64,000 nucleotides of DNA from a virus (lineage: Duplodnaviria; Caudoviricetes). The stretch covers positions 15,414 to 79,413 of IMG/VR virus record IMGVR_UViG_3300028591_000169; one strand, written 5' to 3'. Below are positions 1-64,000 of the stretch, piece after piece (positions within the stretch are counted from its first letter, which is position 1; each line of letters begins with the position of its first letter). The translations under genes and the position numbers were made by a program. The notes under the pieces were generated by a model. The model saw only the letters and a program-made list of their open reading frames with translations, ran no database searches and was not told where the DNA came from.

Positions 1-3000
1 CCGCTTCTGTTCATTATCTGAACCCTTATTATAGGCGGAATAATATGCGGCATCACCATTAAGGATTTCGTTGATGCCCATTTGAAAAACGCTCTGGTCA
101 ACGATAAACCCATTAATCCTGGCCTCGCCTACCTCGTTTTTCCGCATCTCGTAAAAAGCCGGATTCTCTTCCTTGAACTTCTCGACCATGGATTTCTTGA
201 CAACAGCAACAAGATGGTCAAGCATATCATCAAGGTCCGCAAACTGACTCGTCACTTCTCCAGTAACGTACATTTCCAGAAGCTTCTGAACGGAATAATC
301 GTCAAGATGCGAAGGGTCAAGATGGGAAACAATATCGGAATCGTTTAGAATAGGAAACGTACAGAACCTATTCTTGTTGTCCCGGAATGTTTTAGGAAGA
401 TGCGCATCGGAAGAATTGTCCGTCATGCGCTCGAGCTCCTTCAGTATCTGTTCCCTTATTGCGTCATCTCTGATATCGTCACCAACGTCGGTGAAACGTA
501 TATATGCCATTCTTCCGGAATCGGATGGAAGCGGTATCGGATACCATGTGCCCTGGGCATTAAGATATTCAACCTTGTCGGGGTCCTGATGATACATGGA
601 CCAGAGCATATTCAGACGGTCTGTCTGTGTAAGGTCCTTCTGTTCCGTCTTGTCGCGCTTACCCGTATCCACGTTCAGGATAGTGACATAGCTTATACCA
701 CTTCCGGTTATTCCGGACTCTCCATACGCAAGCGCCTCGAGAACATGATTCCTATAATGGATTTTACCATCTTCTGTTTTGTAGGAGTATCTCGGGTCCT
801 TACCAAACTTCTTTTCGATATACTCGCGTGTGGTAAGATTGACGCGTTTACCGGCTTTCTTGGATTTCGATACGGAAAATTTCTTTCCCTGAAGCCCGAC
901 GATCAGATCGTCAAGAACGGACGGAAGGACATAGGAATAACGGACCTTTCCGTTTTCCCGCTTACTTGCTTCAACTGCGCCCCTGTCGGCAAGCGTAAGA
1001 ACCTTGGCAATCTTCGTATAGCTCGACATTGCCCGGTTATCGGAAGACAGATGTTCGTATTCATTAAGAAGGTCGCCGGTTGTCTCGTAACCATTACCCT
1101 TCATAAGTTCAAGGGCATGATGGGCTTCAGCCCAAAGGACGCCGAGGTTATTGTTCTGCCTAATGACACCACGCCGAACGTCGCGGGCTGCAATTACGCG
1201 TATATCAGAAGGAGTAATGACAAACCCCATAGCCGTAAGAACGGCATGCAGGTCATTAATCAAATCAGGGTTTTCCTTCAGCAGTTCCCGGACTTCGGAA
1301 GGACCAGCTGTAAACAGTTTCGAAACGGGATTATTATACCTGTCGAATTCCACATATTTCTCAAGGACAGAGATGGCTTTGTCGATGTTTCTCTCGTCAA
1401 GCTCTCTGTCGTTATATATGGACATACCCCTGTTTGATGGAATACCGGAAGCAATCTGCCTCTTTGCAGAAGTCATTATACTGTCAACCGTATTCCCGGA
1501 ATTGATGATATTCAGGCGGTTCTTCGAAAAGTCCCTCGGATTATCCTCATCCTTTTTCAGGATGCCAAGTTGCTGCGTATACCTACGGATAGAACGGAAT
1601 AGCTGGGACTTCAGTTTACTGTCCTGGGAAATTTGCTGGCGAATATAGGATATCCACGGATAATCCTTCTCCATGTATTCCAGCATCAGGTCCATCTCCC
1701 TGCTGGTAGTTACGCCCTGCATCTCCTGGATAAGGGTGTTTATGACCTGCATTACAGGAACGGTATATTCAGTTCCGAATCTCGTCCTGCGTTTTCCAAG
1801 CGGACACCTGTAGAGCATATGGCGGACCTGCGCAGACATTTTATCCCAGTTACTTGTTGTATCATACTCGTACATCCAGGTTTCCTTGTACTGGTTTTCA
1901 ATGCCACTGACGTCTCCTTCCTCTTCGCCTTCACTGTTCTCCTCGTCATTCTTGCGGTCGTTCTTCCTGTCAACAGTAAGGTCGAGATGGATATCTATAT
2001 GAACATGTTCAGATGTCTCAAGTTCGCGACACGCCTCCTCTCGAAGAACCGGGAAATTATCGACAACCTTCTTTACCTGGTCTCGATACCATGCAAGATT
2101 CTTCTTGATGAAATTTTTCGAGGTGTCGGGGAAGGCAGCGCGTAATGCATCAATGAACCCGGCGTCGCTCGTATCGGCAAGAGATGCAAGGTCTGCAAAC
2201 TTCTGCTGTATTTCTTCGAAGATAGCCTGCGGGCCTATCTCCCTTAACGCGGACATCCTGTCGTAGGAATCGAGCTTTTCCTGGATCTCGCCGAGTTCAC
2301 GCTCATAAGATGCAAGCGCCGTCTCCCAAGAAACACTCGGAGTCGTGCTGACATCCATGCCAAACTGGAGGCCAAGTTTGTTTACGAGACCAACAATCTC
2401 TTTCAGGACAGCGCTGCTTGGATTATATGCCCTGGCAAATGCCGCCCTGTTATACTGGACAACATCAGCGACTGTATTGATTTTATTATCCGTAATGAAC
2501 TTCGTTGCCCTCACGGAAAGTTCAAGGTCGGACAATTCTGTATTCAGAAGACGCTGCTTTGCATCCTGCGTTTCGACAACACCGGCAGATTCAAGATATT
2601 TACTCTTATCCTTCTCCTCGATAGCTTTGTTTAATTCAGCCCTTCGCTCTGCAAGTTCATTCAGCTTACCCTCGTGTTCTTTGGAAAGAATTCTATCGAA
2701 CCAGTCAACGATTTCAGAAATACGCTCCATCCGCTCGGTAGAACTGAATTCCTCCGCCGCTTTTTTACGATAAACCTCGGTTATGCCATCATCAGAGATA
2801 CCGTAATTATCACGCAACACACGTTTTGCCTGCTGCAACTCGTAGTTCATGATGTCCACGTTCTTGTTCCCAGAACGCCTGTTTTTCTTTTCGTAATCCA
2901 TAATTGCCTGGAGACGCTCTCTGGCAGATAATCCAAATGCATCTTCAGCAACGGCATCACTTGCATAAACCAAGTCTACGGCAAGCGCCTTGAATAGTCT

Positions 3001-3366
3001 GAAGTCTTCAGCGGTAGCCCCACTTGTAGTCAAGTCGATTGTGTGACTTCTGCGATTAATTGCAATGTTAATTCCGAGACGGTTGCCAAGATCGACAAGG
3101 GATTTCGGTAATTCCTTACCATCAAGTAGTTGTTCAAAATCCACCTTCGGCAAGGCGATGTGCATATTATCAGCACCACGGATTTCAGAATAAAGATTAC
3201 GAAGCGTATCAATATCGGGAACGGATTCGAGATCGACATTTGGATTACCATTAGCCATCTCACGCTCCTGCCAGATACCTACCATATTCTTGACACTGGC
3301 TAAAGTTTCGCTCTTGAGGTCGGAGTGTAACTTGATAATAGCCGGATGAACAATAAGACAAGGCAT
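1..3366 (-). CDS. Giant virion cargo protein, N-terminal 1122 codons of a probable virion RNA polymerase subunit (runs off the left edge)
   Basis: Not in the ORF track because no stop lies in the window. ATG at 3366 gives MPCLIVHPAIIKLHSDLKSETLASVKNMVGIWQERE..., and the frame was open in every block I translated by hand, including the last (…NGDAAYYSAYNKGSDNEQKR at base 1). It is the last gene of the cargo block, and its N-terminus and the segment WYPIPLPSDSGRMAYIRF resemble crAss virion RNAP proteins. The catalytic DxDxD motif was not seen in the segments translated. Confidence 0.7.
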   Translation of the reverse strand, partial: MPCLIVHPAIIKLHSDLKSETLASVKNMVGIWQEREMANGNPNVDLESVPDIDTLRNLYSEIRGADNMHIALPKVDFEQLLDGKELPKSLVDLGNRLGINIAINRRSHTIDLTTSGATAEDFRLFKALAVDLVYASDAVAEDAFGLSARERLQAIMDYEKKNRRSGNKNVDIMNYELQQAKRVLRDNYGISDDGITEVYRKKAAEEFSSTERMERISEIVDWFDRILSKEHEGKLNELAERRAELNKAIEEKDKSKYLESAGVVETQDAKQRLLNTELSDLELSVRATKFITDNKINTVADVVQYNRAAFARAYNPSSAVLKEIVGLVNKLGLQFGMDVSTTPSVSWETALASYERELGEIQEKLDSYDRMSALREIGPQAIFEEIQQKFADLASLADTSDAGFIDALRAAFPDTSKNFIKKNLAWYRDQVKKVVDNFPVLREEACRELETSEHVHIDIHLDLTVDRKNDRKNDEENSEGEEEGDVSGIENQYKETWMYEYDTTSNWDKMSAQVRHMLYRCPLGKRRTRFGTEYTVPVMQVINTLIQEMQGVTTSREMDLMLEYMEKDYPWISYIRQQISQDSKLKSQLFRSIRRYTQQLGILKKDEDNPRDFSKNRLNIINSGNTVDSIMTSAKRQIASGIPSNRGMSIYNDRELDERNIDKAISVLEKYVEFDRYNNPVSKLFTAGPSEVRELLKENPDLINDLHAVLTAMGFVITPSDIRVIAARDVRRGVIRQNNNLGVLWAEAHHALELMKGNGYETTGDLLNEYEHLSSDNRAMSSYTKIAKVLTLADRGAVEASKRENGKVRYSYVLPSVLDDLIVGLQGKKFSVSKSKKAGKRVNLTTREYIEKKFGKDPRYSYKTEDGKIHYRNHVLEALAYGESGITGSGISYVTILNVDTGKRDKTEQKDLTQTDRLNMLWSMYHQDPDKVEYLNAQGTWYPIPLPSDSGRMAYIRFTDVGDDIRDDAIREQILKELERMTDNSSDAHLPKTFRDNKNRFCTFPILNDSDIVSHLDPSHLDDYSVQKLLEMYVTGEVTSQFADLDDMLDHLVAVVKKSMVEKFKEENPAFYEMRKNEVGEARINGFIVDQSVFQMGINEILNGDAAYYSAYNKGSDNEQKR

Positions 3367-3445
3367 ACTAATTCAGTTTTTAATCTGAAGCGAAAGGTAC
3401 ATATTTAAGACAATCGGTTTACAACTGCAATTGATTTATTTGCCG

Positions 3446-6400
3446 CTAAATACCGATACACTTTCTTGCGTGATATTTCTCCATTTCGGAGAACTTATTC
3501 CAATCTTGATCCGAATAAGCTTCTCTCCGCAATCTTGTGAATTCATCATTGCTATCAAGCACATCGGCAAATGGACGATAAGTGGTCCCGAGCTTATATA
3601 AATCAGCATCAGTAAACGACTTATTCGCCATAAATACCTTTCCATCAACGGAGCCGCTATGTACGGGATGAAAGCCAAAGGCTTTATAAAAATCAACGTT
3701 ATCAGAAGTTGAGCCTATTATCATAGGAACCTCGCTTTCGGAAGCGGTACGTATCAGGGCGGAATAATCACTTCCTCCGGCGGGAAGGGCGCGAACCACG
3801 ACAAAGACCCCAGAATTCTCGTCGCGAACGCCAAACAAGGATGACTCCGTTCCTGAATTATACTCGTAAAGATTATTCGAATTTACGAAGCGCCTCATCC
3901 CAATAAGCGAAGAATACCGGTCATTGGCTGCTACAAGTTGAGAAAGCGAAAGATACTTCCCTGGACCAGTAAACCTTCCCTTGGTAGGAACAAGATTACC
4001 ATCATTGAAAAGAGTCCAATCGTAGGCGTAATTATAGTTTTCTTCGACAGTCGGTATCTTGGTCGACATGGCCACACCATCGACGGAGGCGCCAGAGGCA
4101 ATCCGTTTCGCTTTTTCAAATTCCTCGCCAGTCTTGAATGTAACCTTGCCGGTTTCCTGCAATTCGACCTGCCTGTCCACGACAGACATTAGCTTATCCT
4201 TCAGGTCGGTATAATATGAGCCAGTCTTCTTTTTGAATAAAGACTTGAGTTTGTTAGCTATGAAGCTGACTATCCGCGCAAAGACACTTGGTTTCTTATT
4301 GTCAATCTCCTCGGGAGTTTTGACTTCCTTGGCAAGCTTCTGGAGTTTCGGATTACTGAAAAACTCGGCAATGAATTCAAACGGATTCTCGAATGCATAC
4401 GCAGACTCGTATGCGCCAAGTACGCGAGAAAGACGCTTGTTACCAATACTGTCCTGGAGATAGTTCATTTCGGACTTTATGTCCTCATACAAATTCCTGT
4501 CATACCGCAAGGCAACAACAGTGAATGCATGGACTATCTCATGCATAAGCGTCTGATATCCAAGCGAGTCTTTACCAATAACGATAGAATCGGTAAATAT
4601 ACTTTGAGCCTCATTGAAACGGAACTTGTTTGTTCCAATGGTTGAACCGCCGCGAGAAGACTTCGCGCCGGTAAGGTCAGCAAGCTCAACAAGGACGTCA
4701 TCATAAAAACTAATTCCAGAAATCTTATCAAGAAATTCAGAATACTGCGGGGCATGTTTCTTCAGATGTTCGATAGCCTGCCTAACGGTATGGATCTTCT
4801 TCATCTTTTCGACTTCGCGCTGTCTCGAGCGGAAATTCGAATCAGCCTCCTGTTCGAATTCGTCTTCATTGTCGGGCTCCTCGTCTTTTGCCCCTTCCTG
4901 CCCCTTCTCGATTTCTTTCCTCGCCTCATTGACGCGTTCAGCCTCGGCGGATTTCTTTCTGGTCGTTTTCTTGGACTTTTCGCTCTTCAATTCATTCTTG
5001 AATTTAGCGAGCTCGTCTGCGGTCATAAACCTTCCGCCATTATCTGTAATGACAAAACCCTCGTCTTTGTTCTTGGTGAAGTCTTTAAGAAGAACTCTAT
5101 CGCCGATACGCCCATCGCCAGTAGTGCTATTACCATACTTATCGGCAATGATTGCAATGGCGCGAGCTGTGCGAACAAAATCCCTGGCATCCTTAAAGCC
5201 AAGTTTCTTGATTTCGGCATCAATAGATTTCGTTGAAGTAATTGGACTAAACCATTTCCCGGAGCCAATCTTTGCTTCGCCGGTAGAAAGATTAAATTGA
5301 ATCTCCCTTCCGCCAATCTCCATGGTTGCAATCTTTTCGGAACCCTTGCCTTTGGTCTTTCTGTTCGTCACCTTAACAGTTCCCCTGCCGGAACCAGCGG
5401 CGGGATGAGCGGGGCGCAAGAACTTCTTCTGAGCAACAGACCAGTAATCCATGATATAGGACGGCATGCTCAAATCGAAATCCTTAACGTCGGTCAACAA
5501 CATTTTGGCGTCAACAAGTTCGCGAATTCTTTCGGATAGCTCGTCGGATTCTTCGCTAAAATGAGCCGGACTTATCTGCGCAATGGGGCCCTTGTGGATT
5601 TCGCCGGATTCGGTCTCGAATTCAAGGTCATTCATCGCGTCGATAATCTGTTCGCGAAGCGTATATTCGCTGCCATCTGGTTTTGTCTTGCCGCGAACAA
5701 TCATGACGGGGTTATCTTCACCGCTATCTTCATAGTGGGTGTTGATTACCATCACAACGTCATCATTGGTGAACCACCCCTGGTGCTCAGCACACAGTTC
5801 CTTTATAAAGAATTGTGTCTTAATCTTTCCCTTCGAACGGAAATATAGCAAGTTCTGGAGCGAGTTCAGCGAAGACTCGGTTTTAGACGCCCAGGCCCAA
5901 AGCTTGAAAAGTCGAATCTTTTCTTTCTCGTTGCTGTTTGTAACGGCTGCAACAATCTTATCGATAGCGTCGCTTACACGCTTTCCGAATCCGGATGCAA
6001 TGACCTCAGGATTATTCAAATCGAGCGTATCATTGTTTACATTCTGCGTATACAGCATGACCGGAATAAACTTATTCTTTCCGGAGGGAACAAGGAGATA
6101 GGCAAAGCCGGGCTTTATCTGGTTACTGGCGCCCATTCTGAATTGAACCTGGCTTATGTCGACTGAATTATTGCTGAAATAGTATTCCTGACCACCCTTT
6201 TCGTCGTTTACGAACATGATCACAGGCTCCTTGAGACCATCAAATCCAGGAATCTCGTCAATTGGAACGTTGCTTTCGGTAGTTACAAAGCCGGAGTCCT
6301 GCTTTTCGCGAAGATGATTAACATACTTCTCGGAAATCCACATACCATCAGCATTCTTCTTGCTGCCAGTTTCAAGATATTCTGTCTTGATAAGTTCCTT

Positions 6401-9400
6401 TAATTCTGCAAGACCGGAATACGTCTCTCCTCCTTCAACTTCTTCCGGAAGTGTTCCGATCTTTATATTAGAATCGCCAGCAAGAATATAGACGGGACCG
6501 TCTTCGTTTTCCATACCGAAATGCAGCTCGGAATCTTCGGGAAGACTTTTCAAAACTTCCGCGACAGCCTGACCATCAGAACCAAGCATTGCCATATCCA
6601 TGTTCGGAGCAATGAACTTGTGCGGATTAGTCTTCTTGCCGGCGTCCTTACCTTCTTTCTTCTTGGTCTCGGGCTTTGGCTTCGACGGCTTTGTCTTATT
6701 CCCGATAGGAAGGAACTGAGCTATTTTCTGCGGGAAATTCACATTCAATGGTGTCCAACCTCCGGCTGGAACATTATTGCCGTTAAGCCATTCGGTAAGA
6801 CCAAGACCTTCTTCATTCTGAAGTTTGGCGACGTCTTCTGGATCTATCTCGTTTCCCTTCATGTCGTAGGCAACGGGAAGCATGTATTCCCTACCGCCCT
6901 TCTGCATAACAGCTCCCGGATAATACAGATAGATAATGCCAGTCGCGGGTACGCCGTCGAAATAGACATCTGCCTTGTCAAGGTTAACCTTCAATATGTT
7001 TGCGCCACCAAGAACATCGTGGCCCATCCTTGCGTTTTTCTTGAGGTCGTTACAGATTTCTTCAAACTTCTTCTGAGTGAGCGTATTACCGGTTGTCTTG
7101 AACTTGGTATTACCCTCTCCTGGCTCTTCCTGCTGTCCTGGTTTTTTCTTGGAGATAGTACGCTGTTTGAATTTACCGTATGTCTTAAGTTTTTTAGCCG
7201 CCGCCTCAACAGCTTCGTCCATAAGCGCGACGGCTTTTTCGCCGGCAATACCCGGAGCAATATCCTTGGCAGAATGTTTCGAAGTCAGGTCAAATGCGGT
7301 ATCGGAATTATGCATGAAATATTTCCATGCGGCAAGAGCCTGCTTGATATCTTCTTCTGTGGCACCAGATTTTTCGGCGATTTCCCTAACGTGCTTTTCG
7401 AGCGCCTTGTCAATATCGCGAACCTTCAGGTATTCATCGGCAACCTTGTTTCCTCTGTCAGCTTCTCTCTTGATATCAGCAAGCGTTTCGTTCGGGACGT
7501 CTCCGAGTTCATCCATAGCATTGACAAACTCGGATAACTTTTCAGTTGTAGAAAGCGTCTGAACAGCTTTGACAGCTTGGGATATACGCCGCAGTTCTTC
7601 CTGCTGACGGCGAATTCTTGTCATACGCTTCTGAATTAACTCCGGGTCATTGGAAAGCATGGAAATATTATCAATATACTTTCCGCGCTCCTTCATGTCA
7701 TATATGCCATCACCGGCATCTTTCAGTGCAACTTCGAGCTCGGACTTGTTTGTCGTGTCCTTCTTGTCCTTGTACTTATTCTTTAGCCAAGTGAAGTATG
7801 CTGGAGAACCGATGATGTCATAATCTGTCAGGTCCTTCGTTTGGTCCGCATGCGAAGTTCTATAAGCAGAGAGCATCGCGCTGGTTTCCGGATGCGCGAG
7901 TATGTCCTTAAGATCGTGCTCAATTTCGTTAAGATGGGTGGTCTGCCACGTCATTTCGGCGATTTGTGCGTCAGGCAGCATGTTCCCATACACAGTCTTT
8001 ATGTCATCAGCCACCTTAATGTAATCATCAAGCTGACGCTTCATCTTCTCGACATTCTTATTTATGAGATTTCTCATGCCGGAAGTCGTCATTTTCTGAA
8101 CATCGTCGCTAGCCGGGAACAGCTTTTTTATCTGCTCAATCGTATCATCGGAAACAGTGCTGAATGAATCAATAATGTCTATGAAATCCTGCAATCTTCC
8201 AGCTCTCTCAAACATCATCGCGTCATTAACGAGCTGCGCATGATCGGCTTTCTTGTATAAGTTCTGGTCACCTTGCTTGACAGCGCTTTCCTTAATGGAG
8301 TCAAAATGCGCATTCCCGATCTTGCCATAATAATAATTCAGAAAACTCGGGGATGAAAGTTTGTTATTAAGATTCTCGACAAGCTTATTCCTGCGATCAT
8401 ACATGTCGTTCTGCTCGCGAATAGGTGACCAGATACCACCTTCCATTGTGAGTTTCGGAGTGCGCTTTCCGTTTTCATTCACCTTGACAGATATAGAAGG
8501 AAGACCCAAGAAGCCCATGAAGCCACCAGCGAATCCCTCCACCCAGTCATCCTTGTTAAGCCAAGACTGACGCATTCCCTCCTTGGCGGCATCGAGCCAC
8601 GAAACGGTATCAGCAACAGCAATAGGGTCATAAAGCCTCTCCATGAATTCAGTCGTATCTCCCATGGCTTTTGCCTTGGCGGTTGCGCTAAAGAATGACT
8701 GATTCATTTCTTCCTGCATTTCGACAAGGACATTCCTAGAACCGGCACCAACCTTACCAAGGAAATCCGTGAACTTCGTGCCCTTTGACGCGTACCTGGT
8801 CGCTTTTATAAGTTCTTCCGGGGTTTTCGCGGCGCCCTTGAGCGCAGCATTCTCAGTGACTTTCTTGATGCCCTTTACGAGATTTCTGTCGATAGCATAT
8901 CCACCAAGCATGGCCTTGCCCCATTGAATCATATCACCGGCGGTCAAAAGCGGAACGTTCAGCGCAAAGATTGTATTTGCGACCATCGCCTTGTCATGGG
9001 CTATCTGCTCTTTAAGGTCATAGTAATTCTCGTCGACCAGCGCCTTCTGCTCGTCGTAATATGCCTTACCTTCCGGAGTATTGATATCAAGACCGTTCTT
9101 ATCCATCGTTCTCTGGATGCGACGGATTGCCTTAGCTCGCTCCATGTCCAAATCACCGTACATGTCTTCCAATGACTTTTCGAATTCAGACACACCGTTC
9201 AGGGCCTCAATACGAGCTTCACCAGTACCGGCGAGAAGACCACCGGCAATCTGTAGGCCAAGTTCATAGTTTTTCAACTGCTTCGCACTTTCGGCAAGCG
9301 CTTTGACGGCAGCTTCTTTTTCAAGACTTGTAGAGCCTTTCGCCAAGATTTCTACAACTTCACTGGCACTCTTGCCTTCAAGACCGAGCTCCGCGGCAAG

Positions 9401-10195
9401 ACCCTTGAACGCATCACGCGCTTCTTTTGCGCCGGTTAATTTACCAAGAACATTAACTGATGCCTTAGCCCCGACAACAGCGCCAATAGTAAAACCGGCA
9501 TTCTTGATGAGGGTATCACCAATAAAATTCGCGGTGAACATATTTTCCCACCACGGACGGTTACGCTCTTCAGACGTCTGGTTGTTCCTGAATATTTCCT
9601 CTGATTTCTCATTGATCCCCTGGAGATAAGCAGAAACAGGATTACTGACAAGCGCATTCAGGAAGTCGCGCCCGGAATGAATATTCCCGCTCGAAGACTC
9701 AACTGCGAGATTAATGATTCCAGCAGGAAGTCCAACCCAGGAATCAGCAGCAGTTGTGGCGGCGAGAATTCCCATCTTAGCAATGGAGTTTCCATATACA
9801 CCAAGCGTTGACTGCTGACGAGCACGAGCATCTTCAATGTCGTTGAGTTGAGACGGGCTGGTAAACCGCCTGTCAAAACGCGATTCGCCAAAACCAACCG
9901 ACGCGGCTTCAAGACCGATATCTTCAGATGGATTGGTCTCGAGATACCCCTGATACTGCGACTGCATCCGCTCGTTTCGGGAAGGCGTCCAATTAAGCAT
10001 CTGATTAAGAAGCTCACCCTCCTCGTCTATTTCGCGCATTCTCTGCCTGAACCGTTTGGCGGGTTCGTCTTCATATCGCCCGAATCGCGGATCTCCGGTT
10101 TCACGAAGATCGTTAAGCCTGTTTGCAAGTCCCGGGTTCGGAGCGATAGCGGATTCAAAAGTCAATCCACGGAGTCCCTGTTCTGTATTTGCCAT
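3446..10195 (-). CDS. Large virion cargo (ejected) protein, 2249 aa, with a C-terminal zincin-like metallopeptidase domain
   Basis: Lies next to the vRNAP-like gene. Carries LMHEIVHAF at 4529-4543 plus a downstream FEFIAEFFSNP third-ligand segment, and an N-terminal hydrophobic, Gly/Ala-rich region. Confidence 0.7.
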   Translation of the reverse strand: MANTEQGLRGLTFESAIAPNPGLANRLNDLRETGDPRFGRYEDEPAKRFRQRMREIDEEGELLNQMLNWTPSRNERMQSQYQGYLETNPSEDIGLEAASVGFGESRFDRRFTSPSQLNDIEDARARQQSTLGVYGNSIAKMGILAATTAADSWVGLPAGIINLAVESSSGNIHSGRDFLNALVSNPVSAYLQGINEKSEEIFRNNQTSEERNRPWWENMFTANFIGDTLIKNAGFTIGAVVGAKASVNVLGKLTGAKEARDAFKGLAAELGLEGKSASEVVEILAKGSTSLEKEAAVKALAESAKQLKNYELGLQIAGGLLAGTGEARIEALNGVSEFEKSLEDMYGDLDMERAKAIRRIQRTMDKNGLDINTPEGKAYYDEQKALVDENYYDLKEQIAHDKAMVANTIFALNVPLLTAGDMIQWGKAMLGGYAIDRNLVKGIKKVTENAALKGAAKTPEELIKATRYASKGTKFTDFLGKVGAGSRNVLVEMQEEMNQSFFSATAKAKAMGDTTEFMERLYDPIAVADTVSWLDAAKEGMRQSWLNKDDWVEGFAGGFMGFLGLPSISVKVNENGKRTPKLTMEGGIWSPIREQNDMYDRRNKLVENLNNKLSSPSFLNYYYGKIGNAHFDSIKESAVKQGDQNLYKKADHAQLVNDAMMFERAGRLQDFIDIIDSFSTVSDDTIEQIKKLFPASDDVQKMTTSGMRNLINKNVEKMKRQLDDYIKVADDIKTVYGNMLPDAQIAEMTWQTTHLNEIEHDLKDILAHPETSAMLSAYRTSHADQTKDLTDYDIIGSPAYFTWLKNKYKDKKDTTNKSELEVALKDAGDGIYDMKERGKYIDNISMLSNDPELIQKRMTRIRRQQEELRRISQAVKAVQTLSTTEKLSEFVNAMDELGDVPNETLADIKREADRGNKVADEYLKVRDIDKALEKHVREIAEKSGATEEDIKQALAAWKYFMHNSDTAFDLTSKHSAKDIAPGIAGEKAVALMDEAVEAAAKKLKTYGKFKQRTISKKKPGQQEEPGEGNTKFKTTGNTLTQKKFEEICNDLKKNARMGHDVLGGANILKVNLDKADVYFDGVPATGIIYLYYPGAVMQKGGREYMLPVAYDMKGNEIDPEDVAKLQNEEGLGLTEWLNGNNVPAGGWTPLNVNFPQKIAQFLPIGNKTKPSKPKPETKKKEGKDAGKKTNPHKFIAPNMDMAMLGSDGQAVAEVLKSLPEDSELHFGMENEDGPVYILAGDSNIKIGTLPEEVEGGETYSGLAELKELIKTEYLETGSKKNADGMWISEKYVNHLREKQDSGFVTTESNVPIDEIPGFDGLKEPVIMFVNDEKGGQEYYFSNNSVDISQVQFRMGASNQIKPGFAYLLVPSGKNKFIPVMLYTQNVNNDTLDLNNPEVIASGFGKRVSDAIDKIVAAVTNSNEKEKIRLFKLWAWASKTESSLNSLQNLLYFRSKGKIKTQFFIKELCAEHQGWFTNDDVVMVINTHYEDSGEDNPVMIVRGKTKPDGSEYTLREQIIDAMNDLEFETESGEIHKGPIAQISPAHFSEESDELSERIRELVDAKMLLTDVKDFDLSMPSYIMDYWSVAQKKFLRPAHPAAGSGRGTVKVTNRKTKGKGSEKIATMEIGGREIQFNLSTGEAKIGSGKWFSPITSTKSIDAEIKKLGFKDARDFVRTARAIAIIADKYGNSTTGDGRIGDRVLLKDFTKNKDEGFVITDNGGRFMTADELAKFKNELKSEKSKKTTRKKSAEAERVNEARKEIEKGQEGAKDEEPDNEDEFEQEADSNFRSRQREVEKMKKIHTVRQAIEHLKKHAPQYSEFLDKISGISFYDDVLVELADLTGAKSSRGGSTIGTNKFRFNEAQSIFTDSIVIGKDSLGYQTLMHEIVHAFTVVALRYDRNLYEDIKSEMNYLQDSIGNKRLSRVLGAYESAYAFENPFEFIAEFFSNPKLQKLAKEVKTPEEIDNKKPSVFARIVSFIANKLKSLFKKKTGSYYTDLKDKLMSVVDRQVELQETGKVTFKTGEEFEKAKRIASGASVDGVAMSTKIPTVEENYNYAYDWTLFNDGNLVPTKGRFTGPGKYLSLSQLVAANDRYSSLIGMRRFVNSNNLYEYNSGTESSLFGVRDENSGVFVVVRALPAGGSDYSALIRTASESEVPMIIGSTSDNVDFYKAFGFHPVHSGSVDGKVFMANKSFTDADLYKLGTTYRPFADVLDSNDEFTRLRREAYSDQDWNKFSEMEKYHARKCIGI

Positions 10196-10200
10196 ATCAA

Positions 10201-12168
10201 TTATTCAATATAATATTCGTCCTCATCATCATAATCATAGCCGGAAGTATCCATATTGTCTCCACCGGATTTAGCCGACCAACCCTCCTTGTATGGATTA
10301 GGAGACCAAGGCGTATTTGCGCTGTCAAACAAACCAAGAGCAAATGACCTGACCAATGCATTATAAACCGCACGGTCTACATTGTTCCCGTTTTTCACCA
10401 TCGGTCCGTAGTTTTGCATAAGGATGTCTGCGAAGTAACGAAGATCGATAGTGTCTCCATAGGTGGTCATTGATGCAATAAGATTATCTATCTTATTCTG
10501 TTCCTCCTGCGGAACGCCATCCGGGAGTGCGGAGTCAAACATGTGCTGGAGTTGCGCCGCATTAACATAGGCGGTTGTTCCATACAACACGGTCTTCGGA
10601 TCAAGATAAACCATTCTATCATTATACTTGCCGACATCCTGCGAATTATCAGAAGCGTCTCTCTGTACTACGATTTTCCCGGTTCTCGCATCAAAGCCAA
10701 TGAGAAGATTGTCGGATTCAAGAAGAGCCTTGAGTTCGCTTGCCTTTACAGCCGATCCGTCAGAATATTTCGCAACACTCTCGGCTACCTTGGCATTTCT
10801 CTTGCCTGACAATTCTCCTATATTCGGCTTGAAGACTGTACGCGCGATGTTCGAAGTGGCAGAAGGAAGTACACTAAACTGATAAATATGTTCATTGCTA
10901 ACGGACTTGTCAATATCACTCTTTAGTTGCGCAAGAACCGGGTCAAGATCGGTCTTTGTAATATAATTATCTTTCCCGCCGCTTAGCTCACCAAAGTACT
11001 TACTGTCAACCAAAACATCAAGCGCCTGGTCCACTGCGTCAACGAATGAGCCGTCTTCATTATAAAAACCACTCGTCTTCTTTAATTCATTCAGCGTATT
11101 TAATGCCTCATAGACCTTGTTTTTATCTTCGAACTCGTTGTATCCATTCTTGTCGGAAGGTCCTCTGAGAGAATTTCCGCGATGCCTGATAATGTTCGGA
11201 GCGTATACGGAATTGCCATTACCGGAACCACCCTTCGCGGCAGCTTTAACCCTTGCAACATCAAGATTGTGCTTATATCGCATGTCTTCGAGATCAATCT
11301 TCTGCTGCTGCGCCCAATCAAGATCCTGCAAGAATTGGACGTCGGATTTGCCAATTGCACTGGAAAGACCTTTCTTTCCATAATCAATAAGCCTATCGAA
11401 TTCGGACTTGTCGACCTTGCCAAACGCTCCGGTAGAATTAAGATTCGAAGAAAGGACACTGGCGAGAATAGAAGACGCTGGATCAAGTTTATCCAAAAGT
11501 CGCGTATCGCCATTATATGCAGCTCTGACAGCAAGCGTTGCCGCCTCAACCTGACCACTTGTAAATCCTTCTTTTTTCAGGATAGGAATATATCCCTTGA
11601 GCTGAGGATATTTGTCAAGAATCTCTGGATTGTTAAGCATCTCATCCATTCTGGCCTTTGCATCTGCGGCAACCTCGCCGGCAAATGCAGTTCCACTATA
11701 TGAATAATAATCCCTGCCAAACCTATCGTTCGCAAGAAACTTGTCGAGGGCTGCGGTTCCAGGGTCTTCTGCCATAACCATATCAGGATGCTCGTGCTTT
11801 GTCTTCCAATATTCATTGCTCAAATCCTGACGGGCCTTGATAGCGGTTCCAAGTCTTGTTATATCACTGGCGTATCCGGCCCTGGCCAATGCAAGGTCGC
11901 GCCTTGTTCCGGCATTGTATCCGCGCTCCCATAAATTATTCTGAAGGTTAGTGAGCTTCTCGGTATAAGAATCATACATTCTCCTCGCTTCAGAATCATC
12001 TGGCTCTCGCATGATATATTGGCGAAGAGCCTCGGTCTCTGCAACTAAAGTATCATAAGAGTCCTGTGCTGCATTATGAGCCTCAACGGTCTGCATAATG
12101 GGCTTAGCCAACTCATCATATGTATACGGCTGAAAATAAGAGCCGCTTGTAACTAAAAACTTAGGCAT
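10201..12168 (-). CDS. Virion cargo protein, 655 aa
   Basis: Long ORF with a crAss-type N-terminus (SYFQPYTYDELAKP), positioned in the cargo block. Confidence 0.65.
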   Translation of the reverse strand: MPKFLVTSGSYFQPYTYDELAKPIMQTVEAHNAAQDSYDTLVAETEALRQYIMREPDDSEARRMYDSYTEKLTNLQNNLWERGYNAGTRRDLALARAGYASDITRLGTAIKARQDLSNEYWKTKHEHPDMVMAEDPGTAALDKFLANDRFGRDYYSYSGTAFAGEVAADAKARMDEMLNNPEILDKYPQLKGYIPILKKEGFTSGQVEAATLAVRAAYNGDTRLLDKLDPASSILASVLSSNLNSTGAFGKVDKSEFDRLIDYGKKGLSSAIGKSDVQFLQDLDWAQQQKIDLEDMRYKHNLDVARVKAAAKGGSGNGNSVYAPNIIRHRGNSLRGPSDKNGYNEFEDKNKVYEALNTLNELKKTSGFYNEDGSFVDAVDQALDVLVDSKYFGELSGGKDNYITKTDLDPVLAQLKSDIDKSVSNEHIYQFSVLPSATSNIARTVFKPNIGELSGKRNAKVAESVAKYSDGSAVKASELKALLESDNLLIGFDARTGKIVVQRDASDNSQDVGKYNDRMVYLDPKTVLYGTTAYVNAAQLQHMFDSALPDGVPQEEQNKIDNLIASMTTYGDTIDLRYFADILMQNYGPMVKNGNNVDRAVYNALVRSFALGLFDSANTPWSPNPYKEGWSAKSGGDNMDTSGYDYDDEDEYYIE

Positions 12169-12173
12169 ATCTT

Positions 12174-15017
12174 TTAGTTATTTTTCTTCTTGAACGGGAC
12201 TAACGGTCTGAAAGTGAGATCCAACCCTTTATTATATCCCATGAAAGGATCGCTGCTATACTTAGGGACAGAACCAACATTAAATGCAGGAACAGGTTTT
12301 AATGCAGTTGCGGTGGTTACTTTGGCTTCGGTATTTTTTTCTGGAATCGTGGATATCGCCTCCATTCTACCAGTTAATGGATTATAAAATATACCGCCAT
12401 TAACACCCGTTCTATAACCAAGGAATGCCGGATTCGTATTAATCTGGTTCATGGCAAAATTCTCTTGCCCTATTCCAGAAAGAGCCTGTAGACCATTGCT
12501 GATCTGATTACTGATAGAATTATATTTATCTCCCTCTGCTTCATAATTAAGCCTTTGAACCATCAGGTCGTTTTGTGTGTTCCGAACCGCAGCGTCATTA
12601 AGTGCTTGCTTTCTTGCGGCATCAACCGTGTAATCAAACTGAGCCCGTTGCGCTTCCGCCTGATTATTAGCAGCCGTTACAGCATTCCGTCTCTGATTAT
12701 TCGCCTCCCACGCCTGGATGAACCCAGTGCCAAGATTACCAGTAGTATTGTTATCAGCAGCAAGGATTGCAGCAGCAGAAGACGGACCAAGACCAGAATT
12801 ACGCAAAGCACGATTGGTAGCATTGCCCTGTGCGATCTGGGCATTAGCTATCATATTCTGATCAATGGGGTTATATACCTGATTCTGAAGATTAATCCTT
12901 CCTTCAGGCAACTGCGGGTTGATGTGCGGGACCGTATATCTATCGGGCTGCTGAAATACATTGTACAAACCAAGCAGGCCAGAGCCGATAGCCCCGGCAT
13001 AACGAGGCCGGGTAGGAAGAAGATTGTTGGGATCAGAAGTCGACTTGTCATCTTCTGCTGCGGAAGATGTAATATCAGAAATCGGATGAGGAGTTATTTT
13101 TAATCCATCAGGACGAGTATTTATTACCTGATTAGGAAAATTATAGCCAGCAGGACCATCCGCATATACATAAGACGGAGCGAGCACTTCCGAAGAATGG
13201 TTCTCATCATTTATCACAAATGCATTATGAATCCCATCTTGATTGCTTGTCGCAACACCACTGACAGACGGAGATGATGGCGCATCTGCAAAAACATAAG
13301 ATGGTTCCAGGATAGTGTTCGAACGAAGAATACCGGAACCGATAGCGCCATTACCAATAGTAAAAACAGGAGGCACAACATCGGATGTTCCAAGCGTCAT
13401 CGGGAAATTACGAAGAACCCCATAGCTAAAAGGAGATTTATATCCTCCTGGCCAAAAAAGATTTCCGCCATTAGCGAGAATTCTATGTTTTGCATTATCG
13501 TGCTTTTCCTCCTCAACAGCATGCACACCATATCCGATACCGCTACCAACAATAGGCATCTTATACTGCCACTCGCCATGATTCCACCATTTATTCTTGG
13601 CGCTCTTGGCTTTCTCGAGTTCTTTTGCAGCAACTTCTGCCGCTGCTTTAACCTCATCGGTGGCACCCTCTGCCGCAGCCAACGCGGACTTCTCCTTATA
13701 AATCTTCTCAAGTCCGGCTATCTCTTCCTCAAGAGCGGCCCGGTTATACATCGGTCCACCGGTAAATGCACCAATGGTCTTATTAGCTGCCTCAACTTGA
13801 GCACGAGTTGTCTTCGCTGATGCTTTCAGTGCGTCGACATCCGCCCTTGCTGATCTCGCCTCAAGTTCTGCAAGCGTTTGCTGGAGTGCTTTGTTATTAG
13901 GATCTGCGGCAAGATTAGCTCTTGCAATCTTTACTTCATCTGCAATAGCATTCGCGGTATTTCTAGCTGCGCTTGAGGCGGCTTTCGCTTCATCTACGAC
14001 GGCGCGTGCCTCCTGAAGCATTGTCTTTCTACCAGAAGCCTCAACGAGTTTACCGGGTGCATTCTTAATCGCATTACCTATCTTTTTCAAGCCACGCCAT
14101 ACACTTCTTCCAATCGGGCCAGTGACTCTACCAGCCTGTCGCATGAGCGGAGAACCAAATGCCTGAGTCGCATCTTCCGGAATTAAGAAACTGGCAACTT
14201 TCCCAACAGTTGAATTATCCCACCATTCCTGTGCATCATCAATAGCCCGTACAACTTTATTGTCAGAACCAAGAGCCATTTCAAGAAGCGAAGGGACCTC
14301 TGGTGCCACATAATTGTCGCCATAATTCAGGTTGTCAAAAGAAAAAACCTCTCGTCCACCGCCGCCTACAGAAGAACCTTGCGGTTTAACACCCGGATCT
14401 CCGGGGACAACTCGACCTGGAGTGCCATCACCAAATACGCGAAGAAATCCACCATTAGCCATCATTGGCATTCCTTCTGTCGGAATAGATTCAGCAGGCC
14501 CCATCATCTGTTCAGGAGAAGCTTCCATCGGTGCCTGTTCCGGAGCAATCTGTTCCTGTTCTCCCTGAGCAAGCATCGCTTCCAACTGGTCAAGTTCTTC
14601 CGGTGAAAGCTGAGCCAGCTCATCTTCCAAGTCTCTCTGTTCCTTCGCTTGCTTCTGACTTTCCTGAGCATCTGCAAGTCTACCAAGAAGAGCTTCAAGA
14701 CCGTTACGAGAAATCGGATCAAGCGGTCTCTCCTCTGCCTCTGAGAACAAATCATCGGCTATCTTGGAATACAGCTTTCCTGTATACTTCTTCGGAAGAT
14801 TGTTGTCTACAAGAAACTGTTCCTCGGCTTCAATGTTATCGGAGTAAACATAGTCCTTGTACACCGGTTCACCTTCTTCAAGGAGATTCGGATTGCCTTC
14901 AGGGTCAACTCCAATCTGAACGCCACCGTTGGGGTTCTCCTCGTGGGAACCGCCCTCGTTGACTCTCAGATAATCTTTCGGCGCAAAATATCCGCCATGG
15001 GTATCAAACTTCGACAT
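12174..15017 (-). CDS. Virion cargo protein, 947 aa, modular, with repeated xxGG motifs
   Basis: N-terminus (NEGGSHEENPNGGVQIG...NLLEEGE) is typical of crAss cargo proteins. Contains an acidic linker, ANGG motifs at 14448 and 13464, an Ala-rich helix and hydrophobic segments. Confidence 0.7.
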   Translation of the reverse strand: MSKFDTHGGYFAPKDYLRVNEGGSHEENPNGGVQIGVDPEGNPNLLEEGEPVYKDYVYSDNIEAEEQFLVDNNLPKKYTGKLYSKIADDLFSEAEERPLDPISRNGLEALLGRLADAQESQKQAKEQRDLEDELAQLSPEELDQLEAMLAQGEQEQIAPEQAPMEASPEQMMGPAESIPTEGMPMMANGGFLRVFGDGTPGRVVPGDPGVKPQGSSVGGGGREVFSFDNLNYGDNYVAPEVPSLLEMALGSDNKVVRAIDDAQEWWDNSTVGKVASFLIPEDATQAFGSPLMRQAGRVTGPIGRSVWRGLKKIGNAIKNAPGKLVEASGRKTMLQEARAVVDEAKAASSAARNTANAIADEVKIARANLAADPNNKALQQTLAELEARSARADVDALKASAKTTRAQVEAANKTIGAFTGGPMYNRAALEEEIAGLEKIYKEKSALAAAEGATDEVKAAAEVAAKELEKAKSAKNKWWNHGEWQYKMPIVGSGIGYGVHAVEEEKHDNAKHRILANGGNLFWPGGYKSPFSYGVLRNFPMTLGTSDVVPPVFTIGNGAIGSGILRSNTILEPSYVFADAPSSPSVSGVATSNQDGIHNAFVINDENHSSEVLAPSYVYADGPAGYNFPNQVINTRPDGLKITPHPISDITSSAAEDDKSTSDPNNLLPTRPRYAGAIGSGLLGLYNVFQQPDRYTVPHINPQLPEGRINLQNQVYNPIDQNMIANAQIAQGNATNRALRNSGLGPSSAAAILAADNNTTGNLGTGFIQAWEANNQRRNAVTAANNQAEAQRAQFDYTVDAARKQALNDAAVRNTQNDLMVQRLNYEAEGDKYNSISNQISNGLQALSGIGQENFAMNQINTNPAFLGYRTGVNGGIFYNPLTGRMEAISTIPEKNTEAKVTTATALKPVPAFNVGSVPKYSSDPFMGYNKGLDLTFRPLVPFKKKNN

Positions 15018-15020
15018 ATC

Positions 15021-15851
15021 TTATTTAACTTTTACTCGATAAACACATCCACCATTTGTCATTATTCGCTGGACATTGGAAGGTTTCCTTTCTCTCTGAA
15101 CCGCTTTCTGTCCAAGAACCTTGTCAGCATATTCCTTGATGCTCTGCTGTCTTCTGATCGGACCGCCATTGGCAACGGCATTGACCGCATTCTGCCTATG
15201 GATGTTGTCTCCAATCCGCTCGTGAGCTGCTGCAAAGTTCTGCCGTGAAGCGTCAGCAGCAAAGTCGGAATCAATCTGCAATGTCTCCTGCCTTGTCTTT
15301 GCTGCGGAGTTTCCAGTAAGAACTCCGCCAAGACCAGTACCGAGACCGATAACACCTCCAGCCAACGCACCCCAAGGTCCACCAATTTGCAATCCGGTCA
15401 TTGCCCCGGACAGCGTTGAAGTCGCAACAGAACCTACCTGCTGACCAGTAGTCATTCCGCGGATATCCTGATAATTGAACTGCGGATTGAAATTGGTCTG
15501 AGCATAGTCATTCGCAAGCTGATCATAGTTGTTATAATTGATATTACCGGCATTACGGAGATCAGCAATCTGATTCTCCTGCATCGTGGTGTCACGAATC
15601 TGAGCATCTTTGAATGCATTTGACAGAAGAGTTGTTGCGCCAGTAAGACCAGCAACAATGCCACCGGCAACAGCCTGGCCTTGCTGTGCGCGAAGGGCAG
15701 AATCCTCGGCATTATACTGATCTTCACGCCCATACCAAGAATCATTATCATTGGCTGCGTAAGCCTCAGCTAATTGCGCTCGCCTTCTTGCCGCGTCTTG
15801 ATACGACCCGACAAAAGACTGATTGTACATATTATCCCACCAAGTTGCCAT
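15021..15851 (-). CDS. Virion cargo/ejection protein with a glycine-zipper transmembrane hairpin, 276 aa
   Basis: Contains LSGAMTGLQIGGPWGALAGGVIGLGTGLGGVLTG and GGIVAGLTGATTLL. Immediately follows the muzzle gene, the usual position of a membrane-active ejection protein. Confidence 0.65.
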   Translation of the reverse strand: MATWWDNMYNQSFVGSYQDAARRRAQLAEAYAANDNDSWYGREDQYNAEDSALRAQQGQAVAGGIVAGLTGATTLLSNAFKDAQIRDTTMQENQIADLRNAGNINYNNYDQLANDYAQTNFNPQFNYQDIRGMTTGQQVGSVATSTLSGAMTGLQIGGPWGALAGGVIGLGTGLGGVLTGNSAAKTRQETLQIDSDFAADASRQNFAAAHERIGDNIHRQNAVNAVANGGPIRRQQSIKEYADKVLGQKAVQRERKPSNVQRIMTNGGCVYRVKVK

Positions 15852-18800
15852 TATTCAAAATATTTAACAACTATATCATGTAACTGCATCAGGTACTTAC
15901 CGTCAACATCGTTCTTGCGGAAAAGCAGGTTAATCCAAGGATTACGAATTCGGTCCATACCATGCTTGTTCGTTCCTTCCTTCAGAGCTCTCGGGATAAC
16001 CAGTCTCCAGATGCGGAACTTCTTACGGACATCATCACGATTAAACTGTTCGTGAGCAAACAGCGTAAAGCCGGTATCCTGATATTCATCCCAGACCTTG
16101 AAGTCCGTGAATGTCTCCCACTCCTTATAGGTGTCATCGATGTCTCCATTGATGAGTTCAGTTTCGGAAACAATGGGCTCGGCATTGTCGTCAAGCACTT
16201 CGAAGAAGTCTGCCCTGTAATCAATGTTCGTCCAAATCTTGTCACCGAACGGATCAGGAGTGACGCGATACTGTGTCCAGTAATCGTACTGCTTCCCGAA
16301 GAAGTTACAATATAAGCCCTCGTTCTGAAGCCAGAGTTTATTGTCCCGGAACGACACGAGTCGGTCTTCGACATTCGTGATCATCGGGACCTCCCGATAA
16401 TCGAAGAAACTGGTGAATGCACCGAGCGTTTCATTGTAAACGAGACAAGGCTTATCGTCATTCTTGCGGACAAGATAGATATCCGAGTGAACCTTATCGT
16501 AATACGATACAATATTATTGAATTTGCTCGGAGCCCAAGGCTCAATATTGTTTATCTCGCGGAACCAAGCACCGAATCCGAGACGCGTGGACAGATTGTC
16601 AATGGCCTGACCATTGAATGAGCAGAATGCCTTGTTGATATTATCAACGAAATACAATGCATTCTTGCCTTCGATGATAGACCACTTGTTCACGCAGCCG
16701 TACTTGTTCGTGATATAACGTTTGCCGTCAACCTTGCCAGAGTTCGCAATCTCAACAGGAACTCCATCCTGCGTGGAAAGCTGGGTTCTGGAGTTGAACA
16801 GAATCTCGGATATGCCGCGATCCTGGAAAGCGATTATACTATTGCCCATTCTGCGAAGGGCTCTGCAAATACCTTTGTCGCCATCAAGCTTCAGCGTGCT
16901 TGCAAGTGTAACATGAGACCATTCGTCAATGTCTTCAGAGTCGTGCTTTTCAAGCGACCATGTAATGGAAGAGCGATAAGAATCGAGATTGAAATCAGAA
17001 TCCAGATCCCGCTGCACAATGAAATTATTGTGCTGGGAATAGACCGGATTAATCTGCCCGAACTTCTCGGCATCAATGGACGCCAAATGACTCACGCCAC
17101 GCTGCAAGTCAGTTCTTCCGTCAATGTTCACATGTGTCTCGATCATAACAGATGTGATGTCGACGACATTGTTAACAGCACCGGTAGAATACGGCTTTGT
17201 TTTCAGACAGTCCCATCTCTGGAAATAAGTATCACCCTGGTTTCCAATCAAGATATCGCTGATGCCGTCGGCGGTCATATCGGATACAAGATGTTGAGGA
17301 CCGGCTATGATAAAGCGATTGTTCTGAACAGCAGACTCCGTCGTCCCTCCGTATCTGGTGTCATCATCGAACGGGTAATATATTTCCCCGATGTACAGAT
17401 AACTATCGTCTTCACCAATCGTTCTCGCCGTATTCGTGATAGGATTACCAGAAAGCGCAAATGTCCCCTGGTTAACGGAATAATCCTTGAAAGGATAAAA
17501 CGCATCTTCGCTCTTCTTCGCCCAAGGAAGAACACAGCCAGTAATATCAGAAGTACGAGTAGGCAGTATTACGGATTCATTCACATGACTTGAAAAACGG
17601 GGCAAGATTGTCTGGACATATCCATTCAGAATATTCGTCGGAAGGCTCATGACAAGATGCGGACTTGACGAATAAGTTATCTGAACAGGGATGTCGGAGA
17701 ACATCGTATTCTCCTGATTATCATCAACAATGATAAAATCCTGATCATCAGCGGTAGCGAATGAACCAGAAGAATAAAGTATCGGATAACGAAGCTTGGA
17801 CGGCATCGAAAGCGATTCGTTCACAACGCCGTCATAATATCTCGTCTCACCACCGACCTTAAGACCAACATACTGGCTTGAAGTATAATTGAAAAGCCTA
17901 ACGGACTCCAGGTCATAAGTATTGTTCGTCACATTGAGGTTATTATACCATGTGACATTAGAATACTTTAAGTTGGCAAATGTCTTGGAATGAAGCTCAG
18001 AATATGTCTCATCAACCTGAGTGAAACTTCCATCCTGATTCTGATCATTGGAAACAAATGTCGTAATGCTTCCCGGATGGTGCCACATGTGCAACCAATA
18101 ACGACGAATGCTTCCATCGCGGATATAATCAATAGAATCCCAAAGCCGCCTGTTCTTTGTAGAATGATGGAACTCGGGAGCATCATCGGATTCATTTCGC
18201 TCGGTAATACCATATTCCCTCCACAGTGGCCAAGAAAGAATTCCGTTCGGAACACCGAATTTCTGATTAACAAGGTTTTCGCCAACCAATTTACCGGGAG
18301 AAGCATCAACGGTGTAATCAGATATTACGCTAGATATTTTAGCCACGCCAACTATACGAAGCTTGTACTTATCGGCGTTATCAAGAAGCATCGCCTCATG
18401 GTCAAATTCGGGCGAGTTAAGCGTGATTGTATTCTCGTCGATGAACATCAAATGCTTCTTATAATATGAAGGAGCATAATCCGGCGAAGAAGAAACATCA
18501 ACATCTGACACAGAGTACCATCTATCAGTCTGTCCGCGCCTGATATTAAGAGCAGCCCTAGAATCAGTATTAGCGACAAGACCGGTATTATATTGGAAAA
18601 AATAGTCAGTTTCCATATTGTCGTGCGTTGCAACGCACCACTGATAGAAAAGACCATCTTGATCAAGCGGAACTATATACTGAGATGGAATAGAATATTC
18701 AAGCAACTTGGAAGCTATACAATTATGGAGATGATTCTTTGTATCATTTCCACGATATTTCCCATAATCGCAAGTTGTCGTATAAATTGTAATTGCGAAA

Positions 18801-21800
18801 TTGCCGGAAGGAACAGTATATGTTCTCGATATGTCCTTTTGAATTCCAAGAGGAGACCATCGCAAAATTTCAGAAGCAAGTTCCTGTAACGCAAGTACGA
18901 ATTGCTGCGAATAAAAATCGTAATTGTTTAATTCACTAATCGCCTCAGGGGTAAAGGAGATTAATTTTGCAGTAACAAGAATAAAACTCCCATAATTTTG
19001 GTATACCGCACCTCGCGTTGCGATCTTATACAGTATAACGAAATAATCGAAATCAAGCCCGCTGTCAAAAACTTCGTCATACGAAGAATTGTCAGAGCCA
19101 TAATTTTTTATACGATAATATGGATTCGGATCTTCATCGGTAGTCCAGTAGTTACACTGGATCTCACCGGTAGACACGGTAGACTTGTTGATCGGCTGGA
19201 AATGCTTCCACGCATAATCAGACTGCCTAGGACGGCTTATCCAAGAAGACGAGGAGTAAGTGCGATTCTTAAATCTGTCCCAAACATTGAAAACCGTAGG
19301 GTTAATGATGCCCTGAGCCTTTACGGATCTGTCGGCATTCGTGGCCTCAGCAATCATAAGATTTGCCGTAGTAAAGCCAATTTCTTTAATGAAAGAAACC
19401 AGCTGTGCCGGGAGCGAACACTCGACAACCACACGATGAATCTTGTTCCCATCTATGACAGGATACTTATCGTTTACCTTGTCGCCAATCCAGAAGGCTT
19501 CGGTCATCGTTCCGTCGCCACGCCTGAAGCTTAAACCAAAACGATATTTTTCACCGCCCTTGAATGTTGTAATCTTGGACGATGAATCTACCAGCTGGCT
19601 ATTGTAGACATAGTTTTCTCCGGAATCATATGGAATGTCTGGCTTATTAGTGCTACCGTCGGAATACACGAATCGGATACAATCATTCGCAAATCCCTTC
19701 TCGACATCGGCGAACATCGTCGCCTTTATGATTGTCTCAAGATCGTTGTAATATTCTTTTCCTACAGACTGAATATCGCCAAGGAACAACGTCTGATCCT
19801 TGTGCGTAAGTGTAGAAGCTCTTACAAACTGGCTTCCAAGATAAAGAAGACGCGAAGAATCTATAGACACAAGATGAGAATTGTCATCAATGACAATAAC
19901 CTCGCCCACATTCGTTGTCCCATCAAATACGATATACGATACAGTCTTCCCGTCAAGCGCACTACGGAACACGGAATAAATTCTGAAGTGATCGAACCTT
20001 GTGTCAAGATTGGAAAGACGAAGCGTAACAGCATTCATGTTCGTACCGTCAGCAGAACCACCGGTATTAACAGGAGACAGGTAAATCAAATCGGAAATCC
20101 AAACGTATCCGGACTCCTGACCATGCTTGTTATAATAGGTCATGAGATACTGGACAACGCCATTCGCTCTTGTATTTCCGGAATTGCTCTTCGATACATC
20201 TACCTCAACGCCAAAATTGACGCTTCTATTTGAATCGAAGTAAGTACCATCTGCCCACCTTACTCTTTCTTCAGATCCTGATTCAGCCATGAAATTCATG
20301 AAACGAAGCGGATGAATGCCGTCCACCCAGTATATCTTCTGGATGTCTTCAGTCTCGTAATAGACAACGGACTCAATAGGATGGTCAAGAGAGAACCCGA
20401 GATTCCCGGAGAAGAGCATGTCCGCCTTGAAGGAATCGCCATCGTAATCTATCCTGTAGATATAATCGACAGATTCTTTCTCTTCCGTATCTTGATCGAT
20501 ATCAGAACCGCTGTTCACGACAGTAACGGTGCATCTGGCATTAACGGTAGGATTATCCTTCGCACGAACCGTTATGACAGCGACACCAACCGCAAGCGCC
20601 TGAATGTGTCCGTCTTCTCCGACAGATACAATGCTCGTATCAGACGAGGACCACAAGGACATCTCGGCGGCGATAGTCCGATGGCCATCCTCGTAAGTGA
20701 CGGTGGCAACAAGATTGCGGGAGGTTCCGACCTGCATTCTTACATTGCTGCTGGACAGACTTATCGACCTGACATTCAATTCAGGATGATTCGGGTTCGT
20801 GGACGGGATATCCGACTCGTCGTCAAACACGGCAACGGTTACAACATCCTTAATGACACCACCGTCAACCGACGCGGTAATGGTAGTGTACCCGGCGCTG
20901 ATACCGGTGACATTACCATTCGCATCGACAATCGCTATAGACGAGTCCTGACTTGTCCAAGTCACGGTCTTATCAGTAGCATTACTCGGAGTGATACTTG
21001 CCGTCAGTTTTGCGGAAGTATTCTTTACGAGGTTAAGGCTCTTCGGAGAAACAGAAAGATTAGTCACCTGGATGTAACCCCCGACAGAAACCTGACAGGT
21101 GTCTGTATATCCACCGTCTACCGTAGTTACTGTGACGAGCGCATTACCCTTGCCAACACCGACAACATTGCCATTCTGGTCAACGGTAACGATATCAGAA
21201 TTCGAACTCGACCAAGATACATCCTGAATATATGCGCCGTTCGGATAAATGGTGTAACCAAGATGCGCCTTGGCTCCGACGCCAAGACTGAGCGTATTCC
21301 TGTCAAGCTTGATTCCGGTAACAGCCTTATTGATGGGCACGAGATAATCCGTCGGGTCTTCAACGACGTGAACGGTCAGAAGTCTCGTTACGTTCGGAAA
21401 TTCCTCACAATAGACATTGTAGTATATGACGCCGTCAGGAACATCAGCATTAGCACGGATGTATATACGATACTTTCCGTTCTCGGTTGTATCGCTGAAA
21501 ACGGAGACATTCGCGGTAGTGGTTCCATCAAGTCTCTGAACTTTGATGCGCCCGCCAACATCGCCATTGGAATTCTTTCCGAAAGCAAGAACGACTCCAT
21601 CCGCTCCGCCCTTCTGGACAACCTTGACGTTCTCGGATAATTCTATCTCGACAACATCAGTAGGCTCGGGATTGACAGGAGAAATATATTTCTCGTAGTA
21701 ACCGCCAAGGACCTCGACCCAGACCGGATAATAGATATACGGATTGGACTTGAGGTAAAAGGTAACCGGGACGATGCCGTAATCATAGCCGCGGGCTATA

Positions 21801-22684
21801 CGGACAAAATCTTTCTCTGAATTGATAAAGGATACGACTCTTGTCTCAGGAATAATCCAGCCTATATCCGTCGTATGGTCTTCAATCTGTTCGAATTCGT
21901 CATTGTCGTAAACGACTAAACTCGTCTTGAACGGATTCTTCCTTATCGCTGTAGATTCGTAAATCGAAATATCGTCGTTATAATAGAACTCGATGCTGTC
22001 ATTTCCACAAACAAGCCGAAGACCTTCATCTTCTGTTTTCTGATTGACGACATGGACGGTGCAGGTTGCGATGCCGAATTCCGGGTATGTAGGATTGTAG
22101 ACCTTTATATGATATGTACCGGCAGAGTGAGCCTTGAACCATGTTATCGTATTCGTTCCTCCAAACTCCTGCTTGTATTCAAGCGTGAGTTTATTTACGG
22201 ACTGCTCGTCAGGAACGAATTCCCAACGACCACGATAGTTCTGTGACTTGACGAGTTCGCTCTTGTAATCGCCACCCATACCCCTTGCGCGGACGCAGAA
22301 CAGCTGGTTCTTCTGAACCGTTACTTCTTCCGGCGCAAGAAAGATAGTATAAGGGATGTGATAGTTTTCTCCAGGAACCTCGTCATTGGCAACGACATTG
22401 ACATTCAATATCGCATATTTACTGCGATCTACAACCGAATAGACACGAACAGTAGTAGAACCGGCGGATACACCTTTGATAGTTATAACCGTATCATAGT
22501 AATCCTTATACTTGGCTACGGAACCGCCAACATAGCGAACGACATCCTTGTCTTCGACTATGACCTCGACGACACTCTTGTCTACAGCGCCGGTATCAGT
22601 AATTACTTCGGCCTTGATCTGGGCCTGTTCATTTTTATTGACAACGACGCTGTATTTTGATAACCGTATGCTTGCAATGGACAT
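15851..22684 (-). CDS. Tail muzzle/stabilisation protein (P22 gp10-like), main part, preceded by about 740 aa of Ig-like (Big_2) domains
   Basis: Muzzle-type motifs GNLGFSLDHPIESVVYYETEDIQKIYWVDG, FKGGEKYRFG, GDTYFQRWDCLKT and RKKFRIWR. At least three clear Big_2 repeats (W-S-S-S-[ND]-x-x-I-[VA]-x-V...G) lie at about 20520-21335. Confidence 0.8.
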   Translation of the reverse strand: MSIASIRLSKYSVVVNKNEQAQIKAEVITDTGAVDKSVVEVIVEDKDVVRYVGGSVAKYKDYYDTVITIKGVSAGSTTVRVYSVVDRSKYAILNVNVVANDEVPGENYHIPYTIFLAPEEVTVQKNQLFCVRARGMGGDYKSELVKSQNYRGRWEFVPDEQSVNKLTLEYKQEFGGTNTITWFKAHSAGTYHIKVYNPTYPEFGIATCTVHVVNQKTEDEGLRLVCGNDSIEFYYNDDISIYESTAIRKNPFKTSLVVYDNDEFEQIEDHTTDIGWIIPETRVVSFINSEKDFVRIARGYDYGIVPVTFYLKSNPYIYYPVWVEVLGGYYEKYISPVNPEPTDVVEIELSENVKVVQKGGADGVVLAFGKNSNGDVGGRIKVQRLDGTTTANVSVFSDTTENGKYRIYIRANADVPDGVIYYNVYCEEFPNVTRLLTVHVVEDPTDYLVPINKAVTGIKLDRNTLSLGVGAKAHLGYTIYPNGAYIQDVSWSSSNSDIVTVDQNGNVVGVGKGNALVTVTTVDGGYTDTCQVSVGGYIQVTNLSVSPKSLNLVKNTSAKLTASITPSNATDKTVTWTSQDSSIAIVDANGNVTGISAGYTTITASVDGGVIKDVVTVAVFDDESDIPSTNPNHPELNVRSISLSSSNVRMQVGTSRNLVATVTYEDGHRTIAAEMSLWSSSDTSIVSVGEDGHIQALAVGVAVITVRAKDNPTVNARCTVTVVNSGSDIDQDTEEKESVDYIYRIDYDGDSFKADMLFSGNLGFSLDHPIESVVYYETEDIQKIYWVDGIHPLRFMNFMAESGSEERVRWADGTYFDSNRSVNFGVEVDVSKSNSGNTRANGVVQYLMTYYNKHGQESGYVWISDLIYLSPVNTGGSADGTNMNAVTLRLSNLDTRFDHFRIYSVFRSALDGKTVSYIVFDGTTNVGEVIVIDDNSHLVSIDSSRLLYLGSQFVRASTLTHKDQTLFLGDIQSVGKEYYNDLETIIKATMFADVEKGFANDCIRFVYSDGSTNKPDIPYDSGENYVYNSQLVDSSSKITTFKGGEKYRFGLSFRRGDGTMTEAFWIGDKVNDKYPVIDGNKIHRVVVECSLPAQLVSFIKEIGFTTANLMIAEATNADRSVKAQGIINPTVFNVWDRFKNRTYSSSSWISRPRQSDYAWKHFQPINKSTVSTGEIQCNYWTTDEDPNPYYRIKNYGSDNSSYDEVFDSGLDFDYFVILYKIATRGAVYQNYGSFILVTAKLISFTPEAISELNNYDFYSQQFVLALQELASEILRWSPLGIQKDISRTYTVPSGNFAITIYTTTCDYGKYRGNDTKNHLHNCIASKLLEYSIPSQYIVPLDQDGLFYQWCVATHDNMETDYFFQYNTGLVANTDSRAALNIRRGQTDRWYSVSDVDVSSSPDYAPSYYKKHLMFIDENTITLNSPEFDHEAMLLDNADKYKLRIVGVAKISSVISDYTVDASPGKLVGENLVNQKFGVPNGILSWPLWREYGITERNESDDAPEFHHSTKNRRLWDSIDYIRDGSIRRYWLHMWHHPGSITTFVSNDQNQDGSFTQVDETYSELHSKTFANLKYSNVTWYNNLNVTNNTYDLESVRLFNYTSSQYVGLKVGGETRYYDGVVNESLSMPSKLRYPILYSSGSFATADDQDFIIVDDNQENTMFSDIPVQITYSSSPHLVMSLPTNILNGYVQTILPRFSSHVNESVILPTRTSDITGCVLPWAKKSEDAFYPFKDYSVNQGTFALSGNPITNTARTIGEDDSYLYIGEIYYPFDDDTRYGGTTESAVQNNRFIIAGPQHLVSDMTADGISDILIGNQGDTYFQRWDCLKTKPYSTGAVNNVVDITSVMIETHVNIDGRTDLQRGVSHLASIDAEKFGQINPVYSQHNNFIVQRDLDSDFNLDSYRSSITWSLEKHDSEDIDEWSHVTLASTLKLDGDKGICRALRRMGNSIIAFQDRGISEILFNSRTQLSTQDGVPVEIANSGKVDGKRYITNKYGCVNKWSIIEGKNALYFVDNINKAFCSFNGQAIDNLSTRLGFGAWFREINNIEPWAPSKFNNIVSYYDKVHSDIYLVRKNDDKPCLVYNETLGAFTSFFDYREVPMITNVEDRLVSFRDNKLWLQNEGLYCNFFGKQYDYWTQYRVTPDPFGDKIWTNIDYRADFFEVLDDNAEPIVSETELINGDIDDTYKEWETFTDFKVWDEYQDTGFTLFAHEQFNRDDVRKKFRIWRLVIPRALKEGTNKHGMDRIRNPWINLLFRKNDVDGKYLMQLHDIVVKYFE

Positions 22685-22696
22685 ATGTCTAATCTT

Positions 22697-22966
22697 TTAT
22701 TCGCCAGTATTCGTCTTCACTGCATCGTCGTGAAGGAAAAGGATGATGTGATTCTTCAGAACATTCCAGCCGACAACTTTACCAGGAAGTTCCGGAAGCG
22801 GAATCTCCTTAGTCCCGCGCTCGTTGGTCACAGATAGAAGAGTGTCGTGATCGCGGGCAATGATGCGGATATTATGATTCTCATACGCAGAAGACTCGCC
22901 TGCCTTTGAAATGGACAGGTCGCGGTTCATGCCTTTGTTCTGTAAGACGAATGCCTTCTGTTTCAT
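22697..22966 (-). CDS. Detached N-terminal 89 aa of the muzzle protein
   Basis: KGMNRDLSISK...NIRI...LLSVTNERGTKEI matches the crAss muzzle N-terminus as I recall it. In frame with 15851-22684 and separated from it by TAA plus 4 codons. Confidence 0.7.
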   Translation of the reverse strand: MKQKAFVLQNKGMNRDLSISKAGESSAYENHNIRIIARDHDTLLSVTNERGTKEIPLPELPGKVVGWNVLKNHIILFLHDDAVKTNTGE

Positions 22967-22969
22967 ACC

Positions 22970-23707
22970 CTAATGTCTTTTCCAGTATTCCTTTGCACCG
23001 TTGTCGAAGAACGCCTTCCAGTGCTGGTTGTTTCTCGGAAGCAAGGTCTTGAACGAATTGAACAGCGTTTCCGCCTTGTCGAGATCGAGACGGGAGAATT
23101 CATTCTGGGCATCACCAACGGACCAGCAATATTCCTGCTGCGCATTGGCGAACACCTGCTGCGATATCTTCCCCATATCGAACTGGATAGTGAACCACTG
23201 TAGTTTAATGTAGTTCTCAAGTCCGCGAAGGAAAGACGCGTTGTCGGGAAGAAGCGGATAGCCCTCCTCGTCAACAGCGAAACCGCGATATGCAACTTCG
23301 ACATCAACATCCTTCGTGGAGGTGAAGATGACCATTCCCTGCGTCTTATAAGTGAGTTCACCCGTGAGCAAAGCATCCGGCTTGATATCGGACATATGAA
23401 ACGAATGACCGGAATAGCGATAGACCGGACCGAAGAATCCGGGCTTTCGGCAACAGTCGAGCCAGCGTTTTGCGTGCTGACGACCAGCCATTCTTACCTG
23501 GATCATCTCAACGAAATCACAGGGCAACTGACCGCGCCAATTATGGACATCAACGATTGCCGTCTTCTCGTCATACAGCGCCGGAGTCCCCATCAGCTCG
23601 ATGAAGTCAATTGCATATTCGACGGCAGTCTCGAAAGGGATGTCTCGCATCATCGGATGACGCATCACCCTGTCAAGGATTCTTCGTATGTTGGTTGTCT
23701 GGTTCAT
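22970..23707 (-). CDS. Tail ring/tubular protein (P22 gp4-like), 245 aa
   Basis: Conserved position upstream of the muzzle; motifs LPCDF and DEEGYPLLPDN...ENYIK. Confidence 0.65.
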   Translation of the reverse strand: MNQTTNIRRILDRVMRHPMMRDIPFETAVEYAIDFIELMGTPALYDEKTAIVDVHNWRGQLPCDFVEMIQVRMAGRQHAKRWLDCCRKPGFFGPVYRYSGHSFHMSDIKPDALLTGELTYKTQGMVIFTSTKDVDVEVAYRGFAVDEEGYPLLPDNASFLRGLENYIKLQWFTIQFDMGKISQQVFANAQQEYCWSVGDAQNEFSRLDLDKAETLFNSFKTLLPRNNQHWKAFFDNGAKEYWKRH

Positions 23708-24162
23708 ATCATTTCTTTTCCATATTCAATCGGAACCCACGGACAGTCATAAGACCGATACAGTTCCTTCATCTTCTTAAACAGTCTTCGGTTCGCGACG
23801 AAGCCGTAGCATCTCAAGTTTTTGTTCTTGTCCCTTCTTGGAAGATAGGTAATGCTGAACGCTTCCGGCTCTCCATCAAAATGTCCTTTTTCCCAGTTGA
23901 AGCCTCCGTATCCGACAAACTTGTCTCCACGATACTGCGGGCTTTTCCGTATCGTCACCGCTGCAACCGTTCCCAATCCGCACGGAAGGTCTACGGCACC
24001 TTCCTTTTTCAAATCTTCAGCGAGCAGACTGCAATATTCCTTGACGATAGCCGTATATGTATGTAGGTTTACCGGTTCATTCTTTCTCGTCCTTCTGACA
24101 TACACTTCGTAGCCGTCGGTCATGTCAGGATATCTTGCCTGTCCGCTGAATGCCAATCTCAT
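23704..24162 (-). CDS. IHF/HU-like DNA-binding protein, 152 aa
   Basis: Segment YTAIVKEYCSLLAEDLKKEGAVDLPCGLGTV resembles the HU/IHF fold; crAss tail modules carry such a gene at this position. Confidence 0.55.
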   Translation of the reverse strand: MRLAFSGQARYPDMTDGYEVYVRRTRKNEPVNLHTYTAIVKEYCSLLAEDLKKEGAVDLPCGLGTVAAVTIRKSPQYRGDKFVGYGGFNWEKGHFDGEPEAFSITYLPRRDKNKNLRCYGFVANRRLFKKMKELYRSYDCPWVPIEYGKEMI

Positions 24163-24917
24163 TCTTCAGCCTCCTGTCTCGGTTTGTAAGTGCTGTTCTC
24201 GACAGGTCTCGGATGTCTCTGCTGCGTTACAGCCGCGTCAGCCAGTCCATCCTTCGCATCGTTCTGCTTGTCTTCCGGTGCATATCTGGAACCCATCATC
24301 TCCTGAACGGTGAGTTCAATGCAGGAAGGAATAAGCGCACTCTCAAGCGGGAACTTCATCTCAAGGATATTGCACTTGCCGCTCCCATCACCGTCACAGG
24401 ACAACTCCGCCGCCTTTCTCGGGTCGGAAAATACAGCAGTCATTCTGACCTTTTCCAGATACATGAACTGGGGATGGTTGCCGGTTATGTACAGGTGCCC
24501 GTCATTGCTCTTGGCGGCATAGATGATATTCTTCAACCACTTATTGTATCCGACATACGGCATTCTCTCCGGCGGAATGAAAGTCACGGTGGACTGAATC
24601 ATATCGCTGATAGTAGAGAGCGTCGTGTTGGAGACATTGATGGTGTCTGGAATTTCCTCGATGGAATGAAGCCAAAGACCAGTGCATCCAGACGGTAGCA
24701 TCTCCGTCGGCTCAAGCGTAAGGCAAATGTCCTGAAGGTTCTCGTCAGACATCGGAGTGAATGTCTGGTTGCGCGAGTTCTTGTACTTCCGCTCGAGCAA
24801 CAGATTCCGAATATGCGATGCGAAGAAGATGACATGCTCCTCGGTGAAGTGCGCATCATCTGCCTTTTCCTTGAGTAAATCGAGGACCGCATATGTGATT
24901 TCTCCAAATGTAGCCAT
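24159..24917 (-). CDS. Tail ring protein, 252 aa
   Basis: Conserved crAss structural gene by synteny and motifs (DDAHFTEEHVIF, VFSDP, FPLESALI). Confidence 0.6.
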   Translation of the reverse strand: MATFGEITYAVLDLLKEKADDAHFTEEHVIFFASHIRNLLLERKYKNSRNQTFTPMSDENLQDICLTLEPTEMLPSGCTGLWLHSIEEIPDTINVSNTTLSTISDMIQSTVTFIPPERMPYVGYNKWLKNIIYAAKSNDGHLYITGNHPQFMYLEKVRMTAVFSDPRKAAELSCDGDGSGKCNILEMKFPLESALIPSCIELTVQEMMGSRYAPEDKQNDAKDGLADAAVTQQRHPRPVENSTYKPRQEAEE

Positions 24918-24918
24918 A

Positions 24919-25305
24919 CTAAATTACTCTTATGTAATCGTCCTGAGTATATCTATCCTTGTTCGGAATAGCATTACCATTCTCGTCAACCGCATAGTCC
25001 TCCGTAATCCTATTCTTAAGCACGCCCATATATTCGTTACGACCAATCGTAACCTTGTTCGTGCAGAACACGGAATAAGGAAGCAGACATCCACCATTGG
25101 AGAACAGTTTACGCAACGCGTTATCTACTGCGCTATAATCTTCCTCGGAGAAGAACCGGTGCGTGCTGTCAACGAAATCGATAAGAAACAGGTAAAGCAT
25201 GAAGCGGGACATCATTCCCGGCTTGATGTATCCTGTGTTCTTCAGGATATCGAAATATTTGGTTGTCGTATCAAGGGCCCTACCCTCGTCAATTACCTGT
25301 AACAT
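24919..25305 (-). CDS. Structural protein, probably tail hub, 128 aa
   Basis: Tightly packed ORF in the structural operon; assignment by synteny. Confidence 0.5.
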   Translation of the reverse strand: MLQVIDEGRALDTTTKYFDILKNTGYIKPGMMSRFMLYLFLIDFVDSTHRFFSEEDYSAVDNALRKLFSNGGCLLPYSVFCTNKVTIGRNEYMGVLKNRITEDYAVDENGNAIPNKDRYTQDDYIRVI

Positions 25306-25312
25306 AATTCAA

Positions 25313-25927
25313 CTATCTACAACCACAACCAGAAGGACGAGCGCTTGTCTGAACAAACGGATTGTCGGGAGAAAGAAGGAACTTGTCCCAAAGGTCGGAA
25401 ACGAGGTTCCAGTCACAAGTGGACAGGGCCATCTTCAGCGCCTCCCAGAGAACGGCGAAGTGTTCGAAGCCCGTAAGATCCGGGCAGGGATTACAGCCGT
25501 TGAACAGAGAGTTCACATAGGACATCCCTGTATTATAGAACGCCTTCCAGTCGAGAATGGCGCCAATCTTCACCTGATCGTCGTATCCGCATGGATAGTT
25601 AGGAATAGAATGAGGGAGTGTTCCGTCACAGTTGACGATGACATAGAACAGGCCATTCCTAAAAGTGGATGTCCCCATATTCATTCTTCCAAGCGCAGAC
25701 TCGGCAACAGAAAGGCGGACAGCCCTTACCTTGTTGTCGTCATTCGTATTCTCATAGATGCAGACAGCCTTGCTGGACGGCATTGAAGCGGCATTCGCAT
25801 TCTTATAATATTCGAGATATACCGACTTGATATACATGTTCTTGTAGATATCGACACGCTCTATCTCGCAGTCAATCAGAAGGCAACTGTAATCATCGGA
25901 TATTCGCAGCTCGTTGAAAGTAACCAT
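25313..25927 (-). CDS. Structural protein, probably tail hub, 204 aa
   Basis: ORF with a C-terminal CGC motif, preceded by a TAnnTTTG promoter box; assignment by synteny. Confidence 0.5.
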   Translation of the reverse strand: MVTFNELRISDDYSCLLIDCEIERVDIYKNMYIKSVYLEYYKNANAASMPSSKAVCIYENTNDDNKVRAVRLSVAESALGRMNMGTSTFRNGLFYVIVNCDGTLPHSIPNYPCGYDDQVKIGAILDWKAFYNTGMSYVNSLFNGCNPCPDLTGFEHFAVLWEALKMALSTCDWNLVSDLWDKFLLSPDNPFVQTSARPSGCGCR

Positions 25928-25943
25928 AACACATTTATTTGTC

Positions 25944-25951
25944 CAAATGTA
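25944..25951 (-). promoter_or_regulatory. Bacteroidota sigma-A -7 box (TACATTTG)
   Basis: Exact TAnnTTTG match just after a terminator and 16 nt upstream of the ATG at 25927. Confidence 0.5.
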
Positions 25952-25989
25952 AAAAGAAAAGGAGAGTGGATTTCAACCCAAACTCCTTT
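25951..25989 (-). terminator. Intrinsic terminator after the glycosyltransferase-like gene
   Basis: AAAGGAG...CTCCTTT stem followed by TCTTTTT on the minus strand. Confidence 0.55.
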
Positions 25990-26014
25990 ACTTACATAGA
26001 ATAAAGATGTTGCT

Positions 26015-26758
26015 TTACAAGCCGTAATGTTCGCGAAGGATAGACTCCATTTCTGGCTTCCATCCCCTGAAGGAATTGGATATCCAAATCTTCTTTTCTA
26101 TCATATCCTTCAAAGTTTCCATATCTTCTTTCCGCTCCCATACCTTATACTGATAATCATTCGGCTCCTCTTCAATTACAACATAGTCAGAATCAGCAAA
26201 ATAAGTATTGAAGTACAACTGTTCAACAACGCGGCTCTTGGTATCACAGTCATACTCGTCATAGATGTCAAACAACTTATCCCACTCGTACCATACAGGC
26301 AGGTGACAAACCCAGTTCATCGTGGGAAGTCTACGACCCATCAAGATTTTCTTCGTTCTGTAATTGTCTACAACCCATGCATTTGCAGAAGTGAACGAAC
26401 CTTCTATCTGCATTTTTCTGACCTTCGGCTTCTTGACATCTTCCAGCGTGAAATCCCTCACTGCGTAAATATCATCACAGGTATATATGAATCCATCCGT
26501 TTTTGGATAGGCGTTGAATACCGTCCTGAACTTATTCACATGATCGATATGCGCCCAGTAGTTTCCTTTCCCAGGCCACTTGACCCTCGGGCAGTTGATG
26601 AAGGTTATGTCATCACCGGTATCGACTATCGGATGATAATCCCCGACAACAACTATTTTGAATTCTTCCTTGAAATGCTTCCTCCACCCGGCAACTGCGA
26701 GTTCGAGTTCCGTACCCTGTGCGTCCTTGGCGAGATACGGTATAACTACGAGTACCAT
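26015..26758 (-). CDS. GT-A glycosyltransferase-like protein, 247 aa
   Basis: N-terminal VVIPY strand, KIVVVGD, and FIYTCDDIY (DxD-like motif). Confidence 0.5.
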   Translation of the reverse strand: MVLVVIPYLAKDAQGTELELAVAGWRKHFKEEFKIVVVGDYHPIVDTGDDITFINCPRVKWPGKGNYWAHIDHVNKFRTVFNAYPKTDGFIYTCDDIYAVRDFTLEDVKKPKVRKMQIEGSFTSANAWVVDNYRTKKILMGRRLPTMNWVCHLPVWYEWDKLFDIYDEYDCDTKSRVVEQLYFNTYFADSDYVVIEEEPNDYQYKVWERKEDMETLKDMIEKKIWISNSFRGWKPEMESILREHYGL

Positions 26759-26767
26759 CTCTTCTAT

Positions 26768-26796
26768 AAAAGAAGGGGCGAGATCTCTCCCGCCCC
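26768..26796 (-). terminator. Intrinsic terminator after the auxiliary capsid gene
   Basis: GGGGCG/CGCCCC stem followed by TTCTTTT. Confidence 0.65.
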
Positions 26797-26829
26797 AGTC
26801 ATCATATTATGTTACGTTAACCCTTTCGA

Positions 26830-27834
26830 TTAGGAAGAGGCGACGCCAGCCATCGCAGCGGCGAGGGCATCGTAGATGCCATCCGCATCGCTGGTGGCCT
26901 GGGAACCGGAACCGGAGACCTCGCAAGCGAACTGAATCATTCGCGGGCTCTTCTGGACGTTCTCGGCGGAACCCTGCCAGAAATACTCGACGGAGACCAG
27001 GTCGTACTTCTTGGTCAGGTCGACGAGCGGAGTCGGCTCATAGTTCATCGGATACGCATAACCGCGCTTGTCATCGCCACGCTCGCCCATGGTGAACGCC
27101 TCGAGATCGGCGATGCCATAGACGCTGGGGATAACGGTGTAGCCACTAACATCACTGTCGGCAACGGTGTCGGTGCCCCAAGCGATGTCGTCGAGGTTGC
27201 CGTCGTGCAGGACGAAAGCTACGGAGAACGGATACTGCTCGTTGCTCTTCAGGCCACGGCGATACGATTGGGGAGTCTCCACGAGGACGACACCGGCAGC
27301 GGCACCAGTGGCAGAACCAGCCTTGGCGATAGCCGGAGTGACTTCGGAGCCGTTGCTGAACACGCGGGCAATCGGGAAGTCGCGCTTCGGCAGGACAAGG
27401 GCGATAGCCTCAGCAAGAGCCTTGTGGAAGGCGGTGGCATTGGCAGTGTTGGTGGAGTTACCGACGACGGTGGCGACAACGCGGAACGTGTCGTTCATGT
27501 CGTAGGAACCGACCTGATGGAAAGTGATGATGCAGGACAGGGTCTTGCCGACGAGATTCGCAAGGGTGACCTTGGTGGTATCGATGGCAAGCGTATGCTT
27601 CTTCAGCTTGATGTCCATGTCCGCAGCGGCAGTTTTCTTCAGGCTGACGATGTTCTTCGGATAAATAATATCCGTGCGAGTGAGCTGACCGTCACCGTTG
27701 AAATACTTGAAGAAAACCTCGCCAGTAGCAGCGGTGCCCATCGCCAGCTCCCCAGCGGAATCAGGCTCACCGGAAGCAAGGAAATCCTTCACAACATAAA
27801 GGTTGCGAGTCTGGTAAGTGTTGAAATTTGCCAT
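26830..27834 (-). CDS. Auxiliary capsid protein (crAss gene 73-like), 334 aa
   Basis: N-terminus NTYQTRNLYV and motif MGERGDDKRG; same C-ending codon style as the MCP gene; synteny. Confidence 0.65.
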   Translation of the reverse strand: MANFNTYQTRNLYVVKDFLASGEPDSAGELAMGTAATGEVFFKYFNGDGQLTRTDIIYPKNIVSLKKTAAADMDIKLKKHTLAIDTTKVTLANLVGKTLSCIITFHQVGSYDMNDTFRVVATVVGNSTNTANATAFHKALAEAIALVLPKRDFPIARVFSNGSEVTPAIAKAGSATGAAAGVVLVETPQSYRRGLKSNEQYPFSVAFVLHDGNLDDIAWGTDTVADSDVSGYTVIPSVYGIADLEAFTMGERGDDKRGYAYPMNYEPTPLVDLTKKYDLVSVEYFWQGSAENVQKSPRMIQFACEVSGSGSQATSDADGIYDALAAAMAGVASS

Positions 27835-27866
27835 AAGCTTATGAGTTATTTATTGGTTTCGATTAG

Positions 27867-28556
27867 TTAGGAAAGCCAAACTGCCTTGGCCCTTCTGACA
27901 GCCTCCTCGAGAATCGCCTGATGGAGATGCTCGTTGAGCTTGCAGGTCTTGGCCTCGCTTTCGCCTTCGATGGTAAGTCCGTCTTCCAAGTCACACAGGA
28001 TGATAGGTTCAGGTTTCTTGATGTACCGCACCGTATACTTCCCGATCTCGTAGTCGCTGACGAGTTCGGAGTATCGGGAAGAATACAGGCTGCTTCCAAT
28101 TTCATCGGATGCACCGTAGGCAAGACGGAGAACCTTTTCGGTATTCTGCTTCCTGAACGGGTTGCGGTATGTACGCCAAAATTCGTCCTGTGTCACCGGA
28201 GTCACAATCGCCGATTTCTCGCCGCAACCATCCACGGATATCTTGCACATCTCGAGCGTAATGAACAGGAGGTCTTCGGGCAGTTCGTACACCTTTGAAT
28301 TGTCTACGATCTTGGGAGCATCGGAAGCGACATTGCAGTCTTCCTGACAGACAAGATTGGCGAGATAACTCGTCAGCTCCTCGGTCTCCTCGAAAGAATG
28401 CTTGATGCTTCCGTTGTACAGACCAATGACGACAGCGAACTCAGCTTCGGTAAGAAAAACACTCTTTTCATAGGAGTTATGACCGGGAGCCTGATTGCTG
28501 GTTATGTTCTGGTACAATAGGTCAAACCCGTTCTCCCATTCTTCGCAGTTCTTCAT
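27867..28556 (-). CDS. Conserved structural protein (crAss gene 74-like, ring protein), 229 aa
   Basis: NITSNQAPGHNSYEKSVFLT and LHQAILEEAV motifs; synteny. Confidence 0.65.
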   Translation of the reverse strand: MKNCEEWENGFDLLYQNITSNQAPGHNSYEKSVFLTEAEFAVVIGLYNGSIKHSFEETEELTSYLANLVCQEDCNVASDAPKIVDNSKVYELPEDLLFITLEMCKISVDGCGEKSAIVTPVTQDEFWRTYRNPFRKQNTEKVLRLAYGASDEIGSSLYSSRYSELVSDYEIGKYTVRYIKKPEPIILCDLEDGLTIEGESEAKTCKLNEHLHQAILEEAVRRAKAVWLS

Positions 28557-29464
28557 TTGGCATTACGGTTCTTTCCGACCTCGCTCTCGAGGATGAACTT
28601 GATATCCTGATGGGACGGAAGGTTAAGATACTTGGCGGCGATGGACAGCGTCGGGTCTTCACCCATATCGCACAGCGGGGAATTGTCGGACTTCAAATAG
28701 TAGTGGTCGCCACGCTTTGAAAGAACGCCGATTTCCGTACCGCGACGGATGAGGACCTTGGCGTGAAGGAGAGGATCGGTAATCTGAGCGAGGAACTTCT
28801 TCGGGTCGTTTTCGATGAGCGAACTGATACGGGACTTGAGGAACACAGCCTTCTCGTTTGGCGAGTAAGGGCGGGCGTCAAGAAGTTCGACGAGGACACG
28901 CATGGTGTCAAGGTCGTTCTCGACTTTCATGAATTCCTTGTAGCTCTGCATCTTCGCATCCATCTTGGCGGTCTCGATGGAGTCTTCCTCGTTTTCACGG
29001 ACCAGTTCGAACTGATAAGTGTTCTTAGGTCTGTCGATGCGCTCCTGAACAGAAGGGGCGATAAGGTCGCTGTTGGCAAGAAGAACCTTATACTTGATGT
29101 AATCCTCGGGATCAGCGAGGTTCAAGTGCAGGCCCTCCTTCGCATTGTCGATGCGGACCTTGTAGTCGTCCCAGAAGTTGTTCTCCTTCTTATAGACGGA
29201 CAGAGCGTTGTAGTCAAGGCCAAGGGCTTCTTCAAGGAAATCCTTCTCCGCGTCAGTAAGCACATTCTTGTACTTGCCGGTGGAACGGAGAACAGGAACC
29301 ACGAACACGGAATAAGCACCGTCAACACGGGAGCCGTAGGCAACATGGCTTTTCTCGAGCCCGTTGTCCTTCGGGACCCATCTGACATAGATGCGTTCGT
29401 TCCGCAGCGGATTGACCTTGACTTCGCTCATTTCTTCTTTAGCTTTTGCAGTTTTTCTTTCCAT
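28553..29464 (-). CDS. Conserved protein (crAss gene 75-like), 303 aa
   Basis: Directly downstream of the MCP; motifs NPLRNERIYVR and EDYIKYKVLLAN. Confidence 0.65.
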   Translation of the reverse strand: MERKTAKAKEEMSEVKVNPLRNERIYVRWVPKDNGLEKSHVAYGSRVDGAYSVFVVPVLRSTGKYKNVLTDAEKDFLEEALGLDYNALSVYKKENNFWDDYKVRIDNAKEGLHLNLADPEDYIKYKVLLANSDLIAPSVQERIDRPKNTYQFELVRENEEDSIETAKMDAKMQSYKEFMKVENDLDTMRVLVELLDARPYSPNEKAVFLKSRISSLIENDPKKFLAQITDPLLHAKVLIRRGTEIGVLSKRGDHYYLKSDNSPLCDMGEDPTLSIAAKYLNLPSHQDIKFILESEVGKNRNAK

Positions 29465-29489
29465 AATTATCTTCTCCTATTGTTACAGA

Positions 29490-31022
29490 TTAAGCCTGAA
29501 GGATAGCGGGGATGAGGGAGACGCAACGGGTCGGATCGAGAACGACCAGACCGAGCGTAGCCTTGTAGTGGACCACCGCGGAATCCTCGTCGTAGGAAGC
29601 GAAGTTGTTGTTCGTCTCGCCCGTGAACGGGTTGGCGAACGGACCCCACTGATAACCACGAAGTTCCGGCATGCCCTTCACCACGCACTTCTGCACATTC
29701 GGCTGGTCCTCGTCACCGGCATAGAAGATGTCGTAACGATAGGACTCGGCAGTACCGCCCAGCGGATGCATGATCTTGTTGGTCTGGAGATCGTCCTTGC
29801 TGGAATCGATCATGACGGTGACCTCAAGACCGTTGGAAGAAACCCACTTCGTGACCTGAAGGTCGGCGATGGTAGCGGCGTTGCCGTTTGTGAAGTTGGT
29901 CTCCGGGCCCTTGGTGATGTAGGACGGGGCGGAAGCAGAATAGATAGGCATCCAGCCAGACATCTCACGCTTCGCGGCCTTGGAGAACTGATCGGCACCA
30001 TGCTCACCGGTACGAACGACGAACTTGCGGTTCTTGAAGTCCAGACGACCAGCGGAAAGACCCATCAGGGCATCCGTCATGAGGTCGATGGAGAACTTGT
30101 TGTAATACATCATGTTACCCTGAGCCTGCTGCTGGCGGAAGCCGAAGCCCTGCTCATTAGGCAGACCGGAGATACCGAAGTTGGAAATCTCACCATTCTC
30201 GAAGCGGGTGGAGACACCGCGGTCAAGAGCATTGTTCTTGTACTCGGCCCAGGTCTTCTCGATTTCCCAAGTCACGTTGTAAATCCAGCGATCAACAGTG
30301 GTGCGCTGAATCTTGCCGTTGACTTCCTTGGTGATAGGGATGCGGCAGGCGAGACGCTTACCGAGTTCACGACCACCGATCTTGTGCTGAAGACGGACGC
30401 GGCTCCAACCCTGACGCATGGAAACGGGGGCGGAGAAGCGGACATCACCGACCTTGCGGGAGAAGTCCTTCTCGATAGGAGCGTAAGCCCAGCTGAAGCG
30501 CTCACCGGCAAGCAGACGCTCGACGGGAATACCGTTGGCCATGTGAGCACCGAACGGCTCGACAAGATAAACGGTGTTGGTGCCTTCGGCGTGACCAGCC
30601 TCCTTCACGATAACGGGATAATCTTCGTTGTAGTTGCCCCACAGAACTTCGCCGAGAGCAAACCAGTCGGTCTGGAAAACGAGATAGAAAGGTTCGAAGC
30701 CGACGCCGACATTGTCGGTGCTGATGCTCGGATCAACCTTGGTGCCGTCACAACGACGGGCTTCGACGAGCGGGATAGCCCGGCGGGAGTTGGACGCGAT
30801 GTTCCAGAAGAGATCGGAGTCGTCGTCGTACTGACGCACGGGAACCTCGCGGGACAGATAGGTGTCGAGAGTCGGAAGCTGCATCTGACTCATGAGGACA
30901 ACCATGATGTCACTGGCCATCTGAGGGTTGGAGCGGAAGATGTTATAAAGGTGATTGTCCTTCGTAACGGTTCCGCGCCAAGCGGTGATACCAGTCATAG
31001 CGTTTGTTAAAGGTCCTGGCAT
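29490..31022 (-). CDS. Major capsid protein, 510 aa
   Basis: crAss-type MCP motifs (TKDNHL..IF...PQ, G+PVERLLAGERFS..YAP+E, SYDEDSAVVH); strong C-ending codon bias; follows the scaffold-like gene. Confidence 0.9.
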   Translation of the reverse strand: MPGPLTNAMTGITAWRGTVTKDNHLYNIFRSNPQMASDIMVVLMSQMQLPTLDTYLSREVPVRQYDDDSDLFWNIASNSRRAIPLVEARRCDGTKVDPSISTDNVGVGFEPFYLVFQTDWFALGEVLWGNYNEDYPVIVKEAGHAEGTNTVYLVEPFGAHMANGIPVERLLAGERFSWAYAPIEKDFSRKVGDVRFSAPVSMRQGWSRVRLQHKIGGRELGKRLACRIPITKEVNGKIQRTTVDRWIYNVTWEIEKTWAEYKNNALDRGVSTRFENGEISNFGISGLPNEQGFGFRQQQAQGNMMYYNKFSIDLMTDALMGLSAGRLDFKNRKFVVRTGEHGADQFSKAAKREMSGWMPIYSASAPSYITKGPETNFTNGNAATIADLQVTKWVSSNGLEVTVMIDSSKDDLQTNKIMHPLGGTAESYRYDIFYAGDEDQPNVQKCVVKGMPELRGYQWGPFANPFTGETNNNFASYDEDSAVVHYKATLGLVVLDPTRCVSLIPAILQA

Positions 31023-31072
31023 AATGCTATAAAGTTTGGTTAAACAAAAGTTTTTCTAATGGCCTCCGGCTT

Positions 31073-32215
31073 CTATCCCATGTCCACTTTCCATCCACCA
31101 TCCAGCAGGTTCTCATTGCTGATACCCGTGCCGGACATGTACTTCAGTGAACCATCGGAATCGAAAGCCGAAGAGTTAATCTTTCTTTCAAGTTCACGGA
31201 TGCCCTTGTTCTTCTCGGCGATTACCTGCTGTTTGGACAGACCGCTGAAATCCTTTCCGCCGTTGGTCAGGACGAACCACATCCCGATCTGCTTGAGGAA
31301 TTCCATCGGATTCTCCTTCTGGAACTTCTGAACCTGCGTGAGCAACTGACCCGTATCAGGGTCCTTGTACACCGGTTTAGATACTGCATCGAAAACGCTC
31401 TGTCTCGTCTTCTTGTCCAGTTTGGTTTCGCCAAGAACAATGTCATCTTCAAGAATCATCTTACGGAACTTCGCCTCATCCTGCTGACGAGCCTTCTTCA
31501 TGTTCTCAGTCTTTTCCTTCGCTTCCTTCTGGATCTTGTCATAGCCATTCTGATAGAAGGTACGCAGGGCCTCAAGAGCATCTTTCGCATCCTCGATGTC
31601 GCTTCCGGACTTGAAGGACTTCTCCACTTCCTTCGTTGCCTTTTCCTGCGAATAGCCACGGTTGAGAAGGTCGTTGAAGATAAGCTGCTTACGCAGGTTC
31701 TCTCCCTGTTCGCCCTCGTCGGAAATCGCTTCATCGTTCACGGAGCCGAGATAGGCGAGCGTCTGCTCGTACATCTTCACCGTGTCAGGAGCGACTCCGT
31801 TCCCAAGAGCCTGGTCAATCCTTTTCTGCCTTTCGTCCATCTTGGACTGAATGGCCTTTTCGAAGAGCTCGCCGAATGCTTCCGGCGTAGTGACCGAAGA
31901 TAATTCTTCGTCGCTGAACTCGGGAAAGATGCCATCATTCTTCAGAGCAGTGGCTATGGAAGAATAGATGGATGGAGAAGAACCATCACCCTGGGGACTG
32001 ATGGCATTTTCCTCGTGTTCCTCTTCCTGACCTACTTTCTCCGAAGAACTTTCGTTCTCCTCGGTCGGCGTTTCTTTCTGTTCCTGTTCTTCCTCCGCAG
32101 GTTCTTCATTAATTTCCTGCAAAGGTTTCGTCTCATCAAAGAGCTTCTCGGCTTCCTCCGGAGAGAGAAGTCCGCTTGCAAAATCAAAAGTAAATTCTTC
32201 CATTTTGTTCTCCAT
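31073..32215 (-). CDS. Acidic scaffold-like protein (crAss gene 77-like), 380 aa
   Basis: Very acidic, flexible N-terminus with coiled-coil character; immediately upstream of the MCP. Confidence 0.65.
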   Translation of the reverse strand: MENKMEEFTFDFASGLLSPEEAEKLFDETKPLQEINEEPAEEEQEQKETPTEENESSSEKVGQEEEHEENAISPQGDGSSPSIYSSIATALKNDGIFPEFSDEELSSVTTPEAFGELFEKAIQSKMDERQKRIDQALGNGVAPDTVKMYEQTLAYLGSVNDEAISDEGEQGENLRKQLIFNDLLNRGYSQEKATKEVEKSFKSGSDIEDAKDALEALRTFYQNGYDKIQKEAKEKTENMKKARQQDEAKFRKMILEDDIVLGETKLDKKTRQSVFDAVSKPVYKDPDTGQLLTQVQKFQKENPMEFLKQIGMWFVLTNGGKDFSGLSKQQVIAEKNKGIRELERKINSSAFDSDGSLKYMSGTGISNENLLDGGWKVDMG

Positions 32216-32225
32216 TTGGTTTGCA

Positions 32226-32285
32226 CAAATTTATCGAAAGGCGATAATGAAATTACCGCCATAAGCATTTCGCTTGGCGGTAATT
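32226..32285 (-). promoter_or_regulatory. -7 box TAAATTTG (32226-32233) with an upstream inverted repeat AATTACCGCC...GGCGGTAATT (32251-32285)
   Basis: Both elements read directly from the sequence, just ahead of the scaffold-capsid operon. Confidence 0.55.
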
Positions 32286-32315
32286 AAGAATGTTATTTAT
32301 TGTAAAATGAATCAG

Positions 32316-32699
32316 TTACATCCGAACGATTTCAACAGTTATTCCGTGAACAGCCTGCATCAGTTTCCACTTAAGACGAAATCCTTCTGTCAGAGGGGCC
32401 GTCTTCCCTTTTACATCAACCACGTGCTCCTTGCCTGTTTTCGTCTCAACATACACAAAATCAGCAAGATAGTGAGTCGCCTTCTGAATAGAATACTTGA
32501 CCTGCTTGGTCTTCGTCTTCAGCTGGACAGTCCGTTCTCCCCATACGGCAGGAATGATCTCATACGGCACCTGCATACGAAGGTTGGATATCTCGCCGTT
32601 CTCCTGTAACTGTTTCAGATACAAGTAATAATTTCCTTCCTTAGTCGAGATGAATTTAATTCCATCATAGACAATCGGCTTATTATGATACTTGCCCAT
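32316..32699 (-). CDS. DUF1064-like PD-(D/E)xK nuclease, 127 aa
   Basis: KYHNKP..YDGIKF.S..E and YLADFVY...VVDVKG motifs. I chose the start at 32699 (MGKYHNK) because the longer track ORF overlaps the LRR gene and a TAACTTTG box lies at 32723-32730. Confidence 0.7.
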   Translation of the reverse strand: MGKYHNKPIVYDGIKFISTKEGNYYLYLKQLQENGEISNLRMQVPYEIIPAVWGERTVQLKTKTKQVKYSIQKATHYLADFVYVETKTGKEHVVDVKGKTAPLTEGFRLKWKLMQAVHGITVEIVRM

Positions 32700-32727
32700 A
32701 GGAAATAACAATAAATAGCTTGCAAAG

Positions 32728-33957
32728 TTATTCAAGTATCTTATTGAGATTCCATCCGCTAGGGACACCACTCGGTGAATCAGCTTCCCATATTTCTGAG
32801 TCCTTAGGCACGGTTATATAGCCCCAACTCGCGACGCCATATAGCCAATTCCCAGTGCTCGTAGGTGTTTTAGTTTTAACATGACATTCAATAGAGTGAA
32901 TACTAGAACATCCATAAAACATTCTTGCAGCTGAGTTATTAGAAAATGATTCAGCCAAAATCTTCGGAGCCGTATGTAGACTTGTACATCCTTCAAACAT
33001 GCCATAATATGCTTCGTTATTGACTTGCTTGGCTTTTAATTCCTTGGGTCCCCACTTGAGATTTGTACAATTCTTAAACATTTCCTTATAACAACCATTA
33101 AAGGCATAATCAGAGTTAAGATTAGGCACTTCCGTCAAACCAGTGCATCCCTCAAACATACCGTGATAACAATAAGAACGAGCATACTTGGCAGGGAGCG
33201 TAGGTACATATGTAATGTGAGTGCAACCAGCAAACATTTTGGCATAAGCCATGGCATCCAAATCCTTTAACGGCAAAACAAGTCTTTTGTCATTACGAAA
33301 ATATAAGTATTGTCCAACGCCATGAAATAGTTTTGCAAATGTACATGATTCGGTGCTAAAAGAGTTATGACTTACTAAAAAATCTTCGCCGCAAATAAGT
33401 GACATAATATTACCATATACATATACAGCTTTATTCGTCTTAAAATACGACGCATAATACTCGTCATCATAATCTTCTCCGTATGATTTATTTTTTCCTC
33501 GTATATAAAGCTTTTCGCCAGTGTTAAGTGTTGCAAGCAAAGTTTCATCTTCACTAGATTTTTTTGTTGTCCAGTTTATACAATCAGTTGAGACCTCAAT
33601 TGTTCTATTGACTTCATATTCATCCTCTTCATCATCTTCATATGTTTCAGCAACAAAATAAACAGGTGTCGAATCTCCGACTGCTTCAAATGTAAGATAT
33701 TCTTTCTGGGCAACGGCATCTAAGATATCATCTGCCGTAAGAGATTCGGGTTTGTTCTTAATATAATCAGGCGCATTCGGGTCACTCTGTTCCCAATCGG
33801 CCTGTGGGAAATCGACAGGAGAATCGCCTCCAGAAATATTAACCCATTCCCCATTCTGGAATTTCTTTAGCTCGGTCCCATTAAGCCACAGATCGTTCTC
33901 ATTCGGAGCACCGGGGCTCTCGACTATTCGTTCAATTACTTTTTTCATGTTATTCAA
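32728..33957 (-). CDS. BspA-type leucine-rich-repeat virion/fibre protein, 409 aa
   Basis: Repeats of the form Y..MF.GC..L...P; short N-terminal fibre-attachment-like segment; AT-rich coding sequence. Confidence 0.7.
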   Translation of the reverse strand: MNNMKKVIERIVESPGAPNENDLWLNGTELKKFQNGEWVNISGGDSPVDFPQADWEQSDPNAPDYIKNKPESLTADDILDAVAQKEYLTFEAVGDSTPVYFVAETYEDDEEDEYEVNRTIEVSTDCINWTTKKSSEDETLLATLNTGEKLYIRGKNKSYGEDYDDEYYASYFKTNKAVYVYGNIMSLICGEDFLVSHNSFSTESCTFAKLFHGVGQYLYFRNDKRLVLPLKDLDAMAYAKMFAGCTHITYVPTLPAKYARSYCYHGMFEGCTGLTEVPNLNSDYAFNGCYKEMFKNCTNLKWGPKELKAKQVNNEAYYGMFEGCTSLHTAPKILAESFSNNSAARMFYGCSSIHSIECHVKTKTPTSTGNWLYGVASWGYITVPKDSEIWEADSPSGVPSGWNLNKILE

Positions 33958-33958
33958 A

Positions 33959-34405
33959 TTATTTAATGATTTTTAGAATAGGCAACCAGTATTTTCTAAA
34001 TATCCATAGAAGGCTTAGAATAAGACCAGCAAGAAGCCACCAGAAAGAGTTAATCTTCATCTTCTGACCGATTGTCAACTCGCGCTCGACCTTCTTTTCT
34101 ATGGTAGTCGTATCATGAACTTCGCGGATGCTTATGCTGTCACGCCAGCGATCACGGAAGACATATCTGTCTTTGTACTTCTCAATATAGACCGTATCGC
34201 CTTTCAACCATTCACGGATGTAAATAGAATCGCGTGTAATCAGCGTATCACGATGATGGACATCTTGATAGACATACTCCACCTTTATCTTTTCTGCGAT
34301 CTCAGGGGAACAACCGGGGAGAGCCTGAAACGAACACAATAAAATAAACACTAATAAAATACTAATGCCTCTCCCCGGCTTCCCTAAGTGCAGGCTATTG
34401 TCCAT
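33959..34405 (-). CDS. Spanin-like lipoprotein (candidate unimolecular spanin), 148 aa
   Basis: Hydrophobic signal with a lipobox-like LPGC, a beta-rich middle (DTLITRDSIYI, DTVYIEKY) and a C-terminal TM (FWWLLAGLILSLLWIF); last gene of the lysis cassette. Confidence 0.6.
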   Translation of the reverse strand: MDNSLHLGKPGRGISILLVFILLCSFQALPGCSPEIAEKIKVEYVYQDVHHRDTLITRDSIYIREWLKGDTVYIEKYKDRYVFRDRWRDSISIREVHDTTTIEKKVERELTIGQKMKINSFWWLLAGLILSLLWIFRKYWLPILKIIK

Positions 34406-34506
34406 CCTTCAAAACCTAAATTGACAGATGCAAATTCGTATGCGGCGGCGTAATCTTCGTATGGCCCGAAGCATCTCTCATCACTTGTAATCACCCAGTA
34501 GTTCAT
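34384..34506 (-). CDS. Small 40-aa ORF (MNYWVITSDERCFGPYEDYAAAYEFASVNLGFEGWTIACT)
   Basis: Hand-translated; its ATG overlaps the HNH stop codon (ATGA). Confidence 0.4.
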   Translation of the reverse strand: MNYWVITSDERCFGPYEDYAAAYEFASVNLGFEGWTIACT

Positions 34507-35051
34507 GCCATCACAGAAGAATAAAACGCAAAACCATATCCGCCAGTAGTCTTCATCTTATTATTACAACAACGAGATATACTTGACGAATTCAACCCAG
34601 TCTTCCTTGCGGCTTCTCTTGCAGAGCCATAAATTTCAACAAGATTGCCTAAAGAGTCATATTGCGCGACAGCCTTCCTACTCGGATAAGTTGCTCTTAA
34701 AGTTTCGACTGAACGAGAATGCGTTGTCCCATAAAGCAGATTATCGCGGACACTACACCACTCAAGATTATCTACGCTATTATTCTTTCTATCGTGATCA
34801 AGATGATTGACCTGAGGAAGATTATCGGTATTATCCAAAAAAGCATCGGCAACCAAACGATGTATATAAAACAATTTTCGTTTCCCCTCTCCATCGCACA
34901 AGGCAATGGAAAGATATCCATGGCCATTATCATTAGGAACGAGATTCCTAATATGATTACCGCCATTGTACCGAAGGCTTCTTATATTACCAAGACTACT
35001 AATCTGGTATTTACCTTCGTATCCAACTATATCTTTCCAAATCTCGCTCAC
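34503..35051 (-). CDS. NUMOD4-HNH-NUMOD1 homing endonuclease, 182 aa
   Basis: EIWKDIVGYEGKYQISSLGNIRS (NUMOD4), IHRLVA...VNHLDHDRKNNSVDNLEW (HNH), C-terminal NUMOD1-like helix; GTG start overlaps the endolysin stop. Confidence 0.9.
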   Translation of the reverse strand: MSEIWKDIVGYEGKYQISSLGNIRSLRYNGGNHIRNLVPNDNGHGYLSIALCDGEGKRKLFYIHRLVADAFLDNTDNLPQVNHLDHDRKNNSVDNLEWCSVRDNLLYGTTHSRSVETLRATYPSRKAVAQYDSLGNLVEIYGSAREAARKTGLNSSSISRCCNNKMKTTGGYGFAFYSSVMA

Positions 35052-35485
35052 CTTACAATAAGATTCTTCGTTTCACATCTCTGGCTTCCTGTAGAAGAAT
35101 ACAATCCGATATGTACCCACTTTGTTCTTCCTTGTGTCTCAAATAGAACCTGATCAAATTTGATTCTGTTTTTAATGAGCCAATCTTTTACAAACTTTCC
35201 GAACTCGTCAATTTTACCATTAGTGGGCTGAATATCGACAGCATATCCAAGACGGTGAGCCGATGTAGAAACGCCTCCGACAGCACGATTCAGGGCATCA
35301 CACCTATACCCAGAAGTAACCTTAAGCGGACTACCCCAGGCAATACGAAGCGGCTCCAATATCTTGCTTGTGAGCTCCGTCAAGTGTTCAACAACGGAGA
35401 AGGACGGAAAATTATCTATCCTTCTACTCGTAGCAACATCGGACGAGCATAGCTCCTTCAGCGAGAAATACTTGAAATCAGCCAT
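35048..35485 (-). CDS. Endolysin, peptidase M15 family (L-Ala-D-Glu peptidase type), 145 aa
   Basis: YFSLKEL, SGYRC..LNRAVGG...SAH..GYAVDI and WVHIG zinc-ligand motifs. Confidence 0.9.
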   Translation of the reverse strand: MADFKYFSLKELCSSDVATSRRIDNFPSFSVVEHLTELTSKILEPLRIAWGSPLKVTSGYRCDALNRAVGGVSTSAHRLGYAVDIQPTNGKIDEFGKFVKDWLIKNRIKFDQVLFETQGRTKWVHIGLYSSTGSQRCETKNLIVR

Positions 35486-35931
35486 TACTCCTCCGCTTTC
35501 GTGAACTGGCCCTTGTCATTGCGGGCCTGATTGGATGCATTGATGCTTCTCCGGCTCGGGACCACATCGGGGCGAATCTCGCGGACTGCATCACGAAGTT
35601 CTTCATTTTCTTTCCGCAACCGGCTGTTCTCATCGCGGAGCTCCGCCACCTCTTTTTTTAACGCTTCGTTTTCATCCTTGACCGCAGAGACATCTTCACG
35701 CAAGTCCTTGATGTCGTCCTTCAGGCTGTTGATGGTAGACTGATAGACTTCATCAATCATCTTGCGGATATTCTCGATCTGGGCATTCTTGGCCTCCTCG
35801 ACGGTCTTGTCGGCTTCAGCCTTACCCTGCTTGACGCGTGACTTCACTGTCAGTATCCTGACGAGCCAGCCACCAGCAATGATGACGGCTATGATGTCAA
35901 CGATAATTCTAAAGATGTCCAACTTTTCCAT
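35485..35931 (-). CDS. Holin/antiholin-like membrane protein with a coiled coil, 148 aa
   Basis: One N-terminal TM followed by a long heptad region; directly upstream of the endolysin. Confidence 0.5.
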   Translation of the reverse strand: MEKLDIFRIIVDIIAVIIAGGWLVRILTVKSRVKQGKAEADKTVEEAKNAQIENIRKMIDEVYQSTINSLKDDIKDLREDVSAVKDENEALKKEVAELRDENSRLRKENEELRDAVREIRPDVVPSRRSINASNQARNDKGQFTKAEE

Positions 35932-35948
35932 ATAGAACAGTTTTAATG

Positions 35949-36365
35949 TTATTCTTCAAGTATCCCGCAGTCAACAAGGATGGCGATCTGCTCGAGGTTG
36001 ATTTCCTCGCCCTGGATAGAAGCGACGAACTTGTCCATTTTCACAGACTTAATTGACACTTCCATTTCAGTCTCATCCATTTTCTCAAGGATAAGATTGG
36101 TTTCATCAACCGCCTTGAGGTAATCGTCATGGCCTTCGATGGGCTGCTTTTTCTTGCGAAGTTCAATTACGGCATTGCGTTCTTCCTTCCAGTCCTCCTG
36201 AAACTTCATGACAAGCTCCTGCTTGTCTGCCTCAACATCCTTGACAATCTTGCGGAGTGCGAGATAGTTCATAAGAATGCCACCCTTGACATCAGAATCG
36301 GGAATCTTGCACAGTTTGATACCAGCAAGAATGTCCACGAGCGCTTTGATTTCGAAATACTTCAT
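35949..36365 (-). CDS. Hypothetical protein, possibly a tail-fibre chaperone, 138 aa
   Basis: Helical ORF downstream of the tail-fibre genes. Confidence 0.4.
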   Translation of the reverse strand: MKYFEIKALVDILAGIKLCKIPDSDVKGGILMNYLALRKIVKDVEADKQELVMKFQEDWKEERNAVIELRKKKQPIEGHDDYLKAVDETNLILEKMDETEMEVSIKSVKMDKFVASIQGEEINLEQIAILVDCGILEE

Positions 36366-36370
36366 ATAAC

Positions 36371-36580
36371 TTACTTTATTCCACCGTTTTCTTTTATGGT
36401 CTTTTCGATAGACTTTGCAGCGCGATAAATGACATAACCGTTAGCCACGAAAAGAAGACCGGCAATGACATCAAGAATGTGTTTTGTTTCAACAGCCCAA
36501 ACTGCGGCACATGTAACGACAGTCATAAGACCATAAATAAACAGAGCTCCGACGAGCAAAAACATTTTAGATGATTTCAT
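36371..36580 (-). CDS. Two-TM small membrane protein (holin candidate), 69 aa
   Basis: Two hydrophobic helices and a charged C-terminus; close to the lysis genes. Confidence 0.5.
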   Translation of the reverse strand: MKSSKMFLLVGALFIYGLMTVVTCAAVWAVETKHILDVIAGLLFVANGYVIYRAAKSIEKTIKENGGIK

Positions 36581-36591
36581 ATCTCAGATAA

Positions 36592-37881
36592 TTAACTTGC
36601 CGTAAATGTGAATGTGCCGAACCTTCTATTATTACCAGGAGTCGCAGTAACATCAAGTTGTATCGTATAACTCTGGCCGCTGATAAATGAAGGAATATTT
36701 TCAAAGTCATTGCCTTCTCCGCAGGTCATTGTTACGGACACGGAAGAAGCGTTAGTAGGAACCAAAACGGGTTTTTGACAAGAGTCGACCGCAGAACCGC
36801 CAACAAGTATATTTGCAGTAAGAGTACCGGAACCACGTTCAGTAGTTCCAAGTCTCTCAACATCAAATGTGGCAGTCACAACATTATTACTACATGTTGC
36901 ACCAGAAGGCGTAAGAACAAGGCCAGTGACGCTGGTAATAAGATTCACATTCACTCCGATAGCGCCAGGTAAAGCAATAGGAGTATAACTGGAAAGGATA
37001 CTGTCTGAGCAGTCGATCCAATACTGAGAAAGATCCTGCGTACCAAGTCTGTCAAGAGCAATGCCGCTAGAAGATGAAGACCTGAGAAGGACGATAGTTG
37101 CAGTAAGACCAGTCTGCGCACTTGTCCAAGGAGAAGCTGTCGGATGATTACTATAAACCAATTTGGTCATATCAACCATCCATGTTCCGCTCGTATAGGA
37201 ATTCTGATAATACAAAGGGCGAGGAGCATGATTGGGATCATCTTCGAAACCAAGAGCGGTAATATATCCGTCAATGATTATGCACGGATACATTTCGGCC
37301 AACGCCGCCTGCTTATTCTCGCTGGCAATCAGAATATCAGACAAGTCGACACCGGTTTGATTTGATTCGGAATATCCGACTGTGATCCCGGTAATCCCGT
37401 TTACGGAATCATAGTAACCAGTAATAGTCCCAGCAGAATTAAAGGAGGCGTAAGGATTAGGAACGGCATTAGAACTGTATCCGTCCCAGTCATGAAAACG
37501 GAATGCTTCTCCCTGAGAAAAGCCACGAGGCGGAAGATATGTGAAATCAGAATCGTGGATATTATCCCAAGTAGCGGTGTCTTGCGTAATTTGTACATCA
37601 GACAACTGAAGTCCGTAATAGATACCGGCATTATTGTCTATTACAGTTCCTTTGCGCATTGCATCAGTAAGAATACCAAGATATGGGACCTTTGTGTTTC
37701 CGCTCATGGTATAATACCGAATAGGCTTATACTTTGCCCACTTGTTTATATTGGAACTCCGTTCAAGATTCCCGATATCATTGCTGTTGTCGGGCAGAAC
37801 AACCTGTGCGTCATTGATACTGATACCGGTATCCGGATTGGTACTGGTATCGATATATATCCGTGTTGATGTATGTGCCAT
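36592..37881 (-). CDS. Tail-fibre-associated protein, 429 aa
   Basis: The N-terminal motif NINKWAKYKP is characteristic of Bacteroidota phage genes that follow tail fibres; beta-rich C-terminus. Confidence 0.55.
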   Translation of the reverse strand: MAHTSTRIYIDTSTNPDTGISINDAQVVLPDNSNDIGNLERSSNINKWAKYKPIRYYTMSGNTKVPYLGILTDAMRKGTVIDNNAGIYYGLQLSDVQITQDTATWDNIHDSDFTYLPPRGFSQGEAFRFHDWDGYSSNAVPNPYASFNSAGTITGYYDSVNGITGITVGYSESNQTGVDLSDILIASENKQAALAEMYPCIIIDGYITALGFEDDPNHAPRPLYYQNSYTSGTWMVDMTKLVYSNHPTASPWTSAQTGLTATIVLLRSSSSSGIALDRLGTQDLSQYWIDCSDSILSSYTPIALPGAIGVNVNLITSVTGLVLTPSGATCSNNVVTATFDVERLGTTERGSGTLTANILVGGSAVDSCQKPVLVPTNASSVSVTMTCGEGNDFENIPSFISGQSYTIQLDVTATPGNNRRFGTFTFTAS

Positions 37882-37903
37882 AGTTATTCGTCCTTTATGT
37901 TAA

Positions 37904-40030
37904 TTACTGAGTTCCACCAGCCGCAATCCAACCGTCGGCATACAGATTACCATTGACGTGCAGGGCGCCATTGTCGTATGTGAGCGTAACGCCGCCAATT
38001 GTAACGCTTGTAGAGAAATCTGCATCAACGCCATAGACATCAGAGAATCGCTTCGAAGAACTACCAAGCGCGGAGGTATTGTTAGATGCCGGTAACAGAT
38101 CTACGGAACTAAGCGTAACATCGTTGGTAGAGAAAGTCTTTGCGCCGGTAATGGTCTGCGTTGTTCCCTTCGTAACGTATATATCTGAAAGGTTCTTGAT
38201 GAAATGACCTATAGTACCGCTGGAATAAGACGCGCTGTCATCATATCCAATATGGGCTGCATTAGTAGGGATATTGAAACTTGCAGTCCCAGAGGCGGGA
38301 TTGTAATTCCCAGCAGTGAACGCACCGGCGGCAAGAGAAAGCTGATAAATATCGATATCAACATTCCCGGATGTACCAATCGACGTCCCGTTTACGGAAA
38401 CGCCGGTAATTGTGCCAATGTTACTCGTCTTCGAATTCCAATTGGAAATATCAGATGAGGTTATACCATAAGCGGCATCATCATCAGTCATGACAGTGCC
38501 AAGATCAACAAGACCAGAAGAACCGACAACTGCACCATTCATCCTGATACCAGTTATCGTTCCTACATTTGAAGTCTTGCTGTTCCAGTTAGTAATATCA
38601 GACGATGTAATTCCATAAGCGGCAGAAGCTGCAAATACAGGATCCGTTTCAACTGAAGGAGTATCACCTCCGCCAACAGGGGCGATAATATCGTAAGACG
38701 TTCCGCCAGTTCCACCAATTCTGATAGTGGCAACACGAACGCCCTGAGAAGCAGGGAGAAGATTGCTGATTTCAACGGAACCGCCAGCTGCATTCCATCT
38801 CGAAATATCGCTCGTGGTAATGCCATACGCGGGGCTCGCGGTAAAAATCGGATCGATTTCAGAGACGGGTCCACTTCCCGCAACCGAAAGCACGCCATTG
38901 GTAATGCTTAATCCACTACCTACGATAATGCCACCCGGAGTAGAAGTTGTTGCATACTTAAGCGATATCTGCCCACTTGTAATATCAATACCAGCGCCAG
39001 GAGTATAAGAACCGCCACCTCCGCCAGAGCCACCAGAGCCGATACCGCCAGCAGCGATCCAGCCATCAGCATAAACATTTCCAATGAAATGCCAAGCCTC
39101 ATTGATGTTATCCCATTCTACAAGAGACTTCGAACTTGACAACTGGAACGACTGGATACCGGTAAGGGCCTGAGCTTCAGAAGTAGCACGAACGGGCGTA
39201 GTACCGATATAGCCGGAAACGCCACCGCCGCCTCCACCTGTAACAAGTTTAGCCACCCACTTGGAAGCGGAAGAACTATAGACGAGGCTGTCTCCGTCCT
39301 GAACGGCACTACCGTCAGCACGAAGAACTTTCAAACCGTCATTCTTTACGTCAAGAAGTTGACGGAGATAACTCGAGCCACCGGGACCGGTACCTCCGGG
39401 GACAACAACATACGCTCTACCTTCGCCATCAAGTCGAACAGCATAGTCATTACTGCCGGTTTCCTGATAGCCAAGGAACATTCCACCAAGCCTATCAGAT
39501 GTAGCGGGCTGAAGATTGAATGTACTCGTAACAGACAGTGTACCATCAGGTAATATATCGAGACCGCCACCAACACGGATACCGCCTAGACGAGAAGCCG
39601 TAGCGGTAGGCAGTTCATACTGAGAAGAATCACCAGGATCACCTTTTGGACCCTGTGGCCCAGTAGGACCAGCAGGACCCTGAGGACCGGCAGCACCATT
39701 GGCACCAGCAGGACCAGTTGCGCCAGTTGCACCGGTGTCGCCTTTCTGTCCCTTCAGTGACGCAAGGAAATCAGATTCAGTCCCAGTATGGCCTTCGTCA
39801 AGCCAAATCTGATAAGCGGACTTGCCATCCTGCCCGGATGCGATATCTTCAGGAAGATAGTCATGGATGAGTTTCCGAACACCAATCTTCTTGTTGATGC
39901 CCTCCTGAACGATGGCGACAATCTCGTCACCGTCAAGTTCATGAGCAACAGGAAGGTCCGTGTCGCGAACTCCCATTGTGGCGAGCTGCTTGCGGATTTC
40001 CTCAATCTGTGCTTTGGTAAAGTATTTCAT
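37904..40030 (-). CDS. Tail fibre with collagen-like and internal repeats, 708 aa
   Basis: Gly-X-Y run; YELPTATASRLGGI motifs; two GN(V/L)YADGWIAAGG motifs; three AYGITxSDIxxWN repeats. Confidence 0.75.
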   Translation of the reverse strand: MKYFTKAQIEEIRKQLATMGVRDTDLPVAHELDGDEIVAIVQEGINKKIGVRKLIHDYLPEDIASGQDGKSAYQIWLDEGHTGTESDFLASLKGQKGDTGATGATGPAGANGAAGPQGPAGPTGPQGPKGDPGDSSQYELPTATASRLGGIRVGGGLDILPDGTLSVTSTFNLQPATSDRLGGMFLGYQETGSNDYAVRLDGEGRAYVVVPGGTGPGGSSYLRQLLDVKNDGLKVLRADGSAVQDGDSLVYSSSASKWVAKLVTGGGGGGVSGYIGTTPVRATSEAQALTGIQSFQLSSSKSLVEWDNINEAWHFIGNVYADGWIAAGGIGSGGSGGGGGSYTPGAGIDITSGQISLKYATTSTPGGIIVGSGLSITNGVLSVAGSGPVSEIDPIFTASPAYGITTSDISRWNAAGGSVEISNLLPASQGVRVATIRIGGTGGTSYDIIAPVGGGDTPSVETDPVFAASAAYGITSSDITNWNSKTSNVGTITGIRMNGAVVGSSGLVDLGTVMTDDDAAYGITSSDISNWNSKTSNIGTITGVSVNGTSIGTSGNVDIDIYQLSLAAGAFTAGNYNPASGTASFNIPTNAAHIGYDDSASYSSGTIGHFIKNLSDIYVTKGTTQTITGAKTFSTNDVTLSSVDLLPASNNTSALGSSSKRFSDVYGVDADFSTSVTIGGVTLTYDNGALHVNGNLYADGWIAAGGTQ
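39630..39751 (-). repeat. Collagen-like Gly-X-Y repeat
   Basis: GQKGDTGATGATGPAGANGAAGPQGPAGPTGPQGPKGDPG. Confidence 0.85.
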
Positions 40031-40037
40031 ATCTTAT

Positions 40038-42482
40038 CTATTTCTTTGTTCCTGTTCCTCTTGTCCGTGCGATTTGCTTCTGGGCCTCGATCTTTTTAAG
40101 CTCGATTTCCTTCTTATCTTTTCGCTCGTCATCCTTGGCTCGTAACTCTCTATCGAACTGTCTGATAGATTCAGCAAGTTTCTCTCTTTCGATATCAAGT
40201 TTTTCATGGACTAACTGTTCATCGTTTTCCTCTGCATAAATACCAAGACGGAGATACTCGGCCTGGGAGTTGATTTCCGCAACACGGATCTTGGTCTCAT
40301 TGTCACGCTGGTTGATCGTATCCTTCTGCTGCATCTCAGCCATCTTAGCCTGCTGGTCAGCCTGAATCTTCTGCTGCTCGATCTGCATCTGCTGCTGCTG
40401 GGCTTCCTGTTGCTGCTGCTGAATATCTTTCTCGGATTTCTCCAGAATTCGCACTTTCTCCTGCATGGAAGTGGAAGAATACATGCGAAGGAGTGCAGAG
40501 AATCGCGCACCATTCTGTGCCATCGCCTGCGCAATGGTCTCAATCTGGGATGACAGTTTTTGCGTATCCTGAGAGTTGTCAACCACGAGACCATAATCGG
40601 ACTCGCAGAACTCGTCGCCGTCTATCTCCATAATCTTACGGGAGTAGTCGGAAAGGATATACTGGAACTTCTTGCTCCTTCCACGGAGAGCCGCCTTCGC
40701 ATATTCGATGAAGCACTCGATGACGCGCCGTTTCGTGTCATCGTGCTTCTGGAAAAGCCAGTCCGTGATATAGGAGGACTGAAGGACGGCACGCTCGATG
40801 CCGCCAACCGTTTCTCGGTTATAAGTATTGCCCTCCCGCTGACGATTGATACCAACCAGATCTGACATGGAATCTTTGGTCCACTGGAGCAGTTCAATGT
40901 AATTCTGGATTGACTGGCCCCAGTCGGCATCGATATATCCCTTGCTCGCATTGTTCAGACCACCAGCAAGTTTACCGGTAGCCGCGCCCTTGTTGCCTTC
41001 ATTGAAGGAGTCCTTGATGAGAACCTTGTTGGACCGGGCGAAGTAAAGCCACTTCTCAACCTCCCAGTTCTTTGGCTTCATAGCGAGGTCCATCTCGAGC
41101 AACTTGCCCCAGTTCGTGGCAATAAGGTCCACGAGTTTCGCATGGATGGCGTCGTACATGTAATTATACGGCTTCATCATGTCTATCAGGGAATACGGCT
41201 TGGACTCATTGAGGTTGTAGATAGTGCCGACGATACCGAAGTGGCATCTAGACGGATTGGAAATTGAATTATGCTGGACAAGACAGGGACGCATTCCAAC
41301 ATAAATATCCTCGCCGATCTTCGTGCCTTCCCACGCTTCGTTCACCCAGAGCACCGTAGCTTCCTCTCCGGCATCTTTGTCAGGGATATAGGTCTCGGGA
41401 TAGAAATCGAAGACTTCCTCGCCGGTTACGGGGTCGAAGGACTTGACCTTGTATATCTTTCTCTTGGATTTCCACCAGACATGGATGACGCGGACATTTC
41501 CGGCGACATCATACGGAAGAAGGTCGGAACCTATCGTTCCGCTCAGTTCCGGGAACGCATCGTAGACGAACTCGAGATTATTTCCCTCGACCCAGATGCC
41601 GTTCTCACCGGTAATTCTACCGACGAAAGGATACGCATCATTGATAGCGCCCTCGGCTGTAGTAGGAGATGCCCCTCCGAATTCCGGAAGGTCATCGGAA
41701 AGTTTCTTGATATCGCTCGGGCTCAGCTCATCATAATAGAGCTCGACGATCTTTCCGCGAGAAATGTAGTCTTCGTATATAATGACATCCGCATCCTCGA
41801 CACGATTGGAATAACCGCTGCCGAAGATGCGAAGTTTGATGGGGTTGAGCCGTTTCAGGAACGGTTCTCCACCCGCAATGCCGCACTGATATATCTCACT
41901 GCCAAGACAAGCGTCAACAAAACCATCATTGAAAGTCTGTTTGAAATTGAGCTCCTTGGAGTAATGATGGATGAGTTCGTTCGCACGAATCTCACGCAGG
42001 TCCTGCCAGTTATAGTCGTAGTATTCCTGGCCTTCCTGAATCTGCTTCTGAGCCTGCTGATCATCTATGGACTGGTCTTCGACGATACCCTGCACCATCT
42101 GGAAAAACTCCTGCTTCTTGTCTTCCTCTATCTGAGAGATGGAATAAGGGTTGGTGACGATGACATGCCAGTCGAAAACGCGTGCGGCTTCTTCACCACG
42201 GAGCGTGTTTATCTTGGAGTTGATGATCGGATAATGCTGAATCTTGTCCGGAATGAACGCAGAAGCGATGTTCCCAGGATTCAGCACTGCGGCTATGTCC
42301 TCCATGTGAATGACGCCATTCAGCAAATCGTAGTTGATTTTCATGCTGACGGCGCTTTTTCTCACCGGAGAGTAATTGAAATATGTCCTATTACATCCCC
42401 AGTCAATACACTGACGGCGCCATTTCTCGCCTTTCGACTTGAATGGCAACTTCTGATTGGGGAATGTTGCTCCTAAATCCAT
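40038..42482 (-). CDS. Portal protein, 814 aa
   Basis: crAss portal motifs (FPNQKLPF, INYDLLNG, QHYPIINSKIN.LRGEE, GINRQREG) and a Gln-rich C-terminal coiled coil; directly follows TerL. Confidence 0.9.
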   Translation of the reverse strand: MDLGATFPNQKLPFKSKGEKWRRQCIDWGCNRTYFNYSPVRKSAVSMKINYDLLNGVIHMEDIAAVLNPGNIASAFIPDKIQHYPIINSKINTLRGEEAARVFDWHVIVTNPYSISQIEEDKKQEFFQMVQGIVEDQSIDDQQAQKQIQEGQEYYDYNWQDLREIRANELIHHYSKELNFKQTFNDGFVDACLGSEIYQCGIAGGEPFLKRLNPIKLRIFGSGYSNRVEDADVIIYEDYISRGKIVELYYDELSPSDIKKLSDDLPEFGGASPTTAEGAINDAYPFVGRITGENGIWVEGNNLEFVYDAFPELSGTIGSDLLPYDVAGNVRVIHVWWKSKRKIYKVKSFDPVTGEEVFDFYPETYIPDKDAGEEATVLWVNEAWEGTKIGEDIYVGMRPCLVQHNSISNPSRCHFGIVGTIYNLNESKPYSLIDMMKPYNYMYDAIHAKLVDLIATNWGKLLEMDLAMKPKNWEVEKWLYFARSNKVLIKDSFNEGNKGAATGKLAGGLNNASKGYIDADWGQSIQNYIELLQWTKDSMSDLVGINRQREGNTYNRETVGGIERAVLQSSYITDWLFQKHDDTKRRVIECFIEYAKAALRGRSKKFQYILSDYSRKIMEIDGDEFCESDYGLVVDNSQDTQKLSSQIETIAQAMAQNGARFSALLRMYSSTSMQEKVRILEKSEKDIQQQQQEAQQQQMQIEQQKIQADQQAKMAEMQQKDTINQRDNETKIRVAEINSQAEYLRLGIYAEENDEQLVHEKLDIEREKLAESIRQFDRELRAKDDERKDKKEIELKKIEAQKQIARTRGTGTKK

Positions 42483-42551
42483 AAATCTGCACAGTTTACA
42501 TGGCGAATTTATTCTTTAATCCACCACGAACTACACAGATAAATGAAACGC

Positions 42552-44804
42552 TTACAGGTCGAAAGCTGATTTATATTGCGGGCCCAACTTCTCAAGATGT
42601 CGTTTCCAGTCCTTGTCGAAGAAATCGTCATCTGATACTTCGTCGAAAGTCTGTTCGTTGGCGCTCGGCGACCCGCCATACAAGACGATGAAGTGTTCCC
42701 GATATAGCATCACTTGTGCAAGAGCGGAAACACGGTCCGTATTGACTTCTGGGGCATATGAAATCAGTTCCTGGAGAAGCGCACGGTTACGAAGTCGATA
42801 CAGTTGCGGGACTTCCTCCTGATGGATTTCGCCTCGTTCGTCCTTTACATCGACGGTATATGTCTTGTTCAGCCAGTCTTTGATGAGTCCGTTTGCGAAG
42901 AAGTTGACTCCGGCGTTGACGGTGACTCCCTTAATTGCGGAACCGAACATACTATATTTGACCAGTTGCCTTTCGCGAAGATAATCAGGACAGTCTGCAA
43001 GCATCCAAGTGCATCTCTTCGTTGCAAAATACGAGAACAAGCCCTTCTTATTTGACTCGTACAGACAAGTAGCGTTATAGAATATACAGAGCAGCCTTAC
43101 TATCTCATAATTGTCATTTGCGAATGGTTTACGTCCAGTATATTCCGCGACTATGGAATCCGTAAACAAGTCAAAGACGAAGCATGAGAACAAAGATGAT
43201 GATTCCGCCTGATCATTATCAACCGGGTCAACACCTATGATATACCGATGTGTCGGAATTGTTCCAGAACAAGGCATCTCAAATATTTCTAGCGCACCCT
43301 GCTCGGTATTGTCTACGGGCCATTTCCTGATAGGAACATCATCTGTAGCCCGGAACTGCACGTTGCCGCCAACATCCACGAGCGTTCCGACATACACATC
43401 ATCATAAGCGCGAGGGTCCATATCCAGTTGCCGTAGACGCTCATTGAGCATCACTACGGGGAAGAAGTTCGACTTTACCTTCAAGATCGCTTCCGCGGGT
43501 GTGATAGGCATCTGGGCTATACGGGAGAGAAGAGAAGCGGCATCGCCACCCTGCTTTACCATGTATCGCTCCATTAGTATTTCCATCAGGGCGGCAACGA
43601 CATCGGAGTTTCCGTCCTTGTCCATGCATCCAGCGCGAGAGATATACGACGGGAAGAAATAGGCGAACTTCTGCGTTCCCTTGCCGGTCTTGTCATACAC
43701 GTTGTCGAGGGCGTATACCTCATAAGCGTCCGGATTGTACAGCATCGTCTTGATACCGGAAAAATCTGACTCTTTGTCACCAGCAGTACCAACAGCTATC
43801 AACTGCGCGAATACGTTGGAACCTTCCTTCACGGAATCTCGCACATTGTTCCAGACTTCCTTGAAGTTCTTATACGAACCCATCTCCTCAAAATAGATAA
43901 AGCCACGCTTGCCTCGGATCTTTCCCTCGTCGTCTTTTACGGACAACGCCATGACGGAGTTTAATGATCCTTTTATGTTTCCGTTGCTGTTCTTGTAGCC
44001 CATTGTCCATATCATCTCCGCCTGAGAGCGCTTTACCATCAACCTCGGGAATTCCGTGTTGGCGGCGCAGAAGTCGACCATCGGAGTGAACTTCGATAGC
44101 GTTCCGTCCTTTTCTGCAAGATATTCCTTCAGGTAGGCGGTAAGAATTGTGGTGACGCGGCGCTTGTTCTCGCCATTCTCGCCAAGGAGAAGATTGTGCG
44201 TCATATCGCTTGCGGTGGAGAAAGACTTGGAACATCCTCTTCGCGCGAGTTCCATGCAGTGCAAACTTCGCATTCGCGCCTGATCACGATAATGATAACG
44301 ATAATATATACCTTCCCAGAAATCCGGAAAATCCTCAACGCGAAGATAGATGCCAGAGGTGCCAGACTTCCTGTTCAGCATTATGGGCGAATAATTCAGG
44401 AAGTAATACAGCAAGCCTGGAATCCATTCGCCGTCAGACTCGCGGATATATCCGTCCCTGCATCGTCTCACTTCTTCATTGAACCACTTACCAAACTCGC
44501 TATTAGGATTTGAATTCGGCTTGAGAAAAGTGTAGCATCCATTCTCCTGATAGAACTTCGCAGCAGGGCGGAAATAATCCATATCCTCCAGGATGTGCGG
44601 ATGCGTGATATCAACAATGATTCTGCCTTTATCATCTCTTGGTAAATCTTTTGCCATTGGCCTATCCTCGCGTATCATGTACTTGAGCATCGGCACAGTA
44701 TCAATGAAGTCCAAGAATTGCTCCTGCACCTCCGACGGAAAAGACTCCAACCATTCTGTCGTGATTGGAGTCTGAAACTTATTTGTTGGAATTATGACAC
44801 TCAT
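42552..44804 (-). CDS. terL: Terminase large subunit, 750 aa
   Basis: Walker A-like ARRGCSKS, Walker [14 protein letters not shown] motif III, nuclease YIIGVDPVD and LYESNKKG. No intein or intron visible. Confidence 0.92.
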
Positions 44805-45235
44805 AGCCCTGTGCTACCGAAACCTCCACTACCCCTTTCCGTTTCATCAAGATCATCAATTTCAACCCATTCAACTCTCTCATATTTGGAAACGATAAGT
44901 TGTGCTATCCTATCTCCGTTATTGATTGTAAACGGCTCTGTAGAAAGATTGACAAGTATAACTCCGATGTTACCACGGTAATCAGCATCAATGGTTCCAG
45001 GCGTATTTAAAACAGTAATCCCGTGTTTTGCAGCGAGTCCGCTTCTCGGTCTTACCTGTGCTTCGAAACCACGAGGGAGAGCAATCGACAAATCAGTCAT
45101 CACGACTTTCCTTTCGAGACTTCGAAGAGTTACCGGCTCGTCCAGAACAGCACGCAAATCCATTCCGGCAGATTGCTCGGTAGCGTATTGCGGAGTTTCA
45201 ATGTTCTTGCCGAGTTTCTTTAACTTAACTTGCAT
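44801..45235 (-). CDS. dut: Trimeric dUTPase, 144 aa
   Basis: All five motifs present: [28 protein letters not shown] and [10 protein letters not shown]. Confidence 0.97.
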
Positions 45236-45254
45236 ATTATCAATTACTTATGCG

Positions 45255-45800
45255 CTAAACGTCCTCACCAACCGCTTTGGATGCGTTGCCTCTTGCTTTG
45301 TCATCTGTTTCAAAGTCTTTTGCCAGTTCCTTTTCGGCTTCGATAAGCGCCTTGGCTAATTCCGGGACCTGCTTAAGTGCAGCAGTCATAGTGGAAACCT
45401 GATAAATGGGTCTGTCGTTCTTATCAAGGGCAAATAAGTCGAACTCGTTGAAGAACTTGCGGAGCTGCTCGATACCCTTACGCATACTTTCAAGAAGGAT
45501 GGAGGCGGTGGTAACAGCCTGCTTACGATAAACAGTCATCGCCTCCTTCAGAAGTTCGGAAGGTTCCCAGTCCTTGCCGAGCCCTTCCTGGGCCTTGATC
45601 TCTGACGACCGCGCATCGTCATCCACGAGATACATGTACGAACTTCGCGGGTCGCACATGAACCACAGATAGGAAATCTGCTTCCAGAATTCCTCCTTCT
45701 TTTTTGACTTATCCTTCTGGAATAGCTCACGGATTGGCCTGACAAGGAGAGCCTCGTCAGCAATCTTGAACTCCATTCCGTCAAATTCAATCAGTTTCAT
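45255..45800 (-). CDS. Conserved crAss protein, candidate terminase small subunit, 181 aa
   Basis: Helical protein upstream of TerL with a DPRS.Y motif; function inferred from position only. Confidence 0.45.
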   Translation of the reverse strand: MKLIEFDGMEFKIADEALLVRPIRELFQKDKSKKKEEFWKQISYLWFMCDPRSSYMYLVDDDARSSEIKAQEGLGKDWEPSELLKEAMTVYRKQAVTTASILLESMRKGIEQLRKFFNEFDLFALDKNDRPIYQVSTMTAALKQVPELAKALIEAEKELAKDFETDDKARGNASKAVGEDV

Positions 45801-45987
45801 GTAATTGCTTTCTTATGGCTTCGTCAAACATCTGCAAAAGTCTTTCTCCGCCTATGAATCCGGGCGCAACCTCCCACAACCCGTCACCAATCTTCCTCGG
45901 ATACTTAGTTGCAGAGAAAACTTGTTTTGCCGCTTCTTCTATCTGCTCAATAGTTAAAGAATTATATCCCTTGGGGCACATTTGCAT
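45787..45987 (-). CDS. Hypothetical protein, 66 aa
   Basis: Track ORF overlapping its neighbours in operon fashion. Confidence 0.45.
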   Translation of the reverse strand: MQMCPKGYNSLTIEQIEEAAKQVFSATKYPRKIGDGLWEVAPGFIGGERLLQMFDEAIRKQLHETD

Positions 45988-46129
45988 TATAGATTTCCAT
46001 CAACTCCTGTGCAAACAAAGAACACTCGCGAGAAACTTCAATATATAATTCTTGCGGGATCTCGTCTTTGTAGTCCGTAATCAAATCCCATATCCTGAAG
46101 ATATGGCTTGCCGCTTCGCTATATTTCAT
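45962..46129 (-). CDS. Hypothetical protein, 55 aa (MKYSEAASHIFRIWDLITDY...)
   Basis: Hand-translated; fills the gap and its ATG overlaps the previous stop (ATGA). Confidence 0.45.
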   Translation of the reverse strand: MKYSEAASHIFRIWDLITDYKDEIPQELYIEVSRECSLFAQELMEIYNANVPQGI

Positions 46130-46365
46130 CGTTCGCTCTTGTTATATTCACCCTCTCGCTTATCATAGCAATCCTTCTTCGCGGATATCGAAGATTTCAT
46201 CGGAGCAGCAGAAGAAGAAATGGTAGTCGGCGCAAGGCAAAATGTTTTCAACGGGTCTAAGACAACAGCGCCATAAGAAGAAGCAGAAATAATCTTCCTT
46301 AAACTGACAACTTCATTGGAAAGCCGAATGTTATCGTCAATAAGGTCATCAATCCTCTTCTCCAT
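46126..46365 (-). CDS. Hypothetical coiled-coil protein, 79 aa
   Basis: Start refined to MEKRIDD, 1 nt after the GroES-like stop and behind AAGGAGG. Confidence 0.45.
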   Translation of the reverse strand: MEKRIDDLIDDNIRLSNEVVSLRKIISASSYGAVVLDPLKTFCLAPTTISSSAAPMKSSISAKKDCYDKREGEYNKSER

Positions 46366-46366
46366 T

Positions 46367-46771
46367 TCACTGTAGGAGTCCTCCTTCGTCGACTTCATAA
46401 TCTTCAACGATATATTCAATGTCACGATCCTGAATGAAAAGATAGTCGATGCCATCAATCGTTATCTTCGGAATCTCATATGCCCACTTCAAGTCATCGG
46501 ACTGAACATTCTCGGCTTCATCAATCTTACCGGGCCTATGCTGTGCGAGTGCATACCTGCTGAAGTTAATCTTAACGACATCACCTTCCTTGACATCGCG
46601 GACAGTACCGCCGACAGAATACACGACCTGATACGGGTTGAGCGCTCCGTCAAGTTTTCTCGTGTCAATGATGAGACTGCCCTCGGAAGTATACTGCTGG
46701 CCAACATACTTCCTTGCGGTGGTAATGACGCCCGTAAAAAGCGGACGAACTTTCTTAATCTTGAATGCCAT
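46367..46771 (-). CDS. GroES-like co-chaperonin, 134 aa
   Basis: IKKVRPL, VVYSVG..VRDVKEGDVV and YLFIQDRDI follow the Cpn10 pattern. Confidence 0.7.
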   Translation of the reverse strand: MAFKIKKVRPLFTGVITTARKYVGQQYTSEGSLIIDTRKLDGALNPYQVVYSVGGTVRDVKEGDVVKINFSRYALAQHRPGKIDEAENVQSDDLKWAYEIPKITIDGIDYLFIQDRDIEYIVEDYEVDEGGLLQ

Positions 46772-46790
46772 AATTAAATTCTGTTAAAAA

Positions 46791-46882
46791 GTGCCGGTGC
46801 GGATAGTGTATTTTTGTATAGCTCTTACAGTATGGATCCGTTTCCCCCGCTTCGGTAATTCGCATCAGCGTTTTTCCGGCAC
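46791..46882 (-). ncRNA. Candidate structured RNA closed by a GTGCCGG/CCGGCAC stem and a U-tract
   Basis: Perfect 7-bp outer stem, inner TGCG/CGCA pairing and small hairpins, followed by TTTTT; sits in the leader of the GroES-like gene. Confidence 0.4.
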
Positions 46883-46898
46883 TGTTGTTAATAAAAAT

Positions 46899-47023
46899 AG
46901 GACAAGGTGGAATTTGAATCCACACGTCCTTCCGAGACTATTATTGGTCATTGAAGTCATCTCAATGTAGGGGTTACTCCTATTTAAGACCATTCTTTAG
47001 CATATCCAATCTGCCTCTTGCCC
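46899..47023 (-). tRNA. Atypical tRNA-like element (type II scaffold with an expanded anticodon domain)
   Basis: Acceptor GGGCAAG/CTTGTCC; D-arm GCA-GATTGGATA-TGC; T-arm GTGGA-TTCAAAT-TCCAC; variable arm GTCT/GGAC. The anticodon arm is replaced by a three-way junction, and no CCA is encoded. Confidence 0.55.
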
Positions 47024-47025
47024 TA

Positions 47026-47487
47026 TTACTTTTTCGGAATGACCTGTCGGGCTGATTTCTTTCCATCCTGCCCGACAAGCCAGACGCGTTCATACATTTC
47101 TTTTCCTCGTTTCTTCTTCAGTGGAGGAGGAGTCTCACCGGAGAGGATGGCAGCAGCCGTGGATTCGATGTCACTCTGTGTTCTCCTGCTCCGGTAAGAG
47201 CTCCTGGGAGCCATTTCTATTTGCTGCGACACATTGGCTCTCCACTTCAGATAGTTGCTGTAAACCGGTCCAATCCTTCCAATGAATGGAATGTGCCTCA
47301 CCTTGACATATTCTTCGAACTTGTCCTTCGAGAATATCTTCCTCGGATTATCGAAGGGAAGAGACCTCGCATCGGCAAAAACAACCTCAAAAAAGGATGC
47401 GAGGATTCTCTTCACTTCTTCCTCAGATACATCATGGCGTGAGGATATCTTCCTGTATCTCTCGTATTCCTTACGGTTCCTACCCAT
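47026..47487 (-). CDS. Conserved basic protein, possibly HU/IHF-like, 153 aa
   Basis: Start refined to MGRNRKE, which overlaps the upstream stop; Arg/Lys-rich with a HIPFIGRIG segment. Confidence 0.45.
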   Translation of the reverse strand: MGRNRKEYERYRKISSRHDVSEEEVKRILASFFEVVFADARSLPFDNPRKIFSKDKFEEYVKVRHIPFIGRIGPVYSNYLKWRANVSQQIEMAPRSSYRSRRTQSDIESTAAAILSGETPPPLKKKRGKEMYERVWLVGQDGKKSARQVIPKK

Positions 47488-47875
47488 TGTTGATGGGATT
47501 GGACTTGGACGACCAGTCAAAAACGATGCACAACATGAACCTCGGGTCTTCCGTCATGTGCGGAATATAGACGCTGTTGATATGCCCGTCGACCAGAAAC
47601 TCGGAAGAACGAAGCTTTCCGAGAATCATCTGGAAATGAGCCTGCGACATACCGAGCGATTCGCGCATATCCTTTCTCGAGTTCTGGGACCAAAGCACTT
47701 CGCGAAGAACTTCTGGATCCGGAATGCTCTCCTTCAGCTTGAAATACTGGATTAGTATCCGAGCCGCAACATCCTTCTCTCGTGAAGACAGTTTCAGCGA
47801 TGGGAAGAATTCAAGAAGCGCACGAAAGAATGAGGTTTCTGTGCATTTCTGTGCTATGAAGTTATTCGGCTTCAT
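47480..47875 (-). CDS. Conserved crAss protein, winged-helix-like, 131 aa
   Basis: RKDMRESLGMSQAHFQMILGKLR is HTH-like. Confidence 0.45.
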   Translation of the reverse strand: MKPNNFIAQKCTETSFFRALLEFFPSLKLSSREKDVAARILIQYFKLKESIPDPEVLREVLWSQNSRKDMRESLGMSQAHFQMILGKLRSSEFLVDGHINSVYIPHMTEDPRFMLCIVFDWSSKSNPINNG

Positions 47876-48173
47876 CGGGTTTCTCCTCGGATTGCGCCTG
47901 GTTCATCGCCTTGTCAAAGGAATACAGAGCGTCTTCGATGTGCTTGCTGGTCCACTCGACGAACTTGTCGTTGTACATCTCGGGATGCTCCATCACCTTG
48001 AACAACATGCTCAAGAAGAACGAAGTGTAATCGAAATCGCGATTGTTCAGAGCTTCCATCGCCTTCTGATATTCGGCGACGAGCTTCTGATACTGGAGGT
48101 GCAGTTCGCCGAATCTCTTGGCGAGTTCATCATAGGACAATTTGGGCTGTCCGGGTTTTTTCTTTTCTTCCAT
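47862..48173 (-). CDS. Hypothetical coiled-coil protein, 103 aa
   Basis: Track ORF in the operon; KLSYDEL motif. Confidence 0.5.
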   Translation of the reverse strand: MEEKKKPGQPKLSYDELAKRFGELHLQYQKLVAEYQKAMEALNNRDFDYTSFFLSMLFKVMEHPEMYNDKFVEWTSKHIEDALYSFDKAMNQAQSEEKPDEAE

Positions 48174-48197
48174 AGTCTTACTCTTTAGAATGATATG

Positions 48198-48590
48198 TTA
48201 TTTTCTTTTCTTAAGTCTTCGTTTCAGTTTCATGGCTCCACTTCCTCTGGAGAGGGCCCAGTCGAACCATCGTTCGAATTCTTCGTCTGGTACTGCAACA
48301 TAGTCGTTGATGCCGAATACTCTGAGATAAGATATTCCCATCTTTCCAGCCAGGTGGTAAAGTACTGTTCCGTATCTTTTGAAATCGTTATATCCAATTC
48401 GTTTGGCAAAATCGAAACCGAATCCGTGAACTCTCTCTCTTCGTTGTCCGAGACGGTTGAGGCGCAGAAAGGCTTGGCGTCCGATGGAAGCGTGGTAGTC
48501 ACTTCTAAATCGGCAATATGCCTCATCTGCATCCAGGCATCGAATTCGTCCATAGAAGATTTGTCCATCTCGCCTTACAATTTGTTCCAT
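48198..48590 (-). CDS. Hypothetical protein, 130 aa
   Basis: Track ORF in the operon. Confidence 0.45.
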   Translation of the reverse strand: MEQIVRRDGQIFYGRIRCLDADEAYCRFRSDYHASIGRQAFLRLNRLGQRRERVHGFGFDFAKRIGYNDFKRYGTVLYHLAGKMGISYLRVFGINDYVAVPDEEFERWFDWALSRGSGAMKLKRRLKKRK

Positions 48591-48790
48591 TCAATCTCCT
48601 TCCGCTTCTTTTCCCTTCGTTCCTCCTCGGCGAGCCACTCGTCCATCGTGCATATACCTATGTTCGTTGAACGGCATTTACCGCAGTAGGAGCCGTCCCA
48701 TCCCTCGAATGCAAGCGAGTCGTCGACTACGATGCAGAGGGAGTGGCAGCTCCTACAGTAATAAACAAGTCCTTCGTCGAGCTCCTGCAT
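48575..48790 (-). CDS. Small zinc-ribbon protein, 71 aa
   Basis: YCRSCHSL...YCGKC (two CxxC motifs). Confidence 0.6.
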   Translation of the reverse strand: MQELDEGLVYYCRSCHSLCIVVDDSLAFEGWDGSYCGKCRSTNIGICTMDEWLAEEERREKKRKEIEWNKL

Positions 48791-48792
48791 TT

Positions 48793-48936
48793 CTATTCCT
48801 CACCAAAGTATGACAACAGGAACGTGCCGTCTGGAGACGGGAATATACTGACGATGTCCTCCTTTTTTATGCCGTGATCATTCACGAATTGATTGATTGT
48901 CCGCATATCATTTGCGGCGAAAGTGAACATTTTCAT
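48793..48936 (-). CDS. Hypothetical protein, 47 aa (MKMFTFAANDMRTINQFVNDHGIKKEDIVSI...)
   Basis: Hand-translated; first ORF after the TATCTTTG box. Confidence 0.5.
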   Translation of the reverse strand: MKMFTFAANDMRTINQFVNDHGIKKEDIVSIFPSPDGTFLLSYFGEE

Positions 48937-48957
48937 AGAAAACTCATTTGGTTACGG

Positions 48958-48965
48958 CAAAGATA
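48958..48965 (-). promoter_or_regulatory. Bacteroidota -7 box (TATCTTTG)
   Basis: Exact TAnnTTTG match in an AT-rich intergenic region after a terminator. Confidence 0.6.
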
Positions 48966-49028
48966 ATAAACCGTTTTGTAAAATGAAAACATTTTTGTTT
49001 CATTTATTATAACAGAAATAGTTACACG

Positions 49029-49054
49029 AAAAAGGAGGACCGTCAAGTCCTCCT
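49029..49054 (-). terminator. Intrinsic terminator closing the accessory cassette
   Basis: AGGAGGAC/GTCCTCCT stem followed by TTTT. Confidence 0.75.
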
Positions 49055-49056
49055 AA

Positions 49057-49467
49057 TCATCTGCATCCGAGTTCGCAAATCACTTCAGCCAAAGCCTTTG
49101 CGGTGTCTCCGGATATGTATGCTGGTCGCTCTGAGTCAAGCGGGACACCAAGAGATTTTGCGATGGCATCAGCAAGATGCCTTACTTCATGCACGAAAGT
49201 GTTCTGGAACTCGTCACCTGAACTTGTGGGGCCGATAAGGACAACAGCCCTTCTCCTTTCCTGATTGGTATAGGTGAATCCGCGGTTGTACTCGCAGGAA
49301 AGCATCAGATCTTCCGCCTGTTCCATGATACCGTTCGGAGCATAAGCATCATACAAGCAGGCAAGGACGCCTTCAATATCATATCGTTTAGTGCAGAACA
49401 GGAAATCTACCGTCCAGCGACCAATCCCCAAGACACGATGAATCATGGCTAAATCATTTCGTTCCAA
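49057..49467 (-). CDS. Small zincin-like metallopeptidase, up to 136 aa
   Basis: TFVHEVRHL (HExxH) and a downstream E..AY.SG; the true start may be 49446 (MIHRVLG). Confidence 0.6.
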   Translation of the reverse strand: MERNDLAMIHRVLGIGRWTVDFLFCTKRYDIEGVLACLYDAYAPNGIMEQAEDLMLSCEYNRGFTYTNQERRRAVVLIGPTSSGDEFQNTFVHEVRHLADAIAKSLGVPLDSERPAYISGDTAKALAEVICELGCR

Positions 49468-49847
49468 AGAATCGGAACGCCCTTTGCCGAACAGTCGGCG
49501 AAAAAACGTGTAAATGCTATTCCATTATACCCGTCCCTATCATCCAACAAGTCTCTAACATATGCTGCCGCATGAGCCTCATCAATGATAGAACTGCCGA
49601 CGAAATCCGAGATACACATATGATAGACATAAACGACATCATAGCCATAATTGTTTTTAATGTTGATGTTGTATTTCTTAATGATGGCATCAACCTGCTC
49701 TTTTGACTTCATCTTGACTTCGTTGTCGCTCATGTCGCGCATTCCTCCTACCGCCCATTCACACATCTTCCTGGAAAAATGCCAGCCATAATGAGAAAGA
49801 TACGCCTCCATTCCATCGGGAAGTATATCATAATAATCCAATCTCAT
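49449..49847 (-). CDS. Conserved hypothetical cassette protein, 132 aa
   Basis: RLDYYD..P..M.AYLS.YGWHFS...CEWAV and F.RF.ADC..KG.PI.W motifs, recalled from Bacteroidota prophages. Confidence 0.6.
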   Translation of the reverse strand: MRLDYYDILPDGMEAYLSHYGWHFSRKMCEWAVGGMRDMSDNEVKMKSKEQVDAIIKKYNINIKNNYGYDVVYVYHMCISDFVGSSIIDEAHAAAYVRDLLDDRDGYNGIAFTRFFADCSAKGVPILWNEMI

Positions 49848-49862
49848 AGCAAAAACAATTAA

Positions 49863-49882
49863 GGGGCGAGTTTCCCCGCCCC
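49863..49882 (-). terminator. Intergenic hairpin (attenuator or weak terminator) inside the cassette
   Basis: GGGGCG/CGCCCC stem followed by TTAATTGTTTTT. Confidence 0.45.
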
Positions 49883-49888
49883 GGTTGA

Positions 49889-50119
49889 TTAACGCATCCG
49901 GCGCATGCCACGCTCCTGCATCTCGTCCTCATCGCGTTCATCTCGACGATAGGAACCGCGTTCGCCGTATCCGTACTCGTCTTCCATGTCGCCGGTGAGT
50001 TCGCAGATGTATTCGATGGCTTTCTTCGCTGCCTTGACAGATTTCTTGGCTTCCATCAGGGCGTCCTTGTAATCGTGGTAGTCGCTGCCACCACGCTTCA
50101 TGATGTGTACAAGACCCAT
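49889..50119 (-). CDS. Small charged protein with an RG-rich/acidic tail, 76 aa
   Basis: Helical N-half, then GYGERGSYRRDERDEDEMQERGMRRMR. Confidence 0.6.
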   Translation of the reverse strand: MGLVHIMKRGGSDYHDYKDALMEAKKSVKAAKKAIEYICELTGDMEDEYGYGERGSYRRDERDEDEMQERGMRRMR

Positions 50120-50122
50120 AGT

Positions 50123-50614
50123 TTATTCCTCCTTTGTCTTGGTTCCAAGGATGGCAGAGAGCATCCGCTTCATCTCGGACAATTCATCCTTCAAAGCAGC
50201 CAGCTCCTTCGCGCTCTTGACCTCACGTTGTTTATCGGGGTTCAAAGAGATAAGAAGCGCTTCATATTTTTCGAACAGGTCTTTGTTGGTCTCGTAACTA
50301 TCTATGATCCGCTTGCTGTTATCCCGAAGCGTCGTAATCTCATTCACGACAAGTCCCTGGTCTTCACTGATGAATAAGCCCTTGTCCGCAAAATTCGCCG
50401 TAGAAGCGGATGCGGGCAATCCAAGGAAAGGTATCGTATCACTTCCGACGGAAACAGTCAAGTCAGTAACCATACCATTGAACATAGCCTGTGGCTGATT
50501 TGGATTATACTGAGGAAGATGAGTATTGACAGAAACAACTCTGCCCACCTCAACCTTCGGCTCGTTCTTGTGCAGGATGAAGAGCGTTGCTCCCTGCGTC
50601 ATCGCTTGAAACAT
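50123..50614 (-). CDS. Cassette protein with a beta-rich N-terminus and a C-terminal coiled coil, 163 aa
   Basis: Start refined to MFQAMTQGATLFILHK; the longer track ORF reads through the HNH leader. Confidence 0.6.
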   Translation of the reverse strand: MFQAMTQGATLFILHKNEPKVEVGRVVSVNTHLPQYNPNQPQAMFNGMVTDLTVSVGSDTIPFLGLPASASTANFADKGLFISEDQGLVVNEITTLRDNSKRIIDSYETNKDLFEKYEALLISLNPDKQREVKSAKELAALKDELSEMKRMLSAILGTKTKEE

Positions 50615-50635
50615 TATTAATTCGATTTTATTTGT

Positions 50636-50741
50636 TATATTTGTGATAGGGAATAGGTAGGAGTCATGACCTACTGACAAGAGGTTCGTCAACGCCTCTT
50701 TCCCTTTTCTTAATCGTTGACATAATGTAAATGTTGACAAT
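50636..50741 (+). ncRNA. Promoter (TATATTTG) plus structured leader RNA of the HNH gene
   Basis: Outer stem AGGGAA/TTCCCT encloses hairpins GTAGG/CCTAC and AAGAGG/CCTCTT. The second loop (GTCAAC) is complementary to two downstream GTTGAC copies. Confidence 0.55.
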
Positions 50742-51389
50742 ATGACAAAAGAAGAATTTATCCAGAGCATCGCTCTGCCGGGAGAAGAATGGCGAGATGT
50801 GCCGGGATACGAAGGCATCTATGTGTTTTCGTCCGAAGGTCGCGTTGCGTCCATAAGAACGGAAATCTTCTATCAAGGAAGGGAAAAACCGAGAAAGGTT
50901 AAGCCGCTTCTCTTGAAGCCGACAATGAACAAGACAACAAACGGCGGTTATCCAACACTAATTGCATCTATTCACAAGAGAACAAAAGTATTTTTCATTC
51001 ATCGCCTTGTCGCAGAAGCTTTTGTTCCTAATCCGAACGAAAAAGCTTTTAATGAGGTTGACCACATTGACGGAAACACCAAGAATAATCGAGCGTCGAA
51101 TCTCCGTTGGACGAACCGCTCTGGAAATATGCTCAACCCCGTCTCACAAATGAGACAATCGTTAAGCCATAGAGGGAAGTTAATTGAAAGCACATTAAAA
51201 CCAGTCGTTCGGATTTCCTCGGACGGGTCTATAAAAAAGTACAGTCATATTAACGCAGCTACTTCAGAAGGATTCTCAGCACCGATGATATCTATGTGTT
51301 GTTCCGGGAAGAGAAAAACTCATAAAGGATACCGCTGGATGTACCTTTCCGACTACGAATCTCAAGTCAGTATGTCAATGAACTCCTAA
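50742..51389 (+). mobile_element. Free-standing NUMOD4-HNH-NUMOD1 homing endonuclease, 215 aa, inserted antisense in the cassette
   Basis: EEWRDVPGYEGIY, IHRLVAEAFVPNP...VDHIDGNTKNNRASNLRW and a C-terminal NUMOD1. The only convincing plus-strand gene in the window. Confidence 0.9.
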
Positions 51390-51396
51390 TCTACTT

Positions 51397-51738
51397 CTAC
51401 GCCGCCGAGGTGTTCAGCAGCTGAAGAATGTCGGAGAACCGATCATAGTAGAACAGGTAAACACCGACACCGGGAAGATCTGCCACCGTGAGGTTTGCAC
51501 CTCCGGCAACCGTCACGTTGCTGGTGGTTCCGGCCATAGAGAAGCGGATCGGAAGCGTAGCGGTCGTTGCGGAGGGAATTTCTTCTGCGAGATAGACAAG
51601 CAGGAGACCGCGGAAAGGACGGCTGTTCCAGTCCGGATTGAACTTGAAGTCAACCGACGTTTCGGAAACCGTAACGCTCTGCGCCTTGATGGTCGGAATA
51701 CCGCGCTGGTTCACATACTGATAGGGCCAGACTGCCAT
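51397..51738 (-). CDS. Small beta-sandwich-like cassette protein, 113 aa
   Basis: Beta-rich sequence; YVNQRGIPTI, ATLPIRF and GVYLFYYDR motifs. Confidence 0.6.
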   Translation of the reverse strand: MAVWPYQYVNQRGIPTIKAQSVTVSETSVDFKFNPDWNSRPFRGLLLVYLAEEIPSATTATLPIRFSMAGTTSNVTVAGGANLTVADLPGVGVYLFYYDRFSDILQLLNTSAA

Positions 51739-51753
51739 AGCGCGTTCCTCCCT

Positions 51754-52656
51754 TTAACCCCAATACGAACCGCCAGGGACACCGTAGCCGTAGCCATAAC
51801 CAGCGCCGAAACCAGCATAGGGGGTGGCGTTCATCGCAACGACATTCGGGTACTGGACAGGAATGGTGTTGGGCTGCCGGTTCTCGATTTCGATGAGCTT
51901 CGCGTTGATGGGAGCGAGCATAGAGGCGAAAGCCTGGGTCTGCGCTGCGTTGTCAATTTGGGAACGAAGGGTGGAATTGGCGGTAAGGAGGCTGTCAATC
52001 TTCTCCTGCATATCCCGTTCACGGGCATCACAGAACTCCTTGACCATCGTGGTCTTGAGGTCGGCGATTGAGTCGGCTGTGCGCTGACCGCTTCCCGTAA
52101 TGGCACCTGCCAGGGTGTTGGTCTGCTCGATTGTAGCGATGCGGGACTCGTAGCCCTGCTGAGTGGTCAGGAGACGATTTTCGCAGCAGCAGTCACAAAG
52201 TTTCGACATCAGCGTAGCGTTGCCGGACTGGATAGAGTTGATGAGCTGCGGAACGCTCACAGCCTGCTGGAGAGCAAGATTGGAGAGACCGCTCTGGAGA
52301 GCGGCAACGGCTGCACTCACCTGATTGTAATCCTGACCAAGCATGGTAGCAAGGTTCTGGATTGCAGAACGAGAAGCCTCGCCGTTGGAGTTGATCGCGT
52401 TCATCAGGAGTTCGCGACCAGCGTTGTTGTCAATCTGGTTGGATATGAAACCGGCTCCGTTATTACCGCCCCAGCCACCGCCGAAGCCACCAAAACCGCC
52501 CCAACCATTACCGAAGAAGAGACCAAGAAGGAATCCAAGGATGCCGCCTCCCCATCCATTGTTGCCGCCAAATAGACCGCCATTATTCATAGCCATCCAA
52601 GCGGGCACAGTACCCCCATTGTTCTCAGGGGTATAGACTACTGTTTCACTTGCCAT
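51754..52656 (-). CDS. Gly-rich TM/coiled-coil protein with a CDCCCE motif, 300 aa
   Basis: GWGGGILGFLLGLFFGNGWGGFGG, then amphipathic helices, LCDCCCEN, a coiled coil and a GYGYGY tail. Confidence 0.75.
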   Translation of the reverse strand: MASETVVYTPENNGGTVPAWMAMNNGGLFGGNNGWGGGILGFLLGLFFGNGWGGFGGFGGGWGGNNGAGFISNQIDNNAGRELLMNAINSNGEASRSAIQNLATMLGQDYNQVSAAVAALQSGLSNLALQQAVSVPQLINSIQSGNATLMSKLCDCCCENRLLTTQQGYESRIATIEQTNTLAGAITGSGQRTADSIADLKTTMVKEFCDARERDMQEKIDSLLTANSTLRSQIDNAAQTQAFASMLAPINAKLIEIENRQPNTIPVQYPNVVAMNATPYAGFGAGYGYGYGVPGGSYWG

Positions 52657-52695
52657 AATACTTTAGTTTTTTGCAGTTATTTGCTTTAGTTTCTT

Positions 52696-52718
52696 GTTGC
52701 GCAACTACTGCAAAATTA
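52696..52718 (-). promoter_or_regulatory. -7 box TAATTTTG (52711-52718) with the downstream palindrome GTTGCGCAAC (52696-52705)
   Basis: Exact TAnnTTTG match with TTGT about 20 nt upstream, and a perfect 10-bp palindrome near the predicted +1. Confidence 0.55.
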
Positions 52719-52757
52719 TCATGTAGGCAAGCTGAAAAACAATGATGCTCAAATACG

Positions 52758-52791
52758 AAAAATCCCCCGTAGAATAACTTCTACGAGAGAT
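52758..52791 (-). terminator. Intrinsic terminator after the HTH gene
   Basis: ATCTCTCGTAGAA/TTCTACGGGGGAT stem followed by TTTT. Confidence 0.7.
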
Positions 52792-52810
52792 CAATCGAGC
52801 AACATAATGC

Positions 52811-53107
52811 TCACTTTATTCCATTTTTCTTAAGTTTCCGTATTTCGCGTTCGGACCACTTCAGCTCCTTGCTTCCTGCTTCCGGTTTACCTCTCGGAAT
52901 CTTGCCTTCGCGAACATATCTGTCGAATGTTGCACGGCTCATATTCAAGAACGTGTATGCTTGATACTTATTCCACTTGTTATCCTTCCTTGTATATCTT
53001 TGGAGGCATTTGATAATTTTGATTTGCTCCTCTTCACTGGCGTTGCTATTGTCGGCATCAATGTCGTCAACGATTCCAAGAAGAAGCTTCTTTATTGTTT
53101 GCAGCAT
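52811..53107 (-). CDS. Excisionase/MerR-like HTH DNA-binding protein, 98 aa
   Basis: YQAYTFLNMSRATFDRYVREGKIPRG. Confidence 0.7.
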   Translation of the reverse strand: MLQTIKKLLLGIVDDIDADNSNASEEEQIKIIKCLQRYTRKDNKWNKYQAYTFLNMSRATFDRYVREGKIPRGKPEAGSKELKWSEREIRKLKKNGIK

Positions 53108-53496
53108 TTCTCTTTTCGATAGAAATAAAGGACGAGAAACAAGAATAGACCAATCAAAAAGATATGGACCATAAACAAGGTTGTATTCTCTATCGGCAAT
53201 CCAAAATAATAGTCAGCGTACGTGATAAGATTATTCGCTACCACATAATGAAGGAACATCCGATGATATTCGCAAAAGCGAAATACATATGATGCAAGGT
53301 ACAAGAATAACAACGGTAACAATGACACTCCGCCAATGAATGAGAAGACAGAACTATCAATGCCAAAGAAATCCAGAAACATACCAATCATTGCCGATAG
53401 CGCTAAAAGCATAGGAATCACTTTCAGCACTATAAGCAACAATTTATACAGATTTCTTTCTGGAAACCTTTCCACCTTTCTCATATCTTGAACCAC
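53092..53496 (-). CDS. Polytopic membrane protein (about 4 TM), up to 134 aa
   Basis: Four hydrophobic stretches; its 3' end overlaps the HTH start. Confidence 0.7.
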   Translation of the reverse strand: MVQDMRKVERFPERNLYKLLLIVLKVIPMLLALSAMIGMFLDFFGIDSSVFSFIGGVSLLPLLFLYLASYVFRFCEYHRMFLHYVVANNLITYADYYFGLPIENTTLFMVHIFLIGLFLFLVLYFYRKEKCCKQ

Positions 53497-53587
53497 TTGC
53501 CTTGTATCCTGCCCTTGGAGAAGAAGGTTGTGGTCTTCCTTTCAAAATCTTGTTAAGCAATTGCTTTGCTTTATTCTTTTCTGACAT
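53444..53587 (-). CDS. Small basic peptide, 47 aa (MSEKNKAKQLLNKILKGRPQPSSPRAGYKASGSRYEKGGKVSRKKSV)
   Basis: Hand-translated, with an A-rich leader; contains a YEKGGK di-Gly motif. Confidence 0.5.
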   Translation of the reverse strand: MSEKNKAKQLLNKILKGRPQPSSPRAGYKASGSRYEKGGKVSRKKSV

Positions 53588-53684
53588 TATTCAACAATTA
53601 TATCTCATTCCACCTATAAACACCTGACGTCCACACATTATTATCTACTTTTGATTCCCAAGTCTTGCCATTGTGCTACACATC

Positions 53685-54266
53685 TTATGATGTTTTTTTG
53701 GTAACGACAAGAGAGGTTATGTAGCATTTGGGGAAACGACCGGATTTCCATGTAAAATTCGCAGTATCGTTATTATTTTCTCCACCTACCACAAGCGGAG
53801 GCTTTACGGTTTTACCAGACATGCTGTTAGAGTTGCTGCTTGTCGTACCTTTCGTGATATTATTTACCGTAACCGTACAGACATTAGACGGCAGGGTATA
53901 ATCAAAAAACACCTTAATCCTATCTCCCATGGAGAAATTTAATGTAGCGGCAACACCATTCACCTGAGCTTCCATTTGGCCGGAACTCGTCTTGTTTCGT
54001 GTATTTATTCCATTGTAAGGAGATCCGGCATTTCTGCAACGGATAACAGAACCCTGACTAACATGCGCCGTGAAATAGAAATCCAATTCTATCGTCCATC
54101 CATAAGGGAAGGTGGTTTGATTAAAAAGATATATCCCGGTATTGATAGCCGTCGCAGCCGTTCCGTCGCAAGTATGGTTATAAAGCTCATAGACGATATT
54201 ACTGACGCCGCCACTTGGAGCGGACATCATTCGAAGAGTCAACCAATTATCGAGCATTGTAACCAT
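53685..54266 (-). CDS. Concanavalin/LamG-like beta-sandwich tail-fibre domain protein, 193 aa
   Basis: DGT....INTGIYLF, WTIELDF and PLVVGG pattern; last gene of the fibre cluster. Confidence 0.5.
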   Translation of the reverse strand: MVTMLDNWLTLRMMSAPSGGVSNIVYELYNHTCDGTAATAINTGIYLFNQTTFPYGWTIELDFYFTAHVSQGSVIRCRNAGSPYNGINTRNKTSSGQMEAQVNGVAATLNFSMGDRIKVFFDYTLPSNVCTVTVNNITKGTTSSNSNSMSGKTVKPPLVVGGENNNDTANFTWKSGRFPKCYITSLVVTKKTS

Positions 54267-54269
54267 AGC

Positions 54270-54800
54270 CTAAAATTCCAGTGCGCTCGCATAGCCATTA
54301 CGGACCAAAACCTCATAATGCTTGCTCGCTCCTATGGTTGGCGCCGAACCTCCAGCCCATGTAAGTCCATTTGGCCAAGTGATCGTGGGAGCAGTGCTAC
54401 CTGTTTCAAAAGTCCAATGATACGGATTTGGAATCGTATTGTCAGTAGGAGAAGCCAATGCGAAAGTGACATTCCCGGTAATGGTCCCAAGATCATATAC
54501 TATATTTGGCTCAAACCCACCCTGCGGTTGTACGGTAGAAAGAGTTGTGACAGGAATTGCATAATAATCATTATCTACTTGTAACCCAGTCAGGATAGTT
54601 GGAGTAATACCGGATGGCACAGATGGATTAGCAACTACCATATTTCCACCACTATCAGTCGGGATCGATAAAATGGTAGAAGCAAGATTAGAAAGATTCT
54701 GGTTCGCGGGCGTCGGCATAGTGGCGCCCTTATTATCACAAGCGTCGTACGCCGATGCTACCTTTCCTTGGGCCGAAGCTATTGCTGTTGCTATACTCAT
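54270..54800 (-). CDS. Tail-fibre-associated protein, 176 aa
   Basis: C-terminal WTFETGSTAPTITWPNGLTWAGGSAPTI domain of the kind seen in phage fibres. Confidence 0.55.
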   Translation of the reverse strand: MSIATAIASAQGKVASAYDACDNKGATMPTPANQNLSNLASTILSIPTDSGGNMVVANPSVPSGITPTILTGLQVDNDYYAIPVTTLSTVQPQGGFEPNIVYDLGTITGNVTFALASPTDNTIPNPYHWTFETGSTAPTITWPNGLTWAGGSAPTIGASKHYEVLVRNGYASALEF

Positions 54801-54806
54801 AATCGG

Positions 54807-57800
54807 TTATTCTTGAATTGCGTATATTTTTGAAGCAAAACCACTCCATCCAGATGCAGATTTATAAGTATCAACCGATTCTGTCGGGACATAGATTCTA
54901 TAAATATTTTGGAAAACAATGGTTCCCATAGTCGGCGGAGTGACTGCCCTGCATATTACTGAAAGATTATTAGCGGAATTGCAAAAAGCATAATTACCAA
55001 TAGATGTTAATGTCGATGGCAAATCAACACTAATCAAAGACGAACAATACCTAACCGCTTCGAAACCGATAGTCGTAACACCATTAGGAATAACGATGGA
55101 GATCAGTGACGAACAACGATAAAATCTAAAAGAACTTATTGTCGTTAATCCAGAAGGCAACACATCTGGATTAACCTCGGTAACTGGCTCTCCATTCACA
55201 TAAAGATCGCAGTTTATATTAGAATCCGCAAAATGAAAAGGGTGCCCACCATTTTTACCAGTGCCACCTTCAATATTAACACTACACCATTTTTCAATGC
55301 TCGGGATATTCACCCTTGAAATAGAAGTACAATTTTGGAAGGCATAATTTCCAAAAGTCGAAAAGTCGTCATGTATTGTCAACTCTTCTATCGATGTTGC
55401 GCCTTGTAAAGCATACGACCGCAGACTGGTTACTGAAGCCGGAATCTCTATTTTCGTAACCTCCTCTCCATTAAGGTAAAGGTGATGAGCAATTCGGAGA
55501 GGATTTGACTCACCCCCGGCATAATTGATTTCTAACCATTTCTCAAGGTCTGTAATATTCACTTGAGATAGCGGGGCGTTGGTTGCACAATGTTGAACAA
55601 TGCTCGTAGTGTTAGGAGGGATGGCGAATGTCGTAAGTTCCGTCCAATCATGGAAGGTTCCATCAGCCCCACTATATGTTTTTCTTGATAATTCTGTAAT
55701 CCCGGTGAAATATTTCAACTCATCAAACGAAACGACAGTAGAATTAACAGTAGATGTAATGTTTATAAGTTGAGCGTTCGTCACCGCCGACGCGTCCGCC
55801 AAAGTAATTCCAACTCCGTCAGAACTCCACCCCTGAGCAAGACAAAGCGCCTCCATGTCGGGATCTGCAAATGTGATATAGATATTGGTAGGATCGTAAA
55901 TCACATATAACTGCGTATTGAAATACCTGGCGAGCGCCTTCTTGTACGAGGAGCCGTAGTCTTCCTCGTGCTCGTAATCGAGATCGAGCTTGTCACGCTG
56001 CGTGTCGTGGATGGTAAGCGAAGATATATCTACCGTACCCTCGACGAACGGCTCGTCAAGAACCGTTATACCATCGGCGGCAAGTCCCTTATATCTCGGA
56101 TCAGCAATCGAAGGAAGCATGTATGCCTCGGCATGTGTCTGGGCGACATAGATGCCATCCCATATGATCCTTATGTAAGTCAGACTATCGGATGCGTCAT
56201 ATGCATTTGCAAGCAACGCGAACGGATCTATGTCCGTATCCTCGATATGTACAGTCTGGATATCGGAATAGCCGTCAATGGAGAACGTAGAAATATGCTT
56301 TAGGCCTCGAAGAACGATACGAGTGAGATGAGCGGGAAGCGTGATCGTCTCAACCTTACTTCCGATCGGAATGTCAACGGACTGAATGGACGTGCCGGTA
56401 AGAAGTATGGTGCGTAGACGAGGGCAATTGGACAGACCAGACACCGACGCGATACTTGACGCATTGCGGGCATCAATGGTCTCGAGGCACTTGTTGTTCG
56501 AGAAGGATATGCCCGGAATGTTCGTCGTGACGCCGCTTTCGCCGCCGATAACGAAATTGATCAGCTTCTCGCCGACAACGCCGATTTCGGAAACATAGCC
56601 AGAGGCAAGGCGCCAAGTCTTCCAGTTCCCGAGACCAGTCATGTAGTTCGTTGCCTCGAGATAGAAAGTGGTTTCTCCGTACTGACCGGTATACACTATC
56701 TGACGCGTTACGCCATTCGCCGTCCTCGCTCCTGTATAGATGCCGCCGGCACCAGTAAGCAGGGCGGGATACATCCACATGACGGGAGTCGGTGCGTAAT
56801 CTATGCTTTCAGGACGGAATTCGATTCTTCCGAGATATGTTGCGGCATAATTCCCGAAAGCGCCATATTGGAACAGCGAAAGCATATAGATAGCACGACG
56901 CTTCACCCACAGACGCTCGGCGGAGAAATGGTCGCCAAGGCCCTGGGGAAGAGCCTCTGTACGCCCGGTGAGCCAAGCATCCTCGTACTTGAACGAGCCG
57001 TCTATGTTGTATGCGCTGACGGGGAAATAATTCTGCGCATTGTCCCAGAAACGCTGCTTGATGTAATTGATAAACCCATCATACGGATTGTTGGAACCAG
57101 AAAGCTGCGTCATCGCCTGAATGATGTTCTGCCCGATCGTTCTTCCACCACGCGTAGGAACGCCGGTCACGGTGCTTACATAATCGGTCCAGTAGCACTC
57201 GTAGATGAGGTTCCAGAACAGACTTCTACCACCGGCGAAGAACGGGGTCGTCCCATTCGCATCCATGAACTCGATGAAGTACGGCTTCGTATCGGCGCCC
57301 ATGTTGTCGATGTCGAACAGCGTATCCAAGTCGTCCTGTCTCCATTTCCATCTGCCGCCGTTTTCAAGCGTAGCCATCTTGTACGGATAAGTGTTCTTTG
57401 CGAAGTTGTCCGTCGCGCCGAAAAGGAGAACGAAGTCGAAATGGTACAACGCGTCCTGAATGTCCCAGAAGTTCTCAGCCTGAGCCATGAACGCAGCCCT
57501 TCTCGCAGCCTTGTAGTTCTCGTTCTGCTCATCGAGCGTACTTCCGGTAGGAAGTCCGAGGTTGTCGCCTGCGACATACGCTCCGACGGTTGAATCATAC
57601 CAGTAAAGGATGTATTCACCCTCTATCCAGAACTGCATTCCGCCGTAGTTCATTCGCGGATCACCAGCGAACTGCGTTTCCTGGAACGCCCCGACATTGG
57701 CATTGATGTTTGCAAGGACAGCGGCTGCATTCGCTCCTCCCCAAGTAGGGTCGTTAAGCGCTATCGGGAAGATGAGCGTCGAGTTGTGCCACACAAGGTC

Positions 57801-60788
57801 ATACGCGGGTTTGAGCTCGCTGATGAGAATAGCCCGCACAGCCTCTTCGTCTGCTGCGCCAGCTTCCTTGTCTATCTCCTTGCCGTGACAGTTGCCAACT
57901 TCAAGACCGGTCTGATATGTGCCGTTACCGTTGTTGATAGCGATACCTTCCTGCGTGTAGAAGTAGTTCACGCTTCCGGCACCAGTCCCCGCATCGTAAG
58001 GAACGGAGAACGTGGCTACCGGCTGGTTGTGGTCCGTTCCCTCAAGAGAAATGAGCGAACCCTTGACGGTATCGAAACCGAACGTGGGCTTGTCGCCCTT
58101 GTCGGGTCCGATTGTGAACATGCCGATGAAGGTATAAGACTCAACGCCATCGACATTCCTGTATTCGAAGCCGAACGCGGGATACTGATAGACGGCGACG
58201 ACAGGTTTCGGATCCGCATCGTGCTGAGCCTCGTTCTCAAGACCGATTGCATCATGCAGTTCCGTATAGGCTCTCGTAGCGCCCATCTTATGAGAATGCA
58301 TGGAAGACGCGGAATTGATCTTCGCCGTGATGCGCATAACGGCAGGATGGTTCTGGTCGCTCCCATTGGCTCCACCGTCGAAATATACCGTCTTTGACCA
58401 TGACGGAGTGCTCCACTCGTACTGGTACTTGTTGCCGACTTTCGTGCGGCTCGTGACATAGGATACGAGCGTCTTCTTGGCGTGATCCGCATCCTTTGAA
58501 TTCGACTTGTCTATTCTCCAGCGAATATTCCACCTGTAGTAGTTCATGGAAGTAGTACCCTGACCCATCGTTTCCACGCCTTCTATCTTCCAGTCCCACT
58601 CCGGGTGCTCGCCGTAATGCATCTCGATAGTGGACACGCCCTTGGTGTCTTTTTCCCAGTGATTCGCAGCAGAAGGTATTCCTTCACCCTGCGTCATGTT
58701 GATTACGAAATAGTTGAACCCGTTGTTCTTGACGGCTTCGTAATCGATAAGTGTTCCACCAGCATCAACGACAGAGGCGAATCTCGCATCTGTCCGTTCG
58801 CGTTCCTGAATGGTCTGGAGCGAATTGATATAGTTGACCTGTATCTGCGCGTCGCTCAAAGCCGTAGGATAGTGACGGATGAAATAGATGAACACGTCAG
58901 AGTAATCCGAACCTATGACGAGGTCGCCATTGAATCCAGCCCAGTCCTGAGAACCGGAATAGTCGAACATGAAGTTCTTGCAGCCGTCATAGACATAGCC
59001 CTTGACTATGTTCTTGTTTCTGTTGCCCTCGTAGTTGCGGCTTATCGTAAGGGCGAAGTGGACAGCCTCGTCATCGCAGAGACTCACGCCACGCTTCGCG
59101 TCGTTGTCGGAACTCGAATCGGCGAGCGAATGGACAGTTATATTCGTAGGCTTGATCCGTATTCCCTTGAACCCAGCATCTGTGGGGTTAGGAGAAATTG
59201 TTATGACGTTCTCGTCGTAATCTGCAACATTCGCAATCCTATAACATATCTCGAATGTCTGATTGTCGCCGGAAAGCAGATTGAACGCTGAATAGGGAAG
59301 TCTCACGCGAGTCTTCGCTGGCACCCTCAGGCAAGCGCGATTGTTATCGTCCATTGTCCAGCCATCCACGCCATTCGCGAAATCTATCTCAGTCCATGTC
59401 GCCTGAAGTTCGGAATCGTTCACAAGATTCACAAACTTGTCCTTGTTCGACTGGCTGTTGTTCCTGTTTGCGGCAAGCATGTAGAAGTCATAATCTCTCG
59501 TCGGCGGGAACACGGTTGAGTTGTCTATGGGGATTTCTGCGCCATCATGAGCCGTGTCGAGCGTAAGGACGAATTCTACTGAATAGTCATCACCCTGAAT
59601 ATCTGGCCATAACACCGAATAGGCAAGAGTCTGCTCAGAGCTTGTAGGGATATTGACAAGAGGCTGCGTTTCCGTATTCACGACAGATCCGCCATACTTC
59701 TGGTAGAATGTGGCGGTGAGATTCGTCCGGCTCGCTGTACCATTGTAAACAGCGTAGGAACATACGTTCGCGGAAGAATAATTGAATATCTTGTCGGCGA
59801 CATTGTTCACACACACGAGTTTCGCAGTATTCGCATCCTCCGCCGCCACGAACATGAACTGATATTCTATCGATTCCGACTCCAGTGCCGTAGTCGATAC
59901 AAAGACCTTGGCGGTATATACGCCAGTTTGCAGGTCAAGTATCGGATTGCCGAAAGCGATCTGATAGTAATAAGGTCTGTTCGCATAGATATTCGTAGTG
60001 CCGATATTTGTGGTGAGGTCTTCAGCAACAGCCCTTGTACCGTCGGAATTGAATATGCCGATATGAAGTACCTTGTATCCGGCACCGGCAATACGGAAGC
60101 CGCCTAGTGTCCTGCTAGCCTCGTCGTTCTCGATGACTGGGATATACCAGTAGTTGTCAAACAACTCGACATAGAGTTCGGCGAGATTCACGGTATAGAC
60201 AAGGGCCTGCGTAACCGTTCCATCTTCCGCCTCGAACTGGAACTTGACACGGTTCGTGCCGTTCACAAGATATGAAAAGACATCCATCGCGACGGTGGAT
60301 CCGGCGGGATACAGTATCCGCTCGGTAAGCGGAACATAGTTTCCAGTAAGACCACGGTCTATGTAAATCGTGACGAAACATCCCGTCTGCGTATCGCTCC
60401 ATGCCGGATCGGTTATGGATTTCGTCTGCACCTTGAACGTGGTGGACAGATTGAGCGTACCGGCATTAGTGGCGGTATTGATCACCGTACTGCCCGTATT
60501 GTTCGTAATGTCCACCCTGTAAAGCGTAGACGAAAAGCTCATGGGACACGCGAATATAGGCAGCGCGGTCTGCGAAGTGTCGTTTATGAACGAATCACGG
60601 TCCTCCTGACTAGCGAAGAAATACATCGTGTAGTTGGTAGGATCGAAATACGCCGCCGCAGTTACATTCCTGAGATACGACTTAATGAATGTCTGAACCG
60701 CCTCACCACTGTAAGGTAAGTTCACGTCCGGATCATTTCCCCAGTCGTCGTCAAGATTCTGAATGTTGTTCGTGCTTGTCTTTGCCAT
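54807..60788 (-). CDS. Large tail/spike protein, 1993 aa, with a LamG-like region, CotH-kinase-like motifs and a C-terminal BspA LRR
   Basis: Motifs FIGMFTIGPDKGD, GATDNFAKN and WRQDDLDTLFD; LRRs (SNCPRLRTILL, AFQNCTSI, FYRCSSLISI); ends with YVP.ESVDTYK.ASGW. Confidence 0.7.
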   Translation of the reverse strand: MAKTSTNNIQNLDDDWGNDPDVNLPYSGEAVQTFIKSYLRNVTAAAYFDPTNYTMYFFASQEDRDSFINDTSQTALPIFACPMSFSSTLYRVDITNNTGSTVINTATNAGTLNLSTTFKVQTKSITDPAWSDTQTGCFVTIYIDRGLTGNYVPLTERILYPAGSTVAMDVFSYLVNGTNRVKFQFEAEDGTVTQALVYTVNLAELYVELFDNYWYIPVIENDEASRTLGGFRIAGAGYKVLHIGIFNSDGTRAVAEDLTTNIGTTNIYANRPYYYQIAFGNPILDLQTGVYTAKVFVSTTALESESIEYQFMFVAAEDANTAKLVCVNNVADKIFNYSSANVCSYAVYNGTASRTNLTATFYQKYGGSVVNTETQPLVNIPTSSEQTLAYSVLWPDIQGDDYSVEFVLTLDTAHDGAEIPIDNSTVFPPTRDYDFYMLAANRNNSQSNKDKFVNLVNDSELQATWTEIDFANGVDGWTMDDNNRACLRVPAKTRVRLPYSAFNLLSGDNQTFEICYRIANVADYDENVITISPNPTDAGFKGIRIKPTNITVHSLADSSSDNDAKRGVSLCDDEAVHFALTISRNYEGNRNKNIVKGYVYDGCKNFMFDYSGSQDWAGFNGDLVIGSDYSDVFIYFIRHYPTALSDAQIQVNYINSLQTIQERERTDARFASVVDAGGTLIDYEAVKNNGFNYFVINMTQGEGIPSAANHWEKDTKGVSTIEMHYGEHPEWDWKIEGVETMGQGTTSMNYYRWNIRWRIDKSNSKDADHAKKTLVSYVTSRTKVGNKYQYEWSTPSWSKTVYFDGGANGSDQNHPAVMRITAKINSASSMHSHKMGATRAYTELHDAIGLENEAQHDADPKPVVAVYQYPAFGFEYRNVDGVESYTFIGMFTIGPDKGDKPTFGFDTVKGSLISLEGTDHNQPVATFSVPYDAGTGAGSVNYFYTQEGIAINNGNGTYQTGLEVGNCHGKEIDKEAGAADEEAVRAILISELKPAYDLVWHNSTLIFPIALNDPTWGGANAAAVLANINANVGAFQETQFAGDPRMNYGGMQFWIEGEYILYWYDSTVGAYVAGDNLGLPTGSTLDEQNENYKAARRAAFMAQAENFWDIQDALYHFDFVLLFGATDNFAKNTYPYKMATLENGGRWKWRQDDLDTLFDIDNMGADTKPYFIEFMDANGTTPFFAGGRSLFWNLIYECYWTDYVSTVTGVPTRGGRTIGQNIIQAMTQLSGSNNPYDGFINYIKQRFWDNAQNYFPVSAYNIDGSFKYEDAWLTGRTEALPQGLGDHFSAERLWVKRRAIYMLSLFQYGAFGNYAATYLGRIEFRPESIDYAPTPVMWMYPALLTGAGGIYTGARTANGVTRQIVYTGQYGETTFYLEATNYMTGLGNWKTWRLASGYVSEIGVVGEKLINFVIGGESGVTTNIPGISFSNNKCLETIDARNASSIASVSGLSNCPRLRTILLTGTSIQSVDIPIGSKVETITLPAHLTRIVLRGLKHISTFSIDGYSDIQTVHIEDTDIDPFALLANAYDASDSLTYIRIIWDGIYVAQTHAEAYMLPSIADPRYKGLAADGITVLDEPFVEGTVDISSLTIHDTQRDKLDLDYEHEEDYGSSYKKALARYFNTQLYVIYDPTNIYITFADPDMEALCLAQGWSSDGVGITLADASAVTNAQLINITSTVNSTVVSFDELKYFTGITELSRKTYSGADGTFHDWTELTTFAIPPNTTSIVQHCATNAPLSQVNITDLEKWLEINYAGGESNPLRIAHHLYLNGEEVTKIEIPASVTSLRSYALQGATSIEELTIHDDFSTFGNYAFQNCTSISRVNIPSIEKWCSVNIEGGTGKNGGHPFHFADSNINCDLYVNGEPVTEVNPDVLPSGLTTISSFRFYRCSSLISIVIPNGVTTIGFEAVRYCSSLISVDLPSTLTSIGNYAFCNSANNLSVICRAVTPPTMGTIVFQNIYRIYVPTESVDTYKSASGWSGFASKIYAIQE

Positions 60789-60794
60789 AGTCTT

Positions 60795-60968
60795 CTAAAT
60801 ATTCTTCCATCCGTATTCGTTCTTCCACGGGAGATCATCCCTCCAAGCGCCAGAAGAATAGCAGCATGCCGCCTTCTCCCACTTAAGACGCCTTCCCCAA
60901 TAAACGAAATCCCTGTCCTTCTTTTTTGTTATGATGGCGGATTTCGGCTTTGAATCCCTGTATATCAT
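60795..60968 (-). CDS. Small Trp-rich tail-cluster protein, 57 aa (MIYRDSKPK...CCYSSGAWRDDLPWKNEYGWKNI)
   Basis: Hand-translated; start abuts the upstream stop and the ORF ends 6 nt before the large tail gene. Confidence 0.55.
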   Translation of the reverse strand: MIYRDSKPKSAIITKKKDRDFVYWGRRLKWEKAACCYSSGAWRDDLPWKNEYGWKNI

Positions 60969-61389
60969 CAGTCTTCGTCAACAAAGTACCTCTTGTCTGG
61001 ATCGACTTCGTCATTTGCGACCAGCGCTTCGTATTCTGCGACAGTAAGGTCAACGTCACGGGCCTCAACCCATGTTTCTGTCGCATATCCGGAAATGTCT
61101 ATGTCGGTATTTCCGACCTTCATCCAGGAATATGTTCCATTATTCGACGAAACAGTAACATAAATGTCTTTCGTCTCAGGACTATCCGAGTTGGCCACAA
61201 GAAACATCTTGCCCTTCGTCGACGTGGATGCGGCAAGTGCTCCGGTATAATTTACAGAATCGTATGTAACGACAACACCGGCAGGTATCTCTTCCTCAAC
61301 AGGAACGCTCAGGCCATTCCATGCCATTATGTAAGACGGACCGCCAATAGGCAATCCCTGACCGAACGGATATAAAACTATAGTAGCCA

Positions 61390-61390
<1 letters not shown>
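60968..61390 (-). CDS. Tail-fibre cluster protein, 140 aa
   Basis: KDIYVTV....YSWMKVGNTDIDISGYAT and LTVAEYEAL...DPDKRYFV fibre-type motifs. Confidence 0.55.
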
Positions 61391-62331
<941 letters not shown>

Positions 62332-62361
62332 AGTTTGTCTTTGTTATACACAGACAAACAT

Positions 62362-62391
62362 AAGAAAAGTCTCCGCCGAATTAACGGAGAC
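62362..62391 (-). terminator. Intrinsic terminator after the transglycosylase gene
   Basis: GTCTCCG/CGGAGAC stem followed by TTTTCTT. Confidence 0.7.
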
Positions 62392-62426
62392 AAGTGGTTT
62401 AGTTATAGGAGAAAAGGATTTGTGTT

Positions 62427-64000
62427 TTACTTCTTTGCCTCCTTGAGTTTTGCAATGGCGGCACGGATCTGTTCCGGAGAATATCTGTCAATAGGACCGC
62501 CATCTCCGTGCTTCCATTTCTTCGCGTTCAATTCAAACACTGCCATCTTCTTCTGAGCGGGAGTACCATGAGCCTTAAACCAACTAGCAGAATGACCAGT
62601 GCGTTTTTTCAGGGCAGTGAACTTTCCACGGTTCTCGGGCTTGATGTGGATTTTACCACCAGTAGCTTTTACATCAAACTCGCCAGATTTTACTCGCTCC
62701 AGAATTCCGTTGTAAAAAGGGTCGACATCTGGATATCCGGCGTTTGCACGCTCTTCTGCTACGCCATTTAACGTCTCTAAAGCCTCTTGTATATCAGGTA
62801 CTTTTGTGTAACCCGTAGTCTTTACGAATGGATTGCCCGCCATATCAAGCAAGTCGCCATATTGCTCAGAAGCGGATGACAAGGGCTTCGTTATATAATA
62901 TTGCCTGTCAGGGTCCAGATCACCTCTGGAAGAACTACCATGGTCAAAGAAATCCCATCTTTTATAATATATGTTGCCGTCAGAATCCCTGTATAACCTA
63001 AAAGGCGCAGCACCAATATCTCCCATCGAAACCTGGTCAAAGGGATATTCATATTCAATGTCACCAGCCTTACGATCATGCACAACGCGATACACCTTAT
63101 TGACAGTCGGGAAATATCGGGCAAGAATATCGTTGTTAAGCGGAATTAGTTTGTCCCTGGTTATTTCATCTTCTCCTATCTGATACATCGGAACATCTCT
63201 TCCAGTACGTTCTCGATATCTCGTTACCGCATCATTTACAAGCCCATATCCATCAGATGTATCAACCTTAACGGCCCCAAGTGACGATAACTGCCGCTCC
63301 TGCTGTTCCGGAGACATAAGGAACAAGTTGTCAAAAGCATCGACCTTGCCTCTCAAATTGTGATACAGGTTCGGAAAGAAGTTATATTTAATCTCAGATA
63401 GCGGATTGTATTCAAATGCGGAATCTTTTATCGTGTCATATATCGTTCTATGTAAAACAGGCGGAATCTTATCTGCATTGTCGTGATAGAATTTCGCAAC
63501 GTTTTCCGCCGTATCCCCATTCGAAACTTTTTCAATAGCTTTATCGATAAACGGAACAAGCATATTAATCGGCGAAATCCCGGTTATGCTTCCAGGTCCT
63601 CCTGCGCGAAATAGATTGCCACCATTTGCATAACCACGTTCAGCCGCCGCCTTCTCAAATGCCGCATTCGTATACACAGTAGAATCAGGTATATCCTCGT
63701 CAAAGGCAAGATACTTCACATATCTCCGCGTCTCAGGATTCAAGTCATCAACCCAATTGTCAGGATTGCTGATATCAATACCGGCATCCCGTTTCTTCCT
63801 CAGGAAACCACGGAGATTTCCCGCACCCCAGTTATAGGCAGCATACAGCTTCGCAAGTTTGGCCCTGTCAGAGTCGGAGTCGGACCAGAACTCCTGCAAA
63901 TCACGCGGAATAATCCCCATCACCCGGTCCCTTACCTTACGGTTATACACTGGATCATTCAAATCCCCGGCCTTTCCCCTGCCTCTCCCGAGATAGTCCT
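62427..64000 (-). CDS. Virion protein with a soluble lytic transglycosylase (SLT) domain, 5'-truncated by the window edge
   Basis: AAYNWGAGN and ETRRYVK SLT motifs. The frame stays open upstream of the track start (DYLGRGRGKAGDL), so the gene begins outside the window. Also carries ANGGNLF and GGKIHIKPENRGKFT. Confidence 0.75.
   Translation of the reverse strand, partial: DYLGRGRGKAGDLNDPVYNRKVRDRVMGIIPRDLQEFWSDSDSDRAKLAKLYAAYNWGAGNLRGFLRKKRDAGIDISNPDNWVDDLNPETRRYVKYLAFDEDIPDSTVYTNAAFEKAAAERGYANGGNLFRAGGPGSITGISPINMLVPFIDKAIEKVSNGDTAENVAKFYHDNADKIPPVLHRTIYDTIKDSAFEYNPLSEIKYNFFPNLYHNLRGKVDAFDNLFLMSPEQQERQLSSLGAVKVDTSDGYGLVNDAVTRYRERTGRDVPMYQIGEDEITRDKLIPLNNDILARYFPTVNKVYRVVHDRKAGDIEYEYPFDQVSMGDIGAAPFRLYRDSDGNIYYKRWDFFDHGSSSRGDLDPDRQYYITKPLSSASEQYGDLLDMAGNPFVKTTGYTKVPDIQEALETLNGVAEERANAGYPDVDPFYNGILERVKSGEFDVKATGGKIHIKPENRGKFTALKKRTGHSASWFKAHGTPAQKKMAVFELNAKKWKHGDGGPIDRYSPEQIRAAIAKLKEAKK

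Follow-up and report, generated by a model that had tools for sequence, protein, structure and literature searches.

A tail muzzle of crAss-like phages encoded in two pieces, with an immunoglobulin-like domain array at a hairpin insertion site

In the phage DNA analysed here, a stretch of 64,000 nt referred to as the window, the gene for the tail muzzle is divided into two adjacent reading frames, and the second of these opens with an array of seven immunoglobulin (Ig)-like domains. No tail part of crassviruses, which dominate the phages of mammalian guts, is more distinctive or better conserved than the muzzle, which is thought to gate the ejection of DNA and cargo and to contact the host surface. 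The initial annotation had allowed either two complementing chains or readthrough of the intervening TAA; comparative sequence evidence favours the two chains, and readthrough has become the less favoured of the two. The reading in which the chains restore the muzzle fold by strand complementation and the array stays unattached at its N-terminal end, forming an arm present six times per virion, is given a probability of about 75%.

The first piece, MuzN, is an N-terminal muzzle chain of 89 aa (22697..22966, minus strand) whose C-terminal end reads ...HIILFLHDDAVKTNTGE-TAA, the stop codon occupying 22697-22699. A 12-nt spacer, AAG ATT AGA CAT (AAGATTAGACAT; 22685..22696, minus strand), separates this stop from the ATG of a 2277-aa ORF (15851..22684, minus strand) and preserves the reading frame common to both, a layout that the initial annotation had described correctly. 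The large product, Ig-MuzC, opens with the Ig array and continues through an acidic linker into the remaining muzzle protein. Intergenic gaps in the muzzle operon range from -4 to +12 nt, so that a 12-nt gap is ordinary there. No internal promoter or terminator scored above shuffled controls, and no terminator was found on the minus strand at the spacer. The locus occupies the position expected in the tail module: CrAss_Ring_2 and CrAss_Ring_1 lie upstream, with tail ring protein 1 directly preceding MuzN (22970..23707, minus strand; Pfam CrAss_Ring_1, E 1e-60), while cargo protein 1 (12174..15017, minus strand; crAss_CARG1, E 5e-38) and cargo protein 2 (10201-12168; crAss_CARGO2, E 4e-32) lie downstream. 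crAss001 shares this gene order, which runs from ring protein 2 and ring protein 1 through the muzzle to cargo proteins 1 and 2.

Both pieces belong to one protein family. MuzN corresponds to positions 7-84 of the 1224 positions of the crAss_MUZ profile (Pfam PF25731, E 2e-19, 69.7 bits) and matches residues 11-85 of crAss001 gp44 in PDB 7QOK (E 3e-15), with ~50% identity over the N-terminal piece, which supports its earlier identification as a muzzle N-terminus. Its residues 1-79 form a conserved core that ends in the strand HIILFLH, and residues 80-89 form a variable charged tail. The large ORF matches crAss_MUZ (E 7e-186, 621 bits), three Big_2 repeats and, at ~15986-16312 on the minus strand, crAss_MUZ_C (PF25729), the last with 29.1 bits against a curated cut-off of 27 bits that applies to both muzzle families. 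In a six-frame family search, profile positions 7-85, 80-320, 403-619 and 612-1224 were collinear along the minus strand, covering the whole profile. After profile position 84, where MuzN stops, ~740 aa intervene before the profile picks up again at position 80, near window position 20485; the muzzle body (residues 740-2277; 15854..20467, minus strand; crAss_MUZ profile) has DYIYRIDYD as its first strand, DYIYR beginning at residue 740 (nt 20467). The restart of muzzle sequence had been placed at this motif beforehand, and the short spacing expected between the LVLF and D.IYR segments holds as well, since the ILF and DxIYR strands are 5-15 residues apart in 30+ unsplit relatives. The muzzle of crAss001, gp44 (PDB 7QOK, 7QOL, 8CKB; PMC10172136), is of the same family and carries both crAss_MUZ and crAss_MUZ_C, but it is one chain of 1371 aa, whereas the break in the window muzzle falls near gp44 residues 85-95, with a TAA after profile position 84, a new ATG 12 nt on and a seven-domain Ig array before the second piece.

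The Ig array spans residues 1-723 of the large ORF (20516..22684, minus strand) and comprises seven beta-sandwich domains according to AlphaFold2 and Foldseek, with approximate bounds at 1-100, 107-216, 220-335, 343-441, 455-535, 541-620 and 637-723. The AlphaFold2 model is all-beta with low-confidence linkers (pLDDT 76.6, pTM 0.38), and its best Foldseek matches are tandem Ig arrays such as those of NUP210, titin I65-I70, protocadherins and S-layer proteins. Three stretches match Big_2 (Pfam PF02368, E 3e-34, 117 bits) and correspond to array domains 5-7 (20516..21322, minus strand); domains 1-4 fall below Pfam detection, and PHROG Ig-domain families also match. The description of about 740 Ig-like residues with three clear Big_2 repeats and further degenerate ones is thereby upheld and refined to ~723 residues. 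An acidic linker, SGSDIDQDTEEKES..., joins the array to the muzzle fold (residues 724-739; 20468..20515, minus strand), and its residues 726-739 are modelled with pLDDT <50. No paralogue of the array was found elsewhere in the genome. An atlas search returned just generic Big_2-like neighbours.

The likely role of the array is adhesion to glycans or surfaces. Tandem Ig-like domains (Big_2, BACON, PKD, Hoc-type) attached to virion proteins of gut phages are thought, and have sometimes been shown, to give weak adhesion to glycans or mucus (BAM model; Fraser et al. 2006 as cited elsewhere; bioRxiv 10.64898/2026.02.02.702849). Such decorations are elsewhere usually C-terminal or carried by separate decoration or fibre proteins, whereas the array of the window, a predicted adhesin, enters through a cut hairpin in the gatekeeper at the tail tip. 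In lineages with no cultured member, the Ig arms are a candidate determinant of how the phage adheres to capsule, mucus or feed particles.

At the site of the break, the structure predicted by AlphaFold for a relative with an undivided muzzle has a strand (residues 76-82), an 8-residue loop and a second strand (residues 91-99). By this model the Ig array sits at a loop between two adjacent strands, as the initial annotation had proposed. From the strand order of the model and the domain description in the crAss001 paper, the predicted hairpin would lie in the first propeller blade, or else in the second. Unsplit sister muzzles carry inserts at exactly the same hairpin, amounting to ~60 aa in L078, ~135 aa in L075, ~215 aa (helical) in L072 and ~400 aa in L073. 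The L073 insert has roughly three beta domains joined by long Gly/Pro linkers, and in L072 some 220 extra residues precede the return of the Pfam profile at position 83. The ILF/DxIYR hairpin is thus a general insertion hot spot. The crAss001 study (Bayfield et al. 2023, PMC10172136) attributed length variation solely to insertions within two domains, crass and IG2. The sister inserts lie within single chains that neither stop nor restart, in contrast to the window muzzle with its stop and new start. The idea that a linear Ig array needs a cut chain to sit in the hairpin is weakened by L073: since its ~400-aa, about three-domain insert is fused, cutting the chain is no topological necessity. 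A hairpin that accepts foreign domains of 60-740 aa offers a defined site for study and for domain display in a group of phages that resists manipulation.

The divided layout is a real design, shared by dozens of related phages. A lone in-frame stop within an otherwise continuous frame is what a sequencing or assembly error, or a recent nonsense mutation leaving a pseudogene, would be expected to look like, but the initial suggestion to examine the TAA as an assembly error can be answered from an independent assembly (L005), which has the identical TAA junction although 220 of the 6834 nt of the large ORF differ (~3.2%); 200 of these substitutions are synonymous, and the stop is shared with L060 too. 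The truncation point is also common to muzzle head pieces of the MuzN type in ~40 protein clusters, each an intact ORF. Close 89-aa copies make up clusters P0001-P0004 (~29 member sequences), and of 56 short homologues, 40 stop 5-12 residues past the ILF strand, their charged tails being variable. Both parts of the muzzle are under strong purifying selection, with dN/dS of ~0.02: the value is 0.026 for the large ORF against L005 and 0.019 for the MuzN core against L060, at dS ~1.4, while the MuzN tail reaches 0.52 in the latter comparison. These observations refute the error or pseudogene explanation, the chance of which is negligible. The strength of selection on the core bears equally on the view that MuzN is a dispensable remnant, with Ig-MuzC functional alone and its lost N-terminal strands replaced by the array or by another protein. 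The low confidence of the first 56 residues in a truncated model of an unsplit relative (pLDDT 23-41) would fit such a loss, but the core has 31 invariant columns in 17 sequences (66-92% identity), ranks with the best conserved parts of the gene and persists as an intact ORF across the ~40 clusters, which makes a remnant very improbable.

The remaining alternatives concern how the TAA is decoded. Recoding of TAG or TGA is known in other crAss-like phages, and the muzzle genes of relatives L011, L012 and L046 are interrupted by numerous in-frame stops, which indicates that recoding exists in the group; by analogy, TAA might be reassigned to an amino acid. This was rejected on the ordinary use of all three stops in the genome, where 61 well-delimited ORFs end in TAA (34), TAG (14) or TGA (13), TAA being the commonest; the large muzzle ORF is itself TAA-ended and holds no further in-frame stops, and the genome has no tRNA, so that the odds of reassignment are minute. 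Programmed or leaky readthrough of TAA, yielding a single ~2370-aa chain as a functional or essential minor subunit with the array as a loop insertion anchored at both ends, deserves more weight but is still unlikely. In its favour, TAA, 12 nt and ATG stand in frame in both lineages for which DNA is available (window/L005 and L060) despite dS ~1.4, and L073 tolerates a fused multi-domain insert at the hairpin. The spacer of L060 is of equal length but differs in 9 of its 12 bases, and its peptide is not conserved (KIRH versus LPSL). Moreover, UAA is the least leaky bacterial stop, the contexts are TAAA and TAAT, no RNA structure was detected at the stop (z -0.02 and +0.45), and there is no suppressor tRNA for a codon that serves as the usual stop of the genome. 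All six lineages retain a Met immediately ahead of the first Ig strand, and the MuzN tail ranges from 5 to 12 residues in length. The conserved frame in two lineages is thus the sole feature pointing to programmed readthrough; the same-frame junction could reflect a frame constraint, and hence some readthrough, or spacing alone. Minor readthrough of the TAA is possible.

In the two-chain model, the adjacent genes would yield two polypeptides that form one muzzle. MuzN would contribute the N-terminal strands, probably the ring-joining part and the first strand of a propeller blade, and would stop just past HIILFLH. Ig-MuzC would initiate at its own ATG with the seven tandem Ig-like domains, continue through the acidic linker and enter the fold by the strand DYIYRIDYD. 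Since this strand is the hairpin partner of the last MuzN strand in unsplit relatives, the two chains would restore the normal fold by non-covalent beta-strand complementation. The array would be tethered at a single end because the hairpin is cut, and may jut out near the point where the muzzle joins the tail barrel, so that each hexamer would bear six flexible arms, each ~25 nm long. If the muzzle is naturally divided and complemented by strands in this way, an assembly of ~1 MDa tolerates a cut chain.

A comparable division is known from the Pseudomonas podophage A1002, the split nozzle of which consists of nozzle-rope gp39 and nozzle-base gp42, as determined by cryo-EM (PLoS Biol 2026, PMC13730344). 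There, blades 1-2 of a seven-bladed propeller are incomplete in one chain, and the second chain provides the absent platform and blade strands and bears a long outward fibre-docking extension (PMC13730344). The A1002 nozzle is thus rebuilt from two chains, as the window muzzle would be, although the former was solved by cryo-EM and the window arrangement is deduced from sequence and models. The extensions also differ: that of A1002 is a 'rope' onto which separate fibre dimers dock, whereas in the window the small piece has 89 aa and the extension is an Ig array covalently attached to the large piece. Taken together, the two systems suggest that building the nozzle from two chains is a solution that recurs among podoviruses. 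No paper describing a split Ig-array muzzle was found in the literature.

The split is ancient and widespread rather than a one-off. Related arrays head the large ORFs P0057, P0058, P0123 (45% identity), L060 (46% identity) and P0179 and P0182 (~30% identity), and every such ORF, with five diverged lineages among them, starts with Met and the first Ig strand and lacks a muzzle N-terminus. Neither word-index searches nor a full HMMER search across 1.84 billion representatives turned up a form with a muzzle N-terminus fused to the array. Gain or loss of the split state has occurred several times. A tentative extension, rated at slightly less than even odds, is that the hairpin serves as a cassette-exchange site at which an Ig module bearing its own start codon has been swapped repeatedly between crAss-like lineages, each swap dividing a one-chain muzzle into two strand-complementing chains and giving it six free adhesin arms, each ~25 nm long. 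If so, the tail gatekeeper would itself contain a module by which binding to a niche or host surface can be switched. Among the GenBank phages of INPHARED nothing matched at the nucleotide level, and tblastn with array residues 1-540 gave no match; P0179 and P0182 match INPHARED phages through their muzzle bodies alone. In IMG/VR, a single contig (L005/L013/L059) has the split form and the relatives of P0179 and P0182 are unsplit, as are both of the muzzles present in GTDB genome contigs.

The muzzle of this crAss-like phage is encoded by two ORFs on the minus strand. The small one (MuzN; 22697-22966, 89 aa) ends in ...HIILFLHDDAVKTNTGE and a TAA, which is followed by AAG ATT AGA CAT and then, in the same frame, by the large ORF (15851-22684, 2277 aa) with its Ig-like start. 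ORF reading, Pfam and a six-frame family search all agree with this layout, as described in the initial annotation. The proposed kinship of MuzN with muzzle N-termini also holds: it covers positions 7-84 (of 1224) in the crAss_MUZ profile (Pfam, E 2e-19) and aligns with residues 11-85 of gp44, the muzzle protein of phage crAss001 (PDB 7QOK, E 3e-15). The large ORF matches crAss_MUZ (E 7e-186), three Big_2 repeats and crAss_MUZ_C in Pfam. Because the profile leaves at position 84 and, in the six-frame search, resumes at position 80 (window ~20485), about 740 residues separate profile positions that are direct neighbours. The gene order (ring protein 2, ring protein 1, both muzzle ORFs, a 276-aa ORF, cargo proteins 1 and 2) is that of the canonical crassvirus tail module. 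Judged by sequence, order and synteny, both ORFs are assigned to the crAss_MUZ family, although gp44 is a single chain and the muzzle here is two ORFs. Three further minus-strand ORFs of this region have no Pfam match: one of 152 aa between ring proteins 2 and 1 (23704-24162), the 276-aa ORF (15021-15851), which overlaps the muzzle stop by one base in a TAATG-type junction, and one of 2249 aa beyond cargo protein 2 (3446-10195).

The window derives from a 79.4-kb IMG/VR record, and the junction of TAA, 12 nt and ATG is identical in a separate record, IMGVR_UViG_3300028888_000006 (L005). Its large ORF departs from that of the window at 220 of 6834 nt, about 200 of these changes being synonymous, and its small ORF at 12 sites, all synonymous. 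Such divergence rules out an assembly error, an objection that the initial annotation had itself raised. Recent pseudogenisation was rejected as well, since the stop is kept in L005 and in near-identical 89-aa proteins, which form four clusters at 90% identity with ~29 member sequences. Reassignment of TAA was rejected because 34 of the 61 ORFs, the large muzzle ORF among them, end in this codon (the remainder in TAG or TGA) and no tRNA gene is present in the genome. Three related IMG/VR muzzle loci (L011, L012, L046) carry many in-frame stops within their muzzle frames, the first four listed in L046 being TAG; this suggests that these crAss-like relatives have recoded a stop codon, whereas the window keeps the standard code.

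The initial annotation offered two routes to a working muzzle, complementing chains or TAA readthrough, and the former is favoured, with a probability of roughly 0.75. UAA is the tightest bacterial stop. Two chains are supported by the Met at the first Ig strand, conserved in six lineages, by the variable tail lengths of MuzN among split-type proteins, and by a spacer peptide that is not conserved (KIRH vs LPSL). The stop contexts (TAAA and TAAT), the lack of RNA structure at the junction (z -0.02 and +0.45) and of a terminator between the muzzle ORFs, and a 12-nt gap of usual operon spacing argue in the same direction. Functional readthrough, which would yield the muzzle as one product, is unlikely, although the junction is in frame and 12 nt long in both lineages with DNA (window/L005 and the diverged split relative L060) while 9 of its 12 bases differ. 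Between the window and L060, dN/dS is 0.019 in the MuzN core (codons 1-79; dS 1.44) and 0.52 in its ten-codon tail; the large ORF gives 0.026 between the window and L005. These ratios show both pieces to be functional, with the tail behaving like a free end.

A solved precedent for two chains is the nozzle of podophage A1002, in which propeller blades 1 and 2 lack some strands that are provided by a second chain, itself bearing a long external extension (PMC13730344). By analogy, the muzzle here may work alike; we infer both the two-chain assembly and its copy number. Full-text literature searches turned up no account of a split muzzle, nor of the predicted ILF/DxIYR hairpin (the last core strand of MuzN and its partner) as an insertion site.

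Homologues of the small ORF were sought only among proteins of 48-156 aa, and 56 were returned. Split-type proteins (40/56; 99% down to about 55% identity to the window) end 5-12 residues past the ILF strand, with tails that are short, differ from one another and are mostly charged (KDKE, RDINE, DDEEEVR...), and the gathering of these ends in an 8-residue window argues against random truncation. Seven run on into DxIYR and are unsplit genes cut where the contig ends; in the other nine the motif was not found or the fragment was unclassifiable. One split-type subgroup has an additional loop of ~35 aa, also present in unsplit relatives. Besides the hairpin, a second variable loop (~35-40 residues; NLRITED.ELR.TE...) lies between the KEI and GWNVL strands of the N-terminal piece in split and unsplit genes alike (loci L009, L019, L079, L084; proteins P0017, P0021, P0022, P0025, P0026, P0031, P0035, P0036, P0039). 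In L037:9001-9600 (past about 146 aa) and in L094 (just past the DxIYR strand) the muzzle gene is interrupted by several different stops, more suggestive of frameshifts or misassembly than of a clean split.

Array-bearing large ORFs occur in P0057 (96%), P0058 (94%), P0123 (45% in the array), L060 (46%) and, more distantly, P0179 and P0182 (about 30%). All six start with Met, 2-5 residues and the first Ig strand, and lack the muzzle N-terminus. Neither word-index searches nor HMMER, run in full against 1.84 billion representatives, returned a single chain combining N-terminus, array and muzzle body. In IMG/VR, the muzzle bodies of P0179 and P0182 have their closest relatives (65% and 50% identity) in plain, unsplit genes. 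A tree was built from 79 N-terminal columns, with 39 rows for split and 35 for unsplit genes; the alignment is short and recombination blurs the tree. On it the split state needs 11 changes, at least five forced by well-supported branches, against 25 for shuffled labels (0/500 shuffles as low as 11). It is clustered without being monophyletic, with split/unsplit sister pairs such as P0035/L009 and P0016/P0037. These patterns fit exchange of an array-plus-start module by recombination between conserved flanks. Two contigs of 108-118 kb, L141 (CAVKAQ010000001.1) and L140, each carry an unsplit crAss-type muzzle gene; the MAGs that include them bear the labels Butyricicoccaceae (Bacillota) and Bacteroidales, and the Butyricicoccaceae placing is probably a binning artefact.

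To model the break site, AlphaFold2 was run on residues 1-1199 of L143, an unsplit relative (alignment of 21 sequences; pLDDT 64 overall, about 67-77 at the site). Strand 76-82 (QIILFTT), a loop of 8 residues and strand 91-99 (DYIYRIEYD) would place the break in a beta-hairpin turn. In crAss001, IG1 (residues 163-292) separates blade 2 from blade 3, and a ring-joining domain comes before the propeller or alongside it (PMC10172136). The model has three four-strand groups ahead of IG1; most simply, the first would be the ring-joining part and the hairpin the first of blade 1, though it may belong to blade 2 instead. Most muzzle genes have 34-60 residues separating the ILF strand from PIES, the conserved motif that follows it; in a few the distance is longer. 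Unsplit examples are L078 (112 aa; a beta domain of about 60 aa), L075 (182 aa; insert about 135 aa), L072 (258 aa; a helical insert of about 215 aa, the Pfam profile returning at position 83) and L073 (441 aa; an insert of about 400 aa with about three beta-sandwich domains and Gly/Pro linkers on both sides). The split genes of the window and L005 reach 785 aa with an Ig array of about 740 aa, and the contig of L060, also split, ends inside its array. Compared across these genes, the hairpin is an insertion hot spot; published muzzle length variation concerns the crass and IG2 domains only (PMC10172136).

AlphaFold2 predicts seven all-beta domains in the array, with low-confidence linkers between them (pLDDT 76.6, pTM 0.38), then an acidic linker (residues 724-739) and the first muzzle strands. 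Its Foldseek matches are tandem Ig arrays: NUP210, titin I65-I70, protocadherins, S-layer proteins and DSCAM. We infer an adhesin role and the length of the arm. No paralogue was found elsewhere in the genome and no match among GenBank phages. Canonical Big_2 repeats form domains 5-7. Domains 2 and 3 belong to no Pfam family and carry the distinctive motifs PYTI..P.E..V..NQLF.VRARG and FYLKSNPYIYYPVWVE. These motifs and beta-sandwich modules recur in P0177, P0178, P0180 and P0181, non-muzzle Big_2 proteins of 600-1300 aa from ENA/Logan, which are possible donors of the cassette. A further protein, P0183 (329 aa), consists of three near-perfect copies of a ~108-aa Ig-like unit and weakly matches domain 1.

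Follow-up and report, generated by a model that had tools for sequence, protein, structure and literature searches.

Results and Discussion

Organization of the locus

The window analyzed here comprises 64,000 nucleotides of a Caudoviricetes virus (IMG/VR record IMGVR_UViG_3300028591_000169, positions 15,414 to 79,413). On its minus strand six intact open reading frames of 300, 113, 163, 76, 132 and 129/136 aa were found, precisely where a preceding sequence-only reading had proposed a six-gene operon. They are listed below with the accompanying signals, from the upstream to the downstream end of the cassette.

52761..52792, minus strand: terminator-like hairpin closing the upstream HTH unit, 14 pairs followed by a T run
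52711..52718, minus strand: promoter box TAATTTTG, Bacteroides-type -7, 55 nt 5' of the gene 1 ATG
52696..52705: perfect palindrome GTTGCGCAAC just past the promoter box, candidate operator
51754..52656, minus strand: gene 1 (A300), 300 aa, ORF call; phrog_16490, 4.5e-35
51397..51738, minus strand: gene 2 (B113), 113 aa, ORF call; phrog_31654
50742..51389, plus strand: HNH/NUMOD4 homing endonuclease, Pfam and PHROG matches; outside the cassette proper
50123..50614, minus strand: gene 3 (C163), 163 aa, ORF call; phrog_28898, 6.9e-23
49889..50119, minus strand: gene 4 (D76), 76 aa, ORF call
49863..49882, minus strand: GC-rich hairpin between genes 4 and 5
49449..49847, minus strand: gene 5 (E132), 132 aa, Pfam DUF7841; phrog_38431, 1.6e-43
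49057..49446, minus strand: gene 6 (F129), 129 aa from the ATG, HExxH; 136 aa from the TTG at 49467
49033..49054, minus strand: intrinsic-terminator-like hairpin ending the unit, 9 pairs (5 GC) followed by TTTTT

The description of this operon as self-contained holds for its regulatory signals but not for its continuity, as a plus-strand gene splits genes 2 and 3. The inserted gene matched HNH_3 (1.3e-10, 41.1 bits, cut-off 24.8), NUMOD4 (2.5e-10, 40.9 bits, cut-off 23.4) and phrog_59 (8e-38); an HNH gene between genes 2 and 3 was seen in no other cassette locus compared. A 231-aa reading frame starting at 50818 was considered as gene 3 and rejected as an artefact of the antisense HNH gene, because the homologues are 163 aa long and the match to PHROG 28898 begins at residue 69.

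The proposed own promoter, internal hairpin and final terminator were all recovered. The promoter-like box TAATTTTG comes after the terminator-like hairpin of the upstream unit, and 12 of the 30 related loci listed have a TAnnTTTG box 52–64 nt 5' of the gene 1 ATG; over the whole window this motif is not enriched (32 found, 32.7 expected). The palindrome GTTGCGCAAC occurs as a single exact copy in the window, and relatives carry other short palindromes at the same position, e.g. GTTGTACAAC, GTTGCAAC and GTAAGCTTAC. The hairpin between genes 4 and 5 recurs at this position, with a sequence that varies, in 15 of the 16 loci compared, and probably acts as a partial terminator or stabilises the transcript. 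Past the cassette terminator, the TATCTTTG box of the next gene lies at 48965-48958.

Distribution among phages

The six genes co-occur in the same order across gut phage loci, corroborating that they form a real unit. This order is shared by about 25 loci, which, since many of them are mutually related, are not to be read as independent counts; they come from three families of the Crassvirales (Suoli-, Steig- and Intestiviridae), from Bacteroides phage C3_41T2LP and, with a reduced core, from the Parabacteroides siphovirus PD691P6. The cassette is missing from crAss001 and the prototype crAssphage, its distribution within the Crassvirales is patchy, and it does not belong to the known virion set, as had been supposed from the sequence. 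The recurrence expected for gut Bacteroidota and Bacillota prophages was found in many gut Bacteroidales phages, where no role has been assigned, but not in Bacillota prophages: the one scan of genome contigs returned a single match, a Parabacteroides goldsteinii MAG. None of the six proteins falls into a characterised family in Pfam, PHROGs, NCBIfam, PADLOC, the PDB or the searchable literature, in agreement with the absence of a known function anticipated earlier.

Gene 1 itself is distributed more widely, its protein family numbering more than 7,100 clusters when grouped at 90% identity and 520 when grouped at 50%. Relatives are present in a temperate virus with an integrase. Others stand alone in viruses assigned to Methanomassiliicoccales, and their occurrence there speaks against a function that depends on an outer membrane.

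The 300-aa protein

The product of gene 1 begins with a low-complexity N-terminus rich in Gly, Asn and aromatic residues around a short hydrophobic core, which is followed by conserved helical repeats, the CCC motif (CDCCCE), a single long helix (about 114 residues) and a tail of Gly and Tyr (GYGYGY...SYWG) ending in W-x. Structure prediction models residues 147-260 as a single helix (pLDDT up to 96) without a globular partner fold. Thereby the Gly-rich start, CDCCCE and GYGY tail noted before are confirmed, but the transmembrane label is not. The hydrophobic segment attains a hydropathy of only 1.23 (19-residue window), compared with 2.2-2.7 for real membrane proteins of this phage and 2.2-2.4 for its own Rz-like and lipobox proteins, and is too weak for the stable transmembrane hairpin that had been postulated. 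Among 67 relatives the median is 1.44, the strict hydrophobic run extends over about 10 residues, and flanking basic residues are absent. Furthermore, no C-terminal membrane anchor was detected by hydropathy. The protein is not a canonical membrane anchor.

A Gly-rich hydrophobic peptide stands in register before a helical repeat rich in N, Q and A and a cluster of cysteines, a layout that resembles class I fusion subunits, and the family profile gave weak matches to coronavirus S2 HR1 (E 0.0015) and to influenza HA2 residues 10-91 (E 0.006-0.04). Unlike these subunits, gene 1 lacks a C-terminal anchor and a receptor-binding subunit, and the fold search returned generic long helices; the marginal matches probably reflect composition.

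A further explanation, derived solely from composition, is that the cassette would form an intracellular scaffold, filament or condensate, in which the aromatic/Gly-rich ends of the 300-aa protein, together with the Arg-rich tail of the 76-aa protein, act as sticky low-complexity regions around a long helical rod and organise late assembly. In residues 20-75 of the gene 1 family Gly accounts for 27%, Asn for 13% and Phe for 9%; in the last 35 residues Gly makes up 18% and Tyr 9%. The median number of Cys in the family is 8, which would permit cross-linking, and the long-helix model without a globular partner agrees with a rod. The product of gene 4, a helical start followed by an Arg/Asp/Glu/Tyr-rich tail whose composition is kept in all relatives, points in the same direction. 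However, a scaffold accounts neither for the adjacency to lysis genes nor for the shuffling of the rear half of gene 1 (both described below), and we regard it as very unlikely.

The partner proteins

For genes 2 to 6 the hydropathy and lipobox scan revealed no membrane segment and no lipobox. Gene 2 is the most divergent member of the cassette and belongs to no known family. Gene 3 comprises an N-terminal domain of about 100 residues followed by C-terminal helices around a conserved LNPE motif, and gene 5 is a clear member of Pfam DUF7841 (96.8 bits, cut-off 25.2; E 1.2e-27; profile positions 3-113 of 114).

Gene 6 carries the motif HEVRH, which confirms the HExxH protein described at the end of the operon; its length of 136 aa is less well founded, as most homologues have 129 aa and the ATG at 49446 is therefore a likelier start than the TTG at 49467. 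H86, E87, H90 and E106 are invariant in 30 sequences, and in the model HExxH and the downstream Glu are placed on helices 77-99 and 106-118 (pLDDT 94). Gene 6 thus shows the zincin/gluzincin arrangement of HExxH on a helix with a conserved downstream Glu. Among solved structures there was no clear match: Foldseek found nothing below E 0.04 in the PDB, and a wide VIA fold search gave a best Z of 5.3 for unrelated chains, with anthrax lethal factor at 4.0 and an oligopeptidase at 3.9. In the BFVD the model superimposed on a viral protein annotated as 'PolyVal Metallopeptidase superfamily domain' (TM 0.92, rmsd 1.5 Å, E 1.8e-11). The PolyVal label is applied to domains that belong to conflict-related polyvalent proteins. 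PolyVal-type and other small phage zincins (PF18818, DUF6782) likewise carry HExxH and the downstream Glu on helices; gene 6, in contrast, stands alone and not inside a polyvalent protein, and its link to PolyVal consists only of the structural match to that annotated protein. A search of the entire virus record with Pfam MPTase-PolyVal (PF18818) returned nothing at E <= 10, and DUF6782 scored 14.1 bits on gene 6, under its cut-off of 27.

Genomic neighborhood and expression timing

The usual neighbors of the cassette are holin, endolysin and spanin genes. In at least five different arrangements of the genome, lysis genes are found no more than 3.5 kb away, either upstream (L003, L004, L012, L014, L015, L018, L019, L023, L027, L028/31/33, L034 and L050) or directly downstream (cr272_1, PD691P6 and BF503P2). 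They are not beside the cassette in L021, L035 and L036, nor in the window, whose complete lysis set (a 69-aa two-segment holin-like protein, an Rz-like protein, an M15 endolysin and a lipobox-plus-C-terminal-anchor protein) lies 14 kb away. Here, as well as in cr272_1, L014, L035 and L040, the cassette comes after large tail-fibre genes.

With respect to timing, the cassette genes of relatives in which TAG is read as glutamine contain this codon in frame, and so do the structural and lysis genes of those phages. In cr272_1 it occurs in four of the six cassette genes and likewise in the endolysin, terminase and portal genes, while 17 replication-arm genes (gp21 to gp04) are free of it. Published accounts restrict recoding to late genes (PMC7886860; bioRxiv 10.1101/2021.08.26.457843), and judged from these sequences the cassette looks like a late-expressed unit. 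The roles offered by the sequence-only reading fare differently: host-envelope manipulation fits best, because the cassette usually adjoins holin, endolysin and spanin genes, and early anti-defence fits poorly, because the recoded relatives carry in-frame TAG as late genes do.

The timing also bears on the idea that the cassette is a moron-like conflict unit for superinfection exclusion, anti-phage defence or counter-defence, with the rear half of gene 1 swapped under an arms race. Its independent promoter, palindrome and terminators, the patchy occurrence within the Crassvirales, recombination tracts that start within gene 1, the gene 1 relatives in a temperate virus and the PolyVal-annotated fold match would all be in line with such a unit. 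Late translation in the recoded relatives, however, is ill suited to early protection or counter-defence, none of the six proteins matched a PADLOC family at E <= 0.1, exclusion proteins, as far as known, are small membrane proteins encoded singly and not as six-gene strings, and Pfam MPTase-PolyVal has no match in this genome. We consider a conflict function improbable.

Possible, though still rather unlikely, is a virion appendage or DNA-delivery part, with the 300-aa protein as a fibre, whisker or pilot-tube protein whose attachment half is conserved and whose distal half can be swapped, gene 2 as a distal head or adhesin, and the other genes as assembly chaperones and maturation protease. 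The rear half of gene 1 is only 23% identical between phages with 95-100% identical flanks, in which the fibre gene is replaced as well, and rear and front halves assort independently (rho 0.16). Late expression and the position after large tail-fibre genes in several loci agree with this explanation, as do a tail protein adjoining the gene 1 relative in archaeal-virus records, the labels 'viral fiber' or 'spike' given to the family by depositors, and locus L044, whose second gene encodes a BclA_C/TNF-like domain (Pfam 5e-7) of the kind seen at fibre tips. The layout furthermore recalls the phiX174 H pilot protein, which is of similar length, starts with a hydrophobic segment rich in Gly, continues as a long helix rich in Q and N and has an aromatic C-terminus; H is among the fold matches of the long helix, at a Z of 7.3 that is in the range of any long helix. 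H shares no sequence similarity with gene 1 and is essential in its virion, whereas the cassette is accessory. Moreover, the cassette has its own promoter, operator-like palindrome and terminators apart from the structural operon, crAss001, whose virion is known, and the prototype crAssphage do without it, and its core is also found in a siphovirus with a tape-measure protein, needing no pilot. No similarity to structural PHROGs was observed, and a low-complexity hydrophobic N-terminus would be unusual for a virion attachment domain.

A proposed late accessory of lysis or release

The earlier reading of the cassette as a whole is partly supported. We tentatively favor, with a probability of roughly 0.35, a late, separately regulated accessory unit that acts on the envelope at lysis or release. 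In the mechanism that we infer, the 300-aa protein would be the effector, an oligomeric long-helix protein whose weakly hydrophobic Gly-rich N-terminal segment and aromatic Gly-rich tail engage the host envelope conditionally, the former being nearer to a fusion peptide or a signal-anchor-release segment than to a fixed anchor. Its five soluble, signal-less partners may assemble, hold or process it in the cytoplasm, with the small HExxH protein as candidate processing enzyme; the hairpin between genes 4 and 5 could lower the dose of genes 5 and 6, and the upstream HTH protein may gate the promoter via the palindrome. The outcome would be that the cassette sets when envelope breakdown and release take place, or brings them to completion. 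It would supplement, and not replace, the holin, endolysin and spanin-like genes that the phage already has.

Accessory membrane-associated lysis proteins encoded beside holins are exemplified by XhlA of B. subtilis PBSX and by the large one-segment T4 holin T with its regulators RI and RIII. The cassette resembles this type in being adjacent to holin and endolysin genes and late, and in combining a helical protein with one hydrophobic segment and small partners. It differs in that sequence and fold matches are absent, the hydrophobic segment is too weak and short to anchor the protein stably, there are five soluble partners with an HExxH protein among them, and the window shows no lysis adjacency. 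With spanins (lambda Rz/Rz1, T1 gp11) it has in common the late, lysis-adjacent setting, a long helix with conserved cysteines and a fusion-like layout, but a strong N-terminal membrane segment, a lipobox partner and signal peptides are missing, and the phage already possesses its own Rz-like and lipobox-plus-anchor proteins. Identity as a spanin was rejected on account of the hydropathy of gene 1 and the lack of a lipobox in all six proteins; identity as a holin was likewise rejected, as gene 1 has no true membrane segment and no holin family in Pfam or PHROGs matched.

Against a function in lysis, the complete lysis set 14 kb away means that the cassette is not required for basic lysis, the cassette proteins resemble no known lysis protein, and crAss001 and the prototype crAssphage lyse their hosts without the cassette. 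The adjacency to lysis genes elsewhere could also mean no more than that both tend to settle at the tail-fibre/lysis boundary, a site at which accessory genes accumulate.

A bolder version of the lysis/release reading, which we think unlikely, would make the 300-aa family a new membrane effector: a soluble, processed and oligomeric long-helix protein, its front resembling a fusion peptide and its tail aromatic, which inserts into or bridges the Bacteroidales envelope late and, alongside spanins and disruptins, offers another means of breaching or remodelling it, with five cytoplasmic helpers, among them a private protease, to assemble and arm it.

Among the viruses of the human gut the crAss-like phages rank first in abundance; their exit from the host is poorly understood. 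What is new here is that a set of hypothetical proteins, which appears late, near lysis genes, separately regulated and mosaic, becomes a testable unit. A role of the cassette in governing lysis timing or release would make it relevant to phage persistence and carrier states in the gut, and a role as virion appendage to host range. The full gene string is carried by the cultured phage C3_41T2LP, whose host is Bacteroides uniformis.

Cassette layout and regulatory signals

The cassette consists of six minus-strand genes, numbered here in order of transcription, and is arranged together with its signals as follows.

52792-52761, minus: terminator-like hairpin at the end of the upstream HTH gene
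52718-52711, minus: promoter-like box TAATTTTG of the TAnnTTTG type
52705-52696: perfect palindrome GTTGCGCAAC after the promoter box
52656-51754, minus: gene 1 (head protein), 300 aa
51738-51397, minus: gene 2, 113 aa
50742-51389, plus: HNH/NUMOD4 homing endonuclease, inside a 782-nt insert separating genes 2 and 3
50614-50123, minus: gene 3, 163 aa
50119-49889, minus: gene 4, 76 aa
49882-49863, minus: GC-rich hairpin between genes 4 and 5
49847-49449, minus: gene 5, 132 aa, Pfam DUF7841
49467 or 49446 to 49057, minus: gene 6, HEVRH protein
49054-49033, minus: terminator at the cassette end

For gene 6, the prevailing homologue length of 129 aa favours the ATG at 49446 as the start codon. The spacing between genes 2 and 3 amounts to tens of nucleotides in the relatives versus the 782-nt insert in the window, and none of the fetched related loci carries an HNH gene in this interval. 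A TACTTTTG box is located at 50983-50990 on the minus strand, within the antisense HNH gene and about 370 nt 5' of gene 3; it might allow genes 3-6 to be transcribed again despite the insertion, or might be a chance occurrence.

The TAnnTTTG motif is not enriched in the window as a whole (32 observed versus 32.7 expected), so the case for a cassette promoter relies on the position of the box. Among the matches listed, 12 of 30 related loci place such a box 52-64 nt 5' of the gene 1 ATG. A short palindrome follows the box within a few bases in relatives, its sequence depending on the locus (e.g. GTTGTACAAC, GTTGCAAC and GTAAGCTTAC). Directly upstream (52811-53587, minus), genes for a 47-aa peptide, a 134-aa protein with four membrane segments and the 98-aa HTH protein were found. 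This trio accompanies the cassette in about 12 loci, and its position in relatives is between the endolysin gene and gene 1. A holin or antiholin role is conceivable for the four-segment protein, and the HTH protein may act as a regulator of the cassette promoter.

Distribution of the cassette

Related loci were collected with single proteins as queries. According to tblastn and profile searches, the order 1-2-3-4-5-6 is present in about 25 of 50 fetched loci, which bears out the proposal of the sequence-only reading that these genes recur together in a fixed order elsewhere. The following genomes illustrate the range.

Suoliviridae, cr272_1: order kept
Suoliviridae, cr4_1: genes 1 and 2 kept, plus an unplaced 188-aa third gene
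Steigviridae, cr116_1: cassette without gene 5
Intestiviridae, cr271_1: order kept
Bacteroides uniformis phage C3_41T2LP (cultured): order kept
IMG/VR: about 20 contigs with the cassette
Logan: several contigs

The Parabacteroides siphovirus PD691P6 carries a reduced core, namely genes 1, 3 and 5 (profile E-values 5e-5 and 4e-9), and two viruses assigned to Methanomassiliicoccales carry gene 1 without the rest of the cassette. In these two loci, L006 (vir215) and L007 (vir335), whose records give the assignment, the lone head-protein relative adjoins a tail protein, and in one of them genes for a reverse transcriptase and an integrase are close by. Gene 1 matches PHROG 16490; its family forms more than 7,100 clusters when grouped at 90% identity, and 520 when grouped at 50%. 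The window phage is Steigviridae-like, with a terminase 58% identical to that of crAss001; the cassette is absent from crAss001, and the prototype crAssphage gave no cassette match. A DNA-level search of a phage collection with the cassette returned no match. Two crAss genome papers do not discuss the cassette genes, and literature searches for DUF7841 and for MB20-41, the host strain of C3_41T2LP, retrieved nothing.

The sequence-only reading had also placed similar gene strings in Bacillota prophages. A single scan of cellular genomes yielded none in Bacillota, the sole match being a Parabacteroides goldsteinii MAG contig (CAVGUA010000109.1, locus L050, 129 kb) that is binned to the bacterium. 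The cassette on it contains in-frame stops, and capsid-like genes and endolysin genes are present as well. The contig probably represents a recoded crAss-like phage and not chromosome.

Head protein and its partners

The N-terminal 70 residues of gene 1 are of low complexity, and family residues 20-75 contain 27% Gly, 13% Asn and 9% Phe. No more than about 10 residues make up the strictly hydrophobic core, and the best 19-residue hydropathy is 1.23 (median of 67 relatives 1.44) versus 2.2-2.7 for genuine membrane proteins encoded by the same phage. Consequently, the earlier transmembrane label was dropped and gene 1 was rejected as a canonical membrane protein or anchor. The conserved part (residues 70-165) consists of two similar helical repeats and the invariant CCC; the median family member contains 8 cysteines. 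In the AlphaFold2 model (mean pLDDT 69) residues 147-260 form one helix with pLDDT values up to 96, flanked by disordered ends. The helix periodicity is 3.6-3.67 rather than 3.5, and the tail is Gly/Tyr-rich with an aromatic penultimate residue. Foldseek and wide VIA searches with this model returned generic long helices and no specific solved fold. The family profile matched coronavirus S2 HR1 (E 0.0015) and influenza HA2 residues 10-91 (E 0.006-0.04) marginally, and the labels "spike" and "fiber" given by depositors probably originate from such matches. Longer, fused forms of gene 1 were not found, which is weak evidence. A scaffold or condensate, for which the composition is the sole basis, appears improbable.

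Genes 2-6 encode no membrane segment and no lipobox. Searches of all six proteins against Pfam, NCBIfam and PADLOC gave DUF7841 for gene 5 as the sole match, leaving genes 2, 3 and 4 without a known family. PDB profile searches with genes 2, 3 and 6 produced noise only, and the ESM Atlas contained unnamed viral clusters without a model for genes 2 and 3. The gene 6 model (pLDDT 94) places the invariant residues H86, E87, H90 and E106 on two helices. Foldseek and wide VIA revealed no clear solved-structure match for it, and a viral protein annotated as "PolyVal metallopeptidase" superimposes with a TM-score of 0.92; the corresponding Pfam family PF18818 has no match anywhere in this genome. Homology of gene 6 to crAss001 Gp4 (DUF4157) was rejected, as tblastn gave no match.

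Timing of expression

TAG is a sense codon in cr272_1 and cr4_1. Within the cr272_1 cassette, genes 1, 3 and 5 and gp47, the gene in sixth position, contain in-frame TAG codons. In its neighbourhood, the genes for endolysin, terminase and portal contain them too, and all 17 genes of the replication arm (gp21 to gp04) lack them. The totals are 118 in 21,886 plus-strand codons versus 4 in 6,345 minus-strand codons. Recoding in crAss-like phages has been reported to be confined to late genes (PMC7886860; bioRxiv 10.1101/2021.08.26.457843), which means that these recoded relatives translate their cassette late. From these we infer the same timing for the window's cassette, which uses the standard code. 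In the whole cr272_1 genome (L045/L046) in-frame TAG begins abruptly at gp56, directly past the tRNA-Gln gene at 12606-12679; none is present in the capsid gene or in the five genes behind it. The moron-like layout of the cassette would fit a role in exclusion or counter-defence, but with respect to the late timing we regard this role as unlikely.

Lysis-gene neighbourhood

In many loci lysis genes are located at most 3.5 kb from gene 1, in several different arrangements. Genes for an Rz-like protein, an endolysin and a lipobox protein directly precede the cassette in L012, L018, L019, L027, L028/31/33, L034, L050, cr116_1 and cr4_1. The endolysin gene directly follows the cassette in cr272_1, and PD691P6 and BF503P2 carry holin, endolysin and spanin-like genes directly downstream. 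The window has its own complete lysis cassette elsewhere.

33959-36580, minus: complete lysis cassette, adjoining the capsid gene, encoding
a 69-aa holin-like protein with two membrane segments
a 138-aa protein
a 148-aa Rz-like protein with N-terminal anchor and coiled coil
a 145-aa M15 endolysin
a 148-aa u-spanin-like protein with LPGC lipobox and C-terminal anchor
34503-35051, minus: second HNH-type homing endonuclease, 182 aa, between the endolysin and lipobox-protein genes

With the full set encoded there and the defining features absent from the six genes, the latter were rejected as the phage's lysis cassette or spanin. Evidently, the cassette is tied to lysis genes by its neighbourhood, and the lysis machinery itself is formed by other genes. 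Late expression, the lysis neighbourhood, separate regulation, the weakly hydrophobic head protein and its soluble partners together fit best with a late accessory acting on the envelope at lysis or release, to which we assign a probability of roughly 35%. The HNH genes in the cassette and in the lysis region place a free-standing endonuclease in both late accessory regions.

Mosaicism of the cassette

The flanks of L035 (IMGVR_UViG_3300028888_000006) are those of almost the same phage as the window, with identities of 99% for the HTH protein, 95% for gene 6, 100% for three downstream genes and 94% for the terminase, versus only 52%, 43% and 51% for genes 1, 2 and 3. DNA similarity ends around codon 150 of gene 1 and returns near the end of gene 3; the swapped tract (L035 7998-9831, window 50176-52207) spans gene 2 together with the rear half of gene 1 and most of gene 3. 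The large fibre gene of L035 is also replaced (28% identity). Furthermore, in the distant relative L044 a BclA_C/TNF-like protein (1329-1739, Pfam 5e-7) replaces the second gene, with 14% identity and no recognisable similarity to the 113-aa gene 2. A virion fibre or pilot protein would account for both the mosaic rear half of gene 1 and this BclA_C-like gene. The private promoter of the cassette and its absence from crAss001 agree poorly with this explanation, which is in our view possible but doubtful.

Across 18 loci, whose pairs are phylogenetically non-independent and whose rho values are thus descriptive only, the rear half of the head protein varies independently of the front half (rho 0.16) and of all partners (rho 0.10-0.23). 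Strict co-variation of this rear half with gene 2 was rejected (rho only 0.18). Genes 3 and 6 co-track across the same loci (rho 0.85).
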